Source of the DNA: a virus | IMG/VR virus record: IMGVR_UViG_3300011114_001049 | Location: 1 to 64,000 of that record | DNA: 64,000 bases | Direction: 5' to 3' (one strand) | Shown: piece by piece, positions 1-64,000 of the stretch | How the letters are laid out: each line of letters starts with the position of its first letter | How positions within the stretch are numbered: position 1 is the first letter of the stretch | Translations under genes and position numbers: made by a program | The notes under the pieces: model-generated | What the model was told of the DNA's origin: nothing | The model's input: the letters and a program-made list of their open reading frames with translations, nothing else | Databases searched by the model: none

Positions 1-667
1 CCTTTAAGTATAGTTCAAATAACACGAAAGAAGTAATAGTTTTTTCCAATTTACTTATTTCTGTTTTATTAACGAATGAATCGCCGACTGAGTTTGAAAT
101 AAGTATAGATTCCAAATCAGAGTTTAATTCGCCTGCATCAAAGGCTGAGAGCCATGCAGGCTTACTTGAGTCCAGTAGTGCAGTTAGTATCTTGTCTTCT
201 GGAACCAAGTTTATTTCATCCTTTAAAACGACTTCTATCTTGGCTAGATTCTCAATATTTGTTCTAATTGAGTTTTTCTTAATCGCGTCTATGAAATTAA
301 AATTAATAACACCCTCACTTTGAGAGTATTTAGAAATTTGCATCCCACTATCTTTGATATCTAGGTTTAAAGTTAACGGCTCTTCTATTGATTCTGATTT
401 TACGAAATACTGAAAAGATAGATTCTGTTCAATTTTAAAGTCAGAAAGATACGTGTTAAAGAACTCATTTAACTGTTCGGCTGATGCGCTGCGTAATTTA
501 TCAAGGTTTGGGTATAACTGACCTTGCTTATGAATTAAATTAGGGTTATCATCAAAGTTAAAAACCGTAAATATTTCAAAGTTTCCTGAAACGTTTGATT
601 CTACAAGTATGCCACGATTTAGCTGTTGCCACTCATAGAAGCCTATGACCTGTTCTAATAATTTCAT
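1..667 (-). CDS. Hypothetical late protein, runs off the window edge (MKLLEQVIGFYEWQ...)
   Basis: ATG at 665-667 directly after the stop of the 671 gene, same strand as neighbours; not in the ORF track, presumably because it is truncated. Confidence 0.7.
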   Translation of the reverse strand, partial: MKLLEQVIGFYEWQQLNRGILVESNVSGNFEIFTVFNFDDNPNLIHKQGQLYPNLDKLRSASAEQLNEFFNTYLSDFKIEQNLSFQYFVKSESIEEPLTLNLDIKDSGMQISKYSQSEGVINFNFIDAIKKNSIRTNIENLAKIEVVLKDEINLVPEDKILTALLDSSKPAWLSAFDAGELNSDLESILISNSVGDSFVNKTEISKLEKTITSFVLFELYLK

Positions 668-670
668 CGA

Positions 671-2182
671 TCAGAATCTTTTTCTGTTTTCAAAAAGTTT
701 AGAATAATCATTAAACCTAGGGAAACGATAAGATTCTGGCAGCATTCTTCTAAGTCGAGCAATCTCAGCTTCGTCACCGTTTTGATAAGCATCAATTATA
801 GCATTAGCAATCTCGTCTTTGCTCATTTTTGAGATATCGTTCTGCTGTAAGTCGTCACTAGGAAAATCTTCTGGATAATAAACTTCCCTGTCATCTTCAT
901 CTTCTTCATCTTCTAAATAACTATCGGCAGGTTCATTTTCAGTTTCGCCTCTTTGATAGCGGGCCTCCTGTTCTATGTCTTCCATTGATTCCTCAATTAA
1001 AGAAGTACATTCTCTAACTGCCTCGTCGTTTTCACTAAGAATATTATTTACTATCCTTAGAAACTCTTTAGGGTCTTCCTTAGATATTGCAACAAGTTTT
1101 CCAAAGAAGATAAAATTTAGCTGTTCTTGGAAAGCAATAATAGCATCATCACTTGTGCTATTTCTACTTAATTCACTGATCTTCTCGATAACTTTAACAT
1201 TTCTAGCAACGATCTTAAAAAAAGTATTCTGCATCTGTCGACCATACTTGATCTCCTGAAGCTCATCAAATAAGGTATCAGTATTAGCAATCACCTTTTC
1301 TGCATCTTCTTCTGACAGGGAATCTAAGGACCATTGGACAGTCAACATATAGATGCCTTTTACTGTCTCATGAACTAAAACTGAAAGATCGATACCGATT
1401 GCCTCAATGGTAGTATTGATATCAGAAAGAAGTTCTTCGGCTTCTGGATTATTAATAATATCGTTACCTTCTTCTAAGTCCTTAAGTAAAGCCTCTGCAG
1501 CATCTGCTTTTGGCTCTTCTGACTCTTCAGGAAAGTCTAATTTTACACCACCTGCAAAACCATTTCGATTCTGCCAGGCACCTTTTTGTACTTCTTCAGG
1601 AACAGTCCAGTCAAAAAACTGGGCAACGTTACATACTTTATTTAGTGTCCTAATATATTCAGCAGCGTCTTCACCTAAGATATCTTCGATTCCTGACTTC
1701 ATTATTTCTGAGTTTAAGATCTCTTTCACGCTAAGTCCTTTGCCTTGTTGAATGGTGCGAAGTATCTTACGTACCTGAATTGCGTCCAATAATGCATTAT
1801 CTGTTATCTCTTCAAGTTCTTGTGGTTGATCGTCTGGAGTCTCTTCCATCATCTCAGCAACTTCTTCCATGCTTCCGATCTTTAGTTTTAAGGTTATGTC
1901 GTCTATCATGCTACCAAAAATAGTACGGATAGCTTCTTCAGTAAGGTCAGCTAACTGATTCTCATGACCAGCATGTAACTCCTGAGCTCGCCTAGCAAGT
2001 CTACTAAAGTTTTCAAGGTCTGCTCGGTTTCCCATAGCAAACGCTCGAGCAGAGGCGTCAGAGCTTGCATTAGTTTTGTCTAACCATGACTCTCGGCCAG
2101 AACCCTCTTCTCCAGGTATACCAGTATTGCCCCTTAAAGATGCTTCACCGATGAATTCTTTGAATTTACTTATTTTTCGCAT
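671..2182 (-). CDS. Acidic hypothetical protein, putative head/internal protein
   Basis: ~500-aa ORF; N-terminal KISKFKEFIGE and C-terminal RFPRFNDYSKLFE resemble the capsid-targeting-like motif. Confidence 0.7.
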   Translation of the reverse strand: MRKISKFKEFIGEASLRGNTGIPGEEGSGRESWLDKTNASSDASARAFAMGNRADLENFSRLARRAQELHAGHENQLADLTEEAIRTIFGSMIDDITLKLKIGSMEEVAEMMEETPDDQPQELEEITDNALLDAIQVRKILRTIQQGKGLSVKEILNSEIMKSGIEDILGEDAAEYIRTLNKVCNVAQFFDWTVPEEVQKGAWQNRNGFAGGVKLDFPEESEEPKADAAEALLKDLEEGNDIINNPEAEELLSDINTTIEAIGIDLSVLVHETVKGIYMLTVQWSLDSLSEEDAEKVIANTDTLFDELQEIKYGRQMQNTFFKIVARNVKVIEKISELSRNSTSDDAIIAFQEQLNFIFFGKLVAISKEDPKEFLRIVNNILSENDEAVRECTSLIEESMEDIEQEARYQRGETENEPADSYLEDEEDEDDREVYYPEDFPSDDLQQNDISKMSKDEIANAIIDAYQNGDEAEIARLRRMLPESYRFPRFNDYSKLFENRKRF

Positions 2183-2465
2183 ACTTATCATGTAGTTTTT
2201 TAATCATCTTCTTACCGCTTACTGTGTCTAATTCTTCGCCTAATACGCTAAAGAATGTTTCTAGTAATTCTTCTACAGATGCCATCGGCTTGCCTTTTTC
2301 TTTCTCTCCAGGACGACGTCCAGGTACAGCTCTACCTGGTCTAGGCGTTGTGTTTGGAGTTCCAGGTCGAGTGGTTGGTGTAGGTGAAGTTCCAGGTCGA
2401 GTAGGTCTAACCGCTGGTCGATTTGCAACGAACTCGTCTAACCTTTTAATTTTATTTTTTTTCAT
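2166..2465 (-). CDS. Small Pro/Thr/Arg-rich hypothetical protein
   Basis: 99-aa ORF overlapping both neighbours; repeated PTRPG motifs. Confidence 0.7.
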   Translation of the reverse strand: MKKNKIKRLDEFVANRPAVRPTRPGTSPTPTTRPGTPNTTPRPGRAVPGRRPGEKEKGKPMASVEELLETFFSVLGEELDTVSGKKMIKKLHDKYAKNK

Positions 2466-4359
2466 TATTACCTTTTATTTTTAAAATCATTGAATCTAAG
2501 TAAGTATTAGCGTCTGTTATTGTATTAACGACTTCTTTCCAACGATCAAGAGTAGCAGGACTAAGAGACTTTGCTTTAGGCAACATTTCACTAATTTTAT
2601 TGATAAACGTCGTGTTTCTATCCTTAATGTTCTTTATTAACTGGTCTGTTAGTGCAGCGGCTGCTGCCTCCATTACAATTTCAAATATCTTAACGTCTGC
2701 TGGACTTATCAAACCTTTGTTTTTTGCTTTATCTATATACTCCTGTTGTACTTCTTTGATGATATCGCTATTACGTAGGTTTTTAAGTTCAGCGGCAATA
2801 ACCTGCTTATTTATGTTTTCTTGCGCAGAAATATCACCAAAACTAGAACTTGTTGATTTCATCAAGTCTTCGGTGTTTCTAACAAGGCCAAGTATAGTTT
2901 TCTTCATTGCTTCGGATTTATCTCTTTCGCTTCTAGAAAACTCAAATATTTTTTTGTAGATAGCATCAGTTGCTGTTTTTGTCTTTACTTCAGCATCAAA
3001 TACTAGAGAGATTGCATCTATTACATCTTGAGGATATGCGTGACTCTCGCCAGAAGCACTCCAGCCTTTCATCATTTCTTTGTAGTTTCCACTGCTTCCG
3101 CCGTTTGCACAGCGATTAGGTTGATTACATGCAGTGTTTACTGAACCATTTGGATATATCGTCCAGCCAACAGTATGGAAGTTGTTAGTTGAGTCGACTG
3201 AATAGTCAAGTACACCAAGCTGTAAAGAGCCAGATGCATAATTCCAAAACAGACCAGCATAACCTGAGTTGTACCATGCAGGCTGAATACACCAACCAGC
3301 GGCCTTACCGCAAAGATAAGGTAACTGTGCATCTGTTCTAAATGAAAAAACCAGATGATTAGGGCCATCGTAAAGCACAGCTACACTTGGGTAAGCCTCT
3401 ACTGCTTTTTGGTACAGGTCACCACGATCAGTGTTTGCAGAATTTAGTTTTTGGCTAAGGTCTGTTATTATTGCATCGATTGATGGTTTACCACTTAGTT
3501 CAATTCTAATTGCCGAAATAAGTGCAGGTTTATCTAGATCATTTATCTGAGCTGCGAGTCTAAGTAGTTCGTTCTTTTTCTCCTTCGTTGCTGCTGCATA
3601 CAATTCTCTTAGATTTACTGGACCTAGGCCTGCAGATACGTGTGCATCAGTAGAACAGGCAACTTTAGGCAGGGCTTTCACTAGCCACCTACCTCTACTT
3701 AATTCTAAGAGTCGGTTTAATTCGTCCCCTAATTGTTCATAGCCAGGTGCTTCACCAGCTCTATTCTTAATCTTAGCATATTCATCAGGCGTCTTAGGTA
3801 ACTCGTCAAGGTTAAGTCTAAGTTGTATGATTAGATTCGCGACCTGTCTTAACTGTTCTATTGGGGCACCTTGAATAAACCTAAATATCACAAAAGTACT
3901 TATGTACTTTGGACTACTTTTAAATATATCCTGTATCTCAAGATAGTCTGGGTGTCGATAAAAAGAATCTTCAATCTCTTTGACTGCCTGGGTATAAGCA
4001 GCTTCTTGTTCCTCTTGCGGAAGAGCTTCTACCACCTTATCGATTTCAGGGCGAGCTCGACGTATCTCGTCATCGGCAAGCTTTCGTAGAATCAACTTTG
4101 ATTCTGCTACCGATTCGTTTAGGTGAACATAGCCTTCGATAGTTAATAGATCGGGTGCCTCATTTTGATTAAGTTCTTTTCTTAAATAAAAATTAAGTCT
4201 TTCAACCTCTTTAAAGTCGTTGTCTGCTGCCGCTTGGTCTATTAGCATCATTAGCTCATCAGAAGATAATGCCGAATAATCAGTTTCTCCAGGTAAGTTT
4301 AATGAGTCTGCTGGGTCCTCTATGATGTCTGCTTCAAAGATCAGCTTTAGGTGCTTCAT
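2452..4359 (-). CDS. Large hypothetical virion-associated protein with GWCI motif
   Basis: 635-aa ORF, MKHLKLIFE start, late promoter ATAAATAA at about 4377-4384. Confidence 0.7.
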   Translation of the reverse strand: MKHLKLIFEADIIEDPADSLNLPGETDYSALSSDELMMLIDQAAADNDFKEVERLNFYLRKELNQNEAPDLLTIEGYVHLNESVAESKLILRKLADDEIRRARPEIDKVVEALPQEEQEAAYTQAVKEIEDSFYRHPDYLEIQDIFKSSPKYISTFVIFRFIQGAPIEQLRQVANLIIQLRLNLDELPKTPDEYAKIKNRAGEAPGYEQLGDELNRLLELSRGRWLVKALPKVACSTDAHVSAGLGPVNLRELYAAATKEKKNELLRLAAQINDLDKPALISAIRIELSGKPSIDAIITDLSQKLNSANTDRGDLYQKAVEAYPSVAVLYDGPNHLVFSFRTDAQLPYLCGKAAGWCIQPAWYNSGYAGLFWNYASGSLQLGVLDYSVDSTNNFHTVGWTIYPNGSVNTACNQPNRCANGGSSGNYKEMMKGWSASGESHAYPQDVIDAISLVFDAEVKTKTATDAIYKKIFEFSRSERDKSEAMKKTILGLVRNTEDLMKSTSSSFGDISAQENINKQVIAAELKNLRNSDIIKEVQQEYIDKAKNKGLISPADVKIFEIVMEAAAAALTDQLIKNIKDRNTTFINKISEMLPKAKSLSPATLDRWKEVVNTITDANTYLDSMILKIKGNNEKK

Positions 4360-4401
4360 CAAGTTACTATTTTTAGTTATTTATTCTACTTAAGGCTAGA
4401 T

Positions 4402-4761
4402 TTATTGGTTTTGAGTAGAACGAATAATAAGTTCGCCAACTGCCTCAATTTTACCCATGATCTTTTGAAATGGTATTTGATCTTTGGGTTCAAACGTCTT
4501 TAGTAACTGTGCTAACTCTCTAGTAAGAACTTTAAGTTCAGCCTTGGCTTTAGTCTGGTCAAACTTACCAGCGGCTGCCTTCTTATAATAAGGCAATTTA
4601 ACTACAAAATGATGATATGTCAACATTGCAGTTCCTCCCTTTTTTTGTGCTCTCTCAACTATATCGCTTGCACCATCGTGTCTTTTTTGTGCAAACTCAG
4701 TAAATTCGTTACCTTTGTTCTCAACAATAAGTAAATCAAAGTCTTTTATGTAATTCTTCAT
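4402..4761 (-). CDS. Hypothetical late protein (MKNYIKDFDLLIVE)
   Basis: Start reassigned to ATG 4761 just after GATAAATAA (4766-4774). Confidence 0.65.
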   Translation of the reverse strand: MKNYIKDFDLLIVENKGNEFTEFAQKRHDGASDIVERAQKKGGTAMLTYHHFVVKLPYYKKAAAGKFDQTKAKAELKVLTRELAQLLKTFEPKDQIPFQKIMGKIEAVGELIIRSTQNQ

Positions 4762-4772
4762 ATCTTTATTTA

Positions 4773-5393
4773 TCATTCCCAAAACAAGCAAGAGATTAAA
4801 TCTATTTCTTTTTGAGAAATACCGTCTAACTTTAACTCTTGCTCCTGTATACTCGTTCCTTCTAGCCATGCCGCAATCTGTATAGGTGTAGCTGCACGTT
4901 GAGTAGCAACAGCGGTTTTTAGTGTGTCAGAACTAGTCGACCATGCTAGTCTCCATGCGACATCTAGTGCTTTTTGACTTATCTTAATCTTGTTCCTGCA
5001 ACAAAGATCAAACAGGTCAAGTGCTATGTCTAACGAGTCAGTCTCGTTTGCAAGTCGACTGATAATAAAATCTGGTGAAAATCTGGAGTTTGATTTTAAA
5101 TGAACTGCTAGGTAATGGTGATGTCGATTCAAGTAGATCTCACACAGTAGACTAGGTACAAGCATAGGATTTTTAGAAAAGTTAAGGAGTGTAAAGTGAG
5201 AGTCTATTTCGGGTCTAGTCAAAGTGGCCTGCATCAGCCATCTGTATACTGCCCATTGACAGCGAGCTCCTTTAATTGAAATGGCTACGACTTGGCTAAA
5301 GGTAGGAGCAGAGTTTAATAGCTGCTGAATATGTGTTACTGAGTGTGTATCAAGCCCAAAGGACTCCGCTGCATACTCAATCGGTCTTTTCAT
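4773..5393 (-). CDS. Hypothetical helical protein
   Basis: 206-aa ORF within a run of minus-strand genes. Confidence 0.65.
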   Translation of the reverse strand: MKRPIEYAAESFGLDTHSVTHIQQLLNSAPTFSQVVAISIKGARCQWAVYRWLMQATLTRPEIDSHFTLLNFSKNPMLVPSLLCEIYLNRHHHYLAVHLKSNSRFSPDFIISRLANETDSLDIALDLFDLCCRNKIKISQKALDVAWRLAWSTSSDTLKTAVATQRAATPIQIAAWLEGTSIQEQELKLDGISQKEIDLISCLFWE

Positions 5394-5402
5394 AAAGACC
5401 TT

Positions 5403-5972
5403 TTACTTTGATTCTTCGTTTGGTTTCTTAGCGTTGGGATTTTCCTTAGGATACTTTTTAGGATTAGTATAGGTGTAGAAGAGCTGGCGTACGTGAGTCT
5501 TCTTGTTATTAGAATCGTATTCAAAATCAAGTAGCTTCTTTGTCTCAAACTTTTCGGTAGCACTGTCACCGATATCATTCTTTAGATCCTTAAGCTTCTT
5601 GTCGATCTGGTTCTGAGCTCTTATGCTTGCTGCAGAGGAACCCGTGTTCCTACCCGCTCCGCCACGTGAAGTGATACCCATCCAGGCTTTGCCGTCGCTC
5701 GACGGTCCTACTTCTACGTCGATAGTCACCTTCCAGCTAGACTCGTCCATCTTCACCTTGAGACTCTTTACCTCAGGATTGATACCTTTTTCCCATAACT
5801 CAAGTAGTTTCTTCTCTATCTTGTCGTTCATCTTACCGCCAAAGCCGTCCTTCTTACGGGACTGAAATGAGTGCATCGCGTCCCAGTCTCCGCTAGGAGC
5901 AGTATAGGTAATTGGTTCCATTTTGGTGATACTTGCTGTGTTATATTCTTCAAATAACATTAAGTGTTTCAT
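5403..5972 (-). CDS. Hypothetical late protein (MKHLMLFEEY)
   Basis: Start reassigned to 5972; shared N-terminal motif. Confidence 0.7.
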   Translation of the reverse strand: MKHLMLFEEYNTASITKMEPITYTAPSGDWDAMHSFQSRKKDGFGGKMNDKIEKKLLELWEKGINPEVKSLKVKMDESSWKVTIDVEVGPSSDGKAWMGITSRGGAGRNTGSSAASIRAQNQIDKKLKDLKNDIGDSATEKFETKKLLDFEYDSNNKKTHVRQLFYTYTNPKKYPKENPNAKKPNEESK

Positions 5973-5991
5973 AGTCTCTCTTTTTCTATTC

Positions 5992-7170
5992 TTAATACTC
6001 AGTAGCCTCAGCAGCTCCATCGTATTCTGGAACCTCGTCTAAATAGTAAGCCATTGTTTCTTTTGAAACTAGGTCCGGATCTAATGGAGGGATCTGTTCA
6101 ATTAATGCTGGGTCTATTTCACCAGCTGAATTCATCATACTTGCAAATTGCTTTACTAATAACGGTGCAGCTACCGTATATCCTCTACGACCCCAAGGTG
6201 CACCTACAGTTTGCCTAACAAAAGTATTAAGTGGCACAGAAGTCGGTGATAAACCCGCCTTATTACCAAATTTTACTAATACTGTCTTTCCATCGACTCC
6301 AGAACCTACTATCTTAGCTGTCACACCTTTACCGCTCTTATTGATGTATCTGTATGCTTTACCAGGGACAAAACCCAGTTTTTTAAGTGCAACTTCACTA
6401 GTTCCTTTTGCTATGTTGAACTTGGCTTTACTGGAGAAAAATTTCTTAAGCATACCTATTGCTGCAGAATCTAATACGGTTTTTACAGCAACCTTGACTG
6501 TTGCTATTTTACCTGCAGTTTTTGCCATGTCAGGTAGACCCATTACCTTATTAAAGGTTTTAAGAATATTTGCTCCAAACTGTTTAACTGCTGCTCCGAT
6601 CTTACCTGCATACTTACCAAGTATAGCACCGGCTAGCTTGCTCTTTAGTGCACTATTAATTAGGTTAGGTAGGTCTGTTAATATTTTTGGTAAAAAACTT
6701 GCTACCATACCTAATGCCTTCTTTATAAGAGGTGAGGCTACCTTTGCTCCACTCTTAATAAATCTTTTGAGTGGAATTGAAACGGCCTGTAAAGGTCCAG
6801 GTAGAATTACAAAAGCATAGGTTATTGCTGCCATTAGATAGAGACCATCCTTCTTATCCGCAGAGACAAACTGTGCCTCGATGAGGTAACTTAGTGCATT
6901 TAGAGTATCGACGATTGCACCTGAACCAGGAATAACAAAGTCAACGACTGCGGAAAGAACATCTGCACCGGCATGTAAGATATCACTTAGCGACCACCAT
7001 TCGTTTAGAGGAACTATTTCGCCAGTCTCAGAAGAGTAGAATACTCCATCTAGCATTAGATGTTTTAGATCTGGTGTAAACTTGCACTCTAGAATCTTAG
7101 CAAGCGGTCGATACTCAGTACCTACTATACTTTCTAGGACAAATGCATCGTATGCGCGTATGTGTTTCAT
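5992..7170 (-). CDS. Putative virion protein with pre-toxin-like Gly/Ala helical hairpin region
   Basis: 392 aa; DVLSAVVDFVIPGSGAIVDTLNALSYLIE followed by long amphipathic Lys/Ala helices; late promoter at about 7195. Confidence 0.6.
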   Translation of the reverse strand: MKHIRAYDAFVLESIVGTEYRPLAKILECKFTPDLKHLMLDGVFYSSETGEIVPLNEWWSLSDILHAGADVLSAVVDFVIPGSGAIVDTLNALSYLIEAQFVSADKKDGLYLMAAITYAFVILPGPLQAVSIPLKRFIKSGAKVASPLIKKALGMVASFLPKILTDLPNLINSALKSKLAGAILGKYAGKIGAAVKQFGANILKTFNKVMGLPDMAKTAGKIATVKVAVKTVLDSAAIGMLKKFFSSKAKFNIAKGTSEVALKKLGFVPGKAYRYINKSGKGVTAKIVGSGVDGKTVLVKFGNKAGLSPTSVPLNTFVRQTVGAPWGRRGYTVAAPLLVKQFASMMNSAGEIDPALIEQIPPLDPDLVSKETMAYYLDEVPEYDGAAEATEY

Positions 7171-7209
7171 AGATGAATTTTTGTTTTATCTAGTTATTTA
7201 TCAAACGGG

Positions 7210-7719
7210 TTAGTCTAAATAACCGCTAAGGTCAACGAGCTTAGGATTGGCAGCAGCTGCCTTCTTTACTGTGCGATTGGAGTCAAGCGCTAATTCTAAC
7301 AGGTCGCCCAAGCCAGTATTGGGATTAGATGCAACTGCACAACGTACCTCGCTGCTGTCATAATCTCTAAGTAGAGTAAGCGCCTCTTCAGGCAGGCTAG
7401 GATTTTTGGCAAGTACATTTAGTAAAATATCACGCCCTTCTTCTAGACCTTGAGTTAACATCGTGATCAAGATTTGGACTGGCGCACTGGGATTGTCAGC
7501 TATTCCCAAATGAATGTCACTACCAAAGGAGGCAAAAAGTTTACCTATTGTCTCGGGTCTAGTGTTTGGGTTAGATGCGACTACGTGTTTAACTGAAAGG
7601 TATTGACTTGTACTTAGTTCATCTAATATTTGAGGATCGGTGTTTGGGTTTCGGGCAAGGCTCCACTCTTCTAAACTACTCTCATTGATAAATTTAACGA
7701 AACTGCTAGCTGCCTTCAT
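7210..7719 (-). CDS. LRV/HEAT-like repeat protein
   Basis: Repeated A-x-N-P-(N/S)-T-P units; N-terminal SSFVKFINE. Confidence 0.75.
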   Translation of the reverse strand: MKAASSFVKFINESSLEEWSLARNPNTDPQILDELSTSQYLSVKHVVASNPNTRPETIGKLFASFGSDIHLGIADNPSAPVQILITMLTQGLEEGRDILLNVLAKNPSLPEEALTLLRDYDSSEVRCAVASNPNTGLGDLLELALDSNRTVKKAAAANPKLVDLSGYLD

Positions 7720-7729
7720 CCACTCTTGG

Positions 7730-8536
7730 TTATATTGACAATGCGGCTTTTACCCCAGACATGTTCGATACACAATAACTTATATTTGTTGAAACCCAGT
7801 CTAGTGCATCAAGCAGGTAACCAATCACGCTTCCAATAATCGGCCAGTCTCTCCAACTAGCGATAGACTTCGTTAGGCTTGAATATATTGATTTTAAGTT
7901 GGTTGAAACAGATGTTAGTGTATTCAATATTGTGTCCTTTAGCGTTGTTGCAAGTACAATAGAGAGCATGCCTTGCCAGGTAGGTACTCCTTTCTTTATT
8001 GCAAAACTGGCCACTTTTGAACTTGCTAGTTTGCGAACAGATCTCTTTGCTAGTGCAATACCGCTATTGACTGCTGCTCTAGACCCGATATTTAAGAGAC
8101 CTGCTCCTGCAGGCATGGTCAAGGTAGCGATATTTAAGATAGTCATCGCCATATTCGTAACTTTACTAGTCGCTTCGCTTGCAAACCACGCACGAATCCC
8201 ATAGGATGCTATGTGTAAAAGATCAATTGCCTTTGAGATCCCCGTTCCAGCTAAAGGAATGGTTGAAATAAGTGCTGAAATACAGTCTATTACAATATCG
8301 ATAGCTTCTTCAGTATAGGACTCATGTAGTCTAGCCTCTGCGATAGGTAGAGAGTCGTCAGTTAATACGTCATCACCTGCAGGTACTAGTGTTGCTAGCG
8401 CTGCCTCTAAGTCAGGTAGGGATTTACCTCTTTTACCTAGTGCTGCCTGTATCTTAAGCATAACTGTGCTTTGGAGTGCAACGGCTTCAGTCTCTTCGTA
8501 TACCCGTCTCCACTCATTATAATTTATGATATACAT
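7730..8536 (-). CDS. Putative virion membrane-interacting protein, similar in part to 5992-7170
   Basis: DCISALISTIPLAGTGISKAIDLLHIASY matches the hairpin motif of 5992-7170. Confidence 0.6.
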   Translation of the reverse strand: MYIINYNEWRRVYEETEAVALQSTVMLKIQAALGKRGKSLPDLEAALATLVPAGDDVLTDDSLPIAEARLHESYTEEAIDIVIDCISALISTIPLAGTGISKAIDLLHIASYGIRAWFASEATSKVTNMAMTILNIATLTMPAGAGLLNIGSRAAVNSGIALAKRSVRKLASSKVASFAIKKGVPTWQGMLSIVLATTLKDTILNTLTSVSTNLKSIYSSLTKSIASWRDWPIIGSVIGYLLDALDWVSTNISYCVSNMSGVKAALSI

Positions 8537-8566
8537 TAATTTTATTTTTTAAGGTATGTCTATTAA

Positions 8567-9085
8567 TTAAGAGTCAGCTACTCTTAGTTTGCTTTTTAGT
8601 GCATTTACAACTCCTTCTTTTCTCTCTATTCTACGGCCTAGTCTATCGTCCTTTCTCTCCCCTTTAGCCTCGTCCTCAGCTTTTTGTAATGCTGCCTTAG
8701 CTGCGTCGATTTTCTGTTGACTCGTGAGAGTGACTTTACCTGAAGTACCAGTCGTACCTACCGGAGCGGCTGCACCTGCAGTACCGCCTGTACCTACTGC
8801 ACCTGCAGTACCGCCTGTACCTACTGCACCTGCAGTACCGCCTGTACCTACTGAAGGCACAACGGGTTTAGCTGCAGACAAGGCTTTGTAGATAGCATTT
8901 ATCGTGTTTGTTCCAATCTTACCGTCTGCACCAGTTGGACCTAATTCAGCGACAGGCAATAACTTTTGAATATCTGCGACAGTTGCCTCCATGAGCGGTT
9001 GTATCGTCGCTTCGTTTTCTTCTAATCGGGCTGATTCAACAACAGCGGTCTTCCAACTCTGATAGTCTAATAAATATCTTTTCAT
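8567..9085 (-). CDS. Protein with peptidoglycan-binding-like motif and GTGGTAGAV repeats
   Basis: ADGKIGTNTINAI resembles the DG-x-x-G-x-x-T PG-binding helix; late promoter at about 9104. Confidence 0.6.
   Translation of the reverse strand: MKRYLLDYQSWKTAVVESARLEENEATIQPLMEATVADIQKLLPVAELGPTGADGKIGTNTINAIYKALSAAKPVVPSVGTGGTAGAVGTGGTAGAVGTGGTAGAAAPVGTTGTSGKVTLTSQQKIDAAKAALQKAEDEAKGERKDDRLGRRIERKEGVVNALKSKLRVADS
8770..8853. repeat. 27-bp tandem repeat x3 (encodes GTGGTAGAV)
   Basis: CTGCACCTGCAGTACCGCCTGTACCTA x3. Confidence 0.95.
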
Positions 9086-9204
9086 TCTTAGTTTATATTT
9101 TAGTTATTTATTCCAGATACTACCAAAAAAATAAAGTGGTGAGTTTAATATTTAGGAATCCCCGCCCCGCGCTATGGGGGTTTTGGGGTGTGTGAAGCTA
9201 GGAA

Positions 9205-9633
9205 CTAGTAGCTACTCATTGATTTTAATTTGGTAAGCACCTCTGTGATTTTAGTTAAGGTCATCCCCCCATAGTCTACAGTATGGTTAAGATAGCTAGA
9301 ACTACCGTCTTTTTTCGTGTAAGGTACCCGCTTTGCACCGGCTGCTAAAAATAAATTTTCTACAACCTTGTTAACGTCGCCTAGTGTTCCAGGTCTAGTT
9401 TTATCTCCAGAAAGATCTAAAAGAATTCGTGTATTTCTCTTATTAAAATCAATGCGTATTTCACCTTTTGGATTGATCGTTTGATTATTTACATAGATCG
9501 ATACTGAATTAGGATCCCCATAAGAGGCAGTATTAATAAAAATTCCTTGAACTTTAGAAATCACCTCTGTACTAGTTGGGGCAGACTCTGATTCGTTTAT
9601 AAAATTATAAAATGTTTTTATTATTCTCTTCAT
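9205..9633 (-). CDS. Hypothetical internal-head-like protein (MKRIIKTFYNFINE)
   Basis: ORF, late promoter at about 9657, N-terminal motif. Confidence 0.75.
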   Translation of the reverse strand: MKRIIKTFYNFINESESAPTSTEVISKVQGIFINTASYGDPNSVSIYVNNQTINPKGEIRIDFNKRNTRILLDLSGDKTRPGTLGDVNKVVENLFLAAGAKRVPYTKKDGSSSYLNHTVDYGGMTLTKITEVLTKLKSMSSY

Positions 9634-9763
9634 TCTTACTATATTTTTTATAGAGTTATTTATAATAGATCAGCAGGATAATTACTTTAGTTCTAGACCG
9701 GTTAAAAATTCCTGGGGGATTTTTTTCCTGGTGGAGAGGGGCCTTTTTATTTTAAAGTATCGT

Positions 9764-10111
9764 TTAATATTCTTCTTGGCCATACGATTCCTCTTCATTA
9801 TCTCCAGTCGGAGTATCTAACTCTTCACGAGCAATTTCAAGAGCAGCCTTAATTTCTCCAATTGTGTTATATCTTGAAAGGGCACTAGTAAAGTTAGCAA
9901 GTATTTCCTTTGCGCTTTCTTCTCCACGTAAGTTAATGCTAGCAAATAGACCTTCTAGCTCCATTCTATCTGGTTCTGAAAGCTCATCATATTGTCTTTT
10001 TTGACCTTTGCCTCCAACTAGTTCTTTACGTAGTTCTCTACGATTTGCCCAGCCATATCCCAGTCCGCTTTCATTCACGAATTGACTAAAGTTTTTTACA
10101 TTGTTTTTCAT
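9764..10111 (-). CDS. Hypothetical internal-head-like protein (MKNNVKNFSQFVNE)
   Basis: ORF, late promoter at about 10127, N-terminal motif. Confidence 0.75.
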   Translation of the reverse strand: MKNNVKNFSQFVNESGLGYGWANRRELRKELVGGKGQKRQYDELSEPDRMELEGLFASINLRGEESAKEILANFTSALSRYNTIGEIKAALEIAREELDTPTGDNEEESYGQEEY

Positions 10112-10159
10112 AACATAAATTTTTTATTATTTATACAAAAAAGCAAAAAAATTATATAA

Positions 10160-10945
10160 TTTTCCTGGGGGATTTTTTTATGGCATAAGAGGGGTCACTT
10201 CCCAGGGTCTAGGGGTATTAAAGAATAGCGCGGCGCGCGCACCTGCGGGAGTATACACCACGGAGCTACCCCAGTGTACAAGAGGTCCAGGTGGAGACTC
10301 CCCTGGTCCAAGAGTTTTTGGCGCCCGGCGGGAGGTCACATCACCAGGGCCAGGGGCCCTATAGTTACAAAATTTAACTTGAAAATCACCTAGCTAGTCT
10401 ATCTAGCCTGTCTAGCCTGTCCTGACAGGCGCTCGGCCAGACGGTCCCAGGGGCCTCCAGGCAGGCCAGGGGCTCGGTACAGGCACTAATCTCGCCCAGG
10501 GCGCCGACTGCCGGTCCCCAGGGTAGGTTTCTACCGGCCTGCATGCGCTAGCCTGTCTAGTATAGCCTGTTGACCGGGTCTCTGTGGCGCAGATTGGCTA
10601 GTTATGTCTACTTGGATACCCTGGGGACCGGGTCTCTGACTAGGTAACCGCCTGCAGAGATCGGATAGAAGCTTATCATGCTTAGAAATCGGTAAATTAC
10701 CGGCGGTTGGGATTACGCTTAGCCTGATTCCTAGCACTGTTGCAGGTCTCAGATAAAGTTTAGCGATAAGTATACAACGGATCGGTATATTGGTTATATT
10801 TATAGATTGGTGAGTAGTGAAACCTGTGTATAGACCAGGTAAGATTATATCAGGGTGTTAAGGGTCTCTGCTGCAAGGAGACCTGTGCAGACTGCTAGGC
10901 GTTGGCTATGCTTCGGTATATTTTGGTATATAAGTTAACGCTTAG
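10160..10945. other. GC-rich non-coding region with short repeats near the switch of gene orientation
   Basis: No credible ORF; CTAGCCTGT, CCCAGGG/CCCTGGG and GGTCTC repeats; composition unlike flanking genes. Confidence 0.7.
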
Positions 10946-11449
10946 CTAGTTGCTACCGTGGTGTCGGTGTCTCTCTTCTCCTCCGTGTCTTGCCCTGTCT
11001 GATTCTCTATAGTGGTGACCAGATTGATTCCTATCGTAACCGCTAGACTTATACCAGGCAGCATCCTTTAGGTAGACTGCAGCGACTGCTGTAATTCCTA
11101 AAGCTAGTGCAACCCCGCCTGAGATAAACATTGCGGCTGGAACAATAGCTAGACCAGCAACGGGTCCGACTCTTGTTATTATCTTGTCTATGATTGACCT
11201 GACCTTGAATTCCTGATCGCTCATCTCGCTAGGATTAGCACCGAAGCTTTCTCCTTCTAGTTCTAGACTAACCAACTCTTCAAATCCTGCTGGATCCGAT
11301 TGCAGGTAATCTGCAAGTATCTCCTTTTCGCGAGGGCCTAAGTCTTCTACTGCAGACTGCGCAGTTATGGTTACTTCCTGTTCGGTTGCATCGTCTCCAT
11401 GGCGAGACTCGTTTATGAATTGAAGGAATGTTCGGGTAGCTAGTTTCAT
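10946..11449 (-). CDS. Hypothetical protein with hydrophobic hairpin (MKLATRTFLQFINE)
   Basis: ORF, late promoter at about 11471, VGPVAGLAIVPAAMFISGGVALALGITAVAAVY. Confidence 0.75.
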   Translation of the reverse strand: MKLATRTFLQFINESRHGDDATEQEVTITAQSAVEDLGPREKEILADYLQSDPAGFEELVSLELEGESFGANPSEMSDQEFKVRSIIDKIITRVGPVAGLAIVPAAMFISGGVALALGITAVAAVYLKDAAWYKSSGYDRNQSGHHYRESDRARHGGEERHRHHGSN

Positions 11450-11682
11450 TTGATCTTGTTTTTTATAGGTTTATTTATCATTACCTCTTTAAGAAATAAG
11501 CGCAGAGACCTGTACCTATTTTGCTATACTAGCTATTTTCCATAAGAGAAGCTGCTTCTTATTTTAAGTAAACCTCAATTATATTTATATCTTTGGCTCC
11601 GGTCTCGTAAATATATTTTAGGAAAAGCATTACCCATTTGGATATTATGGTTATATTTACTTATAACTTAAAACTTAAAGAA

Positions 11683-11817
11683 ATGAAAACTTTATTAAAC
11701 TTATTATTACAATTTATGGGATTAGCAATGGTTGCTTTTGGTAATAGCCTAGGTCTGTTACTACTTATACCAGCCTTCGTTCAATTGGTTAGAATGGACA
11801 TGGCTGAAGAGAGCTAA
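11683..11817 (+). CDS. Small hydrophobic early protein (44 aa)
   Basis: MKTLLNLLLQFMGLAMVAFG... between promoter 11652 and a terminator; below ORF-track cutoff. Confidence 0.7.
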   Translation: MKTLLNLLLQFMGLAMVAFGNSLGLLLLIPAFVQLVRMDMAEES

Positions 11818-11835
11818 CGGTCACTAATTTAGGAG

Positions 11836-11864
11836 AGGGTCGGCTTATGTCGGCCCTTTTTTTG
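11836..11864 (+). terminator. Rho-independent terminator
   Basis: AGGGTCGGC-TTAT-GTCGGCCCT + T run. Confidence 0.85.
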
Positions 11865-12104
11865 TGAGGTTAGTTTAGTAAACATCTGTTATATCTAATT
11901 GGCTATGGTCTCTTAGCTTCAGATTGGATACGTATTGGCCATGGTCTCTTAGCTTCAGAGACCCCGTCAACTAGATTAAGCTTGCTGGTTACTTGGAAAA
12001 ATAGATTGGATTTATAGGACGAGGTCTCTAAGATTTATTTCCTAAAACGCATTACCCATTTGGATATTATGGTTATATTTACTTATAACTTAAAAACAAT
12101 TAAC

Positions 12105-12350
12105 ATGAACTTAAAACAGGTATCACCTACAGTATTGCGCTCTAGGTTAAAGAACGAAGTAATTCAGTTTGCTTTTAAAAAGGTAGACGGCTCGTTGAGA
12201 ACGGCAGTCGGAACAACTAACTTAAGTACGATTCCAGTAGAGAGTCATCCTACTGGTAAGCGTGAAGCTTCTGAAAAACAGGTTAACTTCTTTGACTTGG
12301 AAAAGAAGGAATGGAGAAGCGTAAGTTCCTCACGTGAAATATACATCTGA
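12105..12350 (+). CDS. SH3 beta-barrel/WYL-like (DUF2693-type) small protein
   Basis: FAFKKVDGSLRTAVGTTN...FFDLEKKEWRS; paralog of 19322-19570. Confidence 0.75.
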   Translation: MNLKQVSPTVLRSRLKNEVIQFAFKKVDGSLRTAVGTTNLSTIPVESHPTGKREASEKQVNFFDLEKKEWRSVSSSREIYI

Positions 12351-12511
12351 TGAGCATTTTAAAATTCAGTGATGGAGTCCAGATAGATACTTCTGGGCCC
12401 ATCAGATCGCTCCACCTAGCCGACGGTTGGTATGTTGTAGGTAACGGTTTTTTAATTCCAGTAAAGGATGAGGTTGACGCTGAGCTCGTGATTAAGAAGC
12501 TTACGGGTTAG
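12350..12511 (+). CDS. Small hypothetical early protein (53 aa)
   Basis: MSILKFSDGVQIDTSG... coupled to the upstream gene by a TGATG overlap. Confidence 0.7.
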   Translation: MSILKFSDGVQIDTSGPIRSLHLADGWYVVGNGFLIPVKDEVDAELVIKKLTG

Positions 12512-12532
12512 TATAAATCGGGATAGTGTTAG

Positions 12533-12556
12533 GGGCAGGCGAGAGTCTGCCTTTTT
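12533..12556 (+). terminator. Rho-independent terminator
   Basis: GGGCAGGC-GAGA-GTCTGCCT + T run. Confidence 0.85.
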
Positions 12557-12760
12557 GGTTTAATGAAGTTTACTCCGTAGTAGGATCCACGCTGCAGGTT
12601 GGGGTCTCTAAGAATTCCACAGAGACCCGATCCACTGGATCTTTGCACCCGATTCCAGGAATCTTGCACTGTCTAGGTGGTCTCGCAAATATATTTTAGG
12701 AAACGCATTACGGATTGGAGTATTATAGTTATATTTACTTATAACTTAAAAACTTGATAT

Positions 12761-12940
12761 ATGAATAAGAGAAAACAAATTGAAAAGGCAGAAGCATTCC
12801 TAAAGCTTTATGGATTTACCCAAGAAGATTATGTAGTTTCCCTACAGGGTCCCACTATAATTCTCTCGATTAGTGGTAATCAAAAGATGGATGGAAACCT
12901 AAAGAACGAATTATTAAACATAGGTATGCTGATCCTGTAA
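12761..12940 (+). CDS. Small hypothetical early protein (59 aa), paralog of the 14830 N-terminus
   Basis: MNKRKQIEKAEAFLKLYGFTQEDYVVSLQGPT... Confidence 0.7.
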   Translation: MNKRKQIEKAEAFLKLYGFTQEDYVVSLQGPTIILSISGNQKMDGNLKNELLNIGMLIL

Positions 12941-12953
12941 TAAAAGTTTAAGT

Positions 12954-12979
12954 AAGCCGGTTTAAATACCGGCTTTTTT
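12954..12979 (+). terminator. Rho-independent terminator
   Basis: AAGCCGGT...ACCGGCTT + T run. Confidence 0.8.
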
Positions 12980-13157
12980 AGCACGTAACTTTGCAGGTCT
13001 CTGAAGTGTAGAGACCCCGTCTACTGGATTAATTGTTTTAACACTTGGAAAAATAGATTGGATTTATAGGACGAGGTCTCGCAAATATATTTTAGGAAAC
13101 GCATTACGGATTGGAGTATTATAGTTATATTTACTATATAACTTAAAAACAAACAAC

Positions 13158-13295
13158 ATGAAAAAAGATTTGGTTTTAATCGCGTTTCAGGTATGGGCAG
13201 CTGCACTAATGTTGATACTTGTAGTTTCAATCGGATATGCTGTTTGGTCGGTATGTACGGGTAACTATTCGGGCACCGCTTGCCGAGAGTTTTAG
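13158..13295 (+). CDS. Small single-TM early protein (45 aa)
   Basis: MKKDLVLIAFQVWAAALMLILVVSIGYAVW... after promoter 13126. Confidence 0.7.
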   Translation: MKKDLVLIAFQVWAAALMLILVVSIGYAVWSVCTGNYSGTACREF

Positions 13296-13369
13296 ATAAC
13301 TTCCATCGTGAGTAAGGGTCCTGCTGAAGGGCCCTTTTTAGTTTTAGGATAATTTAGTATAATAACAAT

Positions 13370-14167
13370 ATGAAAGAAGAAATATACGAGCAGATAGGGA
13401 GTCTGTGTAGAGCAAAAAACCTAGGCACAAGTTATCGTAACACAGATAAGCCAACCCCTCGTGTCCAGTGGATCGAGACTCTGCTCCAAAGATTAGGCAT
13501 AGCCTATGAGCTGGACGAATGGCACCGCACCAGTGGTCAGCGTTGCTGGAACATCTATATACACTCCGTAGTAGAGAGTCCGATCGTAATCATGGCTCAT
13601 CACGATATTGTAAATCCAGCGAGTGATAATGCGAACGATAACTCAGCTTCAATAATCAATGCGATTGCAACCAAACTGCAGAGACCAGAAGTCATGCTAG
13701 TCTTGACCGATGGAGAAGAAGTCGGCGGACTAGGCGCGGCTCGTTATGCAAAACTTGTTCTGAATAGATTATTACCTCGACCCGTTTGGGTACTCAATTT
13801 CGAACTTACGGGTCGAGGCGGTAAGAGCTGGTTTATCGGTGATAATATAGAAGGTCCGCTGAAGAGATATCTAGTAGAGGAGCATGGCGCGGAGCTAGTC
13901 AGTGTTCCGTTTAACGATTCAGTTATAATGCGGAGAGAAGGTATTGACTCTTGCGTAATTAACCCGTTGCCAAAGGACGAGCATGGAAAGTTTGAATTAT
14001 GGCGGTTAGGAGTATGTCATAGCCTAGCCGACACAGTCGATGAGGTCTCCACTGGGGAGATGAAGGAATTTGTTGAAGAGGTAGTTTTACCGATTATCGA
14101 CGGTTGGAAAAGACCAGCGGTTGGGCGATGGGCAAAGATCTTGAAGTGGTCCCGGTCTCGCAAATAA
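13370..14167 (+). CDS. M28-family zinc peptidase
   Basis: AHHD, ANDNSAS, TDGEEVG, NFE and C-terminal HSLADT metal-ligand motifs. Confidence 0.85.
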   Translation: MKEEIYEQIGSLCRAKNLGTSYRNTDKPTPRVQWIETLLQRLGIAYELDEWHRTSGQRCWNIYIHSVVESPIVIMAHHDIVNPASDNANDNSASIINAIATKLQRPEVMLVLTDGEEVGGLGAARYAKLVLNRLLPRPVWVLNFELTGRGGKSWFIGDNIEGPLKRYLVEEHGAELVSVPFNDSVIMRREGIDSCVINPLPKDEHGKFELWRLGVCHSLADTVDEVSTGEMKEFVEEVVLPIIDGWKRPAVGRWAKILKWSRSRK

Positions 14168-14237
14168 GTTTTGGGGAACGCATACAACGAATATCCAAAT
14201 TGGTTATATTTACTTTTAACTTAAAAACTTTAAAACT

Positions 14238-14576
14238 ATGAAACTAATAAAAGACCTAGGTCCAAGCTACTTCATCTTTGGTAACAAGGGTAACGTGTGG
14301 AGTAACACCGCACACGCCTACAAGTCAGGTAAAGGTAACCTATGTAATACCCCAGCCTTAAGTACTAATCACGCTAGAATCGAGGGAATAGATGAAGTAG
14401 GTTGTCCGCGCTGTCTAGAAGAGATCGCTAAACTTAGGGACTGTTCTATTTGTGGAGAGTCCTATGGAAGGTACGGTAACACTGCAGAACCAGTAAACGG
14501 CGGTAGATGTTGCGACTCATGCAACCTAGAGAAAGTAATTCCTGCAAGACTCATCGCAGCCTTCAATAGCAATTAA
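14238..14576 (+). CDS. Cys-rich zinc-finger hypothetical protein
   Basis: CPRC, CSIC...GRCCDSCN. Confidence 0.7.
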   Translation: MKLIKDLGPSYFIFGNKGNVWSNTAHAYKSGKGNLCNTPALSTNHARIEGIDEVGCPRCLEEIAKLRDCSICGESYGRYGNTAEPVNGGRCCDSCNLEKVIPARLIAAFNSN

Positions 14577-14829
14577 GTATTTTAAATATACATTTTACAA
14601 AGAAAAGGGTTCCAACAGTGAGCCCTTTTTTTGCGTCAAGTCACTCCGTAGTGTACACCTAGCAGGTCTGCACAGGTCTCTCAAGACCAGAGACCAGTAT
14701 GGATTAAACAACTATGCGGACACTTGCCTAACCAGTGCAGTTGACCTGTGTCTCCCAACTATATTTTATGAAGGGTATACAACAGATACCCTAATTGGTT
14801 ATATTTAACCTTAACTTAAAATACTTACT

Positions 14830-15243
14830 ATGAATAAGAAGATCGAAAGGATTGAAACACTTCTAGAAGATTATGGATTTACTAATAAAGATTATACTAT
14901 TTCCTTACCTGGTCCAACACTACTCTTTGCGAGGAGCGGACAGATTAAACTTAAAAAAATAAAGGTGTGTCGACTTATTTTTCCAGCCCGTCTAGACAGG
15001 GTAGGGTCTCATAGATATATTTTTAGTAATGTGTACAGCGCATTCCGAATTTGGTTATATTTACTTAATAACTTAAAAACAGAAAGTATGTATTCACTAG
15101 ACTGTAATTATTACACAAAGGAGTTCTCAACCATTGATGAGCTTTTGGGAGACGTTGTCACCAACGGAATGGACCCCAACTACGAGATCACACGCAACGG
15201 CCAACCTACTGGCGAGATGGCGATTGACCTGATCGAATTTTAA
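14830..15243 (+). CDS. Apparent fusion: truncated paralog of 12761 read through a promoter element into a 51-aa gene (15088-15243)
   Basis: Promoter element 15005-15080 lies inside the ORF; own ATG at 15088 (MYSLDCNYY...). Confidence 0.65.
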   Translation: MNKKIERIETLLEDYGFTNKDYTISLPGPTLLFARSGQIKLKKIKVCRLIFPARLDRVGSHRYIFSNVYSAFRIWLYLLNNLKTESMYSLDCNYYTKEFSTIDELLGDVVTNGMDPNYEITRNGQPTGEMAIDLIEF

Positions 15244-15413
15244 TTTCCTGTATTATCCAGGCGCGAGGGCAGGTGGAGACGCTTGCCCTTTTTCTTGTAC
15301 TTGATTCCGGGAATCTTGTCTAGTTGTGCGGGTCTCTAAGATTTATTTTCGTAAACGCATACAACGTATTTGGATAATGGTTATATTTACTATATAACTT
15401 AAAAACAAACAGT

Positions 15414-15632
15414 ATGAAAAATCTTAGAGAAAAGTATGAAAATGCCAGAGCTCTCTTAAAAGCCGGCAAACGTGAAGAGGCAAGCGCTCTCCTTAATTTT
15501 GGAATCTACCAATTGGCTAGCGCTACTTTAGAAGGAATTCCTCAAGATCAAGTCGTAGAGGGAGCAACTGTCGATCGCTGGAAGGAACGCTTCTGGTTCG
15601 AGTTAGAAGCCAACGACCTGTTGGAAGGGTAG
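15414..15632 (+). CDS. Hypothetical early protein
   Basis: 72 aa between promoter 15382 and terminator at about 15649-15673. Confidence 0.75.
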   Translation: MKNLREKYENARALLKAGKREEASALLNFGIYQLASATLEGIPQDQVVEGATVDRWKERFWFELEANDLLEG

Positions 15633-15728
15633 TCGATAGGACTCCAGTAAGGCTCGAGAAATCGGGCCTTTTTTGTAAACCTATTTAGAGACATGAGTAT
15701 AATAGGAATATAAACTTATATTTAAAAA

Positions 15729-16019
15729 ATGGACTCTCGATTTGAAGAACTATATCAGGAACTTATGGAAGTTGAGGTAGACAAGAAAGGGTCTCCCATC
15801 TTTTACTGGCGGCTCGACGAGGAGTACTGTGTCAGGTGGGAGGAATCACTGGTTTATTATAACGATCGCTGGGATTTACTCCGTAGAGAAGCTTTAAGTC
15901 ACCTTAACGAGCTTGACGAATTAGAGCGTCGTTTCTTAGAGACAGAAGACTACGAACGATGCAGCACGATACGAGACCTTCGCGAAAAGTTAAAGTCTGA
16001 ATATGCAGCCTGGTGCTAA
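15729..16019 (+). CDS. Hypothetical protein with UVR (UvrB/C-like) coiled-coil motif
   Basis: FLETEDYERCSTIRD. Confidence 0.65.
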   Translation: MDSRFEELYQELMEVEVDKKGSPIFYWRLDEEYCVRWEESLVYYNDRWDLLRREALSHLNELDELERRFLETEDYERCSTIRDLREKLKSEYAAWC

Positions 16020-16159
16020 GGGTCTCCCAACTATATTTTCCTAGTTTTGAATTTTGTATTAAGAAAAAAGGGTTGCAAAGCTCTCGCAAAAAAAGTAGAT
16101 AAAAATTGTTATTTGTTATATTTTTTAGTTATATTTAACTATAACTAAAACGCAGAAAG

Positions 16160-16366
16160 ATGGACAAGAAAGAAAAAGATACAGATATTAAAATCATGGC
16201 AGAGTGTCGACCGTGGTCATCTCTCACCTGTGGCTCGCTCAGGGCAATGATGACTATATGTAAGAATCGTGGCTTAAAATATTATGATTCGGGAAAAATA
16301 GCTAAATGGGTAAATAACAACGAGCTCTCGATACTCCTGGAACGGGAGCTCGCGTCTCGCAACTAG
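16160..16366 (+). CDS. Hypothetical early protein
   Basis: 68 aa after promoter 16130. Confidence 0.65.
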   Translation: MDKKEKDTDIKIMAECRPWSSLTCGSLRAMMTICKNRGLKYYDSGKIAKWVNNNELSILLERELASRN

Positions 16367-16368
16367 TG

Positions 16369-16530
16369 ATGAAAAAGATAGAGGCAACTATGCAGGAAAT
16401 ATGGGCGGCAACTCGACCTGTAGTACAGAAGAACAAGAAGAAGTATTCACGTAAAAAAAAGAAAGAAGATGATTGGAAAGAAGAACCTATTAAGAACTCA
16501 GTCAGAGACAGAGGGCATGACCAAGATTAG
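16369..16530 (+). CDS. Small basic protein (53 aa)
   Basis: MKKIEATMQEIWAATRPVVQKNKKKYSRKKK...; below ORF-track cutoff. Confidence 0.55.
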   Translation: MKKIEATMQEIWAATRPVVQKNKKKYSRKKKKEDDWKEEPIKNSVRDRGHDQD

Positions 16531-16708
16531 TGGCGTTTGTGTTTTTACTAATGAGTGGTATGAATGTGAAATACCAACAGATGGACTTGAGAGTTGGCTC
16601 AACGGTCAGCCTATACAGACCGCGCTGCCTACAGTATCTCGCGATGTCCGTGAATTCCTGATCTCAGGAATATCTCCTACCGGTTGGGACAAGACTTTCG
16701 GTAAGTAA
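16517..16708 (+). CDS. Hypothetical protein
   Basis: MTKISGVCVFT...REFLISGISP; start reassigned. Confidence 0.65.
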   Translation: MTKISGVCVFTNEWYECEIPTDGLESWLNGQPIQTALPTVSRDVREFLISGISPTGWDKTFGK

Positions 16709-16959
16709 TAGTTTGTTTTAAGTTAGAGACACTGGGTCGGCGTAAGCTGGCCCTTTGTTGTTTTACTCCGTAGTAAACCCCTGCCCGCCTAGGCCAGGTA
16801 GAGACCCCTTCACCAGGCTGCAGGATCCCAATTTGCGTATAAATATTTTTTAAAATCAAGGTTGGATTTAGAGGACGCTGTCTCGCAAAAAAGTTTTAAC
16901 AGAATTTTCAGGTGTCAATTATTTTGGTTATATTTACTTATAACTTAAAAACTTAAAAT

Positions 16960-17148
16960 ATGAACTCAATGTCAACAGGAGAAATCAGAGCAGAGCTCGT
17001 AGAATTAATTAACGGCGGTATATTAAACGTACCTAACCTTGTTAAATTCTTTAAGACGAATCGTCCAGGTGCTAACCTAGTAACGGTTAAGGAAGAAGCA
17101 AAAGAGATAGTCGCAGAGGTAAAAATGGTAATAAAAAGAGGATACTAA
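16960..17148 (+). CDS. Hypothetical early protein
   Basis: 62 aa after promoter 16929. Confidence 0.7.
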   Translation: MNSMSTGEIRAELVELINGGILNVPNLVKFFKTNRPGANLVTVKEEAKEIVAEVKMVIKRGY

Positions 17149-17151
17149 ATC

Positions 17152-17523
17152 ATGACAAGAGAACAAAGAAACAAGGCAATCCAAAGATTGGAGCTATTAG
17201 AATTAAGGTTAGATGGACTTAGTGCATTATCATATAATGTATCAGACAAAGGTGGCATAGAGCTCTTAAGCGTCATCGACGAGACAAAGGCAGAGCTTGA
17301 CCTTTTAGAAAAAACTCTAGCAACCAAATGGGAGTTCCTTTTCAATTTCAAAAGCGGTGGCTGGAATTCAGAAGTAGCATTTACCCGAGAGGAAGCTATC
17401 GAGCAGGCAATTGCCAAATATGGTCAACCTTCTGAAGACCATAAAGTATTAAACATCGATGTCACCTCGTTTAGAGTGTCAACGACCCATGACAAGGCAG
17501 GTTTACTATCCCTATTTCATTAA
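17152..17523 (+). CDS. Hypothetical early protein
   Basis: 123 aa followed by terminator at about 17540-17566. Confidence 0.7.
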   Translation: MTREQRNKAIQRLELLELRLDGLSALSYNVSDKGGIELLSVIDETKAELDLLEKTLATKWEFLFNFKSGGWNSEVAFTREEAIEQAIAKYGQPSEDHKVLNIDVTSFRVSTTHDKAGLLSLFH

Positions 17524-17735
17524 GTAATAAGTATATAAGAAGAGCGAGAATTATCTCGCTTTTTTTATGACCAGTGGAAAGGCGTCTCCCAAAATTATTA
17601 GAGACCGGTGTAGTCCAGCAGATTCCTTGGAAAAAACAGACCGGCTCCAGTGGATGGAGTCTCTGAAAAACTTTTCAACAGGATTGTTAAGTATGAAAAA
17701 GATTGGTTATATTTACTTATACTTAAAAACTAAAC

Positions 17736-17954
17736 ATGATACGCGCTAAACAGGAAAAGAAAGGACCCATAGTTATTGACTTAACTGGACCTGACGGTAA
17801 TGCATATTCCCTTATAGGAAGAGCTAAGGACTTCGCAAGACAACTAGACTTAGATGCTGCTGTAATTACTAAAGAAATGATGGCAGGAGATTACGAGAAT
17901 CTAATAGCAGTATTTGATAATTACTTTGGTTCTTTTGTAATACTTGAAAGATGA
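17736..17954 (+). CDS. Phage hypothetical protein (IDLTGPDGNAY)
   Basis: 72 aa after promoter 17708. Confidence 0.75.
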   Translation: MIRAKQEKKGPIVIDLTGPDGNAYSLIGRAKDFARQLDLDAAVITKEMMAGDYENLIAVFDNYFGSFVILER

Positions 17955-18175
17955 TACCAACTACCAAACAAGAATGGTGGAGTCTAGTTAGACAAGACTT
18001 AGCCAAATGGAACTTAAAAAATCACCAAGATGATAGAATGAGCATAGGTGATTGGATAGGCGAAGTGGGTCCTAACATACATGGATGGATTGCTTTTAGA
18101 GATCGCTATGGAGATTGGGATGTGTCATTGACTGGCTATGAAGATTCTGATGATGATGAAGATGAAAAGAACTAA
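17951..18175 (+). CDS. Hypothetical protein with acidic tail
   Basis: ATGA overlap with the upstream gene. Confidence 0.65.
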   Translation: MIPTTKQEWWSLVRQDLAKWNLKNHQDDRMSIGDWIGEVGPNIHGWIAFRDRYGDWDVSLTGYEDSDDDEDEKN

Positions 18176-18182
18176 ACACGCT

Positions 18183-18479
18183 ATGGATTTTTGGATAGAA
18201 AATAAAGTATTAAAAACCTGGCTTAGTTCTAGGGAGATCGAATACCGTGTCATTGCAAGCGACGTGATTGACGGAGATCTAAACCCAGTCACTGGCGAAT
18301 GGTTGATAGTAAGAAGCGATGGGCTCGTCTACTCGCTGAACGCTAGACTCTTTATGAATATTCATTATTCTACAAAAGGTGTACGAGCAAGATGGAGTGG
18401 AGACGATGTGCGCGTGCTCGAATCCGATAACACTACTAGGATTTACAACTATCGAGGTTTCTTAAAGAGAGTAATGTAG
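18183..18479 (+). CDS. Hypothetical protein
   Basis: ORF, start reassigned to MDFWIE; terminator at about 18521-18546. Confidence 0.6.
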   Translation: MDFWIENKVLKTWLSSREIEYRVIASDVIDGDLNPVTGEWLIVRSDGLVYSLNARLFMNIHYSTKGVRARWSGDDVRVLESDNTTRIYNYRGFLKRVM

Positions 18480-18667
18480 TAATAAGATCTTCTCAAACAG
18501 TACTTCTTAATTTGACAGACGAAGGTCGGCTCCAGCTGACCTTTTGTTGTTTACTCCGTAGTCCAGTTATCTGTCCAGTGTACCGGGTCTCTAAGAAATA
18601 TTTTCAACAGGATTGTCAAGTATAGAAAGAATTGGTTATATTTACTTATAACTTAAAACTAGAAGAC

Positions 18668-18841
18668 ATGATTAAAGCAAAGATTAAAGACTTAAGAACA
18701 AAGCAACCAAAGATAGGTGACCATGTGGAGTTCACTATCGACCTGGAGACACTGACTGATGAGGTCGTTTATGTAAACGGCAATATCATTGAAGGTAAGA
18801 AGTGGGACCTAAGTTACATAAAACTAACGATAAAGAAATGA
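18668..18841 (+). CDS. Small hypothetical early protein
   Basis: MIKAKIKDLR... after promoter 18637. Confidence 0.65.
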   Translation: MIKAKIKDLRTKQPKIGDHVEFTIDLETLTDEVVYVNGNIIEGKKWDLSYIKLTIKK

Positions 18842-19227
18842 AGATACTACTTGAAACGGAGGAGGCTGAAAACTTCTTCTATAATTCTCTATGTAATGGG
18901 CTGACTGAGTTACGCTATTATAACTTAGAGCTTGATTACAAAGCCGCTGATTATGCGGCTGCTGCTAAAAAACTGAAGAAGACTGAGCAGTCGGTTTGTT
19001 ATGAAGACGTGCTCATGCAGATCTTACGCGACGGTAAGAAGCTTTCCATTATAGACGATGGGTATGATGGCGAGTATTCAGTGTCTATTACCCTTGCTGA
19101 CGTGCATGAGAGAGTAGCCTTGACTCCACTTAGTCACCTAATGGATGCAGTCAACGAGACAGACGACGCAGTTACTGCCGACTGTATATTACAGACAGTC
19201 TTCTTTAAAGAAATTGTTTTTGGTTAG
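18838..19227 (+). CDS. Hypothetical protein
   Basis: MKILLETEEA...DAVTADCILQTVFFKEIVFG; ATGA coupling. Confidence 0.7.
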   Translation: MKILLETEEAENFFYNSLCNGLTELRYYNLELDYKAADYAAAAKKLKKTEQSVCYEDVLMQILRDGKKLSIIDDGYDGEYSVSITLADVHERVALTPLSHLMDAVNETDDAVTADCILQTVFFKEIVFG

Positions 19228-19321
19228 AGCCGGGTGCACAGGTCTCGCAAAAAAGTTTTCAACAGGATTGTCATGGTTAAAAAGAATTGGTTATATTTAC
19301 TTATACTTAAAAACTTAAAAC

Positions 19322-19570
19322 ATGAACCTATTACCAACAACACACGACGAACTTAAAAGAGTACTAGCGCAGCGTATTGTACAGTTCGCTTTCAGAAAAC
19401 TAGACGGCAGTCTACGCACCGCAGTAGGTACGACTAATTTATCTAACGTCCATGTGGACCATCACCCTAAGGGTGTGCGAGAGAGCTCACCTAAAGTGGT
19501 TGTTTACTTTGACATAGAGAAGAAGGAATGGAGAAGCGTAAGTCGTCGAGTTGACGTGTTTATTGCATAA
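19322..19570 (+). CDS. SH3 beta-barrel/WYL-like (DUF2693-type) small protein
   Basis: FAFRKLDGSLRTAVGTTN...YFDIEKKEWRS. Confidence 0.75.
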   Translation: MNLLPTTHDELKRVLAQRIVQFAFRKLDGSLRTAVGTTNLSNVHVDHHPKGVRESSPKVVVYFDIEKKEWRSVSRRVDVFIA

Positions 19571-19603
19571 CTAATAAAATAAAAACTGATAAACTAAAAT
19601 AGC

Positions 19604-20092
19604 ATGGGACTAGACATAATAGCAATAAGTAAGATAGTAAAGGTAGATGGCGAGGGCGGAATAAGAGTCGGAGCTGATCCGGAGTTTAACCGTGTAGAGA
19701 TTGAACCTGGAGAATACGACAGGTCTGAAGAGTCTGAGGAGCACTCCTTTCGGGCAGGCCCCTACTCTTACTATAACAGGTTCCGCGAGACACTGTCGAT
19801 GTCGATGCATGGGATAATGCCAATGCAGATATGGAATGCGGTCAACGAGTTTAAATTTGAGAACACCGCGTTTATTGAGATGATTGACTTTTCAGACTGT
19901 GAAGGTTGCATAGGGGCTGAGATAAGTAATAAGTTATATCATGATTTTGCAAATAACCGTCACCGATTTAAGGAATATATTGATAGCCAAGGTTGGGAAG
20001 AGGAGAAGATAGTAGACTACCTTGAAGTATATGAAGATTTTATGAAAGCCTTTGAGATAGCTGGCCGAGGAGGTATCGTTATCTTTCATTAG
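19604..20092 (+). CDS. Phage hypothetical protein (MGLDI...FSDCEG)
   Basis: 162-aa ORF, terminator at about 20123-20147. Confidence 0.75.
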   Translation: MGLDIIAISKIVKVDGEGGIRVGADPEFNRVEIEPGEYDRSEESEEHSFRAGPYSYYNRFRETLSMSMHGIMPMQIWNAVNEFKFENTAFIEMIDFSDCEGCIGAEISNKLYHDFANNRHRFKEYIDSQGWEEEKIVDYLEVYEDFMKAFEIAGRGGIVIFH

Positions 20093-20268
20093 GCTAGAAG
20101 AAGTTGTTTTAAGTTAGAGACGAGGGTCGGCGCAAGCTGGCCCTTTGTCGTTTTACTCCGTAGTAAACCTTACTACTGGGTGCAAAGGTCTCTCAAACTT
20201 TTTATGGCAGGATTGTCATGGTTAGGAGTAATTGGTTATATTTACTTATAACTTAAAAACAAAAGCAG

Positions 20269-20511
20269 ATGACTAAAGAAGAATTTAAAGCAGGCGTTCT
20301 ATTCCTAATCAACGTAAAGAACGATTTCCAATTTGATTATAATAGCCCAGGATATTTAGGATTCCTCAACTGTGGAGAGGATATCACAGACGATCCAGGA
20401 TTTATGATAGTTGTCAATAATCAGGAAGAGTTTGAGCCAATCTTGAGTGGACTGAGGCTTACCACAGAAGAAGGTATCAACGCAGAAGAAACAGTATTCA
20501 TTCTAATCTAA
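20269..20511 (+). CDS. Acidic small early protein
   Basis: 80 aa after promoter 20237. Confidence 0.7.
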   Translation: MTKEEFKAGVLFLINVKNDFQFDYNSPGYLGFLNCGEDITDDPGFMIVVNNQEEFEPILSGLRLTTEEGINAEETVFILI

Positions 20512-20521
20512 AACAGGACCC

Positions 20522-20728
20522 ATGGAAGAAAAAATCTTAGATACCCTAAAGAAACTTAAAAGAGAGAAGAAGTACATCGCTCTTCAATTACATCCAGCGA
20601 TTGGCCACACAACTATTGAGAAGGAAGGAAATACTCTTCGTATCAATGAAGGAAGAGACGGCAAATTCGAAGGGGTAAGCGAGTCTTTCTATGACGAGAT
20701 GGTAAACCAGTTTGATTCACGAAACTAA
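20522..20728 (+). CDS. Hypothetical protein
   Basis: 68-aa ORF in operon. Confidence 0.65.
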   Translation: MEEKILDTLKKLKREKKYIALQLHPAIGHTTIEKEGNTLRINEGRDGKFEGVSESFYDEMVNQFDSRN

Positions 20729-20733
20729 ACGCT

Positions 20734-20889
20734 ATGGACTTTTACAAATGTAAACAATCAGGAGACGTATTCACTGAGGACGAGATGTTAGACGAAGTAG
20801 ATGGGGATGATAACTTAGATTCTTTCTACCTCATCGGCGATTTTGAGACACATGAAGAAGCAGAACAATTTCTAAAAACACTAAGATGA
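20734..20889 (+). CDS. Very acidic small protein (51 aa)
   Basis: MDFYKCKQSGDVFTEDEMLDEVDGDDNLDSF...; fills the gap, ATGA coupling to the next gene. Confidence 0.65.
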   Translation: MDFYKCKQSGDVFTEDEMLDEVDGDDNLDSFYLIGDFETHEEAEQFLKTLR

Positions 20890-21119
20890 CACAAGAACAA
20901 GCACAAGTAGTAGCACAAATCTTAGAGAGATTTGATTTTGATAAGGTACTTAAACACATGCAATCAGTAGATTGGAAGTGGTTCGATGAGGTGCCTGATA
21001 TGGATGATATTAAAGGTACCGCAACTCGACTTCTAGTCGAAGCTCAAATGGACCCGCAGGATGTTGTGTCAATGGGAACAGGCGGATTCAGAGTTTATAA
21101 ACTTCCTTGGGGATTATAG
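20886..21119 (+). CDS. Hypothetical protein (FDFDKV...GTGGF)
   Basis: 77 aa; frame continues 11 codons beyond the TAG. Confidence 0.7.
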   Translation: MTQEQAQVVAQILERFDFDKVLKHMQSVDWKWFDEVPDMDDIKGTATRLLVEAQMDPQDVVSMGTGGFRVYKLPWGL

Positions 21120-21252
21120 CTTACTTTCTCCATCCAACGAAGTGGAAGCTTCTAGCCTGGCAGCGGGCCGCGTCTCTTAACTTTTTATCCCGCCCAATTG
21201 TCAAGATTAGAAAAGATTGGTTATATTTACTTATAACTTAAAGACCCATAAG

Positions 21253-21678
21253 ATGTTAACACTTAAACTAGGGAATAATCTACACATATGTAATAATCAA
21301 GTTATTAGTTATTACACTGTAGTTGCGACCATTGCTGCTGACCAGATCATAGTACACGGTAAATGGAGTAGGACTACTACTAAACACCTAAACGAGGTCG
21401 CTAGAGTCACGAGGTCGTCATTAGTGCAAGAGAAGAGAGTATGCGATACTGACTGGTTACCGTATGGTGTAAATGTCAAGTTAACTGACTCGCTCTCAGT
21501 CAAGAGCTCACTGCTTATTGCTAGTAAATTAAACCATACGTTCGGCATGATTGGCGCGATTGCTTCTAATTGGGACAAGATTAACAAGAAGGATAAGAAT
21601 CTAATCTATGAAGAGCTTAGAGCAGACGACGAGTTTAGGATGATGATTCAATTGGTGGAAGATAACTTTCCGCTGTGA
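21253..21678 (+). CDS. Hypothetical early protein (SYYTVVA...WSRTTTKH)
   Basis: Start reassigned downstream of promoter 21222. Confidence 0.7.
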   Translation: MLTLKLGNNLHICNNQVISYYTVVATIAADQIIVHGKWSRTTTKHLNEVARVTRSSLVQEKRVCDTDWLPYGVNVKLTDSLSVKSSLLIASKLNHTFGMIGAIASNWDKINKKDKNLIYEELRADDEFRMMIQLVEDNFPL

Positions 21679-21763
21679 GCGGTCTCGCAAAAAAGTTTGG
21701 GACCAGATTGTACTTGTATTAGATAATTGGTTATATTTACAGTGTATAAAAAAAATAAAAGTT

Positions 21764-21985
21764 ATGAAAATTAAATTTTTGAAAGATTGTTATATTGAAG
21801 TATGTGTTGGTTTTGATAGTGAAGAAGAACCAATAATGGAAGAGGAGAAAATAGTTGAAGGCGAAATGTTTGAAGTAGAAAAAATTGTATATAACATTGT
21901 TGAAACAGAATTTATCCAAGTTCAATTTGAGGATGGTTCAGTTGGATTTATTAATAAAGATTTATTTGAAGTAATAGAGGAATAA
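21764..21985 (+). CDS. Very acidic small early protein
   Basis: 73 aa, Glu-rich, AT-rich coding sequence. Confidence 0.7.
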   Translation: MKIKFLKDCYIEVCVGFDSEEEPIMEEEKIVEGEMFEVEKIVYNIVETEFIQVQFEDGSVGFINKDLFEVIEE

Positions 21986-22107
21986 ACCTATTAAAAAGGC
22001 TTTCGTATATTAGCGTATAAAGAAAGAAGAATAAAAAGTTATTGACAGGATTGTACATTGTCGAAACAAATAGTTATATTTACTTATAACTTAAAAACAT
22101 AAAGATT

Positions 22108-22572
22108 ATGAAAACAACACACACGATTTGGGGCATACTCGATGGAGACGGCCCACTAAAAGGAATTAGATTTGGAGCAAGTACTAATGCACTTAACTTC
22201 GAAGTATCACAAGACACAGACGACGGTACCTATCCTAGGCTCTGTGATTATATGCGAGATATCAACGCATTAGAGAACGAAGGGGCAAGTCACTTCCTAA
22301 ATAGACTTACCCGAAAGAAGAACAAGTTGAAGATAGCATACGAAGGCGTGACTATTATTAGAGATTCTAAGTGGAGCACCGATGCTGTACTTGAATTCAA
22401 GGAACCGATCGATGTAGTATTAGGTAAAGTCGGCGAGAGTCTCATCATAGGGAAGGTGCAGCGTATCAAAGGAGAGTTCGATCACGACTACTTCTGGACC
22501 AAGAACGGTCGCCAAGACAAGGTAGCAAACGGTTATGAGATATGGTTCAAGATAGAAGAATACCTAGCCTAG
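22108..22572 (+). CDS. Hypothetical early protein
   Basis: 154 aa after promoter 22075. Confidence 0.75.
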   Translation: MKTTHTIWGILDGDGPLKGIRFGASTNALNFEVSQDTDDGTYPRLCDYMRDINALENEGASHFLNRLTRKKNKLKIAYEGVTIIRDSKWSTDAVLEFKEPIDVVLGKVGESLIIGKVQRIKGEFDHDYFWTKNGRQDKVANGYEIWFKIEEYLA

Positions 22573-22650
22573 TGCACAGGTCTCGCAAAAAATGTTGACC
22601 AGATTGTACCAGTATAAAAGAATTGGTTATATTTACTTATACAACAATTG

Positions 22651-24156
22651 ATGACTATGGAAAAGATACAGATAAAGCAGATTCCAGCCGAGTACGTGGC
22701 AAGAGCAAAAGGAACCGTCTACGATAGAAAGAGATTAGCCGGCCTGCGTGAACTACCTGAAATAGTAGTTAGTCGTTTATCGCAAGACCGGTCGCTTACT
22801 GTTTTAAAGGAGGTTGCTCTTCGTACTGACCTTACACTAGAACAGGTGAAGACACTAAACTCGCCGTCTAATATAGTAAACATGTACGAGCTTAGACGAA
22901 GCCTATTTCGTAATCATAGCATAAGTCACGATTGTGTAAAGTACCTGATTAGAGAGGAAGGTTTAGTTGAATCTGTAATCTTAGCTAACCCAAACATAAA
23001 GGCTAAAGAGTTTATTGGGATCGTGAAGGAGCAGATTGAATTAGAAAGAAGTCGTTACTCCGTAGATAGAATAATAAAGTCAGCGTTCTCTAATCAAGGG
23101 ATAGGTAATACTGTACTCATTGCTCTTTTAGAATTTTTGAAAGATTGTTATCACATAAAGTCAGAGCACAATTATGAAAGTCTAGTTCAAATACTCGTTA
23201 CTCACAACGATTCGCTTACTCCTCGGTCGATTGAATGGTTGTGGAAGCATGCAAATACTCGAATAAAGAAGAGAGGTGGTATCCAGTCTAAGCCACTTAT
23301 TAAATGTATAACAGCTCACCATAACTGTAGTGATGAACTCATTAATAAAATCATATTAGGATTAGAGGATGAGTACGTTGGCGACCTGTTTGGGTATGCG
23401 CAAGTAGAGATTAGAGAGAGTTATGTTGCAAGTAGAGAAGTCGTAAATTTACTGGCTCCACTATGTATCAATGGAACTGACCAAGTGATTAAGAATACTT
23501 CCATATTTATTGCTAATCACATGGGAGAGGTTGAGCTTACTGACAGCATAACACAGCAGCTTATCTCAATTAGAGATAAAGAAGTTCAACTTGCTTTGCT
23601 AAAGAATGGAGTCCTTGCTGGCACTAGCCAAGAACGTGAAGCAGTTGATATTATAGTATCGTCTACTGACGAATTGGAGAGAGAGGAATGGAGGTACCTA
23701 GAAAATTCTAATTTAATTACAGAGGATCACCTGATAGCCCTGACTTCACATCGTTCTTGGAGAGTTCGGCAGCTTGTAGCTGAGTCTACTCGAGTTCCTT
23801 TAGCTCAACTTGAAGTACTTGCAAATGATGGCGACTCAGACGTAGTCAGAAGTGCCACGCAGAATGGGAGATACCACCTGGTAAAACACTCCGTAGAGTA
23901 TCAAAGAAGAGCAGAGTTAAACTGTGTAGCTATGGCAAGAATACATAGGGCATGTAGCGAAACGATTGAGGCAATCGCGGCTGACTCCTATGCTAAAGAA
24001 TACACCGGCTTTTCAGAATTCGGCAAAGCGATAGAACTGTTAGCCTCGCCTGAATTCTCAACTTTCATTGAAACATTCAGCTATAAAGATCGCAGAGAAC
24101 TAATGAAAGATGGCATTGACCTAGCTACTTTAAATCTTCTTAGTCAATTTTTTTAA
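22651..24156 (+). CDS. Alpha-solenoid (LRV/HEAT-like) protein
   Basis: ~500 aa; SWRVRQLVAESTRVPLAQLEVLANDGDSDVVRSA. Confidence 0.7.
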   Translation: MTMEKIQIKQIPAEYVARAKGTVYDRKRLAGLRELPEIVVSRLSQDRSLTVLKEVALRTDLTLEQVKTLNSPSNIVNMYELRRSLFRNHSISHDCVKYLIREEGLVESVILANPNIKAKEFIGIVKEQIELERSRYSVDRIIKSAFSNQGIGNTVLIALLEFLKDCYHIKSEHNYESLVQILVTHNDSLTPRSIEWLWKHANTRIKKRGGIQSKPLIKCITAHHNCSDELINKIILGLEDEYVGDLFGYAQVEIRESYVASREVVNLLAPLCINGTDQVIKNTSIFIANHMGEVELTDSITQQLISIRDKEVQLALLKNGVLAGTSQEREAVDIIVSSTDELEREEWRYLENSNLITEDHLIALTSHRSWRVRQLVAESTRVPLAQLEVLANDGDSDVVRSATQNGRYHLVKHSVEYQRRAELNCVAMARIHRACSETIEAIAADSYAKEYTGFSEFGKAIELLASPEFSTFIETFSYKDRRELMKDGIDLATLNLLSQFF

Positions 24157-24229
24157 CAGGATTGTCAAGTATAGAAAAGATTGATTATATTTACTAAGAA
24201 CAAATGGTATAACTTGAGTATAAGATAGT

Positions 24230-24538
24230 ATGCAACCTACTGATAATCAAATGAATGATCGAAGTATTCCCTGCTTTAGCTTGGGAGCCATGGATGTAAG
24301 TTCATTTACGACAACTCATCGTGCACTTATCTCAAGCGCAGTAGAGTCGGCAGTATACTGGGCAGTCTCGAATAAATTAGAAGAAGTAGAAGTATTTGAA
24401 ATAAAGGAATTGGACGTCGTCTTCTCATTAAAGAAGGAGGAATTTAGGACAGCATTAAACGGCTGTATTGAATACTCAATATCAATAGAAGATTACGAAA
24501 AGTGCGTAGCTATTAATAAACTAAAAACTAATTTATGA
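24230..24538 (+). CDS. Hypothetical protein with C-terminal UVR-like motif
   Basis: YSISIEDYEKCVAINKL. Confidence 0.65.
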   Translation: MQPTDNQMNDRSIPCFSLGAMDVSSFTTTHRALISSAVESAVYWAVSNKLEEVEVFEIKELDVVFSLKKEEFRTALNGCIEYSISIEDYEKCVAINKLKTNL

Positions 24539-24762
24539 GTAAGCAGAGAGCATTAGGATTTAAAAAGATTGCATGTAAAAAATGTAACGAACTCGTAGAC
24601 AAGGTAGACGAGCAGGCAGAATCAATAACCTGTAGCAAGTGTGTTCAGACTGAACTACGCGGATACCCTGATATCACTCGTGAAGAGTGGTTTAGATTAG
24701 ATACGATACGTAAAGAGAAAGAGCTTGAATTAGAAGAGTCTGCTTCTGGCAAAGAAGAATAA
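24535..24762 (+). CDS. Zinc-ribbon hypothetical protein
   Basis: CKKC...CSKC. Confidence 0.7.
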   Translation: MSKQRALGFKKIACKKCNELVDKVDEQAESITCSKCVQTELRGYPDITREEWFRLDTIRKEKELELEESASGKEE

Positions 24763-24837
24763 AAAGTTATTGACAGCATTGTACATTGTCGAAACAAATA
24801 GTTATATTTACTACATAAACCAATAAAACTAAAGATC

Positions 24838-25557
24838 ATGGGCTTTGAAACATCAGAAGGACTTCCAAAATACTTTCGTGAAATAAGAAAGAGCGGAGGT
24901 GTAAGTAAAGAAAGAGAGAAGGTATTGGCTATTGAGATAGCTAACGGTAGCACAACGGCAGTCCGCGAACTTGCTGAAAGCAATCTATTACTTGTAGCTA
25001 GAATTGCAAACCGCCATAAGGGGCAAGGGGTTCCCATAGACGACTTGATACAGGAAGGTAATATTGGACTACTTGAAGCTGCTCGTAACTTTCGACCAAA
25101 TCACGAAAGAGGTTTCGTACCCTATGCCAGCCTGTGGATTCGTAAGTATATTAACGAGACTGTTGCTAAGACTGGCCGAGTTGTCCGCTTACCCCACAAT
25201 CAGGAGTATGAGATCTATAAAGCAAAGATGAGAGGCGAAGATCCAGACGTGCCTACTCGTGTAAGCCTAGACAAGCCGATCAGCGAAGACAGCGAATACA
25301 CGTTAGCCGACCTGATCTTGGTGTCACGGCCTGAAGTTGAGATAGAGATTGAGCTGGAAGAGATTAAGTTCAAGGTAGGTATCGCAGTAAAATCCTTGAA
25401 GACCCGTGACCGTGAGATAATATTTGATTATTTTGGAATCGACCGTGAGTACTCCTTAAACGCGAAAGAGATCGCCGAGAAGCACTCAATGACAAACGTT
25501 AGAATAAGTCAGATCGTTCGCTCCTCACTAGAAAAAATGAAGAGCTCAATGGTTTGA
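24838..25557 (+). CDS. Sigma-70 family RNA polymerase sigma factor (RpoD-like, no region 1.1)
   Basis: Region 2 SNLLLVARIA...DDLIQEGNIGLLEAARNF...YASLWIRKYI; region 3 VSLDKP; region 4 LKTRDREII...EIAEKHSMTNVRISQI. Confidence 0.9.
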   Translation: MGFETSEGLPKYFREIRKSGGVSKEREKVLAIEIANGSTTAVRELAESNLLLVARIANRHKGQGVPIDDLIQEGNIGLLEAARNFRPNHERGFVPYASLWIRKYINETVAKTGRVVRLPHNQEYEIYKAKMRGEDPDVPTRVSLDKPISEDSEYTLADLILVSRPEVEIEIELEEIKFKVGIAVKSLKTRDREIIFDYFGIDREYSLNAKEIAEKHSMTNVRISQIVRSSLEKMKSSMV

Positions 25558-25612
25558 TCCATAGCTGTAGAGAGTCTCAGCTTTTAATAATAAACATTTA
25601 CTCCGTAGTAAG

Positions 25613-25960
25613 ATGAAGGATATATTAGCATTTAATGGAGAAGACGAGGTCTTCTTAACCGAATTAGAACTAGAAGACTTAGTTAGGAACAAAACTAAAG
25701 AATTCGTAGAATTATTCCAGTATACCGCAGTCTATCTAGACGTGATAAACGAATTAGAGAAAGACCTAGGTAGTGCACTGTGCTCGATCAACTCTTCTCC
25801 AATGTCAATCGAACGTAAGAAGAGACTTGATGAAGGTCACTATGTCTTGATTGAGTTATTGGTAGAGCACCTGGGTTTTGATATAGCTGGGATAATAATT
25901 GCAGATACTTGTAACGCAATAAACTTAGATAAAATAAGAAGCAAAAATGGCAAAAGATAA
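25613..25960 (+). CDS. Hypothetical protein
   Basis: 115-aa ORF in operon. Confidence 0.65.
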   Translation: MKDILAFNGEDEVFLTELELEDLVRNKTKEFVELFQYTAVYLDVINELEKDLGSALCSINSSPMSIERKKRLDEGHYVLIELLVEHLGFDIAGIIIADTCNAINLDKIRSKNGKR

Positions 25961-26207
25961 TGCACTAGATCGTATACTTAGGGAGATGAGTGAGATCGAC
26001 AGGGTCGTCTGTATGGAAGTAAAGTACCTTGCAATCATGCATGAGCAGGACAAACCCGTCTCGACCGAGCAAGAAAGCAGAGAGCTAGTTGGCTCGATTG
26101 TCGACCTCATCGAATTCTTTGAACCTCAAGAAAGATACGAAGAGTGCGCACAACTAGTAAAGATACTTAATAAGATAAAGAAGCAATGCGGCCAGAAGTA
26201 TACGTAG
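25947..26207 (+). CDS. Hypothetical protein with UVR-like motif
   Basis: FFEPQERYEECAQLVKI. Confidence 0.65.
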   Translation: MAKDNALDRILREMSEIDRVVCMEVKYLAIMHEQDKPVSTEQESRELVGSIVDLIEFFEPQERYEECAQLVKILNKIKKQCGQKYT

Positions 26208-26437
26208 TTATCGGTAACGGGGAAGAAGGAGAGTGGGAAGAGTCTCTGCAGAAATCTTTGGGTGTCTGTAATAATGCTAAGAAAGCATATGATATTGCTT
26301 TATTTCTAGGCCAGATATCTAGACCTGACTTGGGTTATCGTAAAGTATTAGAGACCCTAAACAAGAAAGGTGCAGTCACTGTCAAGCAGAGAGAAGGAGA
26401 GCAGGCTGCAACAATAGTAAAAGTAAAAAAATATTAG
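26186..26437 (+). CDS. Hypothetical protein
   Basis: 83-aa ORF in operon. Confidence 0.6.
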   Translation: MRPEVYVVIGNGEEGEWEESLQKSLGVCNNAKKAYDIALFLGQISRPDLGYRKVLETLNKKGAVTVKQREGEQAATIVKVKKY

Positions 26438-26439
26438 CC

Positions 26440-26601
26440 ATGACCGATCGAGAAAAACTAAAAGCAGTCGATGATTATATTAGAGAGAGTAAAGAGCTCT
26501 ATTCGCAGGCAATACACGATACCGGCAACGAGATGGAAAAAACTATGTGGGCAAGCATTATAACTGCGCTCGACGGTGTTGGAGAGATTCTAGAAAGGTA
26601 A
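26440..26601 (+). CDS. Small hypothetical protein (53 aa)
   Basis: MTDREKLKAVDDY...; stop abuts GGTCTC at 26603. Confidence 0.6.
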   Translation: MTDREKLKAVDDYIRESKELYSQAIHDTGNEMEKTMWASIITALDGVGEILER

Positions 26602-26686
26602 GGGTCTCGCAAAAGTTTTTCCGCAGGATTGTCAAGATTAGGGAATTATAGTTATATTTACCTATAACCAATTAAACTTAATAAAG

Positions 26687-26791
26687 ATGGATAAGGAAAC
26701 TTGTAAACACGAAAAAACATACGTAGCAGTACGCCACGTATCAGGGATTAAGCTAGTAAAATGTTCTCATTGCGGTAAAGTAATTAATTAA
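26687..26791 (+). CDS. Tiny zinc-ribbon protein (34 aa)
   Basis: MDKETCKHEK...KCSHCGKVIN after promoter 26653. Confidence 0.55.
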   Translation: MDKETCKHEKTYVAVRHVSGIKLVKCSHCGKVIN

Positions 26792-26797
26792 AGAGAT

Positions 26798-27190
26798 ATG
26801 AAAGCAGAATTTAACAGACACAATCGAGATTTTAATTGTAGTTTTACAATTGAGTTCAACGTAAAGAATCCTACCATACCTTTGACCGATAGACACATCG
26901 AGCTCATGGAGTCAGAATGGCTGCATGGAGACCTAACAAATAATTATTCAACTGATTGCTTTGAAGAGATAATGGAGAGTAATTATTCTTTTATTGAAGA
27001 CTGGAGTTTTGCCGGTCGCAGCAACGGCTGGTGGGTTCTAATTTGCAAAGGTTCAGAGTCACAGGTTAGAGCTAGTTCTCTTCGCCGAATCGAAAGAATT
27101 GTTGAAGACTATTTTAGCAAGTACGGCAAAATGATAATTAATAATTTTGAAATTTTTATAAAGGAGAGAGAAGAGGCAGAGATCTCTTAA
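26798..27190 (+). CDS. Hypothetical protein (GRSNGW motif)
   Basis: 130-aa ORF. Confidence 0.7.
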   Translation: MKAEFNRHNRDFNCSFTIEFNVKNPTIPLTDRHIELMESEWLHGDLTNNYSTDCFEEIMESNYSFIEDWSFAGRSNGWWVLICKGSESQVRASSLRRIERIVEDYFSKYGKMIINNFEIFIKEREEAEIS

Positions 27191-27266
27191 TTTTTATTTG
27201 ACCCAATTGTCAAGATTAAAAAGAAATTATTATATTTACTTATAACCAATTAAAAACTGAACGCAT

Positions 27267-27692
27267 ATGTCAACTAGAAGCAGAATAGGAATGGAGTTTA
27301 CCGACGAGAACGGTACTCGACTAGTTAAATCAATCTACTGTCACTTCGACGGATATCCGGAAGGAGTCGGGCAGAAACTACAGAACTTTTTTCTAGATCG
27401 GGAAAAGGTCGACGCACTCGTCTCGCTGGGAGATATTTCTTTTCTTGAGAAGGAGATCGTAGCGAAGGGCAATCACTCATTTGACCAGCCAGAAAGAGGA
27501 GTGACTGTTGCCTACCATCGAGACCGTGGAGAAGATTACTGTGCACCGCGAATCGATGCAGGAGTAGATGCCTTCTTTGAATCAGATTTTGAAGAGTACG
27601 GTTATGTCTTTAGCGAAGAAGGAGAGTGGCTAATTGGAGGAGTCGAAGATATCGCCATCCCTTTACCATACGCCATTTCGCTGAGAGAATAA
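27267..27692 (+). CDS. Phage hypothetical protein (MSTRSRIG...IYCHFDGYP)
   Basis: Recognisable recurrent phage motif; after promoter 27231; terminator 27747-27772. Confidence 0.75.
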   Translation: MSTRSRIGMEFTDENGTRLVKSIYCHFDGYPEGVGQKLQNFFLDREKVDALVSLGDISFLEKEIVAKGNHSFDQPERGVTVAYHRDRGEDYCAPRIDAGVDAFFESDFEEYGYVFSEEGEWLIGGVEDIAIPLPYAISLRE

Positions 27693-27907
27693 GCTTAGGT
27701 CACGTCCAAGGCTAAGGCGCCCAACCCTTGGGCTGAACCATAAGAGAACCCGACTAGCTATCGGGTTTTTTTGTGTGAGTCAACTTGGAAGCTAAAACCG
27801 GTGTGCATGGGTCTCTGGTTAAATGTGCAAAAAATAGTTCGCCAGATTGTCATAGTTAAAAGGAATTAGTTATATTTACTTATACTAACCAACTAAAAAC
27901 TTTTATT

Positions 27908-28360
27908 ATGAAAAAGAAGATCGTCGTATTCAGATTCGGCTCGCTCGTCCCAACTAAAAGCGATGTGCTTGCAATGATGGATAAACTCGACATGCATCCA
28001 ACCGATGGAGAGCTACTTGGCTGTCCTATCCCTAATGGCGTGGCATCGCTCTTATACACAGACAAGAGCGTGGCCCAGGTCAAGCGGGCATTTGACGAGG
28101 CTGCTGCAGAAAACGAGGATAATTTGCCAATAATCATACTTGATGAGGCTGGTCTTGCGGGCACCACGCTCAACGCGATGGGCTTTGAAAGGTTCGATGA
28201 AATGAACAGAGTCTTCGACCTAGAGTTCAATACGGCCGAGGTCAGCAAGTCCTGTACCTTGAGTCTTGACGAGCTACTCGATCTAGTGGGTCAGGTGGGA
28301 GTAGGTGGCCTAGCCGAGGCGGAGTTCGCAAGATTAAAGGAACTAACCAATAACGCATAG
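27908..28360 (+). CDS. Hypothetical protein (C-terminal LSLDELLD...G..GL..AE)
   Basis: 150 aa after promoter 27871. Confidence 0.7.
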   Translation: MKKKIVVFRFGSLVPTKSDVLAMMDKLDMHPTDGELLGCPIPNGVASLLYTDKSVAQVKRAFDEAAAENEDNLPIIILDEAGLAGTTLNAMGFERFDEMNRVFDLEFNTAEVSKSCTLSLDELLDLVGQVGVGGLAEAEFARLKELTNNA

Positions 28361-28362
28361 GG

Positions 28363-28743
28363 ATGAGACACAGGACTCGAGTACGTTTCAACCTTGGTAA
28401 AGGAGGGAACTATATGAAGTGGAGAATCCTGAGACCCGACGGCTCAGTCGAATTTCTAGAACCCGCTAAGGTACAGTTGATCATGACCGGCTGTACCTTT
28501 AAGAACTCAAAGCGGGCGGCCCAAAAGATCTATGATGGTGCGAACAAGACTGTCTGTGCATGGGTGCTCTGCGACGAGCTAAGAGTAGAGACACCAGGCA
28601 GGCTAGTGGATACCTCACTAAGAGCTCAGTACAATCCGAGGGTAGCCCCCAACTGGACCGTGCTTGAGAGAGACGTCGACAACGGCAGCACTGGCAGGCT
28701 ACACACGATTGGTTCAAGGATTTACGTTACGGGTACCATATAG
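28363..28743 (+). CDS. Hypothetical protein
   Basis: 126-aa ORF. Confidence 0.7.
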   Translation: MRHRTRVRFNLGKGGNYMKWRILRPDGSVEFLEPAKVQLIMTGCTFKNSKRAAQKIYDGANKTVCAWVLCDELRVETPGRLVDTSLRAQYNPRVAPNWTVLERDVDNGSTGRLHTIGSRIYVTGTI

Positions 28744-28808
28744 TATAAATGGATTTTATCCAGTGATTATAATTTAGTATTATTAACTAAACCAATTAAA
28801 CCAGCAAT

Positions 28809-29891
28809 ATGATAGAGATAAGAGGAGGCCGTAAGGAACGCATCGTTCGCGAATGGTTTAACCAGAAACACGAAGGCAGGGTACCGAGGGCAAAGGTGCT
28901 AGAGCTCTATGAAGAGTTTGAGCTTAGCCAGCCCGACAGTGACCTGAGCTATGGGCTATTTAATGGTGTCATCAAGAAGCTTATGGAAGAAGGATACTCG
29001 GCCAGTGAGGTGCTAGAAGGGGACTCCGTAGTAGAGGCCCAGGTCCTGCTAGTCGAGGACATGGAGTTTCCTGACTTTGCACTGCACCGGACAGGCAAGG
29101 CAGTCGATCGACTCTTCTCAGACCACGAAGAAGGAGGAGGAGTCTACGGCGGTACGGTTAATATAGTCGTCGGCGAGTCGGGTGTCGGTAAGTCTACCGT
29201 GCTCTTTGATCTCTTGGCCTGTGTAAAGGCTAGGACACCAGAGACCCGGATACTCTATGTATCCAGCGAGATGACACGTAACGATATACTCTTCTATTAT
29301 CGCAAGTCACCGACAATCGGTGCAGTGCCTACCTTACTGCTTAACGATCACCTAAAGAGCGGTACACTGGCTAAGGTATTAGAAGACACCTTTAAGGGAG
29401 AGTGGGATATAGTGGTGCTTGATTCCTATCAAGACGCGGCGATCAAGCTGACTGAAGCAATGGGCTGGCGGCAGAAGCGGTCGGAAAGCTGGCTAACGGG
29501 TCTTATGATCGAGTCGGCTGAGACCCGAGGCACGGCTGTCTTGGCGATACAGCACATGACGAAGACCGGCCAGTATATGGGTAGTACCTACCTTAAGCAT
29601 GCTACCACCTCGATGTTAGAGATCAGGTTCGATCCAAATGGCGGTCGCTATCTTGAATTCTCAAAGAATCGTAGGGGCGGTAGTCAAGTAAACAGGCGAT
29701 TGTATTATGACCTCGATCCAGAGTATGGAGTAGTCTACGACGAGCTTCGTTTTGAAGACGAGTATGGAGTAGCTGAAGAGGAGCAGACTGAAGCAAAGGT
29801 AGTTGACTTCTGTGATATGGTAGACGTACCTGACGAGGTTAAACCCGATGGTATGAGTTATACTGAATGGATATTTGGTAAAGGAGGATAA
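28809..29891 (+). CDS. RecA-superfamily ATPase (RadA/Sms- or KaiC-like)
   Basis: Walker A GESGVGKST, YVSSE, Walker B IVVLDS, HMTK.G, SKNR. Confidence 0.85.
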   Translation: MIEIRGGRKERIVREWFNQKHEGRVPRAKVLELYEEFELSQPDSDLSYGLFNGVIKKLMEEGYSASEVLEGDSVVEAQVLLVEDMEFPDFALHRTGKAVDRLFSDHEEGGGVYGGTVNIVVGESGVGKSTVLFDLLACVKARTPETRILYVSSEMTRNDILFYYRKSPTIGAVPTLLLNDHLKSGTLAKVLEDTFKGEWDIVVLDSYQDAAIKLTEAMGWRQKRSESWLTGLMIESAETRGTAVLAIQHMTKTGQYMGSTYLKHATTSMLEIRFDPNGGRYLEFSKNRRGGSQVNRRLYYDLDPEYGVVYDELRFEDEYGVAEEEQTEAKVVDFCDMVDVPDEVKPDGMSYTEWIFGKGG

Positions 29892-29926
29892 GGAGTTTGG
29901 TTGCCCCCAAAGCGGGGCGTTGGTTA

Positions 29927-29953
29927 GAGGGAGTCGAGAGGCTCCCTTTTTTT
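29927..29953 (+). terminator. Rho-independent terminator closing the early module
   Basis: AGGGAGTC-GAGA-GGCTCCCT + T run. Confidence 0.85.
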
Positions 29954-30130
29954 GTCTCCCGTGCACGGGCGTGTCGCCGCGTCGCGCGATAGCCCAGGCT
30001 TGCACAGGTCTCTCGTCTCTGGTTAATTACCCCTGCCCGCCAGAGACCGATGCCACCCCGCTGCCATGGAGCTCGGAGGCCCCTGGAAAGCGGTACCTTT
30101 CCGGAAACTAGCGAACTGAAGAAAGTATAG

Positions 30131-30823
30131 CTACATAAGATCGCTAAGCTCCTGATCCTCCTTAACTGTAGGCTTGTCTTCCCAGTCGGGTACTATCTTA
30201 CCTGGATGCTGCACCTTCTCCCGCTTTCGGGGTACGGGTAGGGGATCCACTCCCAAGCTATCTAGTCGGTCTACTCCCGCCTTAAGCAGCAGGTTTACAA
30301 GATCTTTCTCTTGCTCGGCCTTATATTCGGGTACCTGGATGGCCCCGTTGATTACAACTACCTCTACTCCATAGTACTTAAACAGGGCGGGAAAGAGTTC
30401 CCAGCCCACCCTAGCTAACCTACATGGCGTCTCAACTATTACTACCGATACCTTCTTCTTTATTACATCCTGCAGCAACTCATGTAGTCCGGGTCTCTGC
30501 TCTAGACTGAAGCTTGTAGCCGGTGCCCAGTCTTCGTAGAGACGGTCGATCACTAGGCCTCTCACGGCAGACCAGCCCCGGATAAGCTCCTGCTGCCTGA
30601 GCATAGTTCCCCGGTCGGACTCCGTAGTCCCACCTACTCTGGTATAGACCACTGTCCAGTTCTCCTTTATAAGCTTCTTACCTACCATAGCCCAGACATC
30701 GTCATCCCAGTACAGTATCTGGCCGCTGGGCAGCTTTGTAGTCCGGAGTCTACCCCTGTCTGCGTATCGTCGGACTGTCGAGTAACTACACTTGAGTACC
30801 CCCATTGCTTCTCTTACCTTCAT
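30131..30823 (-). CDS. IS607 TnpA-like serine recombinase homologue (N-terminal MerR-type HTH), catalytic Ser replaced by Gly
   Basis: MKVREAMGVLKCSYSTVRRY...G HTH; YTRVGG in place of YARVSS; EDWA, RPGLHELL, CRLAR in place of DRLAR; no tnpB nearby. Confidence 0.85.
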   Translation of the reverse strand: MKVREAMGVLKCSYSTVRRYADRGRLRTTKLPSGQILYWDDDVWAMVGKKLIKENWTVVYTRVGGTTESDRGTMLRQQELIRGWSAVRGLVIDRLYEDWAPATSFSLEQRPGLHELLQDVIKKKVSVVIVETPCRLARVGWELFPALFKYYGVEVVVINGAIQVPEYKAEQEKDLVNLLLKAGVDRLDSLGVDPLPVPRKREKVQHPGKIVPDWEDKPTVKEDQELSDLM

Positions 30824-30850
30824 GTTTCTAGTATATTAGATTTATAGTCT

Positions 30851-30858
30851 TATTTATA
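30851..30858 (-). promoter_or_regulatory. T4-type late promoter TATAAATA upstream of the recombinase homologue
   Basis: Exact TATAAATA 27 bp before the ATG. Confidence 0.7.
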
Positions 30859-31401
30859 CTGGCCAAGCCTGTCCATTTGAGTAACCGCATGAGTAGCTGT
30901 GAGTACTTGGTAAGCGCTGAATAGCCTCGAGTACCACCGGAAGGGTCCCCAATCGGGACTCCGTAGTAAGATCCCACTAGTGAAAAGACCTTTACTGCTA
31001 CCTAGTTTATAGTCTGGGTGCAGACGGCGGCGGTCACCTGGCCTAGTCTAGGGTAGTCGGGTGTCCCTATTGGCTGGTGGTAGTCATGGGTTGGGTAACC
31101 TTGGCCTGCTTAAGGATCCTGTTTCCTGTCACCGGCCTGGGTCCTAGTCTGGTTCTCTATCTAGACTGTGTCTTCTCTTCTCTTCTTATCTAGTAGTATA
31201 GTATAGTTAGGTCTAGGTATCTAGATTAGGGGTAGTTCTATTACTACTAGGCTTACTGGTTTTTTTATTTTTTATTTAGTTATTGGCCGAGAGGTTACTC
31301 CGTAGTCCCATACGGTCTTCATAGTGACTTGGTGAATAACTAACCTAAAGAATACGGATTCTAGCCACAGGTAGAAATAAATAACTTAAAGAATCAGGAA
31401 C

Positions 31402-31890
31402 ATGAAACATATTAAACTATTTGAAGGATATGAGTTTGGCGAGGAGGCACCCTTCTCTATCACGATAGAGTTGACAGATGAGTTTAAAGAACTCACAAAC
31501 CAATCCAAAAATTCAGACGGAGCTAGAGGATACACTTCAATGGTCTCACCTATTACTCTAGTCAATAATGGAGAACATTATAACATGGTAAAGGTTGCAA
31601 CCATACCTTGGGATATCCAAAGAAATATTCAATTTGATTACTGGGCATCATATAGACCAAAGGCGGAAGAAATATATGTAACTCAATCCAGTGCCACAGC
31701 GAATGACTTGAAAAGATTAGATGATGCTGCTTATAGAGATGAGCTACGCAGCGGTCAACCGATTCTATCTGATACTGGGGAAAATGGTAACTCCCTATTC
31801 TCGCCCGGTTATTACTGTAAGTTTGAAAACGGATTTAAGGTTGGAGAGGTTGATCATAGAGGATATTTCAGAATAGTAGAGGTTAAATAA
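31402..31890 (+). CDS. Hypothetical late protein (MKHIKLFEGY)
   Basis: ATAAATAA at about 31377; N-terminal motif. Confidence 0.75.
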   Translation: MKHIKLFEGYEFGEEAPFSITIELTDEFKELTNQSKNSDGARGYTSMVSPITLVNNGEHYNMVKVATIPWDIQRNIQFDYWASYRPKAEEIYVTQSSATANDLKRLDDAAYRDELRSGQPILSDTGENGNSLFSPGYYCKFENGFKVGEVDHRGYFRIVEVK

Positions 31891-31941
31891 GATTATACCG
31901 TTGTTGAAACGTTTAGTTTAAGTTTAAAAAAATAGTTAAAG

Positions 31942-32550
31942 ATGGCTCTAGACACCAAAACACAAAGACTACAAGAATTAACTGAGGTTGCCCCAAAAAT
32001 ATCTGTCAAAATGGACATGGAGTGGTTGGGTTCAACTGGAAACACCGCTGATTTCCAGATACGTTTAACGAGCACCGGCACCGCACCCATTAAATTAAAT
32101 GCTCTGATTATTCGTGGAGTACACTCTCCAAAGATAACAACGGGAGCAATATCCTGGAAGGCACTAAACGACAATACTCTGCCGGAATGGTTAGGTTGGC
32201 CTAAAAAAGGAACAGATAACTTACCGTATATCTCAGGACAGCGAAAATTAAATTTCTCTTCAGCAACAAATATCTTCACCAATGAAACATCTCCTATCAT
32301 ACCAACTGGAACAGGAGTCGTAGTTGGAACCTTTAGGATTTCTACTTCAACTCAGTGGACTCCAAACAGCGACTTTGGTTTTGTATGGGAAGCGACAACC
32401 GGCGGAGTCGTTGGTTATGTAGAGTTCGAGAGGCCATCTACTACTTCAACACTACCAGTTGGGTTTCTGCATTACGGACCAATCACATCTAATGCGCTAG
32501 GTGGCTGTTTAACAGTATCGGCATCAGGTAAACAGCCATTAAATAACTGA
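31942..32550 (+). CDS. Beta-sandwich (Ig/cohesin-like) hypothetical protein
   Basis: 202 aa, Thr/Gly-rich beta pattern. Confidence 0.55.
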   Translation: MALDTKTQRLQELTEVAPKISVKMDMEWLGSTGNTADFQIRLTSTGTAPIKLNALIIRGVHSPKITTGAISWKALNDNTLPEWLGWPKKGTDNLPYISGQRKLNFSSATNIFTNETSPIIPTGTGVVVGTFRISTSTQWTPNSDFGFVWEATTGGVVGYVEFERPSTTSTLPVGFLHYGPITSNALGGCLTVSASGKQPLNN

Positions 32551-32577
32551 TCTGGTTTAATAGATTGAATTATGAGC

Positions 32578-32874
32578 TTACCGCTTTGGGCTTGCCGATG
32601 CTGCAAGTTCCTGCTGGTCAGAGATAAGTCTAGCCTCTATGCTCGCTAGCCTACGCTCGTCCTGACTGATCCTGTTCATTAGGGTTCTCTCAACCATGTT
32701 AATATCACGATTGATATCTCTAAGCAACTGTCGATTCTCTGCAGCCAGCTTTTGATTTTCATACACCTTTTTTTCTAATTGAGTTATCTTAACTAGGCAT
32801 ACCACAACTGAGGTAAATAAGAGTATTACAGCGGTCGTGAGCGTGCCTAGAACCCAAGCTTCTGTTTCTATCAT
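32578..32874 (-). CDS. Membrane-anchored coiled-coil protein
   Basis: N-terminal TM plus coiled coil. Confidence 0.65.
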   Translation of the reverse strand: MIETEAWVLGTLTTAVILLFTSVVVCLVKITQLEKKVYENQKLAAENRQLLRDINRDINMVERTLMNRISQDERRLASIEARLISDQQELAASASPKR

Positions 32875-32912
32875 GTTTTATAAATTTTTAAGCCAACTCA
32901 CTATTCTAACCG

Positions 32913-32986
32913 TGGTCCTTCTAGGAATCGAACCTAGCACCTACTGATTATGAGTCAGTTGCTCTAACCGAATGAGCTAAAGGACC
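32913..32986 (-). tRNA. tRNA with CAT anticodon, most likely tRNA-Ile2
   Basis: GGTCCTTTAGCTCA...CTGACTCATAATCAG...GGTTCGATTCC...AAGGACCA; anticodon arm GACTCATAATC as in bacterial Ile2. Confidence 0.9.
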
Positions 32987-32989
32987 TTT

Positions 32990-33325
32990 AAAAACCCTAG
33001 CCGTTTCTATTGATCAGATAGTCTTACTAGGGTGCGATAGCTGGTTATAAGGTTGTCTATGAAGGCACCGTCATGCACCCATAAATCAGATCCAATTTCC
33101 CAGTATCTGAAAAGGACCATCTAAGTGAGCAGATCTAACGGGATGCCCGATGGTCACCTGTCCTACGTTATCTCAACGCAGGGTGGTACTGTTATAAATA
33201 ATACAAGCTCCCACCTGCCTTCTTGTATTCCGCATTTAACTCTACAGTAATGCACCCGGTGCCACGATACTTAACTATCTGCACTCCCTCTAGCAATGTT
33301 AAGTTGCCGTATGAGCCAGTCTGTC
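32990..33325 (-). ncRNA. Unannotated ~330-nt structured RNA
   Basis: ORF-free, at least 8 complementary stem pairs, late promoter TATAAATA at 33327-33334 immediately upstream. Confidence 0.65.
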
Positions 33326-33343
33326 TTATTTATAAAAATTAAC

Positions 33344-33577
33344 CTAGTCCTCTTCATAATGATTAATAGACTTTACAAAATTATTATCTGCAAAGAGTTT
33401 GTAACAATCCCAAGTTCCTTTGATTGCATATTCAAAGTAACCGTAAGGATCATCAAAGGTCCCCTGTATCAGGGCATAGATTTTTGGATCCTCTTCTTCG
33501 TTTAGTGAAGAAACAAAACTCAAAAGTTCTGCCTTGTCTTCTGGTAATATACCAACATAAAATGTTATACTTTCCAT
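33344..33577 (-). CDS. Acidic hypothetical protein
   Basis: 77-aa ORF within the RNA cluster. Confidence 0.65.
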   Translation of the reverse strand: MESITFYVGILPEDKAELLSFVSSLNEEEDPKIYALIQGTFDDPYGYFEYAIKGTWDCYKLFADNNFVKSINHYEED

Positions 33578-33591
33578 AATCTAAATTTTTG

Positions 33592-33712
33592 TAGTCAGGA
33601 CAGGATTCGAACCCGCAACGATACAACCTTTATGACTTCTCGCGTCCAAGAGCTTATGGACCGTTGTGTTTTCAGGGTGTGATACCATTTTCACATTACG
33701 TATTACCTGACT
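33592..33712 (-). ncRNA. Oversized tRNA-like RNA (121 nt)
   Basis: Acceptor AGTCAGG/CCTGACT-A, T-loop GGTTCGAATCC, non-canonical middle. Confidence 0.6.
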
Positions 33713-33774
33713 ATGTTGAACTTGTAAAACCCATCCTTTGCAGGGTAAGGAAACTCGGTTCAGTGTTTTTTGCG

Positions 33775-33887
33775 TAGTCAGAACAGGACTCGAACCTGTA
33801 AATTATGTTACTGTGGTTCACTAAGATTACCCACACATTCGCATAACATTATTGTCTTAAGCGTGTCTACCATTCCACCACCTGACT
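33775..33887 (-). ncRNA. Oversized tRNA-Leu-like RNA (113 nt)
   Basis: Acceptor AGTCAGG/TCTGACT-A, Leu-type D arm GGTGGAATGGTAGACAC, T arm ACAGGTTCGAGTCCTGT, long central hairpin. Confidence 0.6.
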
Positions 33888-33948
33888 GTGTCCACTGTGT
33901 AGCATGCTAAAGCAAACTTTTTATATAGCGCACAGTGGATCGCTTTTG

Positions 33949-34020
33949 TAGCCCTGCCGGGAGTCGAACCCGACTTTCCAGGATGAAAACCTGACGACCT
34001 AACCGATAGTCGATGGGACC
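33949..34020 (-). tRNA. tRNA-Glu(TTC) with mispaired acceptor stem
   Basis: Anticodon arm TCAGG-TTTTCAT-CCTGG, T arm intact; acceptor GGTCCCA/CAGGGCT has 2 mismatches. Confidence 0.75.
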
Positions 34021-34035
34021 AATTTAAGCATTAAT

Positions 34036-34329
34036 CTATTCTATCAAGATAACATTCTCGATATATTTAGTCTCGATGGTAATCACCGAATCATTACAGG
34101 TATGTATACTACTGAAGCCAGAGGCATAGTTATTTACCCATTTACACTGTATAGTAGCATTGCCCCTTAGTTCAACTGTTGTATTACAGGCAGTATTTGG
34201 TTTTGACCATTGTACTATCACAACCACTATAAACCCTAACACAATTAGCAGTACTACAGTTATCAGGTAATTCTGACCTTCTTCCTTTCTTTTTAGTCTA
34301 CTAGTAAGACTATTTATTTTCCTTAGCAT
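34036..34329 (-). CDS. Membrane protein
   Basis: Single TM. Confidence 0.65.
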   Translation of the reverse strand: MLRKINSLTSRLKRKEEGQNYLITVVLLIVLGFIVVVIVQWSKPNTACNTTVELRGNATIQCKWVNNYASGFSSIHTCNDSVITIETKYIENVILIE

Positions 34330-34331
34330 AA

Positions 34332-34667
34332 TTATTCGATTCCATCTTCTAATTCCTTCTCAGCAAGCACCGAACCTAGAAACTGGTTTTCATTCTCCAA
34401 GAAAATGATGTATTCTTTCAGTGCTCTATTTCGGTATCTTTGTGATTTAATCTTCGTTAGCTGCTTCTCCATCTCTACTTTAAGCGAGTCCCCAGGTAGA
34501 GCTAACCACAAGGTATCTATGCGGGGATGTTTCATAAGACTATCGACTATCTTTTCTTTGTCCTTTACTATTTGACTAATCTTCCGCTCTGTTTGATTAT
34601 TGATAAAGATAGCAAACAGAGTTACGATAACAGTAGTACTAATTGTGATGATTAATATATTTTTCAT
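34332..34667 (-). CDS. Membrane-anchored coiled-coil protein
   Basis: N-terminal TM. Confidence 0.65.
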   Translation of the reverse strand: MKNILIITISTTVIVTLFAIFINNQTERKISQIVKDKEKIVDSLMKHPRIDTLWLALPGDSLKVEMEKQLTKIKSQRYRNRALKEYIIFLENENQFLGSVLAEKELEDGIE

Positions 34668-34671
34668 AATT

Positions 34672-35286
34672 TTATTTTTTATCTAGTTTTTTATATACGA
34701 TACACTGATCGTGTATTCCGCTCCAAGAAGCAATAGTTATCTCATCAATCTCTTCAAATTCAGAGTGTAACTTACTAAAGAATGAATCGTCACCCGTACA
34801 ACCACCAGCCGACTCGCCTACATAGATTAGTAGCTGACCTGGTGACATTGCCTCAGCAACATCATGAGCCATTGAAGTATCATATGGCGGCCATGCTAAG
34901 AATACAGTACGTTCCGGCCAGTGCCTAACTGCTTCGACTGCCGCTAACTCTTCTACTTTACAATAATACTTACCTCCTCTACACCAGCTATTAGAACTGT
35001 TTGGTTTAATATCGGTTGCAATTAAGTCTGCGCCTAGTTCTAAAGCTAAACTCTCAGTGTAACCATAACCGGCACCGACGGATACAACTGGCCCTAGTTT
35101 AACTAAGGCACGAACAAGTTCTCCAGAAGGAATATGCCATGACGTAGTCTTCTTAAAGTTGTCTCTGCATTCCCAATCCTCTATGAGTATTCGACGATCT
35201 GTGTCGGTTGAACCATTTGCCTTGATTCCACGGATAAGAACTTTTCTAATCTCTTCAGGTAATAATGTTATTGTGTCTAGATTCAT
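34672..35286 (-). CDS. Class I SAM-dependent methyltransferase-like protein
   Basis: VVSVGAGYGY motif I, LAWPPY, YVGE..GGCTGDD; start reassigned to MNLDT. Confidence 0.7.
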   Translation of the reverse strand: MNLDTITLLPEEIRKVLIRGIKANGSTDTDRRILIEDWECRDNFKKTTSWHIPSGELVRALVKLGPVVSVGAGYGYTESLALELGADLIATDIKPNSSNSWCRGGKYYCKVEELAAVEAVRHWPERTVFLAWPPYDTSMAHDVAEAMSPGQLLIYVGESAGGCTGDDSFFSKLHSEFEEIDEITIASWSGIHDQCIVYKKLDKK

Positions 35287-35296
35287 CTTCTTATTT

Positions 35297-35710
35297 TTAT
35301 ACAAACCAACCTGCGTGACTGGAGTCTTCAATTGCGGTGCTTGCCTGTTTAGCCAGGGTTTTTGTACCCGCTGTGAAGTTTCCTTTGATCCTAAACTTAT
35401 CCCATCGCCAACCCATCCACTCAATCTCAACACCCTTTATCAGGAAAAGCCTAGTTCTCTTTGCCCAACGTGAGCCTCGATACTCAGCTAAAAGCAGTAG
35501 CCTAAGCACAAAGGCTGGACACAGTAGCGGTCTTACTTTTCTATCGAGTCTACTGTAGAACTCAAAAAGCACTGCATGCTTTCCAGTAAGCAGTCCATTC
35601 TCGTCTAGTCTGTAATAAGCCTTTCCAAGATAACAAAATTCTTTGCCTTTTGCTGGTATAAAGCACTGGACTAAATCCAATTTAAAGTTTTCTTTTTTAT
35701 TAGTTCTCAT
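35297..35710 (-). CDS. Hypothetical protein, partly similar to 38386-39006
   Basis: YLG...RPLLCPAFVLRLL...W.WDKFRI vs YLG...KPKWCTRWFLRFL...WKTKWQDYDLRI. Confidence 0.65.
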   Translation of the reverse strand: MRTNKKENFKLDLVQCFIPAKGKEFCYLGKAYYRLDENGLLTGKHAVLFEFYSRLDRKVRPLLCPAFVLRLLLLAEYRGSRWAKRTRLFLIKGVEIEWMGWRWDKFRIKGNFTAGTKTLAKQASTAIEDSSHAGWFV

Positions 35711-35906
35711 CTCGATTGCCGTCTATTAATAATTCAATTAGTTCTGACCAGCCCTTAACTGCAGGTCCCAGTAAAACTGCGCCTATTGCTAGACAAAATA
35801 TACCTACCCAGCTCGAAGTGTTTACAAAATATTGATACATAAACATCGAGCCGACTAGTGTAAGAAACGACGCAATTAACCAAATTATAATCTTTTTATT
35901 TTTCAT
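35700..35906 (-). CDS. Small two-TM membrane protein
   Basis: Two hydrophobic helices. Confidence 0.65.
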   Translation of the reverse strand: MKNKKIIIWLIASFLTLVGSMFMYQYFVNTSSWVGIFCLAIGAVLLGPAVKGWSELIELLIDGNRDEN

Positions 35907-35975
35907 TAATTTTACTTTTGTTTAAAATACTATTAATTTTAAAGATATTAAATAAATAACTAAAAAATATGCAAA

Positions 35976-36617
35976 TTGAAGGCAGTTAACAGTTTTAATA
36001 AGTGGCTCATAACTGAGGCAATAATCGATTGGCAAGGTCATGGAGTAGAGGAGTTCTTAGAAAGGATTAACGATCCAGGGATTGGTGGACTACGTTTTGA
36101 AGAGTTAAGAAGCATGGCCACACCCTATGGAATAGAGGTAGTAAATTACGATCAATTCATTCGTGAGATACCTGAAGAAAAAAGGGAAAGTGCGCCGCCG
36201 AGGATGGCTCCATTCTTTGCACTAGTAAACCCAGATACTGAAAGACCTAGAATAGTTGTGAATCTACCAATGCTGTTTGCTAGAGAAAGACGGGAGATCT
36301 CTAAAATGTTAAAACATGAGTTAATTCATGTAGGCCAGTTACAGCGTAGACCTGAGGGAATGGCGCTAGGTGGTGATGACATTAGGGACAAGACCGAATA
36401 TCTATCAAACAAGGACGAGGTGATGGCGTTTTCTCATTCAGTAGTAGACGACTTGATTTCAATGGGAGCAACAAGCGTTGATGCTGGCGTTAAGCTTTTA
36501 CCTAGGTCTAGAATGTGGCAATGGATCAGTGATAAAGCAACTGACTCTGCATTAAAAAGATATCGTAAATACATTTATCTTTACCTTAAGTTAGAACTAG
36601 AAGAAGCGGTCGACTAG
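35976..36617 (+). CDS. HExxH metallopeptidase-like late protein
   Basis: KHELIHVGQ and downstream Y....DEVMAF; late promoter at about 35950; TTG start. Confidence 0.7.
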   Translation: MKAVNSFNKWLITEAIIDWQGHGVEEFLERINDPGIGGLRFEELRSMATPYGIEVVNYDQFIREIPEEKRESAPPRMAPFFALVNPDTERPRIVVNLPMLFARERREISKMLKHELIHVGQLQRRPEGMALGGDDIRDKTEYLSNKDEVMAFSHSVVDDLISMGATSVDAGVKLLPRSRMWQWISDKATDSALKRYRKYIYLYLKLELEEAVD

Positions 36618-36798
36618 TAACTAGTGTTCATCCCTCTCTTGACATTCAAGTATCATCAGCTGAAGCATCTTGTTTTCTTCAACTAGGATTCTGCACTTAT
36701 CTGCTTCGTTTACTACAGAAATAGATATAAGGTACCCGATAACTAAACCTATTATTGAACCCACTAAAGAGGCAATTAAACTTTCTTTCTTTGTCATT

Positions 36799-37167
36799 TT
36801 ACTCTATTTTAAAATTAATTATTTGTCGAAACTCTCGGTCGGTGAGCATAATACACTTAGCCATAAGATCAAGAATAGCATCAAAGGTCTCAGGGTATTT
36901 CTCCTTAAGACCAGACGCTCCATTTAAAAATTCAAAGGTTGGTATTTTACTGTTTAGGTATACAACTAAATCTACCAAGACTGGTTGCATCCATCTGCTT
37001 GTCATCTTATCGTTATTTTTACAGGCATCAATGAATTCTTCCATAGTCATTATACGAGTTACATTCCTTTCAGGATCGTCTATATGTGTGAATACAAAGT
37101 CAGGCTCTTGCATAGAACTAGCTTCAACTACATATCGATTGTATGCTAATTTAATTATATTTTTCAT
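36799..37167 (-). CDS. Hypothetical protein
   Basis: 122-aa ORF in minus-strand operon. Confidence 0.65.
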   Translation of the reverse strand: MKNIIKLAYNRYVVEASSMQEPDFVFTHIDDPERNVTRIMTMEEFIDACKNNDKMTSRWMQPVLVDLVVYLNSKIPTFEFLNGASGLKEKYPETFDAILDLMAKCIMLTDREFRQIINFKIE

Positions 37168-37391
37168 TTTTGTGCAGGTTTAGTTCCATATAATTTAATA
37201 AGTAACTCAGCATTTTTATCTAATTTTTTAAGCTCATACATCATTTCTTCAGCATAGACCATTGCCATTTCAGCTACCATCTCAGACTTTATGTTTGGAT
37301 TAGGATTTGCAAGTAGTCCACGCAACGCTTCACCTGCAAAATATTCTAATTTACTAATAGTTAGTTCTACTCCTTCTATTTTTGCTTTCAT
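37164..37391 (-). CDS. Phage small protein (LEYFAGEALRGLLAN)
   Basis: Recurrent phage motif. Confidence 0.7.
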   Translation of the reverse strand: MKAKIEGVELTISKLEYFAGEALRGLLANPNPNIKSEMVAEMAMVYAEEMMYELKKLDKNAELLIKLYGTKPAQK

Positions 37392-37406
37392 ACTGCTACT
37401 CTGTTT

Positions 37407-37703
37407 TTAGTTATTACTTTCAGGAAAGTCACTAAACTTTAATCCCCACATCAAGCCGACCCATGCCATTTCCTTTTCGGCATATTTTAAATTCATCTTA
37501 AGATTTTTTACAAGATATGTTTTACCCCATTCTTTCCATTCTTCGTGTTGAGACATAGTCATTGTCCATTGGGCGTACCAATCATCTTTACGATCTTTGA
37601 TGTCTTCGTAAGTTACTTCATGTCCAGCAATCCTGAACATTTCGTTGATCAAATCAACGATAGACTTGTCTATTTTTTCTTGTTTGCTTAATCTTTTAGC
37701 CAT
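37407..37703 (-). CDS. Hypothetical Trp-rich protein
   Basis: 98-aa ORF. Confidence 0.7.
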   Translation of the reverse strand: MAKRLSKQEKIDKSIVDLINEMFRIAGHEVTYEDIKDRKDDWYAQWTMTMSQHEEWKEWGKTYLVKNLKMNLKYAEKEMAWVGLMWGLKFSDFPESNN

Positions 37704-38389
37704 TTTATTTCATTTGTTATTTTATCCCATTCAAAACTAACAGGTAAGTTAGTGTAACTATATCTTTCGTTTAATATTGATGCATTAATAAAGTGGGTGT
37801 GACCATTATAATAATAACCAGCACCTCCATGTATATGTCCAAACACGTGAATTTTTGGTTTGATTTCGTCTACTCGATAACGCAGCACTTCGCAACCTAC
37901 TCGTATACTTTGTCCTCCTGGAATATCTAGATGTCCAAACGGCGGTCCATGAGTAACAAGAATATCAGTATCTTCAGGTATTGCATCCCATCGAGCTTTA
38001 AGTTCTTCACCATTTCGTGGAAGATTAAAAGCCCAATTATAGAACTCTGGTTGCCAAGGTGAACCGTATAGTTTAACTGACGAGTCATCGTCTATATCAT
38101 AGAGAGCAAAGTCTTCGTCTTCAAGATAAATTAGATTCGTATAGCCTGCGATGGTTAACCGACTCCAAGTAGGATCGTTCTCTATAATACGATCGTGGTT
38201 CCCGGCAATAAAAACCTTCTTATCATAACCTTTTATTGAACTAAACCAATCTAAAAATTCAGTCGCTTCTCTTTTGTGGTATCCGCTATTCATAAAATCA
38301 CCAGCATGTATTAGTAGATCGCCGCCTGGTAAATCTGATTCACAATATCGATGCTTAGAGTGTGTGTCTGAGATGGCTGTTATTATCAT
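37688..38389 (-). CDS. Calcineurin-like metallophosphoesterase (MPPED/239FB-like)
   Basis: SDTH, HAGD, AGNHD, THGPP, FGHIH. Confidence 0.9.
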   Translation of the reverse strand: MIITAISDTHSKHRYCESDLPGGDLLIHAGDFMNSGYHKREATEFLDWFSSIKGYDKKVFIAGNHDRIIENDPTWSRLTIAGYTNLIYLEDEDFALYDIDDDSSVKLYGSPWQPEFYNWAFNLPRNGEELKARWDAIPEDTDILVTHGPPFGHLDIPGGQSIRVGCEVLRYRVDEIKPKIHVFGHIHGGAGYYYNGHTHFINASILNERYSYTNLPVSFEWDKITNEIKWLKD

Positions 38390-39006
38390 GACTCTGTTTT
38401 TTCTAACTCTTTTAATTGTTTTTCTAATCTACTAATGCTGCCTCGAATAATACTAGCATTTGGATCTAATGCTTTAATCTCTTCAATTAGCTCAGATTGC
38501 CGGCCTTTGTCATAGAATCCATGTTCAATCCAATCAGCTAGGTCTTGTATGTGCTGTGGTGCGTGAACACTAATTCGTAAGTCGTAATCTTGCCATTTGG
38601 TTTTCCAATCAACAAACGCAATACCTTTAGTTAATTTCCTAAGCAGATTATGTAGGGTCCAATTACGAACTCTAACAATTGAACGGTCGCTACCGAATAC
38701 GTGTAGGAAACGGAGAAACCATCGGGTGCACCATTTTGGTTTTGCTTCATGATCCATTGCTAATACTAATGGATAAAGTGCTTTAAAATAAACACCATCT
38801 TCGTTCCATAATTGTGTTCCTAAATAACCATATTTTTCAAATCCTTTAGGAAAAAATATGTAACGAAAATCATCCAGCTTAATCTTACGAGTGTGTATCA
38901 TACCTTTCTTACGACCTTTCCAAAAGAGAATAGAATACTTAAGACTAGTCAGACGTTCTTTAAATGTTGGTGATTTATAAAATTTACTATTTTTATCTGT
39001 TTTCAT
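38386..39006 (-). CDS. Hypothetical protein
   Basis: 206-aa ORF. Confidence 0.7.
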   Translation of the reverse strand: MKTDKNSKFYKSPTFKERLTSLKYSILFWKGRKKGMIHTRKIKLDDFRYIFFPKGFEKYGYLGTQLWNEDGVYFKALYPLVLAMDHEAKPKWCTRWFLRFLHVFGSDRSIVRVRNWTLHNLLRKLTKGIAFVDWKTKWQDYDLRISVHAPQHIQDLADWIEHGFYDKGRQSELIEEIKALDPNASIIRGSISRLEKQLKELEKTES

Positions 39007-39016
39007 ATGTGAATTA

Positions 39017-39553
39017 TTACATGTTAACTAATGAGATTGAACTAGATGCAGTTGGATAATCTAATAAATTATCTGCAAGTGCTGAGTCTTTTGTCTTAGC
39101 TAAATCTATTTTTTGTTGCTGCCAGTGCTCAGTAAGAGATGCATCAGTAAATAAACCTTCTGGAAATACATCTACCATAATGTCATCGAATTCCATAGTT
39201 TCTTTACCTGCCTTCTTAAATGCGTATGCCAGATAATATGCATAACTAACTGCAATTCCTGGAGTTCCGCTAACTAGTCCAAAAAAGATTAGAGTTTTTT
39301 CATCTAGGTTAAGGCCTATCGATTTTGCTCTAGATTCAAGTATCTCAATATTTCCTGTTATCTTCCTAGAAGAAGCTAACATCTCTTTGACTTTAGAAAC
39401 ATCACTTAACACTAGTGCAAGTAGCACAGACATCATACTTTCACTTAATGGCTCCGTGCTTCCAGAATTTTCTAGTTTTTTACAAAATAACTTTTCAACT
39501 GCTTCTGGATTCTCAGTCTCAATATAAGCTATCCTTTTTATGTTCTTTTTCAT
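39017..39553 (-). CDS. Hypothetical protein
   Basis: Start reassigned to MKKNIK. Confidence 0.65.
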   Translation of the reverse strand: MKKNIKRIAYIETENPEAVEKLFCKKLENSGSTEPLSESMMSVLLALVLSDVSKVKEMLASSRKITGNIEILESRAKSIGLNLDEKTLIFFGLVSGTPGIAVSYAYYLAYAFKKAGKETMEFDDIMVDVFPEGLFTDASLTEHWQQQKIDLAKTKDSALADNLLDYPTASSSISLVNM

Positions 39554-39615
39554 ATTGCTAATATACATAATCAAATACACAAAATAAACAAATAGATAAA
39601 ACAAACAACTAAATT

Positions 39616-40206
39616 ATGAATTATACAAGAGAACAGATTGAAAAGGCAGTTAAAGCTAAAGGCTATGTTTGGTTCGAAGGCGCAAAAGATTATGATGTTA
39701 ATATTGTAGGGGTTAGAACTTCTTCGACTGGTCAAAAGGTAACAAATGCATTTGATGATGTTATCACAGTATCATTCAAGATCAATGGTGTGTGGCAATA
39801 CAAAGAATGGGCAAATACTACAGATCCTGGTAAAAAAGGAGTTTTAGAATATCATAATACAGCAGGTGTCGCTCGTCTAGTAGAAGGACAGTACAGGGGA
39901 TCACATACGATTAGGCTACACCAAGGTAAATATGAGGCTCTAGGTCAAGCAAAAAACGTTAAAGTTTATAGAGACGCAAACAAAGACCTGAACTATGATG
40001 AAACTAAGATTCAGGAAGGAGTCTTTGGGATTAACATTCATAAAGCTGGAGCTGATTCTACTTATGTGGAAAACTGGTCTGAAGGCTGTCAAGTATTTAA
40101 GAAATCTGCAGACTTTGAAGAATTTATGAAGATCTGTAGAAAGGCAAGAGACATTCATGGAAACTCTTTTACCTACACCTTGATTGAGTCATCAGACATA
40201 AAATGA
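39616..40206 (+). CDS. Putative endolysin, YkuD/L,D-transpeptidase-like
   Basis: GINIHKAG...WSEGCQV His/Cys motif. Confidence 0.7.
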   Translation: MNYTREQIEKAVKAKGYVWFEGAKDYDVNIVGVRTSSTGQKVTNAFDDVITVSFKINGVWQYKEWANTTDPGKKGVLEYHNTAGVARLVEGQYRGSHTIRLHQGKYEALGQAKNVKVYRDANKDLNYDETKIQEGVFGINIHKAGADSTYVENWSEGCQVFKKSADFEEFMKICRKARDIHGNSFTYTLIESSDIK

Positions 40207-40260
40207 TTAGTTAAGATTAAAGGACACTCAGCACTAAATAAATAAATGAAAATAAGATAG

Positions 40261-42996
40261 ATGAAATTTTTTGATTGGGGTCACGAATCAAGTGAACAGA
40301 AAAAACACCGTTCATTCATAGAAGAACAGGCACTGCTTGAACAGGCAATTAATAATGCACGCAGTCGCAGCGGAAACACCCCAGGAGTCGGCGGTGGTAG
40401 TGTCGTAAACATCACTAATCAGACTGCACTAGTTGTTTTTAAGGAGATTGGCTCTACTAACTATCAGTATTACATCGCAAACAATGCGAGCGGAGCAATC
40501 AATGGCCCGTTTGATACTGGAGTTGCACAGGCTGATTACAGCATAGGTGATTTAACTACTGGAACAATACAGTATGGCGGATATACATTAAGATTCTATC
40601 GGGGAGATATCAATGAGAATAAAATAATTTTTATTGATTCCACTGGGATGGTAGTAGATACTATAACTGCAATCACAGTTGATGCTACAATGGTCAGTAA
40701 CAGCGGTCGATTCATCACAGTGACTGATTATGACGCTGGACTCTTGTGGATCTTTGATGGGACTACTGTGCTTACTGATGAGACTGCTTTCACCGGAACT
40801 GTTAGCTTTGACCTTGACGATGCTTATCTTGATGGCGTCGGCATGTCGACTATCTCAGCTGGAGGTGTTTATAAGTATTACATCTGCAACTCGACCAACT
40901 TAACTAAAATCTATGAGACTACTGATCCTGTTAATACTATCATTTTCAACACGTATTTTAATGCAAATAAAGTAATAGTTAAAACAATCAATGGTGGCGG
41001 TCTATTGATAAAACTAGAAGTAGTTTCCTTGACTGGAACGATTGAAGAGACTATAACGATTGATCCAGTAGTTTATACTGCACACGACTTTTATTTCTAT
41101 GGAAGTGGTAGTTGGTTCTTACACCTAAGAAACGGTGGTGACCTAACGGTCGAACATCGTGTCTATAACTATGATGGAACTACAAATACACTAGACTATA
41201 TCTCGGTTGATGCTGAAGTACACACCAACTGGGACTATGTGTATCGCAGTAGGTACCTAAGCTCTAGCTACTCTTACCCTGTAGTTGAGAATGCGGCGAT
41301 CGTGTTTTATGGTGAGACGTTCAGCAATGCTAATGGTTTCCTTGAAATAGATGAGTGCAGAATAGTTAACTTTTTTGCAGGTAATCTACCATCTTATTTT
41401 GATTTCGCAGACGGCGAAAGTAAAAGGATCTATTTAAGCGATGAAGGAGTAAACAAAAACTTTTTCCTCTATGTAGTCGACAACGATAACGATGGCACAA
41501 TATCTTCACTAGTAATAAAGGCAGGAGTCGCACCAATCGTTACTAATCTTGCAAACACGATCATTGACTTAGATGATATTGATATCAATGAAGTAGGAGA
41601 AAAAATAAACATAATAGTTGAATATTCTTCTGGCGAACCTGTGACACTCGATACCTATGTTTATGCTTATTCTGCAAATGGGTTAAAGTTACCAGGTAGA
41701 CTTGAGCTTGATACTGATGCTCAGTCATATCTGTCAAGCTACAACACTTACATAGTAGAAGGAGACAGTAACTATAATTTTATCAATTCTACGACTGGCG
41801 TATGGTCGCAATACCAAGCATACAATAGTGAATTAACTTCTGACTTTTTTACTCAAGCAGATCAGACTCGTGCCCCTTACGTATTTACGTATGGAGATAA
41901 TGTAGTTCTGTACACACACACTCAATTATCTGTAGAAAACGATGGTGAAGAACCTGGAACCTTTATAATGGATGGGACAGTCGCAGCAGGCAATGACAAG
42001 TTCGGTTCAGGTTCTAGTTATTTCACTAACCTTTATCCTGGGTTATTTGTACTAGCTGCAAAATCAATCGATATTTCTAGCTTCAAAATATCTGGAGATC
42101 TTGGTTCAGACGGCAGCGGTGATTTTAGTACAGATATATTGCCAATCTCAAGTTATTCCAAGACTTACACTGCATATATCAAAACAGTAGGTGGAACTGG
42201 GGATCCTTCAGTTAATCATATAATCATAATCGACACAGACGGTACTGGTGTTTCTCACAATTTTGACGAGACAAACGAAGATGACTATCATGAAATAACA
42301 GGAATCAGTGCTGCTACTGAGATTCACTACCTGCTTTTTGCTAAGGATGCTGGAGTGGAGGCAACTGAACTTGAGATAACTGACGTGATAACTGAATATT
42401 TAGACCTAGTAGATGGTGCTAATATTGCTACTACCTTATCTACTCTGAACCTTAACTACTCTAACATCACTGACATCTTTCCAGCATACGATTCTGGCGA
42501 GCCTGGTCAAATTTATTATTTTAGCGACTATGGCGGTGGTCAATATAACAGAATTGGGGATGGAGGCAACGATATGTATGATACGGGAAACATAATCACA
42601 ACAAGTGTTACTGCTCCATCCCCAATTAGAGTATTCAACGGGACAGGTTCGGTCAATTCATATTCTATTCCTCAGTTTGACGGGTTTGCTCTAGGTAAAA
42701 ATAGAATGATCGTTTGGAACGAGGCTCAAGCACAGGATCTTACGATTAGACACTATTCCATACAAGGTAGCTTATTAAATACTGTGAGTATTCCACAGCC
42801 AGACATTCAATTTTCAGCGTATGTTGAGGACCGCGGACTAGTCATAGTTCGAGATAAGATATTCGATGGAGGCATATATTATAACGCCAGACTGTATTTG
42901 TTCTCTCCTTTTGGAGTAGACTATGTTGAAGCCAACTTACCTGACGAAAACAACGCCCGTATTATATTGAATGACTGGGGTTGGTTTAATGATTAA
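40261..42996 (+). CDS. Large acidic beta-rich virion protein
   Basis: 911 aa; late promoter at about 40237; shares N-terminus and a domain with 45048-45977. Confidence 0.7.
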   Translation: MKFFDWGHESSEQKKHRSFIEEQALLEQAINNARSRSGNTPGVGGGSVVNITNQTALVVFKEIGSTNYQYYIANNASGAINGPFDTGVAQADYSIGDLTTGTIQYGGYTLRFYRGDINENKIIFIDSTGMVVDTITAITVDATMVSNSGRFITVTDYDAGLLWIFDGTTVLTDETAFTGTVSFDLDDAYLDGVGMSTISAGGVYKYYICNSTNLTKIYETTDPVNTIIFNTYFNANKVIVKTINGGGLLIKLEVVSLTGTIEETITIDPVVYTAHDFYFYGSGSWFLHLRNGGDLTVEHRVYNYDGTTNTLDYISVDAEVHTNWDYVYRSRYLSSSYSYPVVENAAIVFYGETFSNANGFLEIDECRIVNFFAGNLPSYFDFADGESKRIYLSDEGVNKNFFLYVVDNDNDGTISSLVIKAGVAPIVTNLANTIIDLDDIDINEVGEKINIIVEYSSGEPVTLDTYVYAYSANGLKLPGRLELDTDAQSYLSSYNTYIVEGDSNYNFINSTTGVWSQYQAYNSELTSDFFTQADQTRAPYVFTYGDNVVLYTHTQLSVENDGEEPGTFIMDGTVAAGNDKFGSGSSYFTNLYPGLFVLAAKSIDISSFKISGDLGSDGSGDFSTDILPISSYSKTYTAYIKTVGGTGDPSVNHIIIIDTDGTGVSHNFDETNEDDYHEITGISAATEIHYLLFAKDAGVEATELEITDVITEYLDLVDGANIATTLSTLNLNYSNITDIFPAYDSGEPGQIYYFSDYGGGQYNRIGDGGNDMYDTGNIITTSVTAPSPIRVFNGTGSVNSYSIPQFDGFALGKNRMIVWNEAQAQDLTIRHYSIQGSLLNTVSIPQPDIQFSAYVEDRGLVIVRDKIFDGGIYYNARLYLFSPFGVDYVEANLPDENNARIILNDWGWFND

Positions 42997-43012
42997 AATA
43001 ACATTTAGATAG

Positions 43013-43270
43013 ATGAAAAGAGTTTGTATATTAAGTACTACTGAAAATGTGGTGGAGGCTAGGGAGATAGCAAAAGAAATAACGAACGGCGACGTTTTAA
43101 AAGTTCCAGCATCTAAGAAAGGTGAAGAACCTGCAACACACTGGTTCTGTTGCCTTTCCACCACAGAAGATGGTTTTGAAAAGCTTCTTGAATTAAGGAA
43201 GAACAGCATCATTGAGGAGGCAGGTCCAAAAGAATTCTTATCAAGGTGGAAGTTGACAATCATAAAGTAG
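43013..43270 (+). CDS. Hypothetical protein
   Basis: 85-aa ORF. Confidence 0.65.
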   Translation: MKRVCILSTTENVVEAREIAKEITNGDVLKVPASKKGEEPATHWFCCLSTTEDGFEKLLELRKNSIIEEAGPKEFLSRWKLTIIK

Positions 43271-43878
43271 CTAGAAGCTTTATTTGCGAAGACGAAGCTC
43301 AACTGCTGATAAACTGGATCGAAGGAATAGCTTACACCGATACTACAGTCAATCACCATCTTACTGAACTAGCAAAAGAATTAAATGGTGTCTCCCACAT
43401 CTATGACGTCTCAAAGACTGAGATGACTAATTACATAACAAGTTATCAAAAGTTAGCAAAGAGCTCTGGCGAATACATTCCAGAACTAGTGTATGATTTA
43501 ATCAGTAGGATAGCATATACTCTTAATCTTCCTACAAACAACGTATTCTTTCAGGCAGTCGACATGAAAAAAGGTGGTAAGATAAATCCGCATTATGATG
43601 CGTCAGTTGATGGTTACATCAACTATAAGTGCAACCTATGTTTACTGTCAGATGAATACACTTTTCACGTAGATGGAACTGAATTTCATATCAACACTGG
43701 AGATCTATATTGTTTTGAGGCATCTCTTTACAAGCATTGGACAGACGTTTTTAACTCACGACGAGTCTTTATAAGTTTTGGTTTTCTAGTACCATATGAA
43801 ACGTTGGGCAGAGAGATAGATGACCCAAGAATTAGATTAAGCAGAAGGATCGAAAAGTATTTTCAAAAGCTAAATTAA
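43246..43878 (+). CDS. 2OG-Fe(II) oxygenase-like protein
   Basis: GGKINPHYD, GDLYCF, distal His (KHW), RVFISFG. Confidence 0.8.
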   Translation: MEVDNHKVARSFICEDEAQLLINWIEGIAYTDTTVNHHLTELAKELNGVSHIYDVSKTEMTNYITSYQKLAKSSGEYIPELVYDLISRIAYTLNLPTNNVFFQAVDMKKGGKINPHYDASVDGYINYKCNLCLLSDEYTFHVDGTEFHINTGDLYCFEASLYKHWTDVFNSRRVFISFGFLVPYETLGREIDDPRIRLSRRIEKYFQKLN

Positions 43879-43921
43879 TTTAGTATTGTTACACTTTATT
43901 AATTGAACTTAAATAAAACAC

Positions 43922-44071
43922 ATGACACAATTAGAAGAAGCACAGCAGGAGCTGATCGACTTGCTAACATCACAAGTAGTAGACTTAACGATGATGTCTA
44001 AAATTGAATTAGGAGATGACGTGATTGCTGAGATTAAAAGAATTAGAGAAAAAATTAAAAAGATAAAGTAA
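43922..44071 (+). CDS. Small hypothetical protein (49 aa)
   Basis: MTQLEEAQQEL...; TAATG coupling to the GH16 gene. Confidence 0.6.
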   Translation: MTQLEEAQQELIDLLTSQVVDLTMMSKIELGDDVIAEIKRIREKIKKIK

Positions 44072-44778
44072 TGCAAAAAACAATAACTTGGTCAGGATAT
44101 GAGTGGTTAACTCAAGAACGATGGGGAGATATCCACCCTGATAAAACATATAACTGGTATGATCCTAGTGCTGTTGAGATTAAAGGTGAAGACTTAATCC
44201 TAAAAACACAGTACAATCCTAAAGAATTTACAGTTAATGAAAAGAAAATTGTAAGTAATTATGGAGTCGGTCTAGTTTCTAATACAACTAAATTTGGTTA
44301 TGGTTATTTTGAAATAGAAGCAAAGCTGCCAACTAGTAGAAACCTTTGGCCTGCTTTCTGGATGTGGTCATTTGATACCTGGCCACCAGAAATAGATATT
44401 CTTGAAGCTTACAGTTCTATAAAAATACCGTCTTATTTTAAGATATATTTAGATTCATTGCTTGGTTTTTGGAATGTTCAAACAAACTATCATTACGAAA
44501 CAAAAGATAAGAGAGGATCGATCGGAGGTAAGACACACTGGTTTGGATTTAAAAACCCGCAGAAGAACTTTATTAAATATGGCTGTTTATGGGAAGAACA
44601 TCAGATTGTTTTTTATTACAACGGAAGAGTGGTTAGAACAATTAAGGACAAGACAATACTAAGTAGCCTTAAAGATGCTAAAATGAATGTCATAATAAAC
44701 AACCATATCAGAGAAGATATTGGTAATTTCGGCTCATCAGAGTTTACTATAAAAAGCTTTAAATATACAAACATATGA
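44071..44778 (+). CDS. Glycoside hydrolase family 16
   Basis: YGYFEIEAKLP, WPAFWM, catalytic EIDILE. Confidence 0.9.
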   Translation: MQKTITWSGYEWLTQERWGDIHPDKTYNWYDPSAVEIKGEDLILKTQYNPKEFTVNEKKIVSNYGVGLVSNTTKFGYGYFEIEAKLPTSRNLWPAFWMWSFDTWPPEIDILEAYSSIKIPSYFKIYLDSLLGFWNVQTNYHYETKDKRGSIGGKTHWFGFKNPQKNFIKYGCLWEEHQIVFYYNGRVVRTIKDKTILSSLKDAKMNVIINNHIREDIGNFGSSEFTIKSFKYTNI

Positions 44779-45041
44779 AAACATTAAAATCAACTATCGT
44801 AGGTGTAGCTGTTGTTGCAACTCTAGGATTAACATTAGTAACGTGCACTAATAAAAAATACAAGTATAAAATTAAGGGGCAAGTGAGAGTTCCTAAGTCA
44901 GATACTACTATATTACATGATGCTATTTGGTATACTGACACCATCAGCTTTGACGAAGATACTGCTTATTATTTTAACAGCGATGGCTCAGAAGTTAGGA
45001 TACATCCGCCTTTTATTTTGATAAATAATACCAAAAAATAA
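44775..45041 (+). CDS. Small secreted/lipoprotein-like protein
   Basis: Hydrophobic N-terminus ending LVTC. Confidence 0.6.
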   Translation: MKTLKSTIVGVAVVATLGLTLVTCTNKKYKYKIKGQVRVPKSDTTILHDAIWYTDTISFDEDTAYYFNSDGSEVRIHPPFILINNTKK

Positions 45042-45047
45042 ACTATT

Positions 45048-45977
45048 ATGACTTTTATAAATTGGGGCAGTGAGTCTGAAGAACAAAAAAATTACAGGAG
45101 GTTTTTAGAAGAGCAGGCCCTTTTCGAGCAGGCAGTAAACGCAAGTCGGGCAAGAGGCGGTCAGTCTCCTGGGGTAGGAGGAAGCGGTAGTATTATCGAA
45201 AGTTTAGCAGAAATAAGCATAGAAACTATTTTAGCTAATCTTAATTTAAGATATTCTGAAGTTACAGAATTAGTCCCAAACATATATAATTTTTGGGATG
45301 ATTATACTAAAGACGACGACGAAAACCCTATGTCTGGAATAAATGATGGTGGTGATGACATGTATGATGGCGGAAACTATATGAATACTAATCTTACTGC
45401 AACTTGGGACGATATTAAAGATGGAGAAATTGATGACGATGCTATACTTGCAGCAGCAAGTATACCATATACTCATACTCAAGCAGACGATGAGGAAGAC
45501 GATCCAACTCAATATTATAACCCGCCTATGGACGGTGCAGTTCAGTTAGGGGACTCTTATTTTGGCGCGGGCTCTAAATATTTTACGAATATGTATCCTG
45601 GTTTATTTATAATGGTTGCAGATAATATTTCTATCTCTGAATTTAATATTAGTGGTGATGTAGGATCTGATGGTGAAGGAGTTAGCGCAGGATATATCGA
45701 GTCAATTGTTCCTGGCTGGACTCTTTTTTATAAAAATAATACAGATGAAGATAACGAAGATCCTTCAATTAATCAGTTAATTTTAGTACCTGGTAATTCT
45801 GATGGGATTACTCAAGAATATGACGATTCGTCAGAATACGATGACCATAGAATATCAGGAATAGGTAATAGAGGTAGATTAATATATGCAGTTGTTGCTC
45901 GACATCCAGACGAAGACGTATTATCTGAATCTGATGCTATTTTAGTGGCGCAAAAAATACTAGAGATAATTCTTTAA
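45048..45977 (+). CDS. Acidic virion protein, permuted paralog of part of 40261-42996
   Basis: Shared WGxESxEQK...EEQAL.EQA.N...PGVGG N-terminus and YFTN.YPGLF domain. Confidence 0.75.
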   Translation: MTFINWGSESEEQKNYRRFLEEQALFEQAVNASRARGGQSPGVGGSGSIIESLAEISIETILANLNLRYSEVTELVPNIYNFWDDYTKDDDENPMSGINDGGDDMYDGGNYMNTNLTATWDDIKDGEIDDDAILAAASIPYTHTQADDEEDDPTQYYNPPMDGAVQLGDSYFGAGSKYFTNMYPGLFIMVADNISISEFNISGDVGSDGEGVSAGYIESIVPGWTLFYKNNTDEDNEDPSINQLILVPGNSDGITQEYDDSSEYDDHRISGIGNRGRLIYAVVARHPDEDVLSESDAILVAQKILEIIL

Positions 45978-46046
45978 TAAGTTTTTTATACTAGAAAAAA
46001 TAGATTGAATTACTAAATAAATAATTAAAATAGGCGCTGAATAAAA

Positions 46047-46193
46047 ATGGCATCAACTAAAAAATTATTAACTAATAACACGTTAACTTCAAGCTCTCGT
46101 AAAAAGAGACCAGGAATACACGCAAAGACCAAGCGTAGCTTTTCTAAAAAGAGCAAAAATTGGGCTAAGCAGTATAGGGGTCAGGGAAAATAA
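46047..46193 (+). CDS. Small basic protein (48 aa) ending YRGQGK
   Basis: After late promoter at about 46017; below ORF-track cutoff. Confidence 0.65.
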   Translation: MASTKKLLTNNTLTSSSRKKRPGIHAKTKRSFSKKSKNWAKQYRGQGK

Positions 46194-46234
46194 ATTGCAG
46201 TATTAAATAAATAACTAAAATAATAAAAATACTA

Positions 46235-46816
46235 ATGAAAAGATACGTTAAGCTTTTTGAAAGATATGTTAGAGAAAACGAAGAAATTGAGCAATTCGGT
46301 GACTCAGAATATATGCCTAGTGACGATATGTCTAATAACAATATATATGGCGATTATGACCAAGATGAAATGTCTAAACCTGAAGTTGTTGAACTTATCG
46401 CAAAATACTTTAAAACTAAAATACTACCTGAATTAGAGCCAGAAGAAAAGGCTGAATTAAAAGATATGGCAAGAGAAGCTACTCCTGAAATGACAGAAGA
46501 ATATCTTAATGAAGACTTGAGAGATAGATTTAAAAGTTTTAAAGAAAAGGCTATGATCGGTGGTGGACTTGCAACAATGGTAACAGGAATGATTACTGCT
46601 CTTGGTGAATTTACGGGTTACTCAGAATCTGAGTTAACTATGAGAATTCACGACTTCGTTGAAGGTTTTGGGGCAGGTCGATACTCAGGTCCGATAACTG
46701 TGGCAATGGTATTTGCAGGAATAACAATGGCGTTAAAAGGATATTCAGATAGAGCAAACAGATTAGATACTCCATATACAAAAGGTAAAGGTGGAAATGG
46801 ATTTAACTCGTATTGA
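46235..46816 (+). CDS. Hypothetical late protein with two hydrophobic segments (MKRYVKLFERYVRE)
   Basis: Late promoter at about 46207; architecture like 10946-11449. Confidence 0.75.
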   Translation: MKRYVKLFERYVRENEEIEQFGDSEYMPSDDMSNNNIYGDYDQDEMSKPEVVELIAKYFKTKILPELEPEEKAELKDMAREATPEMTEEYLNEDLRDRFKSFKEKAMIGGGLATMVTGMITALGEFTGYSESELTMRIHDFVEGFGAGRYSGPITVAMVFAGITMALKGYSDRANRLDTPYTKGKGGNGFNSY

Positions 46817-46852
46817 GTTAGATAAGATAAAGGCTTGTATTTTAAGATTTTA

Positions 46853-47380
46853 TCATCCTTGAGTTTCTAGGTATTTCTTAAACCCTGTGCAAGCTTTAAC
46901 GATTTCTCCGTTGTTGCTTAAATCTCCAACTATGTAATCAAGACTACCCTCGTCGTCGCTTGCAAATGCAGCACCAATGACAAATTCTGAACCGTTGTAA
47001 GCAAGCTCACTATAGTCTAACATGGAGTTAAGGTAGTACTCAGTGTCTGCCACGGGTATTAGTAATTCGTTCATAAAGTTAGAACTGTCAATCTCTGTGT
47101 TGTTAACGTCAAGTTCTACACCGCATCTTTTGAATGCATCAGCAACATACTCAAGAAAAGGCGGTAAGTCTTTCTTAATAATTCCAGTAAGTGGAACAGG
47201 CTTAGCTTTCTTCATTGCTTCAACCGCAACTACTTCTACTTCCTTGTCTTCCATGTCCTCGACATTCTTACTGGTTCCGCTTAGCAGTTGTGCACCTACA
47301 TCCCATAAATCTGCGTCTCTGCCATTGTTGTAATTGATGCCCTCATTGATATTTGAGAAGTACTCGTTGATGTTTTTCAT
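46853..47380 (-). CDS. Acidic hypothetical protein (MKNINEYFSNINE)
   Basis: 175-aa ORF. Confidence 0.7.
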   Translation of the reverse strand: MKNINEYFSNINEGINYNNGRDADLWDVGAQLLSGTSKNVEDMEDKEVEVVAVEAMKKAKPVPLTGIIKKDLPPFLEYVADAFKRCGVELDVNNTEIDSSNFMNELLIPVADTEYYLNSMLDYSELAYNGSEFVIGAAFASDDEGSLDYIVGDLSNNGEIVKACTGFKKYLETQG

Positions 47381-47440
47381 ATTATCTTTGTTTTTCTTTT
47401 AATTATTTTGCTAATGAATAGATTAGATTATAGATATACA

Positions 47441-47469
47441 GAAAAACCCCTTTATTCAAGGGGTTTTTT
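47441..47469. terminator. Hairpin terminator with A/T runs on both sides
   Basis: AAAAACCCCTT-TATTC-AAGGGGTTTTT. Confidence 0.7.
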
Positions 47470-47790
47470 ATTTTCCTTTAGATAGTCTTCTAAAATTTTT
47501 ACAATTTCATCAATCTCATATCTAGCTTCATCACTAACCAATTTAAAATTTTTGTATTTGAAAAGAAATAACCAAAAGAATGCAAAGTGAATTAAGAGCA
47601 TAAGAAATAAGGTAGCTATTGTGATTCCCAACATACATAAGACGGGTACTCCAAACGTTATTAGGTAAAACACAAAATTAAAAATTTCTGTATTAGCAAT
47701 AGATAAAAACTTATATTGCCAAATCACCCTTTTTAATTTGTTTGGCGGTAAGTCTTTATGTAAGTCAGCTTCTTCTTTGATTTTAGACAT
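47452..47790 (-). CDS. Two-TM membrane protein
   Basis: Start reassigned to MSKIKEE. Confidence 0.65.
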   Translation of the reverse strand: MSKIKEEADLHKDLPPNKLKRVIWQYKFLSIANTEIFNFVFYLITFGVPVLCMLGITIATLFLMLLIHFAFFWLFLFKYKNFKLVSDEARYEIDEIVKILEDYLKENKKPLE

Positions 47791-47980
47791 AATCGTAGTT
47801 TTTAATAATATTATTATACTAAATAGAAGCAATTAGTTAAATAATTACTCCACTTAAAACCCAACAAATAGTTCTTAGTTAAATATAGTTAGAGCCTGAC
47901 ACTAGTCGGCGCTGAGTCCTTTGGGCTTTTGAGTTGTCTTAGGCAGCAATAGCGTCGGCCATAAAAAAACAAGGTAAAAT

Positions 47981-48748
47981 ATGTACACATCAAATTCAAC
48001 TGCGTCTAACTCGACGCCCACTGCTAATATTGCAGTAAATCGAAATCGCCTTAAGCATTACACAGGCGATCTAGTCTATTTAAAGGATGGAACTCATTTT
48101 GAAATAGAACTATACAACCCAAAAACCTTCAAGGTCCTGGCTAAAATCTTAGTCAACGGCATAAACGTCTCCGCTGCAGGCATAGTCATTAGGCCTGGAG
48201 AAAGAGTCTTTTTAGAAAGATGGCTGGACAAGTCTAATAAGTTTCTATTTGAGACTTATGAAGTAGACGATTCTCTAGAGTCTAGAGAAGCAATAGCTCA
48301 AAACGGTAAAGTAATAGTTGAGTTCTACGATGAAGTTCAACAAGTAAGCCAGTTCAATCTAGTTGGTCCAAGCACGACTGTAAACTCGCTCCTCTTAACT
48401 GACTCTCCGACTTGGACAACTAATCCTGTCTATACGGGCACGACTAGCACTCCGTCTTTTGGAGGAACTACTGTAAATTATTCTACTCAAACGATTGGTG
48501 CAAACGCAAGTATAGCAGGTAGTTTGGAAACAGGTAGGGTCGAGAGCGGAGAATCTTCAACTCAAGAATTCTCATCAGACTTTACAGGCTTTAACTATTG
48601 GATAAATCACAAAGTAGGAATAACTCTCCTACCTGAATCACAAAAGCAGGTAGAAGTAAATGAGATTCGAAACTATTGTACTGAATGCGGAACCAGAATG
48701 AAGGCAAAGAGCTGGAAGTTCTGTCCTACATGCGGCACAAAAATATAA
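47981..48748 (+). CDS. Hypothetical protein with C-terminal zinc ribbon
   Basis: CTECG...KFCPTCG; terminator at about 48770-48796. Confidence 0.75.
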   Translation: MYTSNSTASNSTPTANIAVNRNRLKHYTGDLVYLKDGTHFEIELYNPKTFKVLAKILVNGINVSAAGIVIRPGERVFLERWLDKSNKFLFETYEVDDSLESREAIAQNGKVIVEFYDEVQQVSQFNLVGPSTTVNSLLLTDSPTWTTNPVYTGTTSTPSFGGTTVNYSTQTIGANASIAGSLETGRVESGESSTQEFSSDFTGFNYWINHKVGITLLPESQKQVEVNEIRNYCTECGTRMKAKSWKFCPTCGTKI

Positions 48749-48820
48749 ATTTTAAAATCAGGCTCTACTGAAGGATCTCTAGTGAGGTCCTTTTTTGTTT
48801 AGGTAGAGATAAATAAATTC

Positions 48821-50164
48821 ATGAAGCATGTTGCACTATTTGAAAGCTGGATGAGAGAGGAAACGATCATACTTACCTCAAGACAAGGTAGAACGATTAG
48901 AGTAAAGTCTGTCCACGGTAAGATCGAAGAGATCGATAACGAAGCAGAAATAAGATTTCCTTTTGTGACAGGTCAGCCAATCACAGTCTTGATGAAGAGT
49001 TGGGCCTGTACTAACGGTTTCAAGTGGAACGGTAAAAGTGTTTGTCCAGAAGAAAAAGTATTCGGTATACACAAGAAAGATATTCCGATGGGTCACGAGT
49101 TAAGAATGATGTTTCCTAATAAGTTTAGAAATGAATCGCTAGATAGTATGTCGCTATTAGAAATTTCAAATGGAGCCATTCCTGATAGTGAGCTGACTGT
49201 ACTTAACAAGCCTACTGGAGAAAAAGGCGATTCTAAAGTAAGATTAAATTCTAAAGCAGCTATTGATTTTAATAATATGGTTGCTGCTGCTAGACTAGAA
49301 GGTGTTAATATTGAAGTTAGTCAAGGTTATAGAGACTTGGGTAGTAAAGAGAGAGGTTGTGCTGATGGTTTTACTCAATGGTGTGCTTGGAATAAGTATA
49401 AGTCAGGAACGGGTAATTTAGCAGCTAGACCAGGAACATCTAATCACGGTAAAGGAAGTGCAGTTGATGTAAAAAATTGTAGAAAGGGAGGAGCTGTGCA
49501 CAACTGGTTGAAAATAAACGCTTCTAAGTTTAATTTTAGACCGCTTGCTAGTGAAGCTTGGCACTGGGACCATTCATCAAGTCGTGAAAGTATTATATCT
49601 TCGCTTGACGTGAGTAATACATCTTCACCAGGGAGCGATACTCAATTTACAAATTCTAAAAAATTACCTGAAAAAATTAAATCTTCAATAGATAAACTAA
49701 AAACAAAGTACGGTATTGACATTACTCAATCACACATTGATAAAGAATTTAAACAAGAAGGTGATATACAACCAGATAACGGTAGAGTTGATAGTGAAGC
49801 TAAGAAAAACATTGAAAAATTAATAAAAGATTGTAAAGTATTAAACCCTAACGTTAGGTTTCCTGTAGACATTGTTTCTGATTATAGAAGTTATGATGAC
49901 CAAGTAGATAATTTTGGAACAAAGGCTAAAACAAGAGGCGTTGATGACACACAAAAGTATAACACAATTCCTGGTTTTTCTCAACACCACACAGGAAAGG
50001 CTTTTGATATATTTAGTACTGAACCTACTTGGTGGGATACAAATTTAGAAGTTAAAAATTGGGTTGCAGATAATTGTAAAAAATATGGGTTTAAGGTAAC
50101 TTACACAGTTGATGGTGTAATTAGAAAAAAAGAGCCTTGGCATCTATTTTATGTTGGTAGTTAA
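48821..50164 (+). CDS. Tandem M15 (VanY-like) peptidoglycan peptidase
   Basis: Two sets of motifs: YR...SNHGKGSAVD...EAWHW and YR...SQHHTGKAFD...EPWHL. Confidence 0.85.
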   Translation: MKHVALFESWMREETIILTSRQGRTIRVKSVHGKIEEIDNEAEIRFPFVTGQPITVLMKSWACTNGFKWNGKSVCPEEKVFGIHKKDIPMGHELRMMFPNKFRNESLDSMSLLEISNGAIPDSELTVLNKPTGEKGDSKVRLNSKAAIDFNNMVAAARLEGVNIEVSQGYRDLGSKERGCADGFTQWCAWNKYKSGTGNLAARPGTSNHGKGSAVDVKNCRKGGAVHNWLKINASKFNFRPLASEAWHWDHSSSRESIISSLDVSNTSSPGSDTQFTNSKKLPEKIKSSIDKLKTKYGIDITQSHIDKEFKQEGDIQPDNGRVDSEAKKNIEKLIKDCKVLNPNVRFPVDIVSDYRSYDDQVDNFGTKAKTRGVDDTQKYNTIPGFSQHHTGKAFDIFSTEPTWWDTNLEVKNWVADNCKKYGFKVTYTVDGVIRKKEPWHLFYVGS

Positions 50165-50198
50165 TTAACTGATCTAACCCTAATTTTGAAAAGAGAAG

Positions 50199-51422
50199 TT
50201 AAAGAGCTAGCCAATCTTTGAAACTTAATGCCTTATTCTCAACAACTTGTTCCTTTCTCCTAAAAATATCAGCCGCTCGTACAGCATCAATAGCTTCTTT
50301 TGAAATCCAATTCTCAGTCTTAAAGTATGGATAATTAGACTTAGTTGAGTCGATTGCAATCTCAGAAACAAGACCAGTATTTATGACATATGCACCTTTG
50401 CCAGTCTCTTTGGCTAAACTAACAGTGTCTCCTTTCTTGATTATTCTCCGGTTTGAAGGCCTAGGTGCATTAAATGCTGCTTCAGCTGCGGTCCCATCAG
50501 GTTTAGTGGTTAACCAATAAACCCATTTGTCTCCTACTTCTAACCATATCTCGTTACCTGTGATTCCTTTAACTAGATTAGATGTTAGAACAGGTAGAGC
50601 TCCCCATACTCCAAACTTCTCGTTTCTTTCCATGAACCACGTTCTATTTGAGACAGTCATTTGCTTTGAAGCCTCAACCCTTACACCAAAGTCACCAGAT
50701 CTAAACTCAGTATCAATATCAGCAGCAACCCTCTCAGTAAACTCTTTTATTTTGTCAGTGGTCTGTTTACGAAAATCTTCTGGTGACGATAGATCTAAAC
50801 TTAATAATCCTCTACGTGCAACATCTGTCGATACTTGATGAGCAGACTTTATCTCGCTCGTTAAACTAAAGTCAATTCCTGATACTCTAGATAGCCTAGC
50901 AAGTTCTGCTTCCCTAGACGAGACTAGGTGTTTTATTGATCGATCTATTATTGTATCTAACTGACTGCTGTTTCTGCCGTCGCTATTATGTAACAAGATA
51001 GTCTGTACGTCAGTTCCAATCGTTACTATCCAAAAATTAGTACCTTCGCGAGTGACTGTCTTATCTAGATCAGATCTTTCATATACTGAAAATACTGGAG
51101 TTGCTTTAGTACCGTCAGGTAGGATAACTTGAGGCCTAGCCATCAAGACAAGACCAATCTTTGTAGGTTCGATTGTAGTTTCCCTAAAGAGCACACTCTC
51201 AGCAGGTTCAGCTAAAGTAGACAAAGTTTTCCTAAAGAAATATTCTATTTGACTAGTAGTTTCTTCGTCCAATTTAACAAACGTCTGTGATTTTCCAGTC
51301 TGTACTCCAATAACTTTAAGATTAGCTAATCGCCGGTCTGCTCTTTCTAAAAAATGCGCGCCTTTATCTGAGTCCTTTAGTGAAAGTGCCTCAGTAAGGA
51401 ACTGATCAAAGCTTTTTATCAT
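50199..51422 (-). CDS. Hypothetical late protein (MIKSFDQFLTE)
   Basis: 407 aa, late promoter at about 51440. Confidence 0.75.
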   Translation of the reverse strand: MIKSFDQFLTEALSLKDSDKGAHFLERADRRLANLKVIGVQTGKSQTFVKLDEETTSQIEYFFRKTLSTLAEPAESVLFRETTIEPTKIGLVLMARPQVILPDGTKATPVFSVYERSDLDKTVTREGTNFWIVTIGTDVQTILLHNSDGRNSSQLDTIIDRSIKHLVSSREAELARLSRVSGIDFSLTSEIKSAHQVSTDVARRGLLSLDLSSPEDFRKQTTDKIKEFTERVAADIDTEFRSGDFGVRVEASKQMTVSNRTWFMERNEKFGVWGALPVLTSNLVKGITGNEIWLEVGDKWVYWLTTKPDGTAAEAAFNAPRPSNRRIIKKGDTVSLAKETGKGAYVINTGLVSEIAIDSTKSNYPYFKTENWISKEAIDAVRAADIFRRKEQVVENKALSFKDWLAL

Positions 51423-51516
51423 TAACTGAATAATTTAGATTATTTATCTAACCTGTTCTGTCCTTAATTCTAAACCGTAAGTAAAGATAAAAATCTGGTT
51501 GGGATAAATAATAAAA

Positions 51517-51963
51517 ATGAAGAAGTTAAAGTTTATATTAGAAAGCAGAGAATACTTTGCAATAGATGGTATCGAGTGGAAAGACATCAAATTTGTCACG
51601 ACTGGTAAGGACGACAACCTGATGTATCTTGGAGTCATCCTACCTGGGGACAGCGAGCCCTTAGAAGGATTAGAACTGACTATTCAAGTAGTAATGAATG
51701 CTCTGTATCAGCCTCATATAAGTCTTCCTGAGGAGCTTAGAGGTAAGGGCTTGACAGTTAAGATATATCGAGCACTAGTTGAAAGGCTCGGTCATCTATA
51801 TTCAGGTAAAGGGCGCAGACAAAACCCAATGATAGATAGAGTTTGGGTAAAGCTTAAGATGGATCCTACTATACGCTGTGCTGAGAATTCAATAGGCACT
51901 GCATGCTGGTTACCAGATGACGAACTTGGAACTTCTCTTGAAGATTTTCTTGGGGATGAATAA
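51517..51963 (+). CDS. Hypothetical protein, possibly GNAT-like
   Basis: LPEELRGKGL..KIY resembles an acetyl-CoA binding loop. Confidence 0.55.
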   Translation: MKKLKFILESREYFAIDGIEWKDIKFVTTGKDDNLMYLGVILPGDSEPLEGLELTIQVVMNALYQPHISLPEELRGKGLTVKIYRALVERLGHLYSGKGRRQNPMIDRVWVKLKMDPTIRCAENSIGTACWLPDDELGTSLEDFLGDE

Positions 51964-51976
51964 ATAAAAGAAAAAG

Positions 51977-52255
51977 ATGAAAAGATATTTTTTAGGTTGG
52001 GAAAACATTAAATGGATAATAAGAGAACTTGGAAAAATGTATTCTTCAACGATTTCATTCTTTTCTAAGAAGAGAATTGAATCAGGCTTAGCTTTTATTA
52101 TTGGCCAATGGGGAATGATTTTTTTTATGTTAGAGAATCACTCTAACATGTCAACGTCAGATCTAGTATTATGGACAAGCGTTGAATTTTTAATTGCTGG
52201 TTATACAACTCACCATATTCAAAAGGAAAAGAGAGAAAAAGAAAACGAAGGATGA
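51977..52255 (+). CDS. Small two-TM protein, holin-like
   Basis: SKKR then 2 TM and a charged tail; adjacent to lysozyme. Confidence 0.5.
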   Translation: MKRYFLGWENIKWIIRELGKMYSSTISFFSKKRIESGLAFIIGQWGMIFFMLENHSNMSTSDLVLWTSVEFLIAGYTTHHIQKEKREKENEG

Positions 52256-52818
52256 AACACATATTAGAAAGAAGGGAATGGACTAGGTTAAACGAGACGT
52301 ATTTTAGCAAAGGCTCTGCTTTTGAGAAATCAAAAGAAAAAGCTATTGCTATAATGAGTAAGCTTTCAGACAAAGGGCTATCGCCTGTTGCAGCGGCAGC
52401 TGTTGTCGGTAACATGTTTAAAGAATCAGTATTCGACCCAAATGCAAGATCACCAGACGGAGGGTATGTTGGCTTATGCCAATGGGGAGGACCTCGTAAG
52501 GCTAAGCTAATGGCTAAACCCAAGTGGAACACCGTCGATACTCAAATAGATTTTATAATGGATGAGCTTGCTACACTGACTTACTTCGATAAAGCAACGC
52601 AAAAGAAAGTTCTAATTAAGGATGCAATAACTAATGCTGCTACTCCGGAAAAGGCTGCTGAGCTTTTTGCTAGGCGATATGAAGTATGTGCTGACCCTAC
52701 TTCTGAAAAAAGGATAAATGGTGCAAAGGAGATACACGATATTTATGTGTCGCAGATCGCTGCATTTACTGGGCCAGACAGCAGTGCAGACGCTATGTTA
52801 GACGAACCCGTTCCTTAG
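52252..52818 (+). CDS. Phage tail-type lysozyme
   Basis: AAAAVVGNMFKES..DP, GLCQW...R, QIDFIMDEL, AAELF...YE. Confidence 0.85.
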   Translation: MKHILERREWTRLNETYFSKGSAFEKSKEKAIAIMSKLSDKGLSPVAAAAVVGNMFKESVFDPNARSPDGGYVGLCQWGGPRKAKLMAKPKWNTVDTQIDFIMDELATLTYFDKATQKKVLIKDAITNAATPEKAAELFARRYEVCADPTSEKRINGAKEIHDIYVSQIAAFTGPDSSADAMLDEPVP

Positions 52819-53023
52819 ATAAAGGTTTATTCCTTTTATAGGGAGAATAATATCTTTCCTCTAGGTATTCCAAAACATCGATAGGTAATGGCAGCTCAGT
52901 AGTCTCAACCGACCACTTCAATACTTCTGCCTTAATTTCTTCCCAGTTTGTCGGGAATGGCAAATCATCTTGTGTATCCAATATGTTATTTTTTAGAGTG
53001 TTCAACTTTACTGTATGCATCAC
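52793..53023 (-). CDS. Hypothetical protein
   Basis: 76-aa ORF. Confidence 0.5.
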   Translation of the reverse strand: MMHTVKLNTLKNNILDTQDDLPFPTNWEEIKAEVLKWSVETTELPLPIDVLEYLEERYYSPYKRNKPLSKERVRLT

Positions 53024-53140
53024 AGCCTGCTTGTTTACTTGACTTACAACTAATTAGTACAATCAGTATGAGCATTAGCGTTATAGCTTTCATAGCCTTT
53101 ATCATTATTTTTTTATTAAAATACAATAATTTAAAACAAA

Positions 53141-53536
53141 CTAAAAATCATAGTCGGAAAAGTCAATTCTTCCTTGTACAGAGTCTAGTGCATCTCTTAG
53201 GTTTGTATGTAGAGCAGTGAGCCAATGAAATGGAGTCTTGTTATTATTCTTGACTACGCTAATTCTTCCTGGAGAATTTAAGTTTAGCGTTTCTCTTAGG
53301 GAAGATTCGTCTCTCCAACTTATCTTATCACCTTTTAATCTTCCATCATTCCATTCAATACGATAGAATACATCAGATAGAAACATCATCTCAGCTCCGG
53401 GTCTAACTTCTATTGAATTCAAAACGTGTGCAGCATAAAGAGGTCGACTGCCTTTTTTAGGTTTTCCTTTTATTAAAACAATCGCATTATGCTGAACTGC
53501 TTCCAATAACTCATCGAATGATATTATGTGTTTCAT
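53141..53536 (-). CDS. Hypothetical late protein (MKHIISFDELLE)
   Basis: Late promoter at about 53544. Confidence 0.7.
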   Translation of the reverse strand: MKHIISFDELLEAVQHNAIVLIKGKPKKGSRPLYAAHVLNSIEVRPGAEMMFLSDVFYRIEWNDGRLKGDKISWRDESSLRETLNLNSPGRISVVKNNNKTPFHWLTALHTNLRDALDSVQGRIDFSDYDF

Positions 53537-53581
53537 ACTAGTTTATTTATTAGAGAGGATAAATAAAACAAAAGATTTGCG

Positions 53582-54346
53582 TTGAGTAGAGCAGTAAGTT
53601 TTAGAAATTTTTTATTAGAAGATTTTGAATATCACAAGGAGCTTTGTCCTAAGGTTTGGGAAGCATCTGAAAAGACTGGTGGGCAGTTTAGGATAAAACC
53701 TGAAATCAGAGAAAAATTGATGGCGATAGCTAGTGACTTTTGGAAATCTCTAAAACTTGAAGTCAAAGCAGTAGACGTTCAGCTGACTGGCTCTTTGGCT
53801 AACTATAATTGGACAAATGCTTCTGACTTAGACGTACACATCATAGTTGATTTTGCAGAGGTAAACCAAGACATTGAATTGGTTAGAAAAGCATTAGACG
53901 GACAGCGTTTTGTCTGGAATCTAAGACACCCAGTAGTCATCGAAGGTCATGATGTTGAGTGTTATGTTCAGCATACTGAAGCACAACACAAAGCATCGGG
54001 TCTCTATTCTTTATTAAGGGATAGGTGGATAATTGTACCGTTTTACAGTCCTCCAAATGTAGATGAACGGGATGTTAAAGAGAAAACTAGAGTAATAGTA
54101 AAGGAGGTTAATGAGATAGAGAATAGATCTAAATCAACAGCTGGTAAAGATGCTAGAGAACTTTTAGATTACTTAGAAAGGCTTAAGGCAAAGATAATGG
54201 CAGATCGTAAATTTGGATTATATGACACTATTTCTGGAGAGTATTCAGTAGAAAACCTAGTTTTTAAAGAGCTTAGAAAGAATGGGACGATTGAAAAGAT
54301 AATAGATTTAGCTTCTAATTTATATTCTAAGATTTATTATGAATAA
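53582..54346 (+). CDS. Pol-beta superfamily nucleotidyltransferase
   Basis: LTGSLANYNW...SDLDVHII and later VECY; late promoter at about 53559. Confidence 0.8.
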   Translation: MSRAVSFRNFLLEDFEYHKELCPKVWEASEKTGGQFRIKPEIREKLMAIASDFWKSLKLEVKAVDVQLTGSLANYNWTNASDLDVHIIVDFAEVNQDIELVRKALDGQRFVWNLRHPVVIEGHDVECYVQHTEAQHKASGLYSLLRDRWIIVPFYSPPNVDERDVKEKTRVIVKEVNEIENRSKSTAGKDARELLDYLERLKAKIMADRKFGLYDTISGEYSVENLVFKELRKNGTIEKIIDLASNLYSKIYYE

Positions 54347-54366
54347 ATAAAAAAAAAATACAACAC

Positions 54367-55086
54367 ATGTATAAATATTTTGACTTTAAAAAGATATTTG
54401 AAGACGACGGTTCGATGATGCCACCTGAGCCAAGCACAACTGTCTCTGCACCTGAAGAGTTCTACGTAAATCTTAAGGAAATTAACAAAACTAGTAAATT
54501 ACATATTCTTCTTAAAGGGACTGATGTAGATATTTTGAAGACACAAGGATCATTAACAACGACTGCTGAGTTCAAGAAAATTGGTAATGAGACGATGATC
54601 AACCCTGTACAAATTATTCTATTCAATGCAGACGCAGGTAAAAATATTCCTGAAGCGACAGGTAATGTCTTAATCCTAACACTAACTAACGAAATAATGA
54701 CTAGAGTGTTAGAAGGAATAGACGGTGGAAATACAATAGAAGAGGAGATCGCTGCACCAAATGAACAGCTAGGTGGAGAAAGGATAAAAGTATCATTTAC
54801 TAGAGAAATTGATGTTACTAATGTTAAGTCTGGCGAGATTGTATCTCCAGTAGCAGATACAGATATTCTTCCAGCAGAAGCAGAGGCAATGACGACTATG
54901 GAGGCTATGCCCGAATCAATAGGCCGACTTTTAAAGTTTAATGAGTTTGTAAATGAGAGCAAGAAGAAAGAGAAGATGATGCTTGATACTAAAGTAAAGA
55001 GTATACCAACAAAGAAGAAAAAACCAGAAGCTGATGAAATTGCTAAAGAGCTAAAGAAGCTCGAAGGTAAGCTTGTTAAAAAATAA
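54367..55086 (+). CDS. Hypothetical late protein
   Basis: 239 aa, internal LLKFNEFVNE. Confidence 0.7.
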   Translation: MYKYFDFKKIFEDDGSMMPPEPSTTVSAPEEFYVNLKEINKTSKLHILLKGTDVDILKTQGSLTTTAEFKKIGNETMINPVQIILFNADAGKNIPEATGNVLILTLTNEIMTRVLEGIDGGNTIEEEIAAPNEQLGGERIKVSFTREIDVTNVKSGEIVSPVADTDILPAEAEAMTTMEAMPESIGRLLKFNEFVNESKKKEKMMLDTKVKSIPTKKKKPEADEIAKELKKLEGKLVKK

Positions 55087-55093
55087 AAAAGAA

Positions 55094-55792
55094 ATGAGAC
55101 TAAACGAATGTTCATGTGGCTGCGGTAAAACTGAAGAGTGCAAAGAAGAATTAAGCAACTATATGTTTACTGCAAACTTATATACAATTAAACGCACAGT
55201 CGATACTTTACTAGAAATGGACCAAGCTGCAATTGATCGAGTATTAACTAATGGTCATGATTGGGCATCAGATCATATCTCTACAGCAAAAGATGATCTA
55301 CAAGAGGTCTCTGAGTTTTTTATCAATGAATTAGGTAGAGAATCATCAGTAAGAATGATGGGATCAGACCCTAGACTAGCTGACAATATAGCAATAAAGA
55401 CATTTGAAAGCTTTTTAAATGAGGGCAAGAAGAAAAAAGACAATGATGAAGATGGCGATACTGACTTTGCTGACGCTAAAATTGCTCAATATATTGCAGG
55501 CGGAATGTCAAAGGCTGAAGCAATCAAGAAGTCTAGAAAGTTCAATAAGTCAGTAAAAGAGGGATTTTGGAATAGATGGACAAAGCCTTCTATTGATCAA
55601 GCTGCTTCAGATTCAGTAAAAGGTCAAGGATACAGCCACCGAGGTAACGATGATGATGCTGAATACATTATGTTTGATGGTGAAAGATTCAGCCAAGACC
55701 AAATTGAATACGCCGACTATCATGACACTGGTCGACTTCCTAGAGTTGAAGACAGTATGTTAATTATTGCTAATCCAAACTGGAGTCTTTAA
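55094..55792 (+). CDS. Hypothetical late protein
   Basis: MRLNECSCGCG; HDWASDHIS; EF-hand-like DNDEDGDTDFAD. Confidence 0.7.
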   Translation: MRLNECSCGCGKTEECKEELSNYMFTANLYTIKRTVDTLLEMDQAAIDRVLTNGHDWASDHISTAKDDLQEVSEFFINELGRESSVRMMGSDPRLADNIAIKTFESFLNEGKKKKDNDEDGDTDFADAKIAQYIAGGMSKAEAIKKSRKFNKSVKEGFWNRWTKPSIDQAASDSVKGQGYSHRGNDDDAEYIMFDGERFSQDQIEYADYHDTGRLPRVEDSMLIIANPNWSL

Positions 55793-55818
55793 TCTAAAAC
55801 TTATTTTAGGTTGTATAT

Positions 55819-56037
55819 TTAACTGTTAATTCTTCTAACTGCTTTTATTTTTTCTAGAAGACCATAATCATAATGATCAAAATTAGAAGTATTCCTAACC
55901 ATAATTTTTAAAAAGATCGGTAACTCATCAGTTTCTTCTGGTAAAATTGTAGTGTATCCCTTACCTACTTCATTTCCTTCGGAATCAAGTAGAATAGTAT
56001 CAAGATCAAAACCTAAAACACTTGTTATTTCGTTCAT
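55819..56037 (-). CDS. Hypothetical protein
   Basis: 72-aa ORF. Confidence 0.6.
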   Translation of the reverse strand: MNEITSVLGFDLDTILLDSEGNEVGKGYTTILPEETDELPIFLKIMVRNTSNFDHYDYGLLEKIKAVRRINS

Positions 56038-56039
56038 AT

Positions 56040-56258
56040 CTATTTTTTTATTTTATATAAGCATTCATCTTTGTGCCAAATTTCAGCAACGCCGGCATGT
56101 TTTTTAGCTTTTTCAGAGTATGCTTTTACTGATTTTATTTTATCATAAATTAATATTTTACCATTTTTCATGATTATTTTAATAGTCTCTCCTCCTTCTT
56201 CTAAGCTAAGATCGTTTGATCTAAAGTCATCAGTCACTCTAAGTTCTTTATTATTCAT
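56040..56258 (-). CDS. Hypothetical protein
   Basis: 72-aa ORF. Confidence 0.6.
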   Translation of the reverse strand: MNNKELRVTDDFRSNDLSLEEGGETIKIIMKNGKILIYDKIKSVKAYSEKAKKHAGVAEIWHKDECLYKIKK

Positions 56259-56314
56259 GTTATTTTTATTTTTAAGTTATCTGTTTAGATAAATAACTTA
56301 AATAATTATACAAA

Positions 56315-56725
56315 ATGCCAGGAAGAGTTTTAACCTTTTTTGAATTTTCTGATAAGTATTCTAACGGTGAAGCTACCGAGAAGGACTTGCAGGACGTAAC
56401 TTCAGCTGCCTCAAACTTCTCAGACGGATTTGATGATTCAACATATGATCAGCCTGAACTAAAGCCAAACCGACCAGTAAACGGTGGTTATGAGACTACT
56501 CCAGCATCGCCTACTGGGTTTAACCCAGAACAATCTGATCAAATGGATATACCAGAAGGAGAAGAAGCTGAAGAAGACGATGATTCTGAAGATAAAGAAG
56601 AAGAAACTGACGAAGACGATGATGAAAAAGATGAAGCTAAGGGAAACCCAGAAGAATCTAATGAATCTAAAAGAATCATAAAGTCTTTTACTAGCTATGT
56701 AAATGAGTCTAGATTAAAAAGATAA
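56315..56725 (+). CDS. Acidic late protein
   Basis: Late promoter at about 56289; Asp/Glu tract. Confidence 0.7.
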   Translation: MPGRVLTFFEFSDKYSNGEATEKDLQDVTSAASNFSDGFDDSTYDQPELKPNRPVNGGYETTPASPTGFNPEQSDQMDIPEGEEAEEDDDSEDKEEETDEDDDEKDEAKGNPEESNESKRIIKSFTSYVNESRLKR

Positions 56726-56741
56726 ATCAGAGTAAAGTATA

Positions 56742-57005
56742 ATGAAAATCAAAACATTTTCACAATTTATAATCTCTAAAAAAATTAATGAGGACGACGC
56801 AACAGATCTTGACCTAAGTGCTAATGATGGTGCAGCTTCTTTCCATACCGGTTATTATGGAAAAAATCCACAAGAAATAATAGTTGACGAGACGGGTAGC
56901 AGTAAGATACGTAAAAATAAAAAAGTAGACATACTTGAGTTAGAATCAATAAAAGGAATAGTTAAAGATCTCTCTGAAAGAGTAGGTAAACTTAAGAAAA
57001 AATAA
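56742..57005 (+). CDS. Hypothetical late protein (MKIKTFSQFI)
   Basis: 87-aa ORF. Confidence 0.7.
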   Translation: MKIKTFSQFIISKKINEDDATDLDLSANDGAASFHTGYYGKNPQEIIVDETGSSKIRKNKKVDILELESIKGIVKDLSERVGKLKKK

Positions 57006-57083
57006 AGCCAGTATTACTACTTTAAGTTATTATCCAAAAAAAGATAATGATTTTTTAGTTTGTAGGTAAATGTAAAAGGAAGT

Positions 57084-57692
57084 ATGGAAAACTGGTCAAC
57101 AATAGTAGTAGCATTTATAACTGGTGTACTTGGTCCCGTTATAATAATAATAATAAAAAACATACTGAATAGGAAGCCGGCTAAGGAGGACATGATAATA
57201 GATGCATGTAAAGTAAGCGGTGCAGTTGTTGCTAAAATAGACGAAATAAAGGAAGTCTATTCAGCAGATAGAGTATGGGTTGCACAGTTTCATAACGGTG
57301 GTCATTTTTATCCTACTGGAAAGTCTATTGCAAAATTCAGTATTTTTTATGAAACCGTTAGTGTAGGCACTAACTCAATACAATCAAACTTACAAAACAT
57401 CCCAGTTAATCTCTTTAGTAAATCAATAAATCATTTATTACAGGATGAATTAATAAGCATTAGTGATTTTAATGATGAGACTTGTGCTACACACGGATTA
57501 AAGTATTTTGCAATAGACAACGGGACCTATTCTCAATATCTTTTTGCTATTAGAAGCATAGATAAAAAGTTTATTGGATTTCTATCAGTAGACTATACTA
57601 AAAATGCTACGCTAACTGATCAAGAAATAATTGGATTAGAAATAGATGCAAGTGCACTTGGCGGAGTGTTAATGAATCACCTCAATAGATGA
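57084..57692 (+). CDS. TM plus GAF-like domain protein (T4 holin T-like architecture)
   Basis: N-terminal TM; ADRVWVAQFHNGG...IGFLSVDY. Confidence 0.65.
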   Translation: MENWSTIVVAFITGVLGPVIIIIIKNILNRKPAKEDMIIDACKVSGAVVAKIDEIKEVYSADRVWVAQFHNGGHFYPTGKSIAKFSIFYETVSVGTNSIQSNLQNIPVNLFSKSINHLLQDELISISDFNDETCATHGLKYFAIDNGTYSQYLFAIRSIDKKFIGFLSVDYTKNATLTDQEIIGLEIDASALGGVLMNHLNR

Positions 57693-57868
57693 AAAGAATA
57701 ATAGAAAATTTCATGGAATTCATGGATCTTGCAAGAATAAATCAAGGACCAGATGGATGGTCGATATATGGAGCCAATCCTAAGTTAAAAAAGAAAACGC
57801 GACATAAGGCTGCGACTAAAATGGAAGACCTTACTAATAGTCTTCGTCATCGTCTCCAAAAGAAATAG
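57689..57868 (+). CDS. Small protein (59 aa; MKRIIENFMEF)
   Basis: ATGA coupling; N-terminal motif. Confidence 0.5.
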   Translation: MKRIIENFMEFMDLARINQGPDGWSIYGANPKLKKKTRHKAATKMEDLTNSLRHRLQKK

Positions 57869-58058
57869 CACTAAGAGCTTCTGATTCCCAATTAAGTAAG
57901 ACGTCATCTAACTCGTCATCCACCATTATCAATATCTGCAAATAATCTGAATCTTGCGATCCTTTACTTAAAAGTATCTTATCCTTAATTGCATCTGCTT
58001 TTTGTATTATAGATGCCTTCAGCTTTTCCTTAATCGACTCTGAATTATCTTCTTTCAT
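57834..58058 (-). CDS. Acidic hypothetical protein
   Basis: 74-aa ORF. Confidence 0.6.
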   Translation of the reverse strand: MKEDNSESIKEKLKASIIQKADAIKDKILLSKGSQDSDYLQILIMVDDELDDVLLNWESEALSAISFGDDDEDY

Positions 58059-58140
58059 AGGTATTGTGTTATTATATTATATTTAGTAAAATATAAAAAG
58101 TTTTAGGATAAATAAACTAAATAAAAATAAGTTTTATCAA

Positions 58141-58662
58141 ATGAAGAATTTTATGACTATTAGAAAACTATACGAGACCTACGATCAACCGCAAGATGAT
58201 CAAGGAATGCAATCACATATGCAGACGCAGCAACCATCTAAAATTTTATCAATGAATCAATTTATTGACAACACTGATGAAATTGACAACACTGATCCGA
58301 TTGCTGAACCGATGGCTGAGCCTATTGCTGAGCCTATTGCTGAGCCTATGACTGAGCCTATGGACAATCAACAAACTGCTCTTCCTGCTTTTAATCCAAT
58401 GAATTTGACAGTTTCTCAATTTATAGAACGTTGTGATAAGATAAACCCATTAGTTTGTATGGGACTTAACACTTTTATTGAAGCAAACAGTGAAGCTTTA
58501 GCAAATGAGGTAAATGGAGGAGAAGAGTTTGATTTAGATAAAGAAGCTAACTTGGACTTTCCACCAGTCGCAGGACCTGAAGCAAAGGCTAATGATTTTT
58601 CATTAGATCAGCCTGCAACAGACCTTGATTTTCCACAAGAAACAGAACCAGCTACTATTTAA
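58141..58662 (+). CDS. Acidic late protein with EPIA/EPMA repeats
   Basis: Late promoter at about 58108; 12-bp tandem repeats at about 58300-58362. Confidence 0.7.
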   Translation: MKNFMTIRKLYETYDQPQDDQGMQSHMQTQQPSKILSMNQFIDNTDEIDNTDPIAEPMAEPIAEPIAEPMTEPMDNQQTALPAFNPMNLTVSQFIERCDKINPLVCMGLNTFIEANSEALANEVNGGEEFDLDKEANLDFPPVAGPEAKANDFSLDQPATDLDFPQETEPATI

Positions 58663-58670
58663 AACTACCA

Positions 58671-58937
58671 ATGAGGACGACTAACGAATGGTATGGTGCT
58701 AACACCATGGGAACCGATGCAAATTACATAATCCCATCGCCTGACGAAAAAAGGTTTAATCATCTAATGTACACTGCAGGTGCAAGTACAACAGTACCAT
58801 CCCATTGGAATAACTCTCCTTTTTTAGCAGGCGGTAGAATGACTAGTACATTTGGTTCTAATCCTAAAGAAGAAAAGAAAAGAAAAATCATGACATATAA
58901 GCAATTTCTAGAGTCAAAAATAAAAAGAAATAAATAA
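58671..58937 (+). CDS. Hypothetical late protein
   Basis: C-terminal KIMTYKQFLE. Confidence 0.65.
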   Translation: MRTTNEWYGANTMGTDANYIIPSPDEKRFNHLMYTAGASTTVPSHWNNSPFLAGGRMTSTFGSNPKEEKKRKIMTYKQFLESKIKRNK

Positions 58938-58952
58938 AAAAAAGAAAAACAG

Positions 58953-59207
58953 ATGGGATACATTAAAAACTTTACAAACTTTACTACGTCTAAAGAAGGC
59001 GCAGTTAGTGAAGAGACTGATGTAATGTTAACTGATGTAACTCTAACTGATCTTTCTAAGAAAATTCAAGATTACAAGAACCAGATAAACCAGTGGGAAA
59101 AGGCAATTGAAGATCGAAAAAAAGTATTAGCTGATACTGCTAAAGCTGCAGCTGCACAAGTAGTTACACCAGCGCCTGCAGCACCAGCTCAACCTGCTAC
59201 TTCCTAA
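58953..59207 (+). CDS. Coiled-coil late protein
   Basis: MGYIKNFTNF; Ala/Pro tail. Confidence 0.7.
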   Translation: MGYIKNFTNFTTSKEGAVSEETDVMLTDVTLTDLSKKIQDYKNQINQWEKAIEDRKKVLADTAKAAAAQVVTPAPAAPAQPATS

Positions 59208-59208
59208 G

Positions 59209-59655
59209 ATGAATAGAAAAATAAAGACATATAATGATTTCACTAATGAATCGACTAGAGAAGTCGTTTACCCTAGTAATTTTAAAGGTATGGTCCAAAG
59301 TACCTTATCTGGACTCTATACTCAGATCATTGCTATAGCTCAAGAATTAGCTAACGAAAAAGCCGCTAGAAACCCAGGTAGGTACTCAGGTACTCTAGAA
59401 GAGGTAGATATTACTAGGGCTATGAATATGATATTCCACAGCGATTGGAAGAAGAAGATTAAAGAGAGGGCCATTGGAGAGGTTTTACAAAAGTCAATGG
59501 CTAGGGCAGGTAAACAGGATGAAGTTATAGGTAAGAAGAATCTTAGAGCATTAGGTAGATCAAATGGAGATACTGACTTTAAGGTAGACATCAATAAATC
59601 TAGTGTAAGATTTAGTGATAAAAAAGATGGTGGTGGGACTGGTTCAAACCAATAA
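59209..59655 (+). CDS. Hypothetical late protein (MNRKIKTYNDFTNE)
   Basis: 148-aa ORF. Confidence 0.7.
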   Translation: MNRKIKTYNDFTNESTREVVYPSNFKGMVQSTLSGLYTQIIAIAQELANEKAARNPGRYSGTLEEVDITRAMNMIFHSDWKKKIKERAIGEVLQKSMARAGKQDEVIGKKNLRALGRSNGDTDFKVDINKSSVRFSDKKDGGGTGSNQ

Positions 59656-59661
59656 AACAAG

Positions 59662-60396
59662 ATGACAGAACAAGAACTAATAGCTGATATAATTGATGAG
59701 ATTACTTTTTCGGGAGCGTTGCCTTATTCGTTACCTGAAAAAGAAATAACTAGAATTCTTGAAAACGACAGTCGTTATTTCTATGACAACTGGAGACATG
59801 CTGTCGAATCTCAATATCTATTACTTCCAAAAGAATTATTTAGTACCCCTCAATTTAAAAAGAAGCGCCAAATAATACTACCCGACTGTGTACAGTTTGT
59901 TGTAGATTTTAAGGAGGCAAAAGGCGGCTCTATATTTGGATCAATCGACCGAGATTTTGCAGAACAGAAATTTATAGGTGCTGAAATATTCTTGACTCCT
60001 TTCATTGGAGAAAGTATTATGTACAGGACAGTAATGTTTTCCTTTCTAGACTTAAGTAAAGCCATGTTAATTGATACTATCGCATATGACTATAACAAAA
60101 ACACTAAGCTATTAGGTGTATTAGGAAGATCGCCGGCAACTGCAGCAGTAGTTCGAGTCTTTAAAAAACTAGATAGAGACAAGTTATATGAAGACGAGTT
60201 GTTTCAAAGATACGTTCGTGCACATGCAAAAGTAAGGTTATCTCATCTTCTCCAAACATTTAATTATGCTTTGCCTGGTGGAGTAACAGTTAACTATCAA
60301 AACGTAGTGACTACTGCTGAAAAAGAAATGGAGACTGTGTTAACTATGATGAAAGGTGAGAACACAGCTGACTGGATGTTCTTACATCGACAATAA
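59662..60396 (+). CDS. Putative neck/head-completion protein (T4 gp13-like)
   Basis: FQRYVRAHAK...LPGGVTVN...AEKE C-terminal pattern. Confidence 0.7.
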   Translation: MTEQELIADIIDEITFSGALPYSLPEKEITRILENDSRYFYDNWRHAVESQYLLLPKELFSTPQFKKKRQIILPDCVQFVVDFKEAKGGSIFGSIDRDFAEQKFIGAEIFLTPFIGESIMYRTVMFSFLDLSKAMLIDTIAYDYNKNTKLLGVLGRSPATAAVVRVFKKLDRDKLYEDELFQRYVRAHAKVRLSHLLQTFNYALPGGVTVNYQNVVTTAEKEMETVLTMMKGENTADWMFLHRQ

Positions 60397-60408
60397 AAAA
60401 AGAAGAAA

Positions 60409-60786
60409 ATGGCACAACTTAGGGACATATATTTTAGGGATCAAAACGATCCTAAATTCCAGGCCAACAAGATAGAGGTAACAGACGACCTTGAAGCAAC
60501 TATTCAACAAATAATGATGACTATATTTACTAGAAAAGGCGAGGTCTTAGGAGAATCTAATTTTGGTTTAAACTTAGATAATTACCTATTTGAATTTAAT
60601 GTAGATCCAGTAAGCCTAAGTAGAGCGGCGCAAGACCAAATCTATAGCTATGTGAGTGAAACTAGAAAAAGAAGAATTACTATTGAACCTTCTTTATATC
60701 CAGATTCAGTTTCAAATAGAGATATTCTGGTTTTGTTGATAGACATCCCTGAGATAAAAGAGAAGATCGCTGCGTTTTACGATTAA
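60409..60786 (+). CDS. Baseplate wedge gp25-like protein
   Basis: IFTRKGEVLGESNFGLNLDNYLFE. Confidence 0.8.
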   Translation: MAQLRDIYFRDQNDPKFQANKIEVTDDLEATIQQIMMTIFTRKGEVLGESNFGLNLDNYLFEFNVDPVSLSRAAQDQIYSYVSETRKRRITIEPSLYPDSVSNRDILVLLIDIPEIKEKIAAFYD

Positions 60787-60794
60787 CAGTTGAC

Positions 60795-61823
60795 CTATTT
60801 ATTTTTATCTCTTACTTTATAGATTCTTTCAATAATATCAACTACTTTCATACCCTCAAGTGCATTTGTTGTAGGAGAAGTTCTGCCTTTTAAAGTATTT
60901 ATAACGTTTGAAATAATATAATTATGATTTGCAGCAGAACCTTTATAAGGTCCATAATCATTTGCAGGATTTGATTCTTTTAAAACAGGCATTTCATATC
61001 CAGAAATAGCACAAACTTCAACTTCATTCATGTATTGACCGCCAATTTTTACGCTCCCATTTTTTCCAATAATTGTCATTGAAGATTCTAAATTCTGGTT
61101 TGCAATAGAAGTAGAATAATTTATACTTCCCATTCCACCACTTATAAAATCGAAGCTTACAAATCCTGAATCTTCAAAAGCTGTTGTAGTTTGATGATTA
61201 AAGTCTGCAAATTTTCCTTGAATATTTTTTATATCTCCAAATAACCAATACATGATATCGATAAAGTGTGAAAATTGAGTAAAGAGTGTTCCTCCATCTA
61301 AATCTGCTGTTCCTTTCCAGCCACCAGACTTATAATAACGATCATCACGGTTCCAATAACAATTTAATTGAACCATGTAAATTTCGCCGAGTAATCCGTC
61401 AGTTATTACTGATTTAATCCACTCAGACGGAGGTGAATAACGGTTTTGCATTACACAAAAAACTTGCTTTGATTCTTGGAGTGCTTTGAAAAGGATTTTC
61501 TCACAACTTTCTTTTGTTAAGCCCATTGGTTTTTCGCAGACAACATTTTTCTTTTCTGCTAAAGCCTTTAGTGACTGTTCAGCGTGTAAACCGTTTGGAG
61601 TGCAGATGTTGACGACATCAAATTCTAATCCACTTGCAAAAAGTTCTTCCATCGTGGTAAAAAAAGGCACATTGAAATCTTCAGCTGCACATTCTTTTTT
61701 GGATCTAATATCTACCATTGCGACTAACTCGCCTTCTGAATCTCTTCGTATCATTTCTGCATGGCGCTTTCCGATATGACCGGCACCGACTACTACAAAC
61801 CTTATTTTTGAATTATTTGACAT
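60795..61823 (-). CDS. Gfo/Idh/MocA NAD-dependent oxidoreductase (WbpB/WlbA-like)
   Basis: VVGAGHIGKRH, ICTPNGLH, CEKPM, VMQNRY, WNR...YY...WKGT..DGG.L..Q..HFID. Confidence 0.9.
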   Translation of the reverse strand: MSNNSKIRFVVVGAGHIGKRHAEMIRRDSEGELVAMVDIRSKKECAAEDFNVPFFTTMEELFASGLEFDVVNICTPNGLHAEQSLKALAEKKNVVCEKPMGLTKESCEKILFKALQESKQVFCVMQNRYSPPSEWIKSVITDGLLGEIYMVQLNCYWNRDDRYYKSGGWKGTADLDGGTLFTQFSHFIDIMYWLFGDIKNIQGKFADFNHQTTTAFEDSGFVSFDFISGGMGSINYSTSIANQNLESSMTIIGKNGSVKIGGQYMNEVEVCAISGYEMPVLKESNPANDYGPYKGSAANHNYIISNVINTLKGRTSPTTNALEGMKVVDIIERIYKVRDKNK

Positions 61824-61834
61824 TTTATAATTTT

Positions 61835-62239
61835 TTAATACACTGAAAGGTTCATAGAATTATTAGAATCTATCCCAGAAAAATATTGAATAAAAAGTCG
61901 TAAGTTTCTTTGCTGATTACTTAACATCTCAATTTTGCTTCTTTTGATTTGTATCTGCTTAGAAAGGTCAGAACGCAGTTCAATCAATTTACAATAGTCT
62001 GCACTATCGTTACAGTCGCTAATGAATGCCATTTTTCTGGCTTCATCATTAGTATAAATCTTTTTTCCAGCATCGTCTACTGCATTTAGGACTTGTGACT
62101 TTATTTCGATCTCAAGTTCGGTGATAGCTTTTTCGTTTGACTCTACTAAATCGCTTGTTTCAATAAGCTCTAACTGATTGTCATAAATAGCCTTAGGAAT
62201 ATCAGATAGCTCTTGAGCCATGTCTAATGGTGATTTCAT
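61835..62239 (-). CDS. Coiled-coil protein (possibly UvsY-like)
   Basis: 134 aa helical; resemblance only. Confidence 0.5.
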   Translation of the reverse strand: MKSPLDMAQELSDIPKAIYDNQLELIETSDLVESNEKAITELEIEIKSQVLNAVDDAGKKIYTNDEARKMAFISDCNDSADYCKLIELRSDLSKQIQIKRSKIEMLSNQQRNLRLFIQYFSGIDSNNSMNLSVY

Positions 62240-62280
62240 AAATATAGTTTTAGATTATAATACAAATAAACTATCAACTA

Positions 62281-63993
62281 TTAAAGTTGACCAGCTGCGC
62301 CTACTTCTCCTCCTTCTTTGGTCTCGCTACCGCCGGCCTCAGCAGCGGCGCCTGCGGCAGCTGGTGCGGCTCCGCCTGGTGCAGGTGGTGCAGCTGGAGC
62401 GGCAGGTGCAGCAGCTGCTGCTTCCGCTTCAATTTCAAGTTTTTGATCAAACCATTGCTGATTTGATTCAATCTCACTCTCAGTAAGTTTAAGTTCTTTT
62501 CTAACTAAGTATTCAGTAGAGAAGAACGGTGTACCGTCGTCTTTCATGACTCCTTTTTTGGCTTGGAATGCAGCTATACGCTTTGCCTCAATGTCGTTCT
62601 GCTTAGCCTCTTCAAAGATATTGTCGTTATTATAGTTAATCCCAATTGCATTATTAAATTTATAGTCATCACCAAGCTCAGGAAAGTCTAAACACATTTG
62701 TAGATACCATGGCTTTACTAATAATTCAGAAAAGGCTGATCTTAATCGTCTAATGAATTTTTGGTATCTTACCTCTTCTCTAGTTATACCTTCAGCATTA
62801 AGGGTAAATGCACCCATTCCGCTTTGTCCTTCCCAACGAGAATAAGGAATTTTAGAATCCATCTTCAACTTCTTGTAAAAGTAGTTAAGGAGTTCTGAAC
62901 CAGAAAGGTTTGGTCCAGGTGTTTGTAAAGCCTCTATCTTTATCTGCTGTTGCTGATCGTTTATTGGCATAACATAATTCTTGTAGAAAAGAATATTAGG
63001 TTTACCGTCAACACTTAATTCACCAGTATCTCCATTGAAACTAATATCTTCTTTAAACAGATTTAAAAACTCACGAACATCTTCTTGGCCTTTTTGAAAG
63101 CTTTTACTTCCAATTGGAACCGTAGTAGTTAGACGAATTGGCGCATTCATTACGTGCCAAATTACTTTACTATGCTCGATGATTCTTAATAAGTTGAACG
63201 ACCTAATTAATCTCTCTACGAAACTTACTCGCTTTGTCCTAAAGTGGTTGGCATAAGATAAGTATATTATTTGTGAATCATTCAATACTCTAGTTGAACC
63301 ACTAGTTGGATCGTACTGTACCCACTGTAAGAAAAGCTTGCCCTTAGGATCTTTTTGTAGTTGAGGAGCGATACTTGCAGGATCGATCTCTTTAAAACCT
63401 ATTATCTCCTTTGGTTTTTCTAAGTTATCATATAGGATCTCAAAAGAAAGGTGTCCTTCTACTAAGAATTGAAAGGCATACTGCCAAGCAGCGATACCTT
63501 CACCGAATCCCCAAGCAGTATAGATCTTTTCAAAGTTATCATTGTACTTATTAATCACAGATTCTTGATAGTGTAAACGATCTTCTTTGGTGTTTCCTCT
63601 ATATAGAAGCTTGCCTGTCATGTCTTTTGCATAGGCAAACCTTGCCTCTTCATCATAGACCACCATGTCATCGACTATTGTTTCTAAGATGAATTCTATC
63701 TCTCCATTTGATGCAACATCCCGTAAGCGCTCTCTCTTAACTACATAATCTAACTGAAAAAAAGCAATAGCTTTTGTTCTTAGTTGAGAAGTAGTATCAG
63801 CAATAGCCATTGAAAATTTCATCAATTCGTCATTGGAGCTTAGCCTAGAGCTTCTAGCCTGTAACTGACCCTCAATGAATCCGATTGCTTGTGAGTTTTT
63901 TAAGAGAAGATCCTCATGGCGAGTACCAAACTTACTTAAACTGGCCAAAGCTCCTCCAGTTCTTCCTTTCAATGTGTCTAAAAATCCAGCCAT
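62281..63993 (-). CDS. gp20: Portal protein (T4 gp20-like)
   Basis: FLVEGHLSFEI, KEIDP, SFVERLIRSFNLLRIIEHSKVIW, YFYKKLKMDSKIPYSR, GITREEVRYQKFIRRLR. Confidence 0.9.
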   Translation of the reverse strand: MAGFLDTLKGRTGGALASLSKFGTRHEDLLLKNSQAIGFIEGQLQARSSRLSSNDELMKFSMAIADTTSQLRTKAIAFFQLDYVVKRERLRDVASNGEIEFILETIVDDMVVYDEEARFAYAKDMTGKLLYRGNTKEDRLHYQESVINKYNDNFEKIYTAWGFGEGIAAWQYAFQFLVEGHLSFEILYDNLEKPKEIIGFKEIDPASIAPQLQKDPKGKLFLQWVQYDPTSGSTRVLNDSQIIYLSYANHFRTKRVSFVERLIRSFNLLRIIEHSKVIWHVMNAPIRLTTTVPIGSKSFQKGQEDVREFLNLFKEDISFNGDTGELSVDGKPNILFYKNYVMPINDQQQQIKIEALQTPGPNLSGSELLNYFYKKLKMDSKIPYSRWEGQSGMGAFTLNAEGITREEVRYQKFIRRLRSAFSELLVKPWYLQMCLDFPELGDDYKFNNAIGINYNNDNIFEEAKQNDIEAKRIAAFQAKKGVMKDDGTPFFSTEYLVRKELKLTESEIESNQQWFDQKLEIEAEAAAAAPAAPAAPPAPGGAAPAAAGAAAEAGGSETKEGGEVGAAGQL

Positions 63994-64000
63994 ATATTTA

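Follow-up and report, generated by a model that had tools for sequence, protein, structure and literature searches.

A serine-less IS607 TnpA-like protein within a one-stranded array of DNA 9-mers in large T4-like phages

Why should a large uncultured freshwater T4-like phage, and relatives in which the gene is also kept, carry a protein built like an IS607-type transposase from which the catalytic serine has gone, and what might such a protein do? The question arose from a stretch of 64,000 nucleotides (the window), which is part of a 100-kb record for which motif and domain counts are often given here. The original prediction, made for a feature ending at 30935 that comprises the open reading frame and its promoter region, was of an IS607-type serine recombinase that had lost its serine and its TnpB partner, stood under a phage late promoter, closed an array of early cassettes and had been turned into a non-cutting DNA-binding or synapsing protein. 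Every sequence observation behind this prediction was borne out. The features discussed below are collected in Table 1.

Table 1. Features of the locus (nucleotide positions are those of the window; residues are those of the 230-aa protein)
Feature	Position	Strand	Basis
Gene for the Ser-less IS607-TnpA-like protein, 230 aa	30131..30823	-	ORF call, Pfam, NCBIfam, PHROG, AF2, dN/dS
MerR-like winged HTH	residues 1-50		
Resolvase catalytic fold	residues 56-160		
Shortened helix E	residues 165-181		
Disordered tail, ending DLSDLM	residues 190-230		
Gly64 codon GGT, at the serine-recombinase nucleophile position (Ser10 of resolvase)	30632..30634	-	alignments to 3lhk, 6dgc
Cys134 codon, replacing Asp of DRLxR; R135 and R138 retained	30422..30424	-	alignments, clade comparison
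In-gene 9-mer ACTCCGTAG; gene strand aCT ACG GAG Tcc = T66 T67 E68 S69	30619..30627	+	
Degenerate in-gene copy ACTCCATAG, codons Y150-V153; exact in many orthologues	30366..30374	+	
Promoter-proximal 9-mer (30958-30966) with conserved palindrome-rich flank ACTCCGTAGTAAGATCCCACTAGTGA; 142 nt before ATG	30958..30983	+	
Last 9-mer of the domain	31297..31305	+	
One-stranded 9-mer domain, 14 exact copies of ACTCCGTAG	12572..31305	+	motif count over the 100-kb record
Short direct repeats TACTCA (+ strand TGAGTA at 30878, 30890, 30900; weaker at 30918, 30928)	30874..30934	-	
T4-type late promoter box TATAAATA, 27 bp between box and ATG	30851..30858	-	
RadA-like (AAA_25) ATPase, conserved convergent neighbour; 9-mer at 29023 in variable linker	28809..29891	+	
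Convergent intergenic region: terminator-like hairpins, GGTCTC/GAGACC inverted pair	29892..30130	.	

An IS607 TnpA fold and its altered active site

The 230-residue protein has the layout and the fold of an IS607 TnpA. The MerR-like HTH and resolvase domain read at the outset are recovered by Pfam, with a Resolvase match (E 4e-10) and weak HTH_17/MerR matches at residues 1-43, and PHROGs annotates the protein as transposase, while the NCBIfam IS607 transposase model NF033518 scores 77.9 bits, below its 110-bit cut-off. The AF2 model (pLDDT 74) has a strand at residues 56-63, a four-residue loop and helix A from residue 68, and fits 3lhk and 6dgc in Foldseek with a TM score of 0.76 and an rmsd of 1.5-1.7. 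Helix E is cut to EQEKDLxxLLxKAG, followed by the disordered tail, and the full DLISIIHxFSxKxYSxRRK-type region (four-helix bundle) is absent; the missing C-terminal half is the part that TnpA uses for filament contacts, which counts against a looping model. A homodimer complex prediction scored 0.35 (mark 0.42) and counts neither way on dimerization. The C-terminal DLSDLM could conceivably be a sliding-clamp-binding tail; no match to gp45-slide_C was found in the 100-kb record or in one complete relative.

Residue-level alignment against 3lhk and 6dgc bears out both predicted active-site changes, that of Ser to Gly in YTRVGG (codon GGT) and that of DRLxR to CRLAR: YARVS pairs with YTRVG and DRLTR with CRLAR, so that the nucleophile corresponds to Gly64 and Asp67 to Cys134. 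The arginines R8, R68 and R71 are present, and an insertion of two residues brings T66/T67 to where helix A begins in the AF2 model.

We searched 5.8 billion proteins, which gave at least 120 homologues (52-99% identity), almost all of 229-235 aa. Viral and metagenome contig loci yielded about 90 syntenic orthologues in three subgroups: subgroup a comprises the 230-aa proteins, whose tail HPGKIVPDWE...DLSDLM is conserved; subgroup b has forms of ~195-220 aa with loops such as GKRFKED; and subgroup c is more distant (25-33% identity), its members having ~10 aa inserted (YCRAAGIPDQG...). Canonical TnpA proteins with Ser, found in other phages, show YxRVS and DRLxR and possess a long helix E. In a tree of 200 sequences all three subgroups fall together in a single clade of 91 tips (support 0.83), and a conserved nucleophile is absent from each of them: Ser stands at that position in 9 of the 91 clade members against 85 of the 109 sequences outside. 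The alignments thus show that the nucleophile has gone from the syntenic clade as a whole, Ser still being found in these nine. Gly is one of several residues found there, the position being filled by A, N, G, S, P, T, K or D across the clade and by A, P, G, N, T, S or V among the listed homologues. R8 and R68 are found in 91/91 tips and R71 in 85/91. The Asp67 position holds D in 60, C in 26 and S in 4 members (among 121 aligned sequences, the window's own counted, D in most and C in 19), and because it varies in this way the pocket may be just partly conserved.

Substitution rates show strong purifying selection on the protein, with dN/dS between orthologues of 0.06-0.13 at a dS that is saturated (up to 2.3), and more than 100 orthologues, at identities as low as 25%, keep an unbroken frame. 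Close homologues neither bear Ser nor sit in intact IS607 elements elsewhere, and in 50,697 cultured-phage records the relatives are all distant and Ser-bearing. The Ser-less clade is deep and widespread in jumbo T4-like phages of lakes, rivers and sea. A literature search for natural serine recombinases that lack the nucleophile and are yet kept by selection found none.

Locus, neighbours and late promoter

The gene is found where the early module ends, a module that codes for a sigma-70-type factor as well, and is convergent with the RadA-like AAA_25 ATPase gene in every locus with enough flank; the opposite flank is variable. About 240 bp separate the stop codon of the Ser-less gene from the convergent gene, and a 391-aa gene that relatives have in this intergenic region is missing from the window. 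A search of 29.5-33.5 kb with Rfam and ARAGORN returned nothing beyond known tRNAs. In position, copy number and gene content the locus is not that of a mobile IS607 element. It occupies a fixed syntenic position in all relatives and is single-copy, with exactly one resolvase-domain gene each in a complete 271-kb genome, in a 94%-complete 253-kb genome and in the 100-kb record, and the predicted lack of tnpB extends further, PF07282 being absent from the 100-kb record and from two (near-)complete relatives. No second (right) transposon end matching the upstream layout was found.

The late promoter box proposed 27 bp upstream is there in the window, and ATAAATA is conserved upstream of nearly all orthologues: subgroup a mostly has it at -22 to -34, with a few cases at -45 to -79, subgroup b at -56 to -73 (usually -71/-72), and subgroup c at -12, -63 or -105. 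Canonical TnpA genes in other phages practically lack the box (2 of ~15). This promoter-box prediction supports late expression of the Ser-less gene. Metatranscriptome contigs from three studies cover parts of the gene, and one passes the predicted late start; as DNA carry-over is possible, we give these contigs no evidential weight.

The 9-mer domain and the exchangeable head

The 100-kb record has 14 copies of the 9-mer ACTCCGTAG on its + strand and none on its - strand, against 0.2 copies expected per strand, and its one-mismatch variants are at chance level. The gene had been said to close the cassette array, and it does come after the final early gene of the + strand; the 9-mer domain, however, runs on beyond it, the last copy starting at 31297, some 480 bp past the gene. 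In the relatives, 6-19 copies lie within 8-25 kb that include the gene, and nearly all of them share one strand; five phages with canonical TnpA hold 0-2 copies each. Subgroup c uses the word ACTCCCTAG in place of ACTCCGTAG, likewise on one strand. The complete 271-kb genome has 10 copies inside 8.2 kb and none elsewhere, and genomes of 253-271 kb have 10-13 in all, with one to three inside the Ser-less gene. The densest clusters, including tandem arrays of up to five, always adjoin this gene. From 245 non-redundant contexts the extended motif is KK-ACTCCGTAG-T-M; the 40 bp to its left and right hold no further conserved element, and we rejected the idea that the 9-mer is half of a bipartite promoter. 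A literature search for the 9-mer returned unrelated primers only.

The copy in the ATPase gene lies at the same variable linker in all lineages, where it reads DSVV (G form), DSLV (C form) or TTES (subgroup b1, flipped). In subgroup b1 all 9-mers are flipped relative to the Ser-less gene and the early genes; because the copies are flipped, even at this same site, a role of the 9-mer in early mRNA is ruled out.

One copy had been noticed right beside the dead active site. It actually encodes the tetrapeptide T66-T67-E68-S69, beginning two residues past the missing Ser, within a G-T-T-E-S stretch that is nearly invariant after the nucleophile position among the listed homologues. In subgroup a, codons G65-D70 read GGG ACT ACG GAG TCC GAC in 40 of 46 distinct orthologues, and codon identity at codons 65-70 is 94-100% (36 orthologues) versus 30-55% at other 4-/6-fold sites. 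Judged by its codons, in which the 9-mer shows no synonymous change, the GTTES beside the lost nucleophile copies the 9-mer at the level of DNA. Two additional in-gene copies are found in many orthologues. Upstream, the 9-mer lies 129-152 nt before the ATG in orthologues, and subgroup c has tandem arrays of 2-5 copies with a period of 57-58 bp at ~140-320 nt before the ATG, so that the local layout varies by subgroup (-142 and +197; -34; tandem arrays).

In the window, the in-gene 9-mer and those at 30958 and 31297 follow one another at intervals of 339 bp each. Measured from the in-gene copy, the first upstream 9-mer of subgroup a lies 326-328 bp away at 15 loci, 337-339 bp at 6 loci and 349 bp at 1 locus, and that of subgroup c 331, 342, 353/354 or 365 bp away (7 loci in all), most of these values being phylogenetically dependent on one another. 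The classes step by 11 bp although the intervening DNA is unrelated, which points to looping, and this quantized spacing lends indirect support to synapsis by the Ser-less protein.

What the HTH may read is suggested by exchanges between phages, in which the head (residues 1-38) moves independently of the remaining protein. Head and catalytic part are 34% and 99% identical between loci L052 and L066, 37% and 98% between L051 and L058, and 27% and 91% between L008 and L041. The exchanged block reaches from about -125 to +110/150 and is nested between the upstream and the in-gene 9-mers. The row of TACTCA repeats sits between the late promoter and the upstream 9-mer, such repeats lying 15-80 bp from this GG-containing site, and 4 of the 20 copies of TGAGTA in the 64 kb fall inside 110 bp. 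The head type of the window goes with T[AG]CTCA, repeats that recur in L037-L039 and in L051/L052, the latter two carrying the window-type head and repeats on the catalytic domain of another lineage; other head types carry TGCCACC, CTATCAAC or CTGTCA repeats. Because heads swap with repeats while the 9-mer stays constant, the HTH probably reads these private short repeats (TACTCA here) and not the 9-mer. We rejected as the leading idea that it reads the 9-mer, as had been suggested, given heads of 27-37% identity on catalytic domains of 91-99% identity with the same 9-mer. Nor did any link of the protein to GGTCTC, the other site suggested, come to light. A K/R difference in the recognition helix paralleled the G/C motif switch in one case only. 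Since HTH and repeats are physically adjacent, their joint exchange could also be simple linkage.

Some mosaic junctions between phages fall at 9-mers. Homology with the 98%-identical relative L035 stops 14 bp after the start of the 31297 9-mer, ~5 bp past its last base, and comparison of the window with L035 and L037 gives two exact coincidences of breakpoint and 9-mer among ~30 HSP ends, a number that is suggestive and not significant alone. The original prediction had also considered the protein as a possible relic of the enzyme that built the array. This does not fit the present protein because of its dN/dS of ~0.07; because some junctions lie at 9-mers, such a role is possible for its ancestor.

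Candidate function and rival readings

The IS607 family (comparators IS607 OrfA, IS1535 and ISC1926; PDB 6dgb, 6dgc, 3lhk and 3ilx; Chen et al. 2018, PMC6188088) offers the closest frame for these observations. Like IS607 TnpA, the Ser-less protein has an N-terminal MerR-like HTH before a resolvase fold, and it keeps the YxRV and xRLxR motifs with R8, R68 and R71; unlike IS607 TnpA, it has no catalytic Ser, an insertion of 2-10 aa at that loop, a shortened helix E and, in the 230-aa subgroup, a new conserved C-terminal tail. In IS1535, four 9-bp direct repeats situated 20-60 bp from the left end are bound by TnpA, which assembles into a filament and captures a second DNA without any chemistry; strand exchange in IS607 takes place at GG (PMC6188088). 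The order found here (GG-containing 9-mer, head-specific repeats, promoter, gene) may mirror the IS607 left end, the short direct repeats lying within about 15-80 bp of the GG-containing site beside the gene, whereas IS607 elements have TnpB and a second end, and this gene is a single-copy, fixed phage locus under a late promoter that scores below the NCBIfam cut-off. The left-end analogy is not universal, because b1 9-mers are flipped and the layout differs between subgroups.

Three other kinds of system invite comparison. At res sites II and III of Tn3/gamma-delta and at Sin site II, resolvase-fold dimers sit at sites that are never cut and only synapse and shape DNA, with site orientation mattering (PMC2428073); the binding here is predicted, the sites are spread over 8-25 kb, and the whole family is without nucleophile, whereas the same protein of Tn3/gamma-delta/Sin cuts at site I. 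The nick sites of tf/LUZ24, phiKMV and T5/BF23 resemble the 9-mer in being exact, one-stranded and kept in position, with ~14 copies, single-base lineage variants and restriction to one part of the genome (PMC3517423, PMC10644984); nicks have been mapped in T5, phiKMV and tf, while the 9-mer is known as a sequence motif, and it differs from their sites in forming phased tandem arrays beside one gene. In lambda O with the ori iterons inside gene O, in iteron plasmids and at the T4 oriE iterons, genes of DNA-binding proteins carry their own sites, and direct repeats in and beside such a gene, with helical phasing, are common to those systems and the present one. Evidence for an origin is absent here, however, the gene is under a late and not an early promoter, and the repeats are of 9-12 bp at 57-58 bp or ~330 bp spacing and not iterons of ~20 bp.

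Because the serine is lost, the protein would be made late and the gene lies inside a one-directional 9-mer array, the protein most likely binds and loops DNA without cutting it. We give about even credence to the specific reading that the gene is a domesticated IS607-type TnpA, non-cutting and kept as a late-made, site-specific DNA-binding and looping protein; the proposal of such a descendant, made from the window, is supported by the clade-wide loss of Ser, the selection, the fixed single-copy locus, the lack of TnpB and the conserved ATAAATA. On this domesticated-TnpA reading, the exchangeable HTH head would bind the short repeats, TACTCA in this phage, that immediately precede the protein's late promoter, in parallel to IS1535 TnpA nucleating its filament on subterminal 9-bp direct repeats. 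The 9-mer bordering these repeats (CTAC-GG-AGT on the gene strand) holds the IS607 crossover dinucleotide GG and would stand at the position of the transposon terminus. The cutting-dead catalytic domain, with its arginine pocket intact, could hold the 9-mers uncleaved, and the complex might bridge in-gene, upstream and perhaps distal co-oriented 9-mers into helically phased loops. As the likely result, the protein would regulate its own late promoter and, late in infection, alter the architecture of the early region next to it; the candidate roles are shut-off, marking, and a preparatory step for replication, recombination or packaging. The link of protein and 9-mer is positional, and another factor could read the 9-mer.

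On that point turns an explanation that we consider possible, if on the unlikely side, namely that the protein is a mere self-regulating late transcription factor acting at the repeats of its own promoter, and that the 9-mers are a separate system, most likely strand-specific nick sites of some nickase, with the relic there by ancestry. The 9-mer is independent of HTH type; it is like tf/LUZ24 nick sites (PMC3517423) in its exactness, strandedness and copy number, in positions conserved among relatives (e.g., the ATPase linker) and in single-base differences between lineages, nicking being a late function; the phiKMV nick consensus CCTA/CTCCGG has TACTCCG in common with the extended 9-mer motif; and recombinogenic nicks would give mosaic junctions at 9-mers. 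Against separate nick sites stand the densest clusters always adjoining the Ser-less gene, the one to three copies within it even where a 253-271-kb genome totals 10-13, and the 11-bp quantized spacing, which points to simultaneous protein contacts and not to independent nicks. A nickase candidate was not found, and because T5, phiKMV and tf have no homologue of the Ser-less protein, the nick-site analogy is silent on the reader.

That the protein is still an enzyme, a nickase or recombinase acting at the GG of the 9-mers through a shifted Thr66/Thr67 (helix A N-cap) or through water occupying the room vacated by the change of Ser to Gly/Ala, we regard as improbable. The conserved arginines, the modelled placement of T66/T67 where helix A begins, the near-invariance of GTTES in the 230-aa subgroup, the GG in the 9-mers and the cassette junctions near them would all suit such an activity. 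Yet GTTES, being a DNA-level copy of the 9-mer, is no evidence for a catalytic Thr: GTTESD is conserved as nucleotides, and the other two subgroups have no conserved Ser/Thr there (GKRFKED, NGVFKKD, AAGIPDQG...), for which reasons we rejected the shifted-nucleophile argument. Asp67 is moreover C or S in a third of the members and the nucleophile position drifts freely over eight residues. We know of no metal site or general base in serine recombinases that would be fit for hydrolysis. A decaying, functionless relic of an IS607 insertion might be read from the lost nucleophile, from Asp67 also lost here and from the sub-threshold NCBIfam score, but the selection on the gene (dN/dS with dS above 1) excludes it: the frame is intact across the orthologues, the locus is fixed, syntenic and single-copy, and the promoter is conserved. 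We find it hardly credible.

Taking the domesticated-TnpA reading further, we propose, tentatively and as a rather doubtful extension, that the Ser-less TnpA and the one-stranded ACTCCSTAG words together may form an undescribed DNA-organizing system of phages, derived from a fossil transposon-end complex. In it, an HTH filament would form on private repeats, the dead pocket would clamp GG-containing 9-mers, sites of the early region would be looped late at phased distances, and the same sites would mark the exchange of cassettes and heads between co-infecting phages.

The gene presents a clean case of the domestication of a transposase in a virus. Its product is a candidate reader of one of the strand-polar exact DNA words that recur in phage early regions, or at least a fixed landmark for it, and should the protein indeed clamp these 9-mers, it would show how the synaptic half of transposition can be put to new use without the chemistry.

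The C-terminal tail and the neighborhood of the TnpA-like gene

Subgroup a, the group of syntenic orthologues to which the 230-aa TnpA-like protein of the window belongs, has gained a C-terminal tail (residues 190–230) that is disordered yet conserved and reads, at the extreme C-terminus, LPxPxKxxK-HPGKIVPDWE-...-DLSDLM. In appearance the tail is a peptide through which the protein could dock onto a partner. A sliding clamp is a speculative candidate partner of DLSDLM; a gp45-slide_C search of the 100-kb record and one complete relative recognized no gp45-type sliding clamp. The convergent neighbor of the gene is a conserved ATPase with a RadA/Sms-like RecA fold (PDB 5lkm and 8rxc, E 2e-8), its N-terminus being a 100-aa domain of no assigned kind. 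The ATPase gene contains the 9-mer, the exact one-stranded word found around the TnpA-like gene, at conserved places, once in the window and twice in most relatives, and the ATPase may be a working partner of the TnpA-like protein. In relatives these two genes are separated by a conserved 391-aa gene that belongs to no known family; it is missing both from the window and from the 98%-identical relative L035. The 9-mer domain is still present without this gene, which is therefore dispensable for the motif.

Features of the region (window positions unless a locus is named)
Feature	Position	Location or remark
Start of L037 (related locus) homology block	25600	exactly at 9-mer
RadA-like ATPase	28809–29891 (+)	
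Gap lacking 391-aa gene	29892–30130	
391-aa gene	L005:9557–10732	related locus
GGTCTC/GAGACC inverted pair	30007 (GGTCTC), 30043 (GAGACC); span 30007–30048	convergent ATPase/TnpA-like gap
C-terminal tail	30131–30250	
Promoter-proximal 9-mer with its conserved flank	30958–30983	
Homology break against L035	31297–31420	9-mer starts at 31297

The 9-mer at conserved flanks and homology breaks

The promoter-proximal 9-mer has an additional conserved, palindrome-rich flank (GGATC, CACTAGTG), common to orthologues of 76–98% identity and absent at other 9-mer copies. Homology between the window and L035 stops 14 bp past the start of a 9-mer, beyond which the two carry different late genes. These have in common a ATAAATAA box and an N-terminal sequence, MKHIKLFE, similar to a capsid-targeting peptide.

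Polar words in other relatives and Ser loss in a further clade

A distant relative, L131 (IMGVR_UViG_3300027736_000027), contains another 9-mer, GAGTTTACC, in 27 copies on one strand and 0 on the other across the whole 21-kb locus, together with 10 copies of ACTCCCTAG. In a few phages of subgroup b (L088, L090 and L093), the 9-mer is present in both orientations; they may represent intermediate stages of the en-bloc flip of all 9-mers relative to the gene in subgroup b1. A further clade of TnpA-like proteins (P0137, P0141, P0145, P0154, P0159, P0163 and others), with the motif xVESPDRIxRFG and the C-terminus YKDEV..., often lacks the catalytic Ser as well. Nucleophile loss among IS607-type proteins may extend beyond the single phage clade studied here.

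Follow-up and report, generated by a model that had tools for sequence, protein, structure and literature searches.

Does a gene-free stretch inside a phage tRNA cluster encode an RNA of its own, and what could such an RNA do? This question is raised by a locus in a window of 64,000 nucleotides (positions 1 to 64,000 of the IMG/VR record IMGVR_UViG_3300011114_001049). An earlier note, made from the sequence letters, had proposed here a highly structured and possibly novel phage RNA of ~330 nt, transcribed from its own late promoter.

The locus and its source

The source record is a 100 kb IMG/VR contig with a CheckV completeness of 36%, and a T4-type portal protein is encoded on it (Pfam Portal_T4, 2e-58). 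The local gene order and the elements of the RNA are listed in Table 1. The tRNA-Met gene starts 3 nt after the U-run at the end of the stretch, and a tRNA-Glu gene and two tRNA-like genes are located upstream on the same strand.

That the stretch is free of ORFs, as had been noted before, is confirmed by the presence of TAA, TAG and TGA in all six frames of 32987-33343. Since every frame is closed by each of the three stops, no alternative code rescues a gene in the 340 nt, and coding under another genetic code is thereby ruled out. No relatives of the upstream 77-aa protein were found, and the relatives of a 253-aa protein were accompanied neither by synteny nor by the RNA.

Table 1 Features of the locus in the window; all RNA elements are given in minus-strand letters
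Feature	Position	Strand	Remarks
97-aa ORF		minus	5'-most in the local gene order, ahead of tRNA-Glu
tRNA-Glu	34020-33948	minus	upstream of the RNA, same strand
Two oversized tRNA-like genes	33592-33887	minus	inside ~370 nt between tRNA-Glu and the 77-aa ORF
77-aa ORF	33577-33344	minus	directly upstream of the TATAAATA box
TATAAATA box	33327-33334	minus	plausible T4-type late promoter
ORF-free stretch	33326-32987	minus	340 nt between TATAAATA and tRNA-Met
5' domain	33186-33320	minus	135 nt, begins ACUGGCUC
Ha	33313-16/33283-86	minus	5' domain helix
Hb	33304-08/33292-96	minus	loop CUUAACA (33297-33303)
Hc	33276-81/33263-69	minus	loop GUUAAG (33270-75)
Hd	33249-53/33232-36	minus	5' domain helix
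He	33222-29/33200-07	minus	invariant
P0 hairpin	33162-33182	minus	CCUGCGUU, loop GAGAU, AACGUAGG
P1 hairpin	33115-33155	minus	ACCAUC/GAUGGU; inner helix P1a GGGCA/UGCUC; conserved 12-nt loop UCCCGUUAGAUC
P2 helix	33036-33107	minus	GAUACUGG/CCAGCUAUC; conserved internal loop GGGAA opposite UAUAA
P2 variable insert hairpin	33056-33085	minus	
P3 helix	32994-33033	minus	ACCCUAG/CUAGGGU; internal loop GUAAG/GAAAC; apical P3a CUAU/AUAG
P3a loop CUGAUCA	33011-33017	minus	7 nt
U-run and spacer UUUUAAA	32987-32993	minus	fifth U (32994) closes P3; abuts tRNA-Met
tRNA-Met (CAU)	32912-32986	minus	71.8 bits
98-aa ORF		minus	after tRNA-Met

Both tRNA-like genes possess an acceptor stem AGUCAGG/CCUGACU and normal T arms, with long unrelated middles, and they are reminiscent of rnaC of phage T4, which is likewise tRNA-like with an insertion. 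The AGUCAGGUGGCGG... tRNA-like element recurs directly 3' of the U-run of the RNA described below in L193, L201, L208, L224, L261, L264 and L272; ARAGORN reports the L201 copy as a 94-nt tRNA-Leu.

Known RNA families do not account for the stretch. In a search against Rfam 15, at the gathering score and at E <= 10 with permissive filters, tRNA alone matched. The models of GOLLD, ROOL, HEARO, OLE and raiA gave no match at the gathering score or at E <= 10, those of RNase P RNA, group I/II introns, the T-box and self-cleaving ribozymes none even at E <= 10, and a tmRNA was found neither by ARAGORN nor by Rfam. These results agree with the earlier note, which had seen no hallmarks of tmRNA, RNase P or introns and had itself named the Rfam comparison as a check on novelty.

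A family of related RNAs in freshwater phages

Relatives of the RNA were collected with several probes. The anticodon arm of the flanking tRNA-Met led to 79 viral loci, in four of which the RNA was found by nhmmer. These first four relatives have the 24-mer TAAGNCTNTNTGATCAANAGAAAC in common (window 33003-33026, minus), and it retrieved 25 viral loci, 73 metagenome contigs, which by their names come from several collections, one of them labelled marine, and one prokaryote contig. From eight sequences and a hand-set structure comprising P1, P1a, P2, P3 and P3a the covariance model R1 was built, which recovered 95 copies, 71 of them distinct, from the loci obtained via this P3a 24-mer. Two further searches were meant to escape the bias of the 24-mer probe: the P1-loop motif gave 38 new loci, 34 of which are matched by R1 at E 1e-11 or better, and a scan for the P3a stem with the loop left free gave 66 R1 matches in the first 100 new loci. 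All probes combined, the family comprises at least 148 distinct full-length copies in IMG/VR and in freshwater metagenome contigs. Window positions 32983-33163 (minus) match model positions 1-179 with 138.4 bits (E = 2e-37). The members range from 118 to 490 nt, with a core of 120-180 nt. In L342 (3530-3849, minus) two RNA cores stand in tandem, 5 nt apart, the second being more divergent (64 bits).

Among large records, a single full-core copy was found in each of three, namely the record of the window, a complete genome of 174 kb and a record of 114 kb. A weak R1 match of 32.7 bits was obtained in two others, and in the corresponding loci the score is given by a module-C hairpin alone (see below); R1 found nothing in the remaining 23 large related records. 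As more than 20 large related records lack the RNA, it has to be regarded as accessory. Furthermore, thirty long phage records with portal proteins 66-99% identical gave no DNA match to the region.

In 50,697 cultured-phage records, blastn of the window region returned tRNA matches only, and the RNA was not matched when a family member was used as query. An exact 24-mer scan of 185,579 species genomes revealed no true family member; the one contig considered, from a Flavobacterium MAG (L276), contains a chance 24-mer match behind a protein gene and hence does not belong to the family. Public runs containing the DNA of the window itself came from river, lake and freshwater metagenomes and from one viral metagenome. 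The carriers of the RNA are uncultured freshwater T4-like phages. A 671-nt contig of the locus with six differences was also encountered in a small DNA run labelled as a single organism (run X15, 'organism A'), which contains pieces of other family members as well and may represent an enrichment or co-culture containing such phages.

A survey of IMG/VR published in 2023 reported 8,495 unnamed covarying motifs, some of them tRNA-like or containing terminators (PMC10690425). The same collection was mined there and here. The RNA family, or a piece of it, may be among these motifs, none of which is in Rfam 15; it is uncatalogued in the sense that it has no match in Rfam 15.

A conserved core fold

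The earlier note had listed nine pairings in support of a structured RNA. All nine are perfect complements; by simple arithmetic, however, several 7-mer complements are expected in a random 340-mer, so that the pairings alone amount to no more than chance. The homologues allow the fold to be judged by compensatory changes instead, and three of the nine pairings covary: 33162-69/33175-82, 33115-21/33149-55 and 32994-33000/33027-33 correspond to P0, P1 and P3, respectively. A fourth, 33200-07/33222-29 (He), is conserved and, being invariant, shows no covariation.

Three others are contradicted. The pairing 33086-91/33105-10 clashes with the covarying P2 helix, 33187-92/33244-49 is not conserved, and the proposed pseudoknot 33015-22/33274-81 competes with the covarying Hc and P3a and shows zero compensatory change, its pairing potential persisting through G-U pairs only. 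The remaining two are possible tertiary contacts. Positions 33269-75/33298-304 are indeed complementary, but because Hb and Hc covary as hairpins they are better read as the loops of these two. In the case of 33064-70/33257-63, 6-7 of 7 positions are paired in eight sequences, with one position appearing as C-G, U-G and U-A; the 3' strand also forms a local hairpin which is found in members without the 5' domain.

The core consists of the three elements P1, P2 and P3. Compensatory changes were found in 7/7 pairs of P1 and in 3/4 pairs of P1a in the first R1 set, and the covariation of P1 was seen again in an independent set and by mutual information. In P2 they affect 5-6 of 7 pairs, and a position supposed to be a mismatch covaries as well. 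The P3a stem occurs as CUGU/ACAG, CUAU/AUAG and UUCU/AGAA. For the whole core, 96.1% of cells are paired and 21/31 pairs are compensatory in the first set, obtained via the P3a 24-mer, with slid controls at 26-50% paired; in the independent set the values are 94.9% and 23/31, with slid controls at 29-48%. In both sets 0/500 shuffles reach the observed values, and over three differently probed sets the ranges are 94.9-96.1% and 21-23/31. A mutual-information scan of 101 sequences, which is blind to structure, placed modelled pairs at all of the top eight ranks. The compensatory changes show that the P1/P2/P3 core fold is maintained by selection.

The same alignments show that the family is read on the minus strand of the window, which is fixed by conserved G-U pairs. 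In agreement with this, the G-U pair of the 33162/33175 stem is present on the minus strand only, as had been pointed out previously. The covariation on the minus strand in at least 148 copies, a check proposed by the earlier note, and the missing match in Rfam together support its view of a possibly novel large phage ncRNA in a tRNA cluster.

Thermodynamic folding is in line with the core. P0 and the core of the window (199 nt) folded alone give the same structure (z = -2.54); the whole stretch reaches z = -1.29 on the minus versus -2.21 on the plus strand and is therefore no better than shuffled sequences on the proposed strand. The most conserved parts of the family are the P1 loop, the internal loops GGGAA/UAUAA and GUAAG/GAAAC and the P3a loop, not the terminator stem. 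P2 contains an insert whose length varies from 0 to ~45 nt among members. The insert hairpin is near-identical in the window, L097, L169, L174 and L188, otherwise divergent, and absent in others, a distribution which fits module exchange by recombination.

Optional 5' modules

The family is composed of a conserved 3' core and optional, shuffled 5' modules. The window carries a long form of ~335 nt, whereas the widely conserved part comprises only the 3' 180 nt (32983-33163). The module next to the core is P0. A P0-like hairpin of at least 6 bp that is initiated by CUG occurs within 45 nt upstream of the core in 91/136 distinct contexts; the sequences of its inner stem covary widely, and P0 is reproduced by single-sequence folding.

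Homologues of the 5' domain were found in just seven distinct sequences (L121, L186, L169 (= L234), L231, L206, L217 and L228). In an RNAalifold consensus of eight similar sequences, each of the hairpins Hb, Hc and Hd contains two covarying pairs, and He is invariant. When the domain is folded by itself, z is -0.17, and the single-sequence fold prefers 33269-75/33298-304, without significance. The loops of Hb and Hc are complementary to each other, which could reflect a kissing contact or an alternative fold.

Other modules, missing from the window, extend the non-coding blocks of relatives to ~490 nt. One of them, module C, also occurs as a stand-alone hairpin between tRNA genes in phages without the rest of the RNA (L114:3992-4134, minus; L128:515-721, plus; L148, L168 and L175). 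Its form (GUAC, stem, ACGCUACCCAUAAGAACAGCGU, CCCAG, stem, UUUU) is a variant of P1, which points to the P1-type hairpin as an independent functional unit.

Self-complementarity of the P3a loop

In the sets that had not been selected on the loop, most members have CUGAUCA or UUGAUCAA as P3a loop. Rare variants, three sequences in all, are CUAAUUA (L353, L373) and UUGGCCA (L281), and their hexamers UAAUUA and UGGCCA are still self-complementary. Adjacent bases are unable to pair within one loop, and the change from AU to GC in the middle of the hexamer is as predicted by a pairing between two copies. A reading of the hexamer at the DNA level is unsupported, since GATC occurs at its expected frequency in the window and is not otherwise special in the genome. 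The self-complementary hexamer (UGAUCA, rarely UAAUUA or UGGCCA) hints at dimers formed by kissing loops. Dimerisation, if real, would not be universal, because a GACG tetraloop replaces the palindromic one in 8/35 members found via the P1 loop and the second tandem copy of L342 has the non-palindromic loop UGACGA. An intramolecular kiss between the loops of P1 and P3a via GAUC was considered and rejected, as GAAC variants of P1 lack compensation.

Setting in tRNA clusters and ends of the RNA

The surroundings of the RNA vary, often with tRNA genes at one or both borders. Among the 71 distinct copies, 21 have a canonical tRNA within ~5 nt of the U-run (Met, Gln, Gly, Ser, Leu, Lys or Arg), six are followed by the AGUCAGG-type tRNA-like element and eight begin at most 4 nt from the 3' end of an upstream tRNA. 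Three arrangements have tRNAs on both sides, namely Thr-RNA-Gly, Met-RNA-Gln and Met-RNA-Ser. In L231, L186 and L206 the 5' domain begins at ACUGGCUC immediately behind a tRNA or tRNA-like gene, whose 3' end there takes the place of the TATAAATA box of the window.

This box is present where the earlier note had placed it. Eleven copies of TATAAATA were found in the window versus 7.5 expected, hence there is no enrichment; three of the other copies lie 17-28 nt upstream of minus-strand ORF starts. In T4 late promoters transcription starts ~6 nt after the box. With this spacing the predicted start is at ~33320-33321, which is the 5' edge of the conserved 5' domain, and a function of TATAAATA as T4-type late promoter of the RNA is plausible.

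At the other end, P3 and the U-run resemble a terminator, with a G+C-rich stem followed by 5-7 U across the family. A consensus terminator scan did not report P3, because its loop is long. No RNA run is among the public runs with the window DNA, and in three metatranscriptome contig sets only short tRNA-like pieces from other organisms matched the locus.

Two kinds of protein genes recur in the neighbourhood. A gene for a calcineurin-like metallophosphoesterase is located 0.9-1.2 kb downstream on the same strand in 17 loci (L185:9463-10215, minus, and 16 others). The protein shows a weak partial match to a PHROG annotated as RNA ligase and may be an RNA-end-healing enzyme. In 10 loci a gene for a protein with a CHU_C domain lies near the RNA. 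One of them (L186:9807-12002, plus) starts ~20 nt after the RNA and encodes 731 aa with a CHU_C type IX secretion signal and a PKD-like domain; a match to the SprB repeat was sub-threshold. The CHU_C type IX secretion signal domain of this neighbour gene, and it alone, hints at Bacteroidota as hosts.

Possible modes of action

With some reserve, we lean towards reading 32987-33320 (minus) as one long, modular and independently folding ncRNA which is processed like its tRNA neighbours, acts in trans and possibly dimerises loop to loop. The RNA would be co-transcribed with the tRNAs, and in the window TATAAATA may in addition provide it with a separate promoter. Cleavage by RNase P at the 5' end of tRNA-Met would, by standard tRNA maturation, generate the 3' end of the RNA; where a tRNA is present upstream, its 3' processing would generate the 5' end and a stable RNA would be released. 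Where no tRNA comes after, P3 and the U-run would terminate the transcript. Co-transcription sits uneasily with a strong terminator directly before a tRNA, unless transcripts often read through it. The near-invariant loops and internal loops would be the sites by which the RNA itself acts in trans. From the self-complementarity of the P3a hexamer follows the most specific mechanistic guess, a loop-to-loop pairing of two copies, and the dimer or a higher assembly could serve as scaffold or sponge for some partner during infection.

A more far-reaching version, which is possible if on the whole rather unlikely, is a compact RNA-only particle or scaffold that would assemble itself through the P3a hexamer and, in the long forms, additionally through the CUUAAC/GUUAAG loops. 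Such a particle, made from tRNA-cluster transcripts, would act during infection and might, for instance, sequester a host factor or weaken a defence directed against tRNA or other RNA.

The sequence might also work purely in cis, as a structured spacer and terminator of the tRNA operon. In this role it would define where transcripts end, shield the cluster from the genes downstream, or guide and protect the processing of the precursor, and it would lack any function in trans. In the remaining distinct copies, more than half of the 71, the P3 stem is followed by U6-7 and then just AT-rich, promoter-like DNA, and U-runs located directly before a tRNA show a tendency to be shorter or interrupted; the neighbouring and downstream genes are, moreover, invariably on the strand of the RNA. 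However, conservation is strongest in the loops and internal loops instead of the terminator stem, and P1 and P2 covary and are not needed for termination. The unit also moves between very different flanks and reaches up to ~490 nt in the long forms, so that we regard a purely cis-acting element as unlikely.

Somewhat more doubtful still is a decoy or sponge that mimics a host RNA, for instance an anticodon stem-loop, and thereby titrates an RNA-targeting defence nuclease or an RNA-binding protein. Phage tRNA genes are known to counter defences aimed at tRNA, and the RNA lies inside tRNA clusters. The 7-nt loops of P3a (CUGAUCA) and Hb (CUUAACA) both conform to CU-NNN-CA on a stem of 4-5 bp, and with this idea are also compatible the module-C hairpin that stands alone between tRNAs of other phages and the metallophosphoesterase gene downstream in 17 loci. 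In tRNAs position 37 is a purine, though, while it is C in both loops, and the loop variants preserve self-complementarity and not any anticodon; neither a partner protein nor a defence context was identified.

A ribozyme that by self-processing releases itself or the adjacent tRNAs from the precursor, for which the highly conserved junction nucleotides and a location between tRNAs suited to processing could be quoted, is highly improbable, given that no self-cleaving family of Rfam matches even at E <= 10, that on inspection CUGAUCA...GAAAC lacks the hammerhead arrangement, and that the boundaries are tRNA ends already cut by host enzymes.

Comparison with known systems

Structured RNAs from tRNA clusters were encountered with species 1 and 2 of T4 and later with GOLLD and ROOL; to our knowledge, none of them has an assigned function. 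By analogy, the T4 species 1 and 2 RNAs (rnaC, rnaD) are the closest match to the RNA family in genomic setting and presumed maturation, as they are also small stable RNAs in a T4-type tRNA cluster that abut tRNA genes. We know of no function for either of them to date. The likeness does not extend to the molecules: R1 with filters off gave no match in the T4 region (L202 1409-1672). Unlike the RNA family, rnaC is tRNA-like and possesses a T arm, and rnaD has a different fold, without significance; a resemblance of rnaD to the P1 and P3 loops seen by eye failed the R1 test.

Like intrinsic terminators, P3 has a G+C-rich stem before a U-run, and it is often the last element of the non-coding block. 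P3 differs from them by a conserved structured apex of 26 nt, which comprises an internal loop and a covarying inner hairpin, and a tRNA is often found 3-5 nt further on.

The family adds an abundant, small and well-supported RNA with a clear modular architecture to those known from tRNA clusters, and it indicates that in freshwater T4-like phages the tRNA islands do not consist of tRNAs alone. R1 could serve to annotate these regions, for which annotation is currently missing. In addition, the self-complementarity kept by the P3a variants offers a concrete and cheap handle on RNA self-assembly.

In architecture and setting the RNA family resembles GOLLD and ROOL, the latter with a length of ~580 nt. 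Both are phage or prophage RNAs that are often located near tRNA islands and combine a conserved 3' part with a variable 5' part; lengths above 800 nt are frequent in GOLLD (PMC12286853). Evolutionarily conserved kissing loops join their monomers into RNA-only assemblies, the function of which is unknown (PMC12286853). The RNA family has in common with them the conserved 3' core, the optional 5' modules, the setting in tRNA clusters and a self-complementary loop; it differs in being three to six times smaller (118-490 nt) and in that its multimerisation is deduced from loop sequences alone. If self-assembly is true, the core of 120-180 nt would rank with the smallest naturally self-assembling RNAs of phages and be much more amenable to dissection than the ornate RNAs of 600-800 nt, and the family would be a relative of GOLLD and ROOL in kind, not in sequence.
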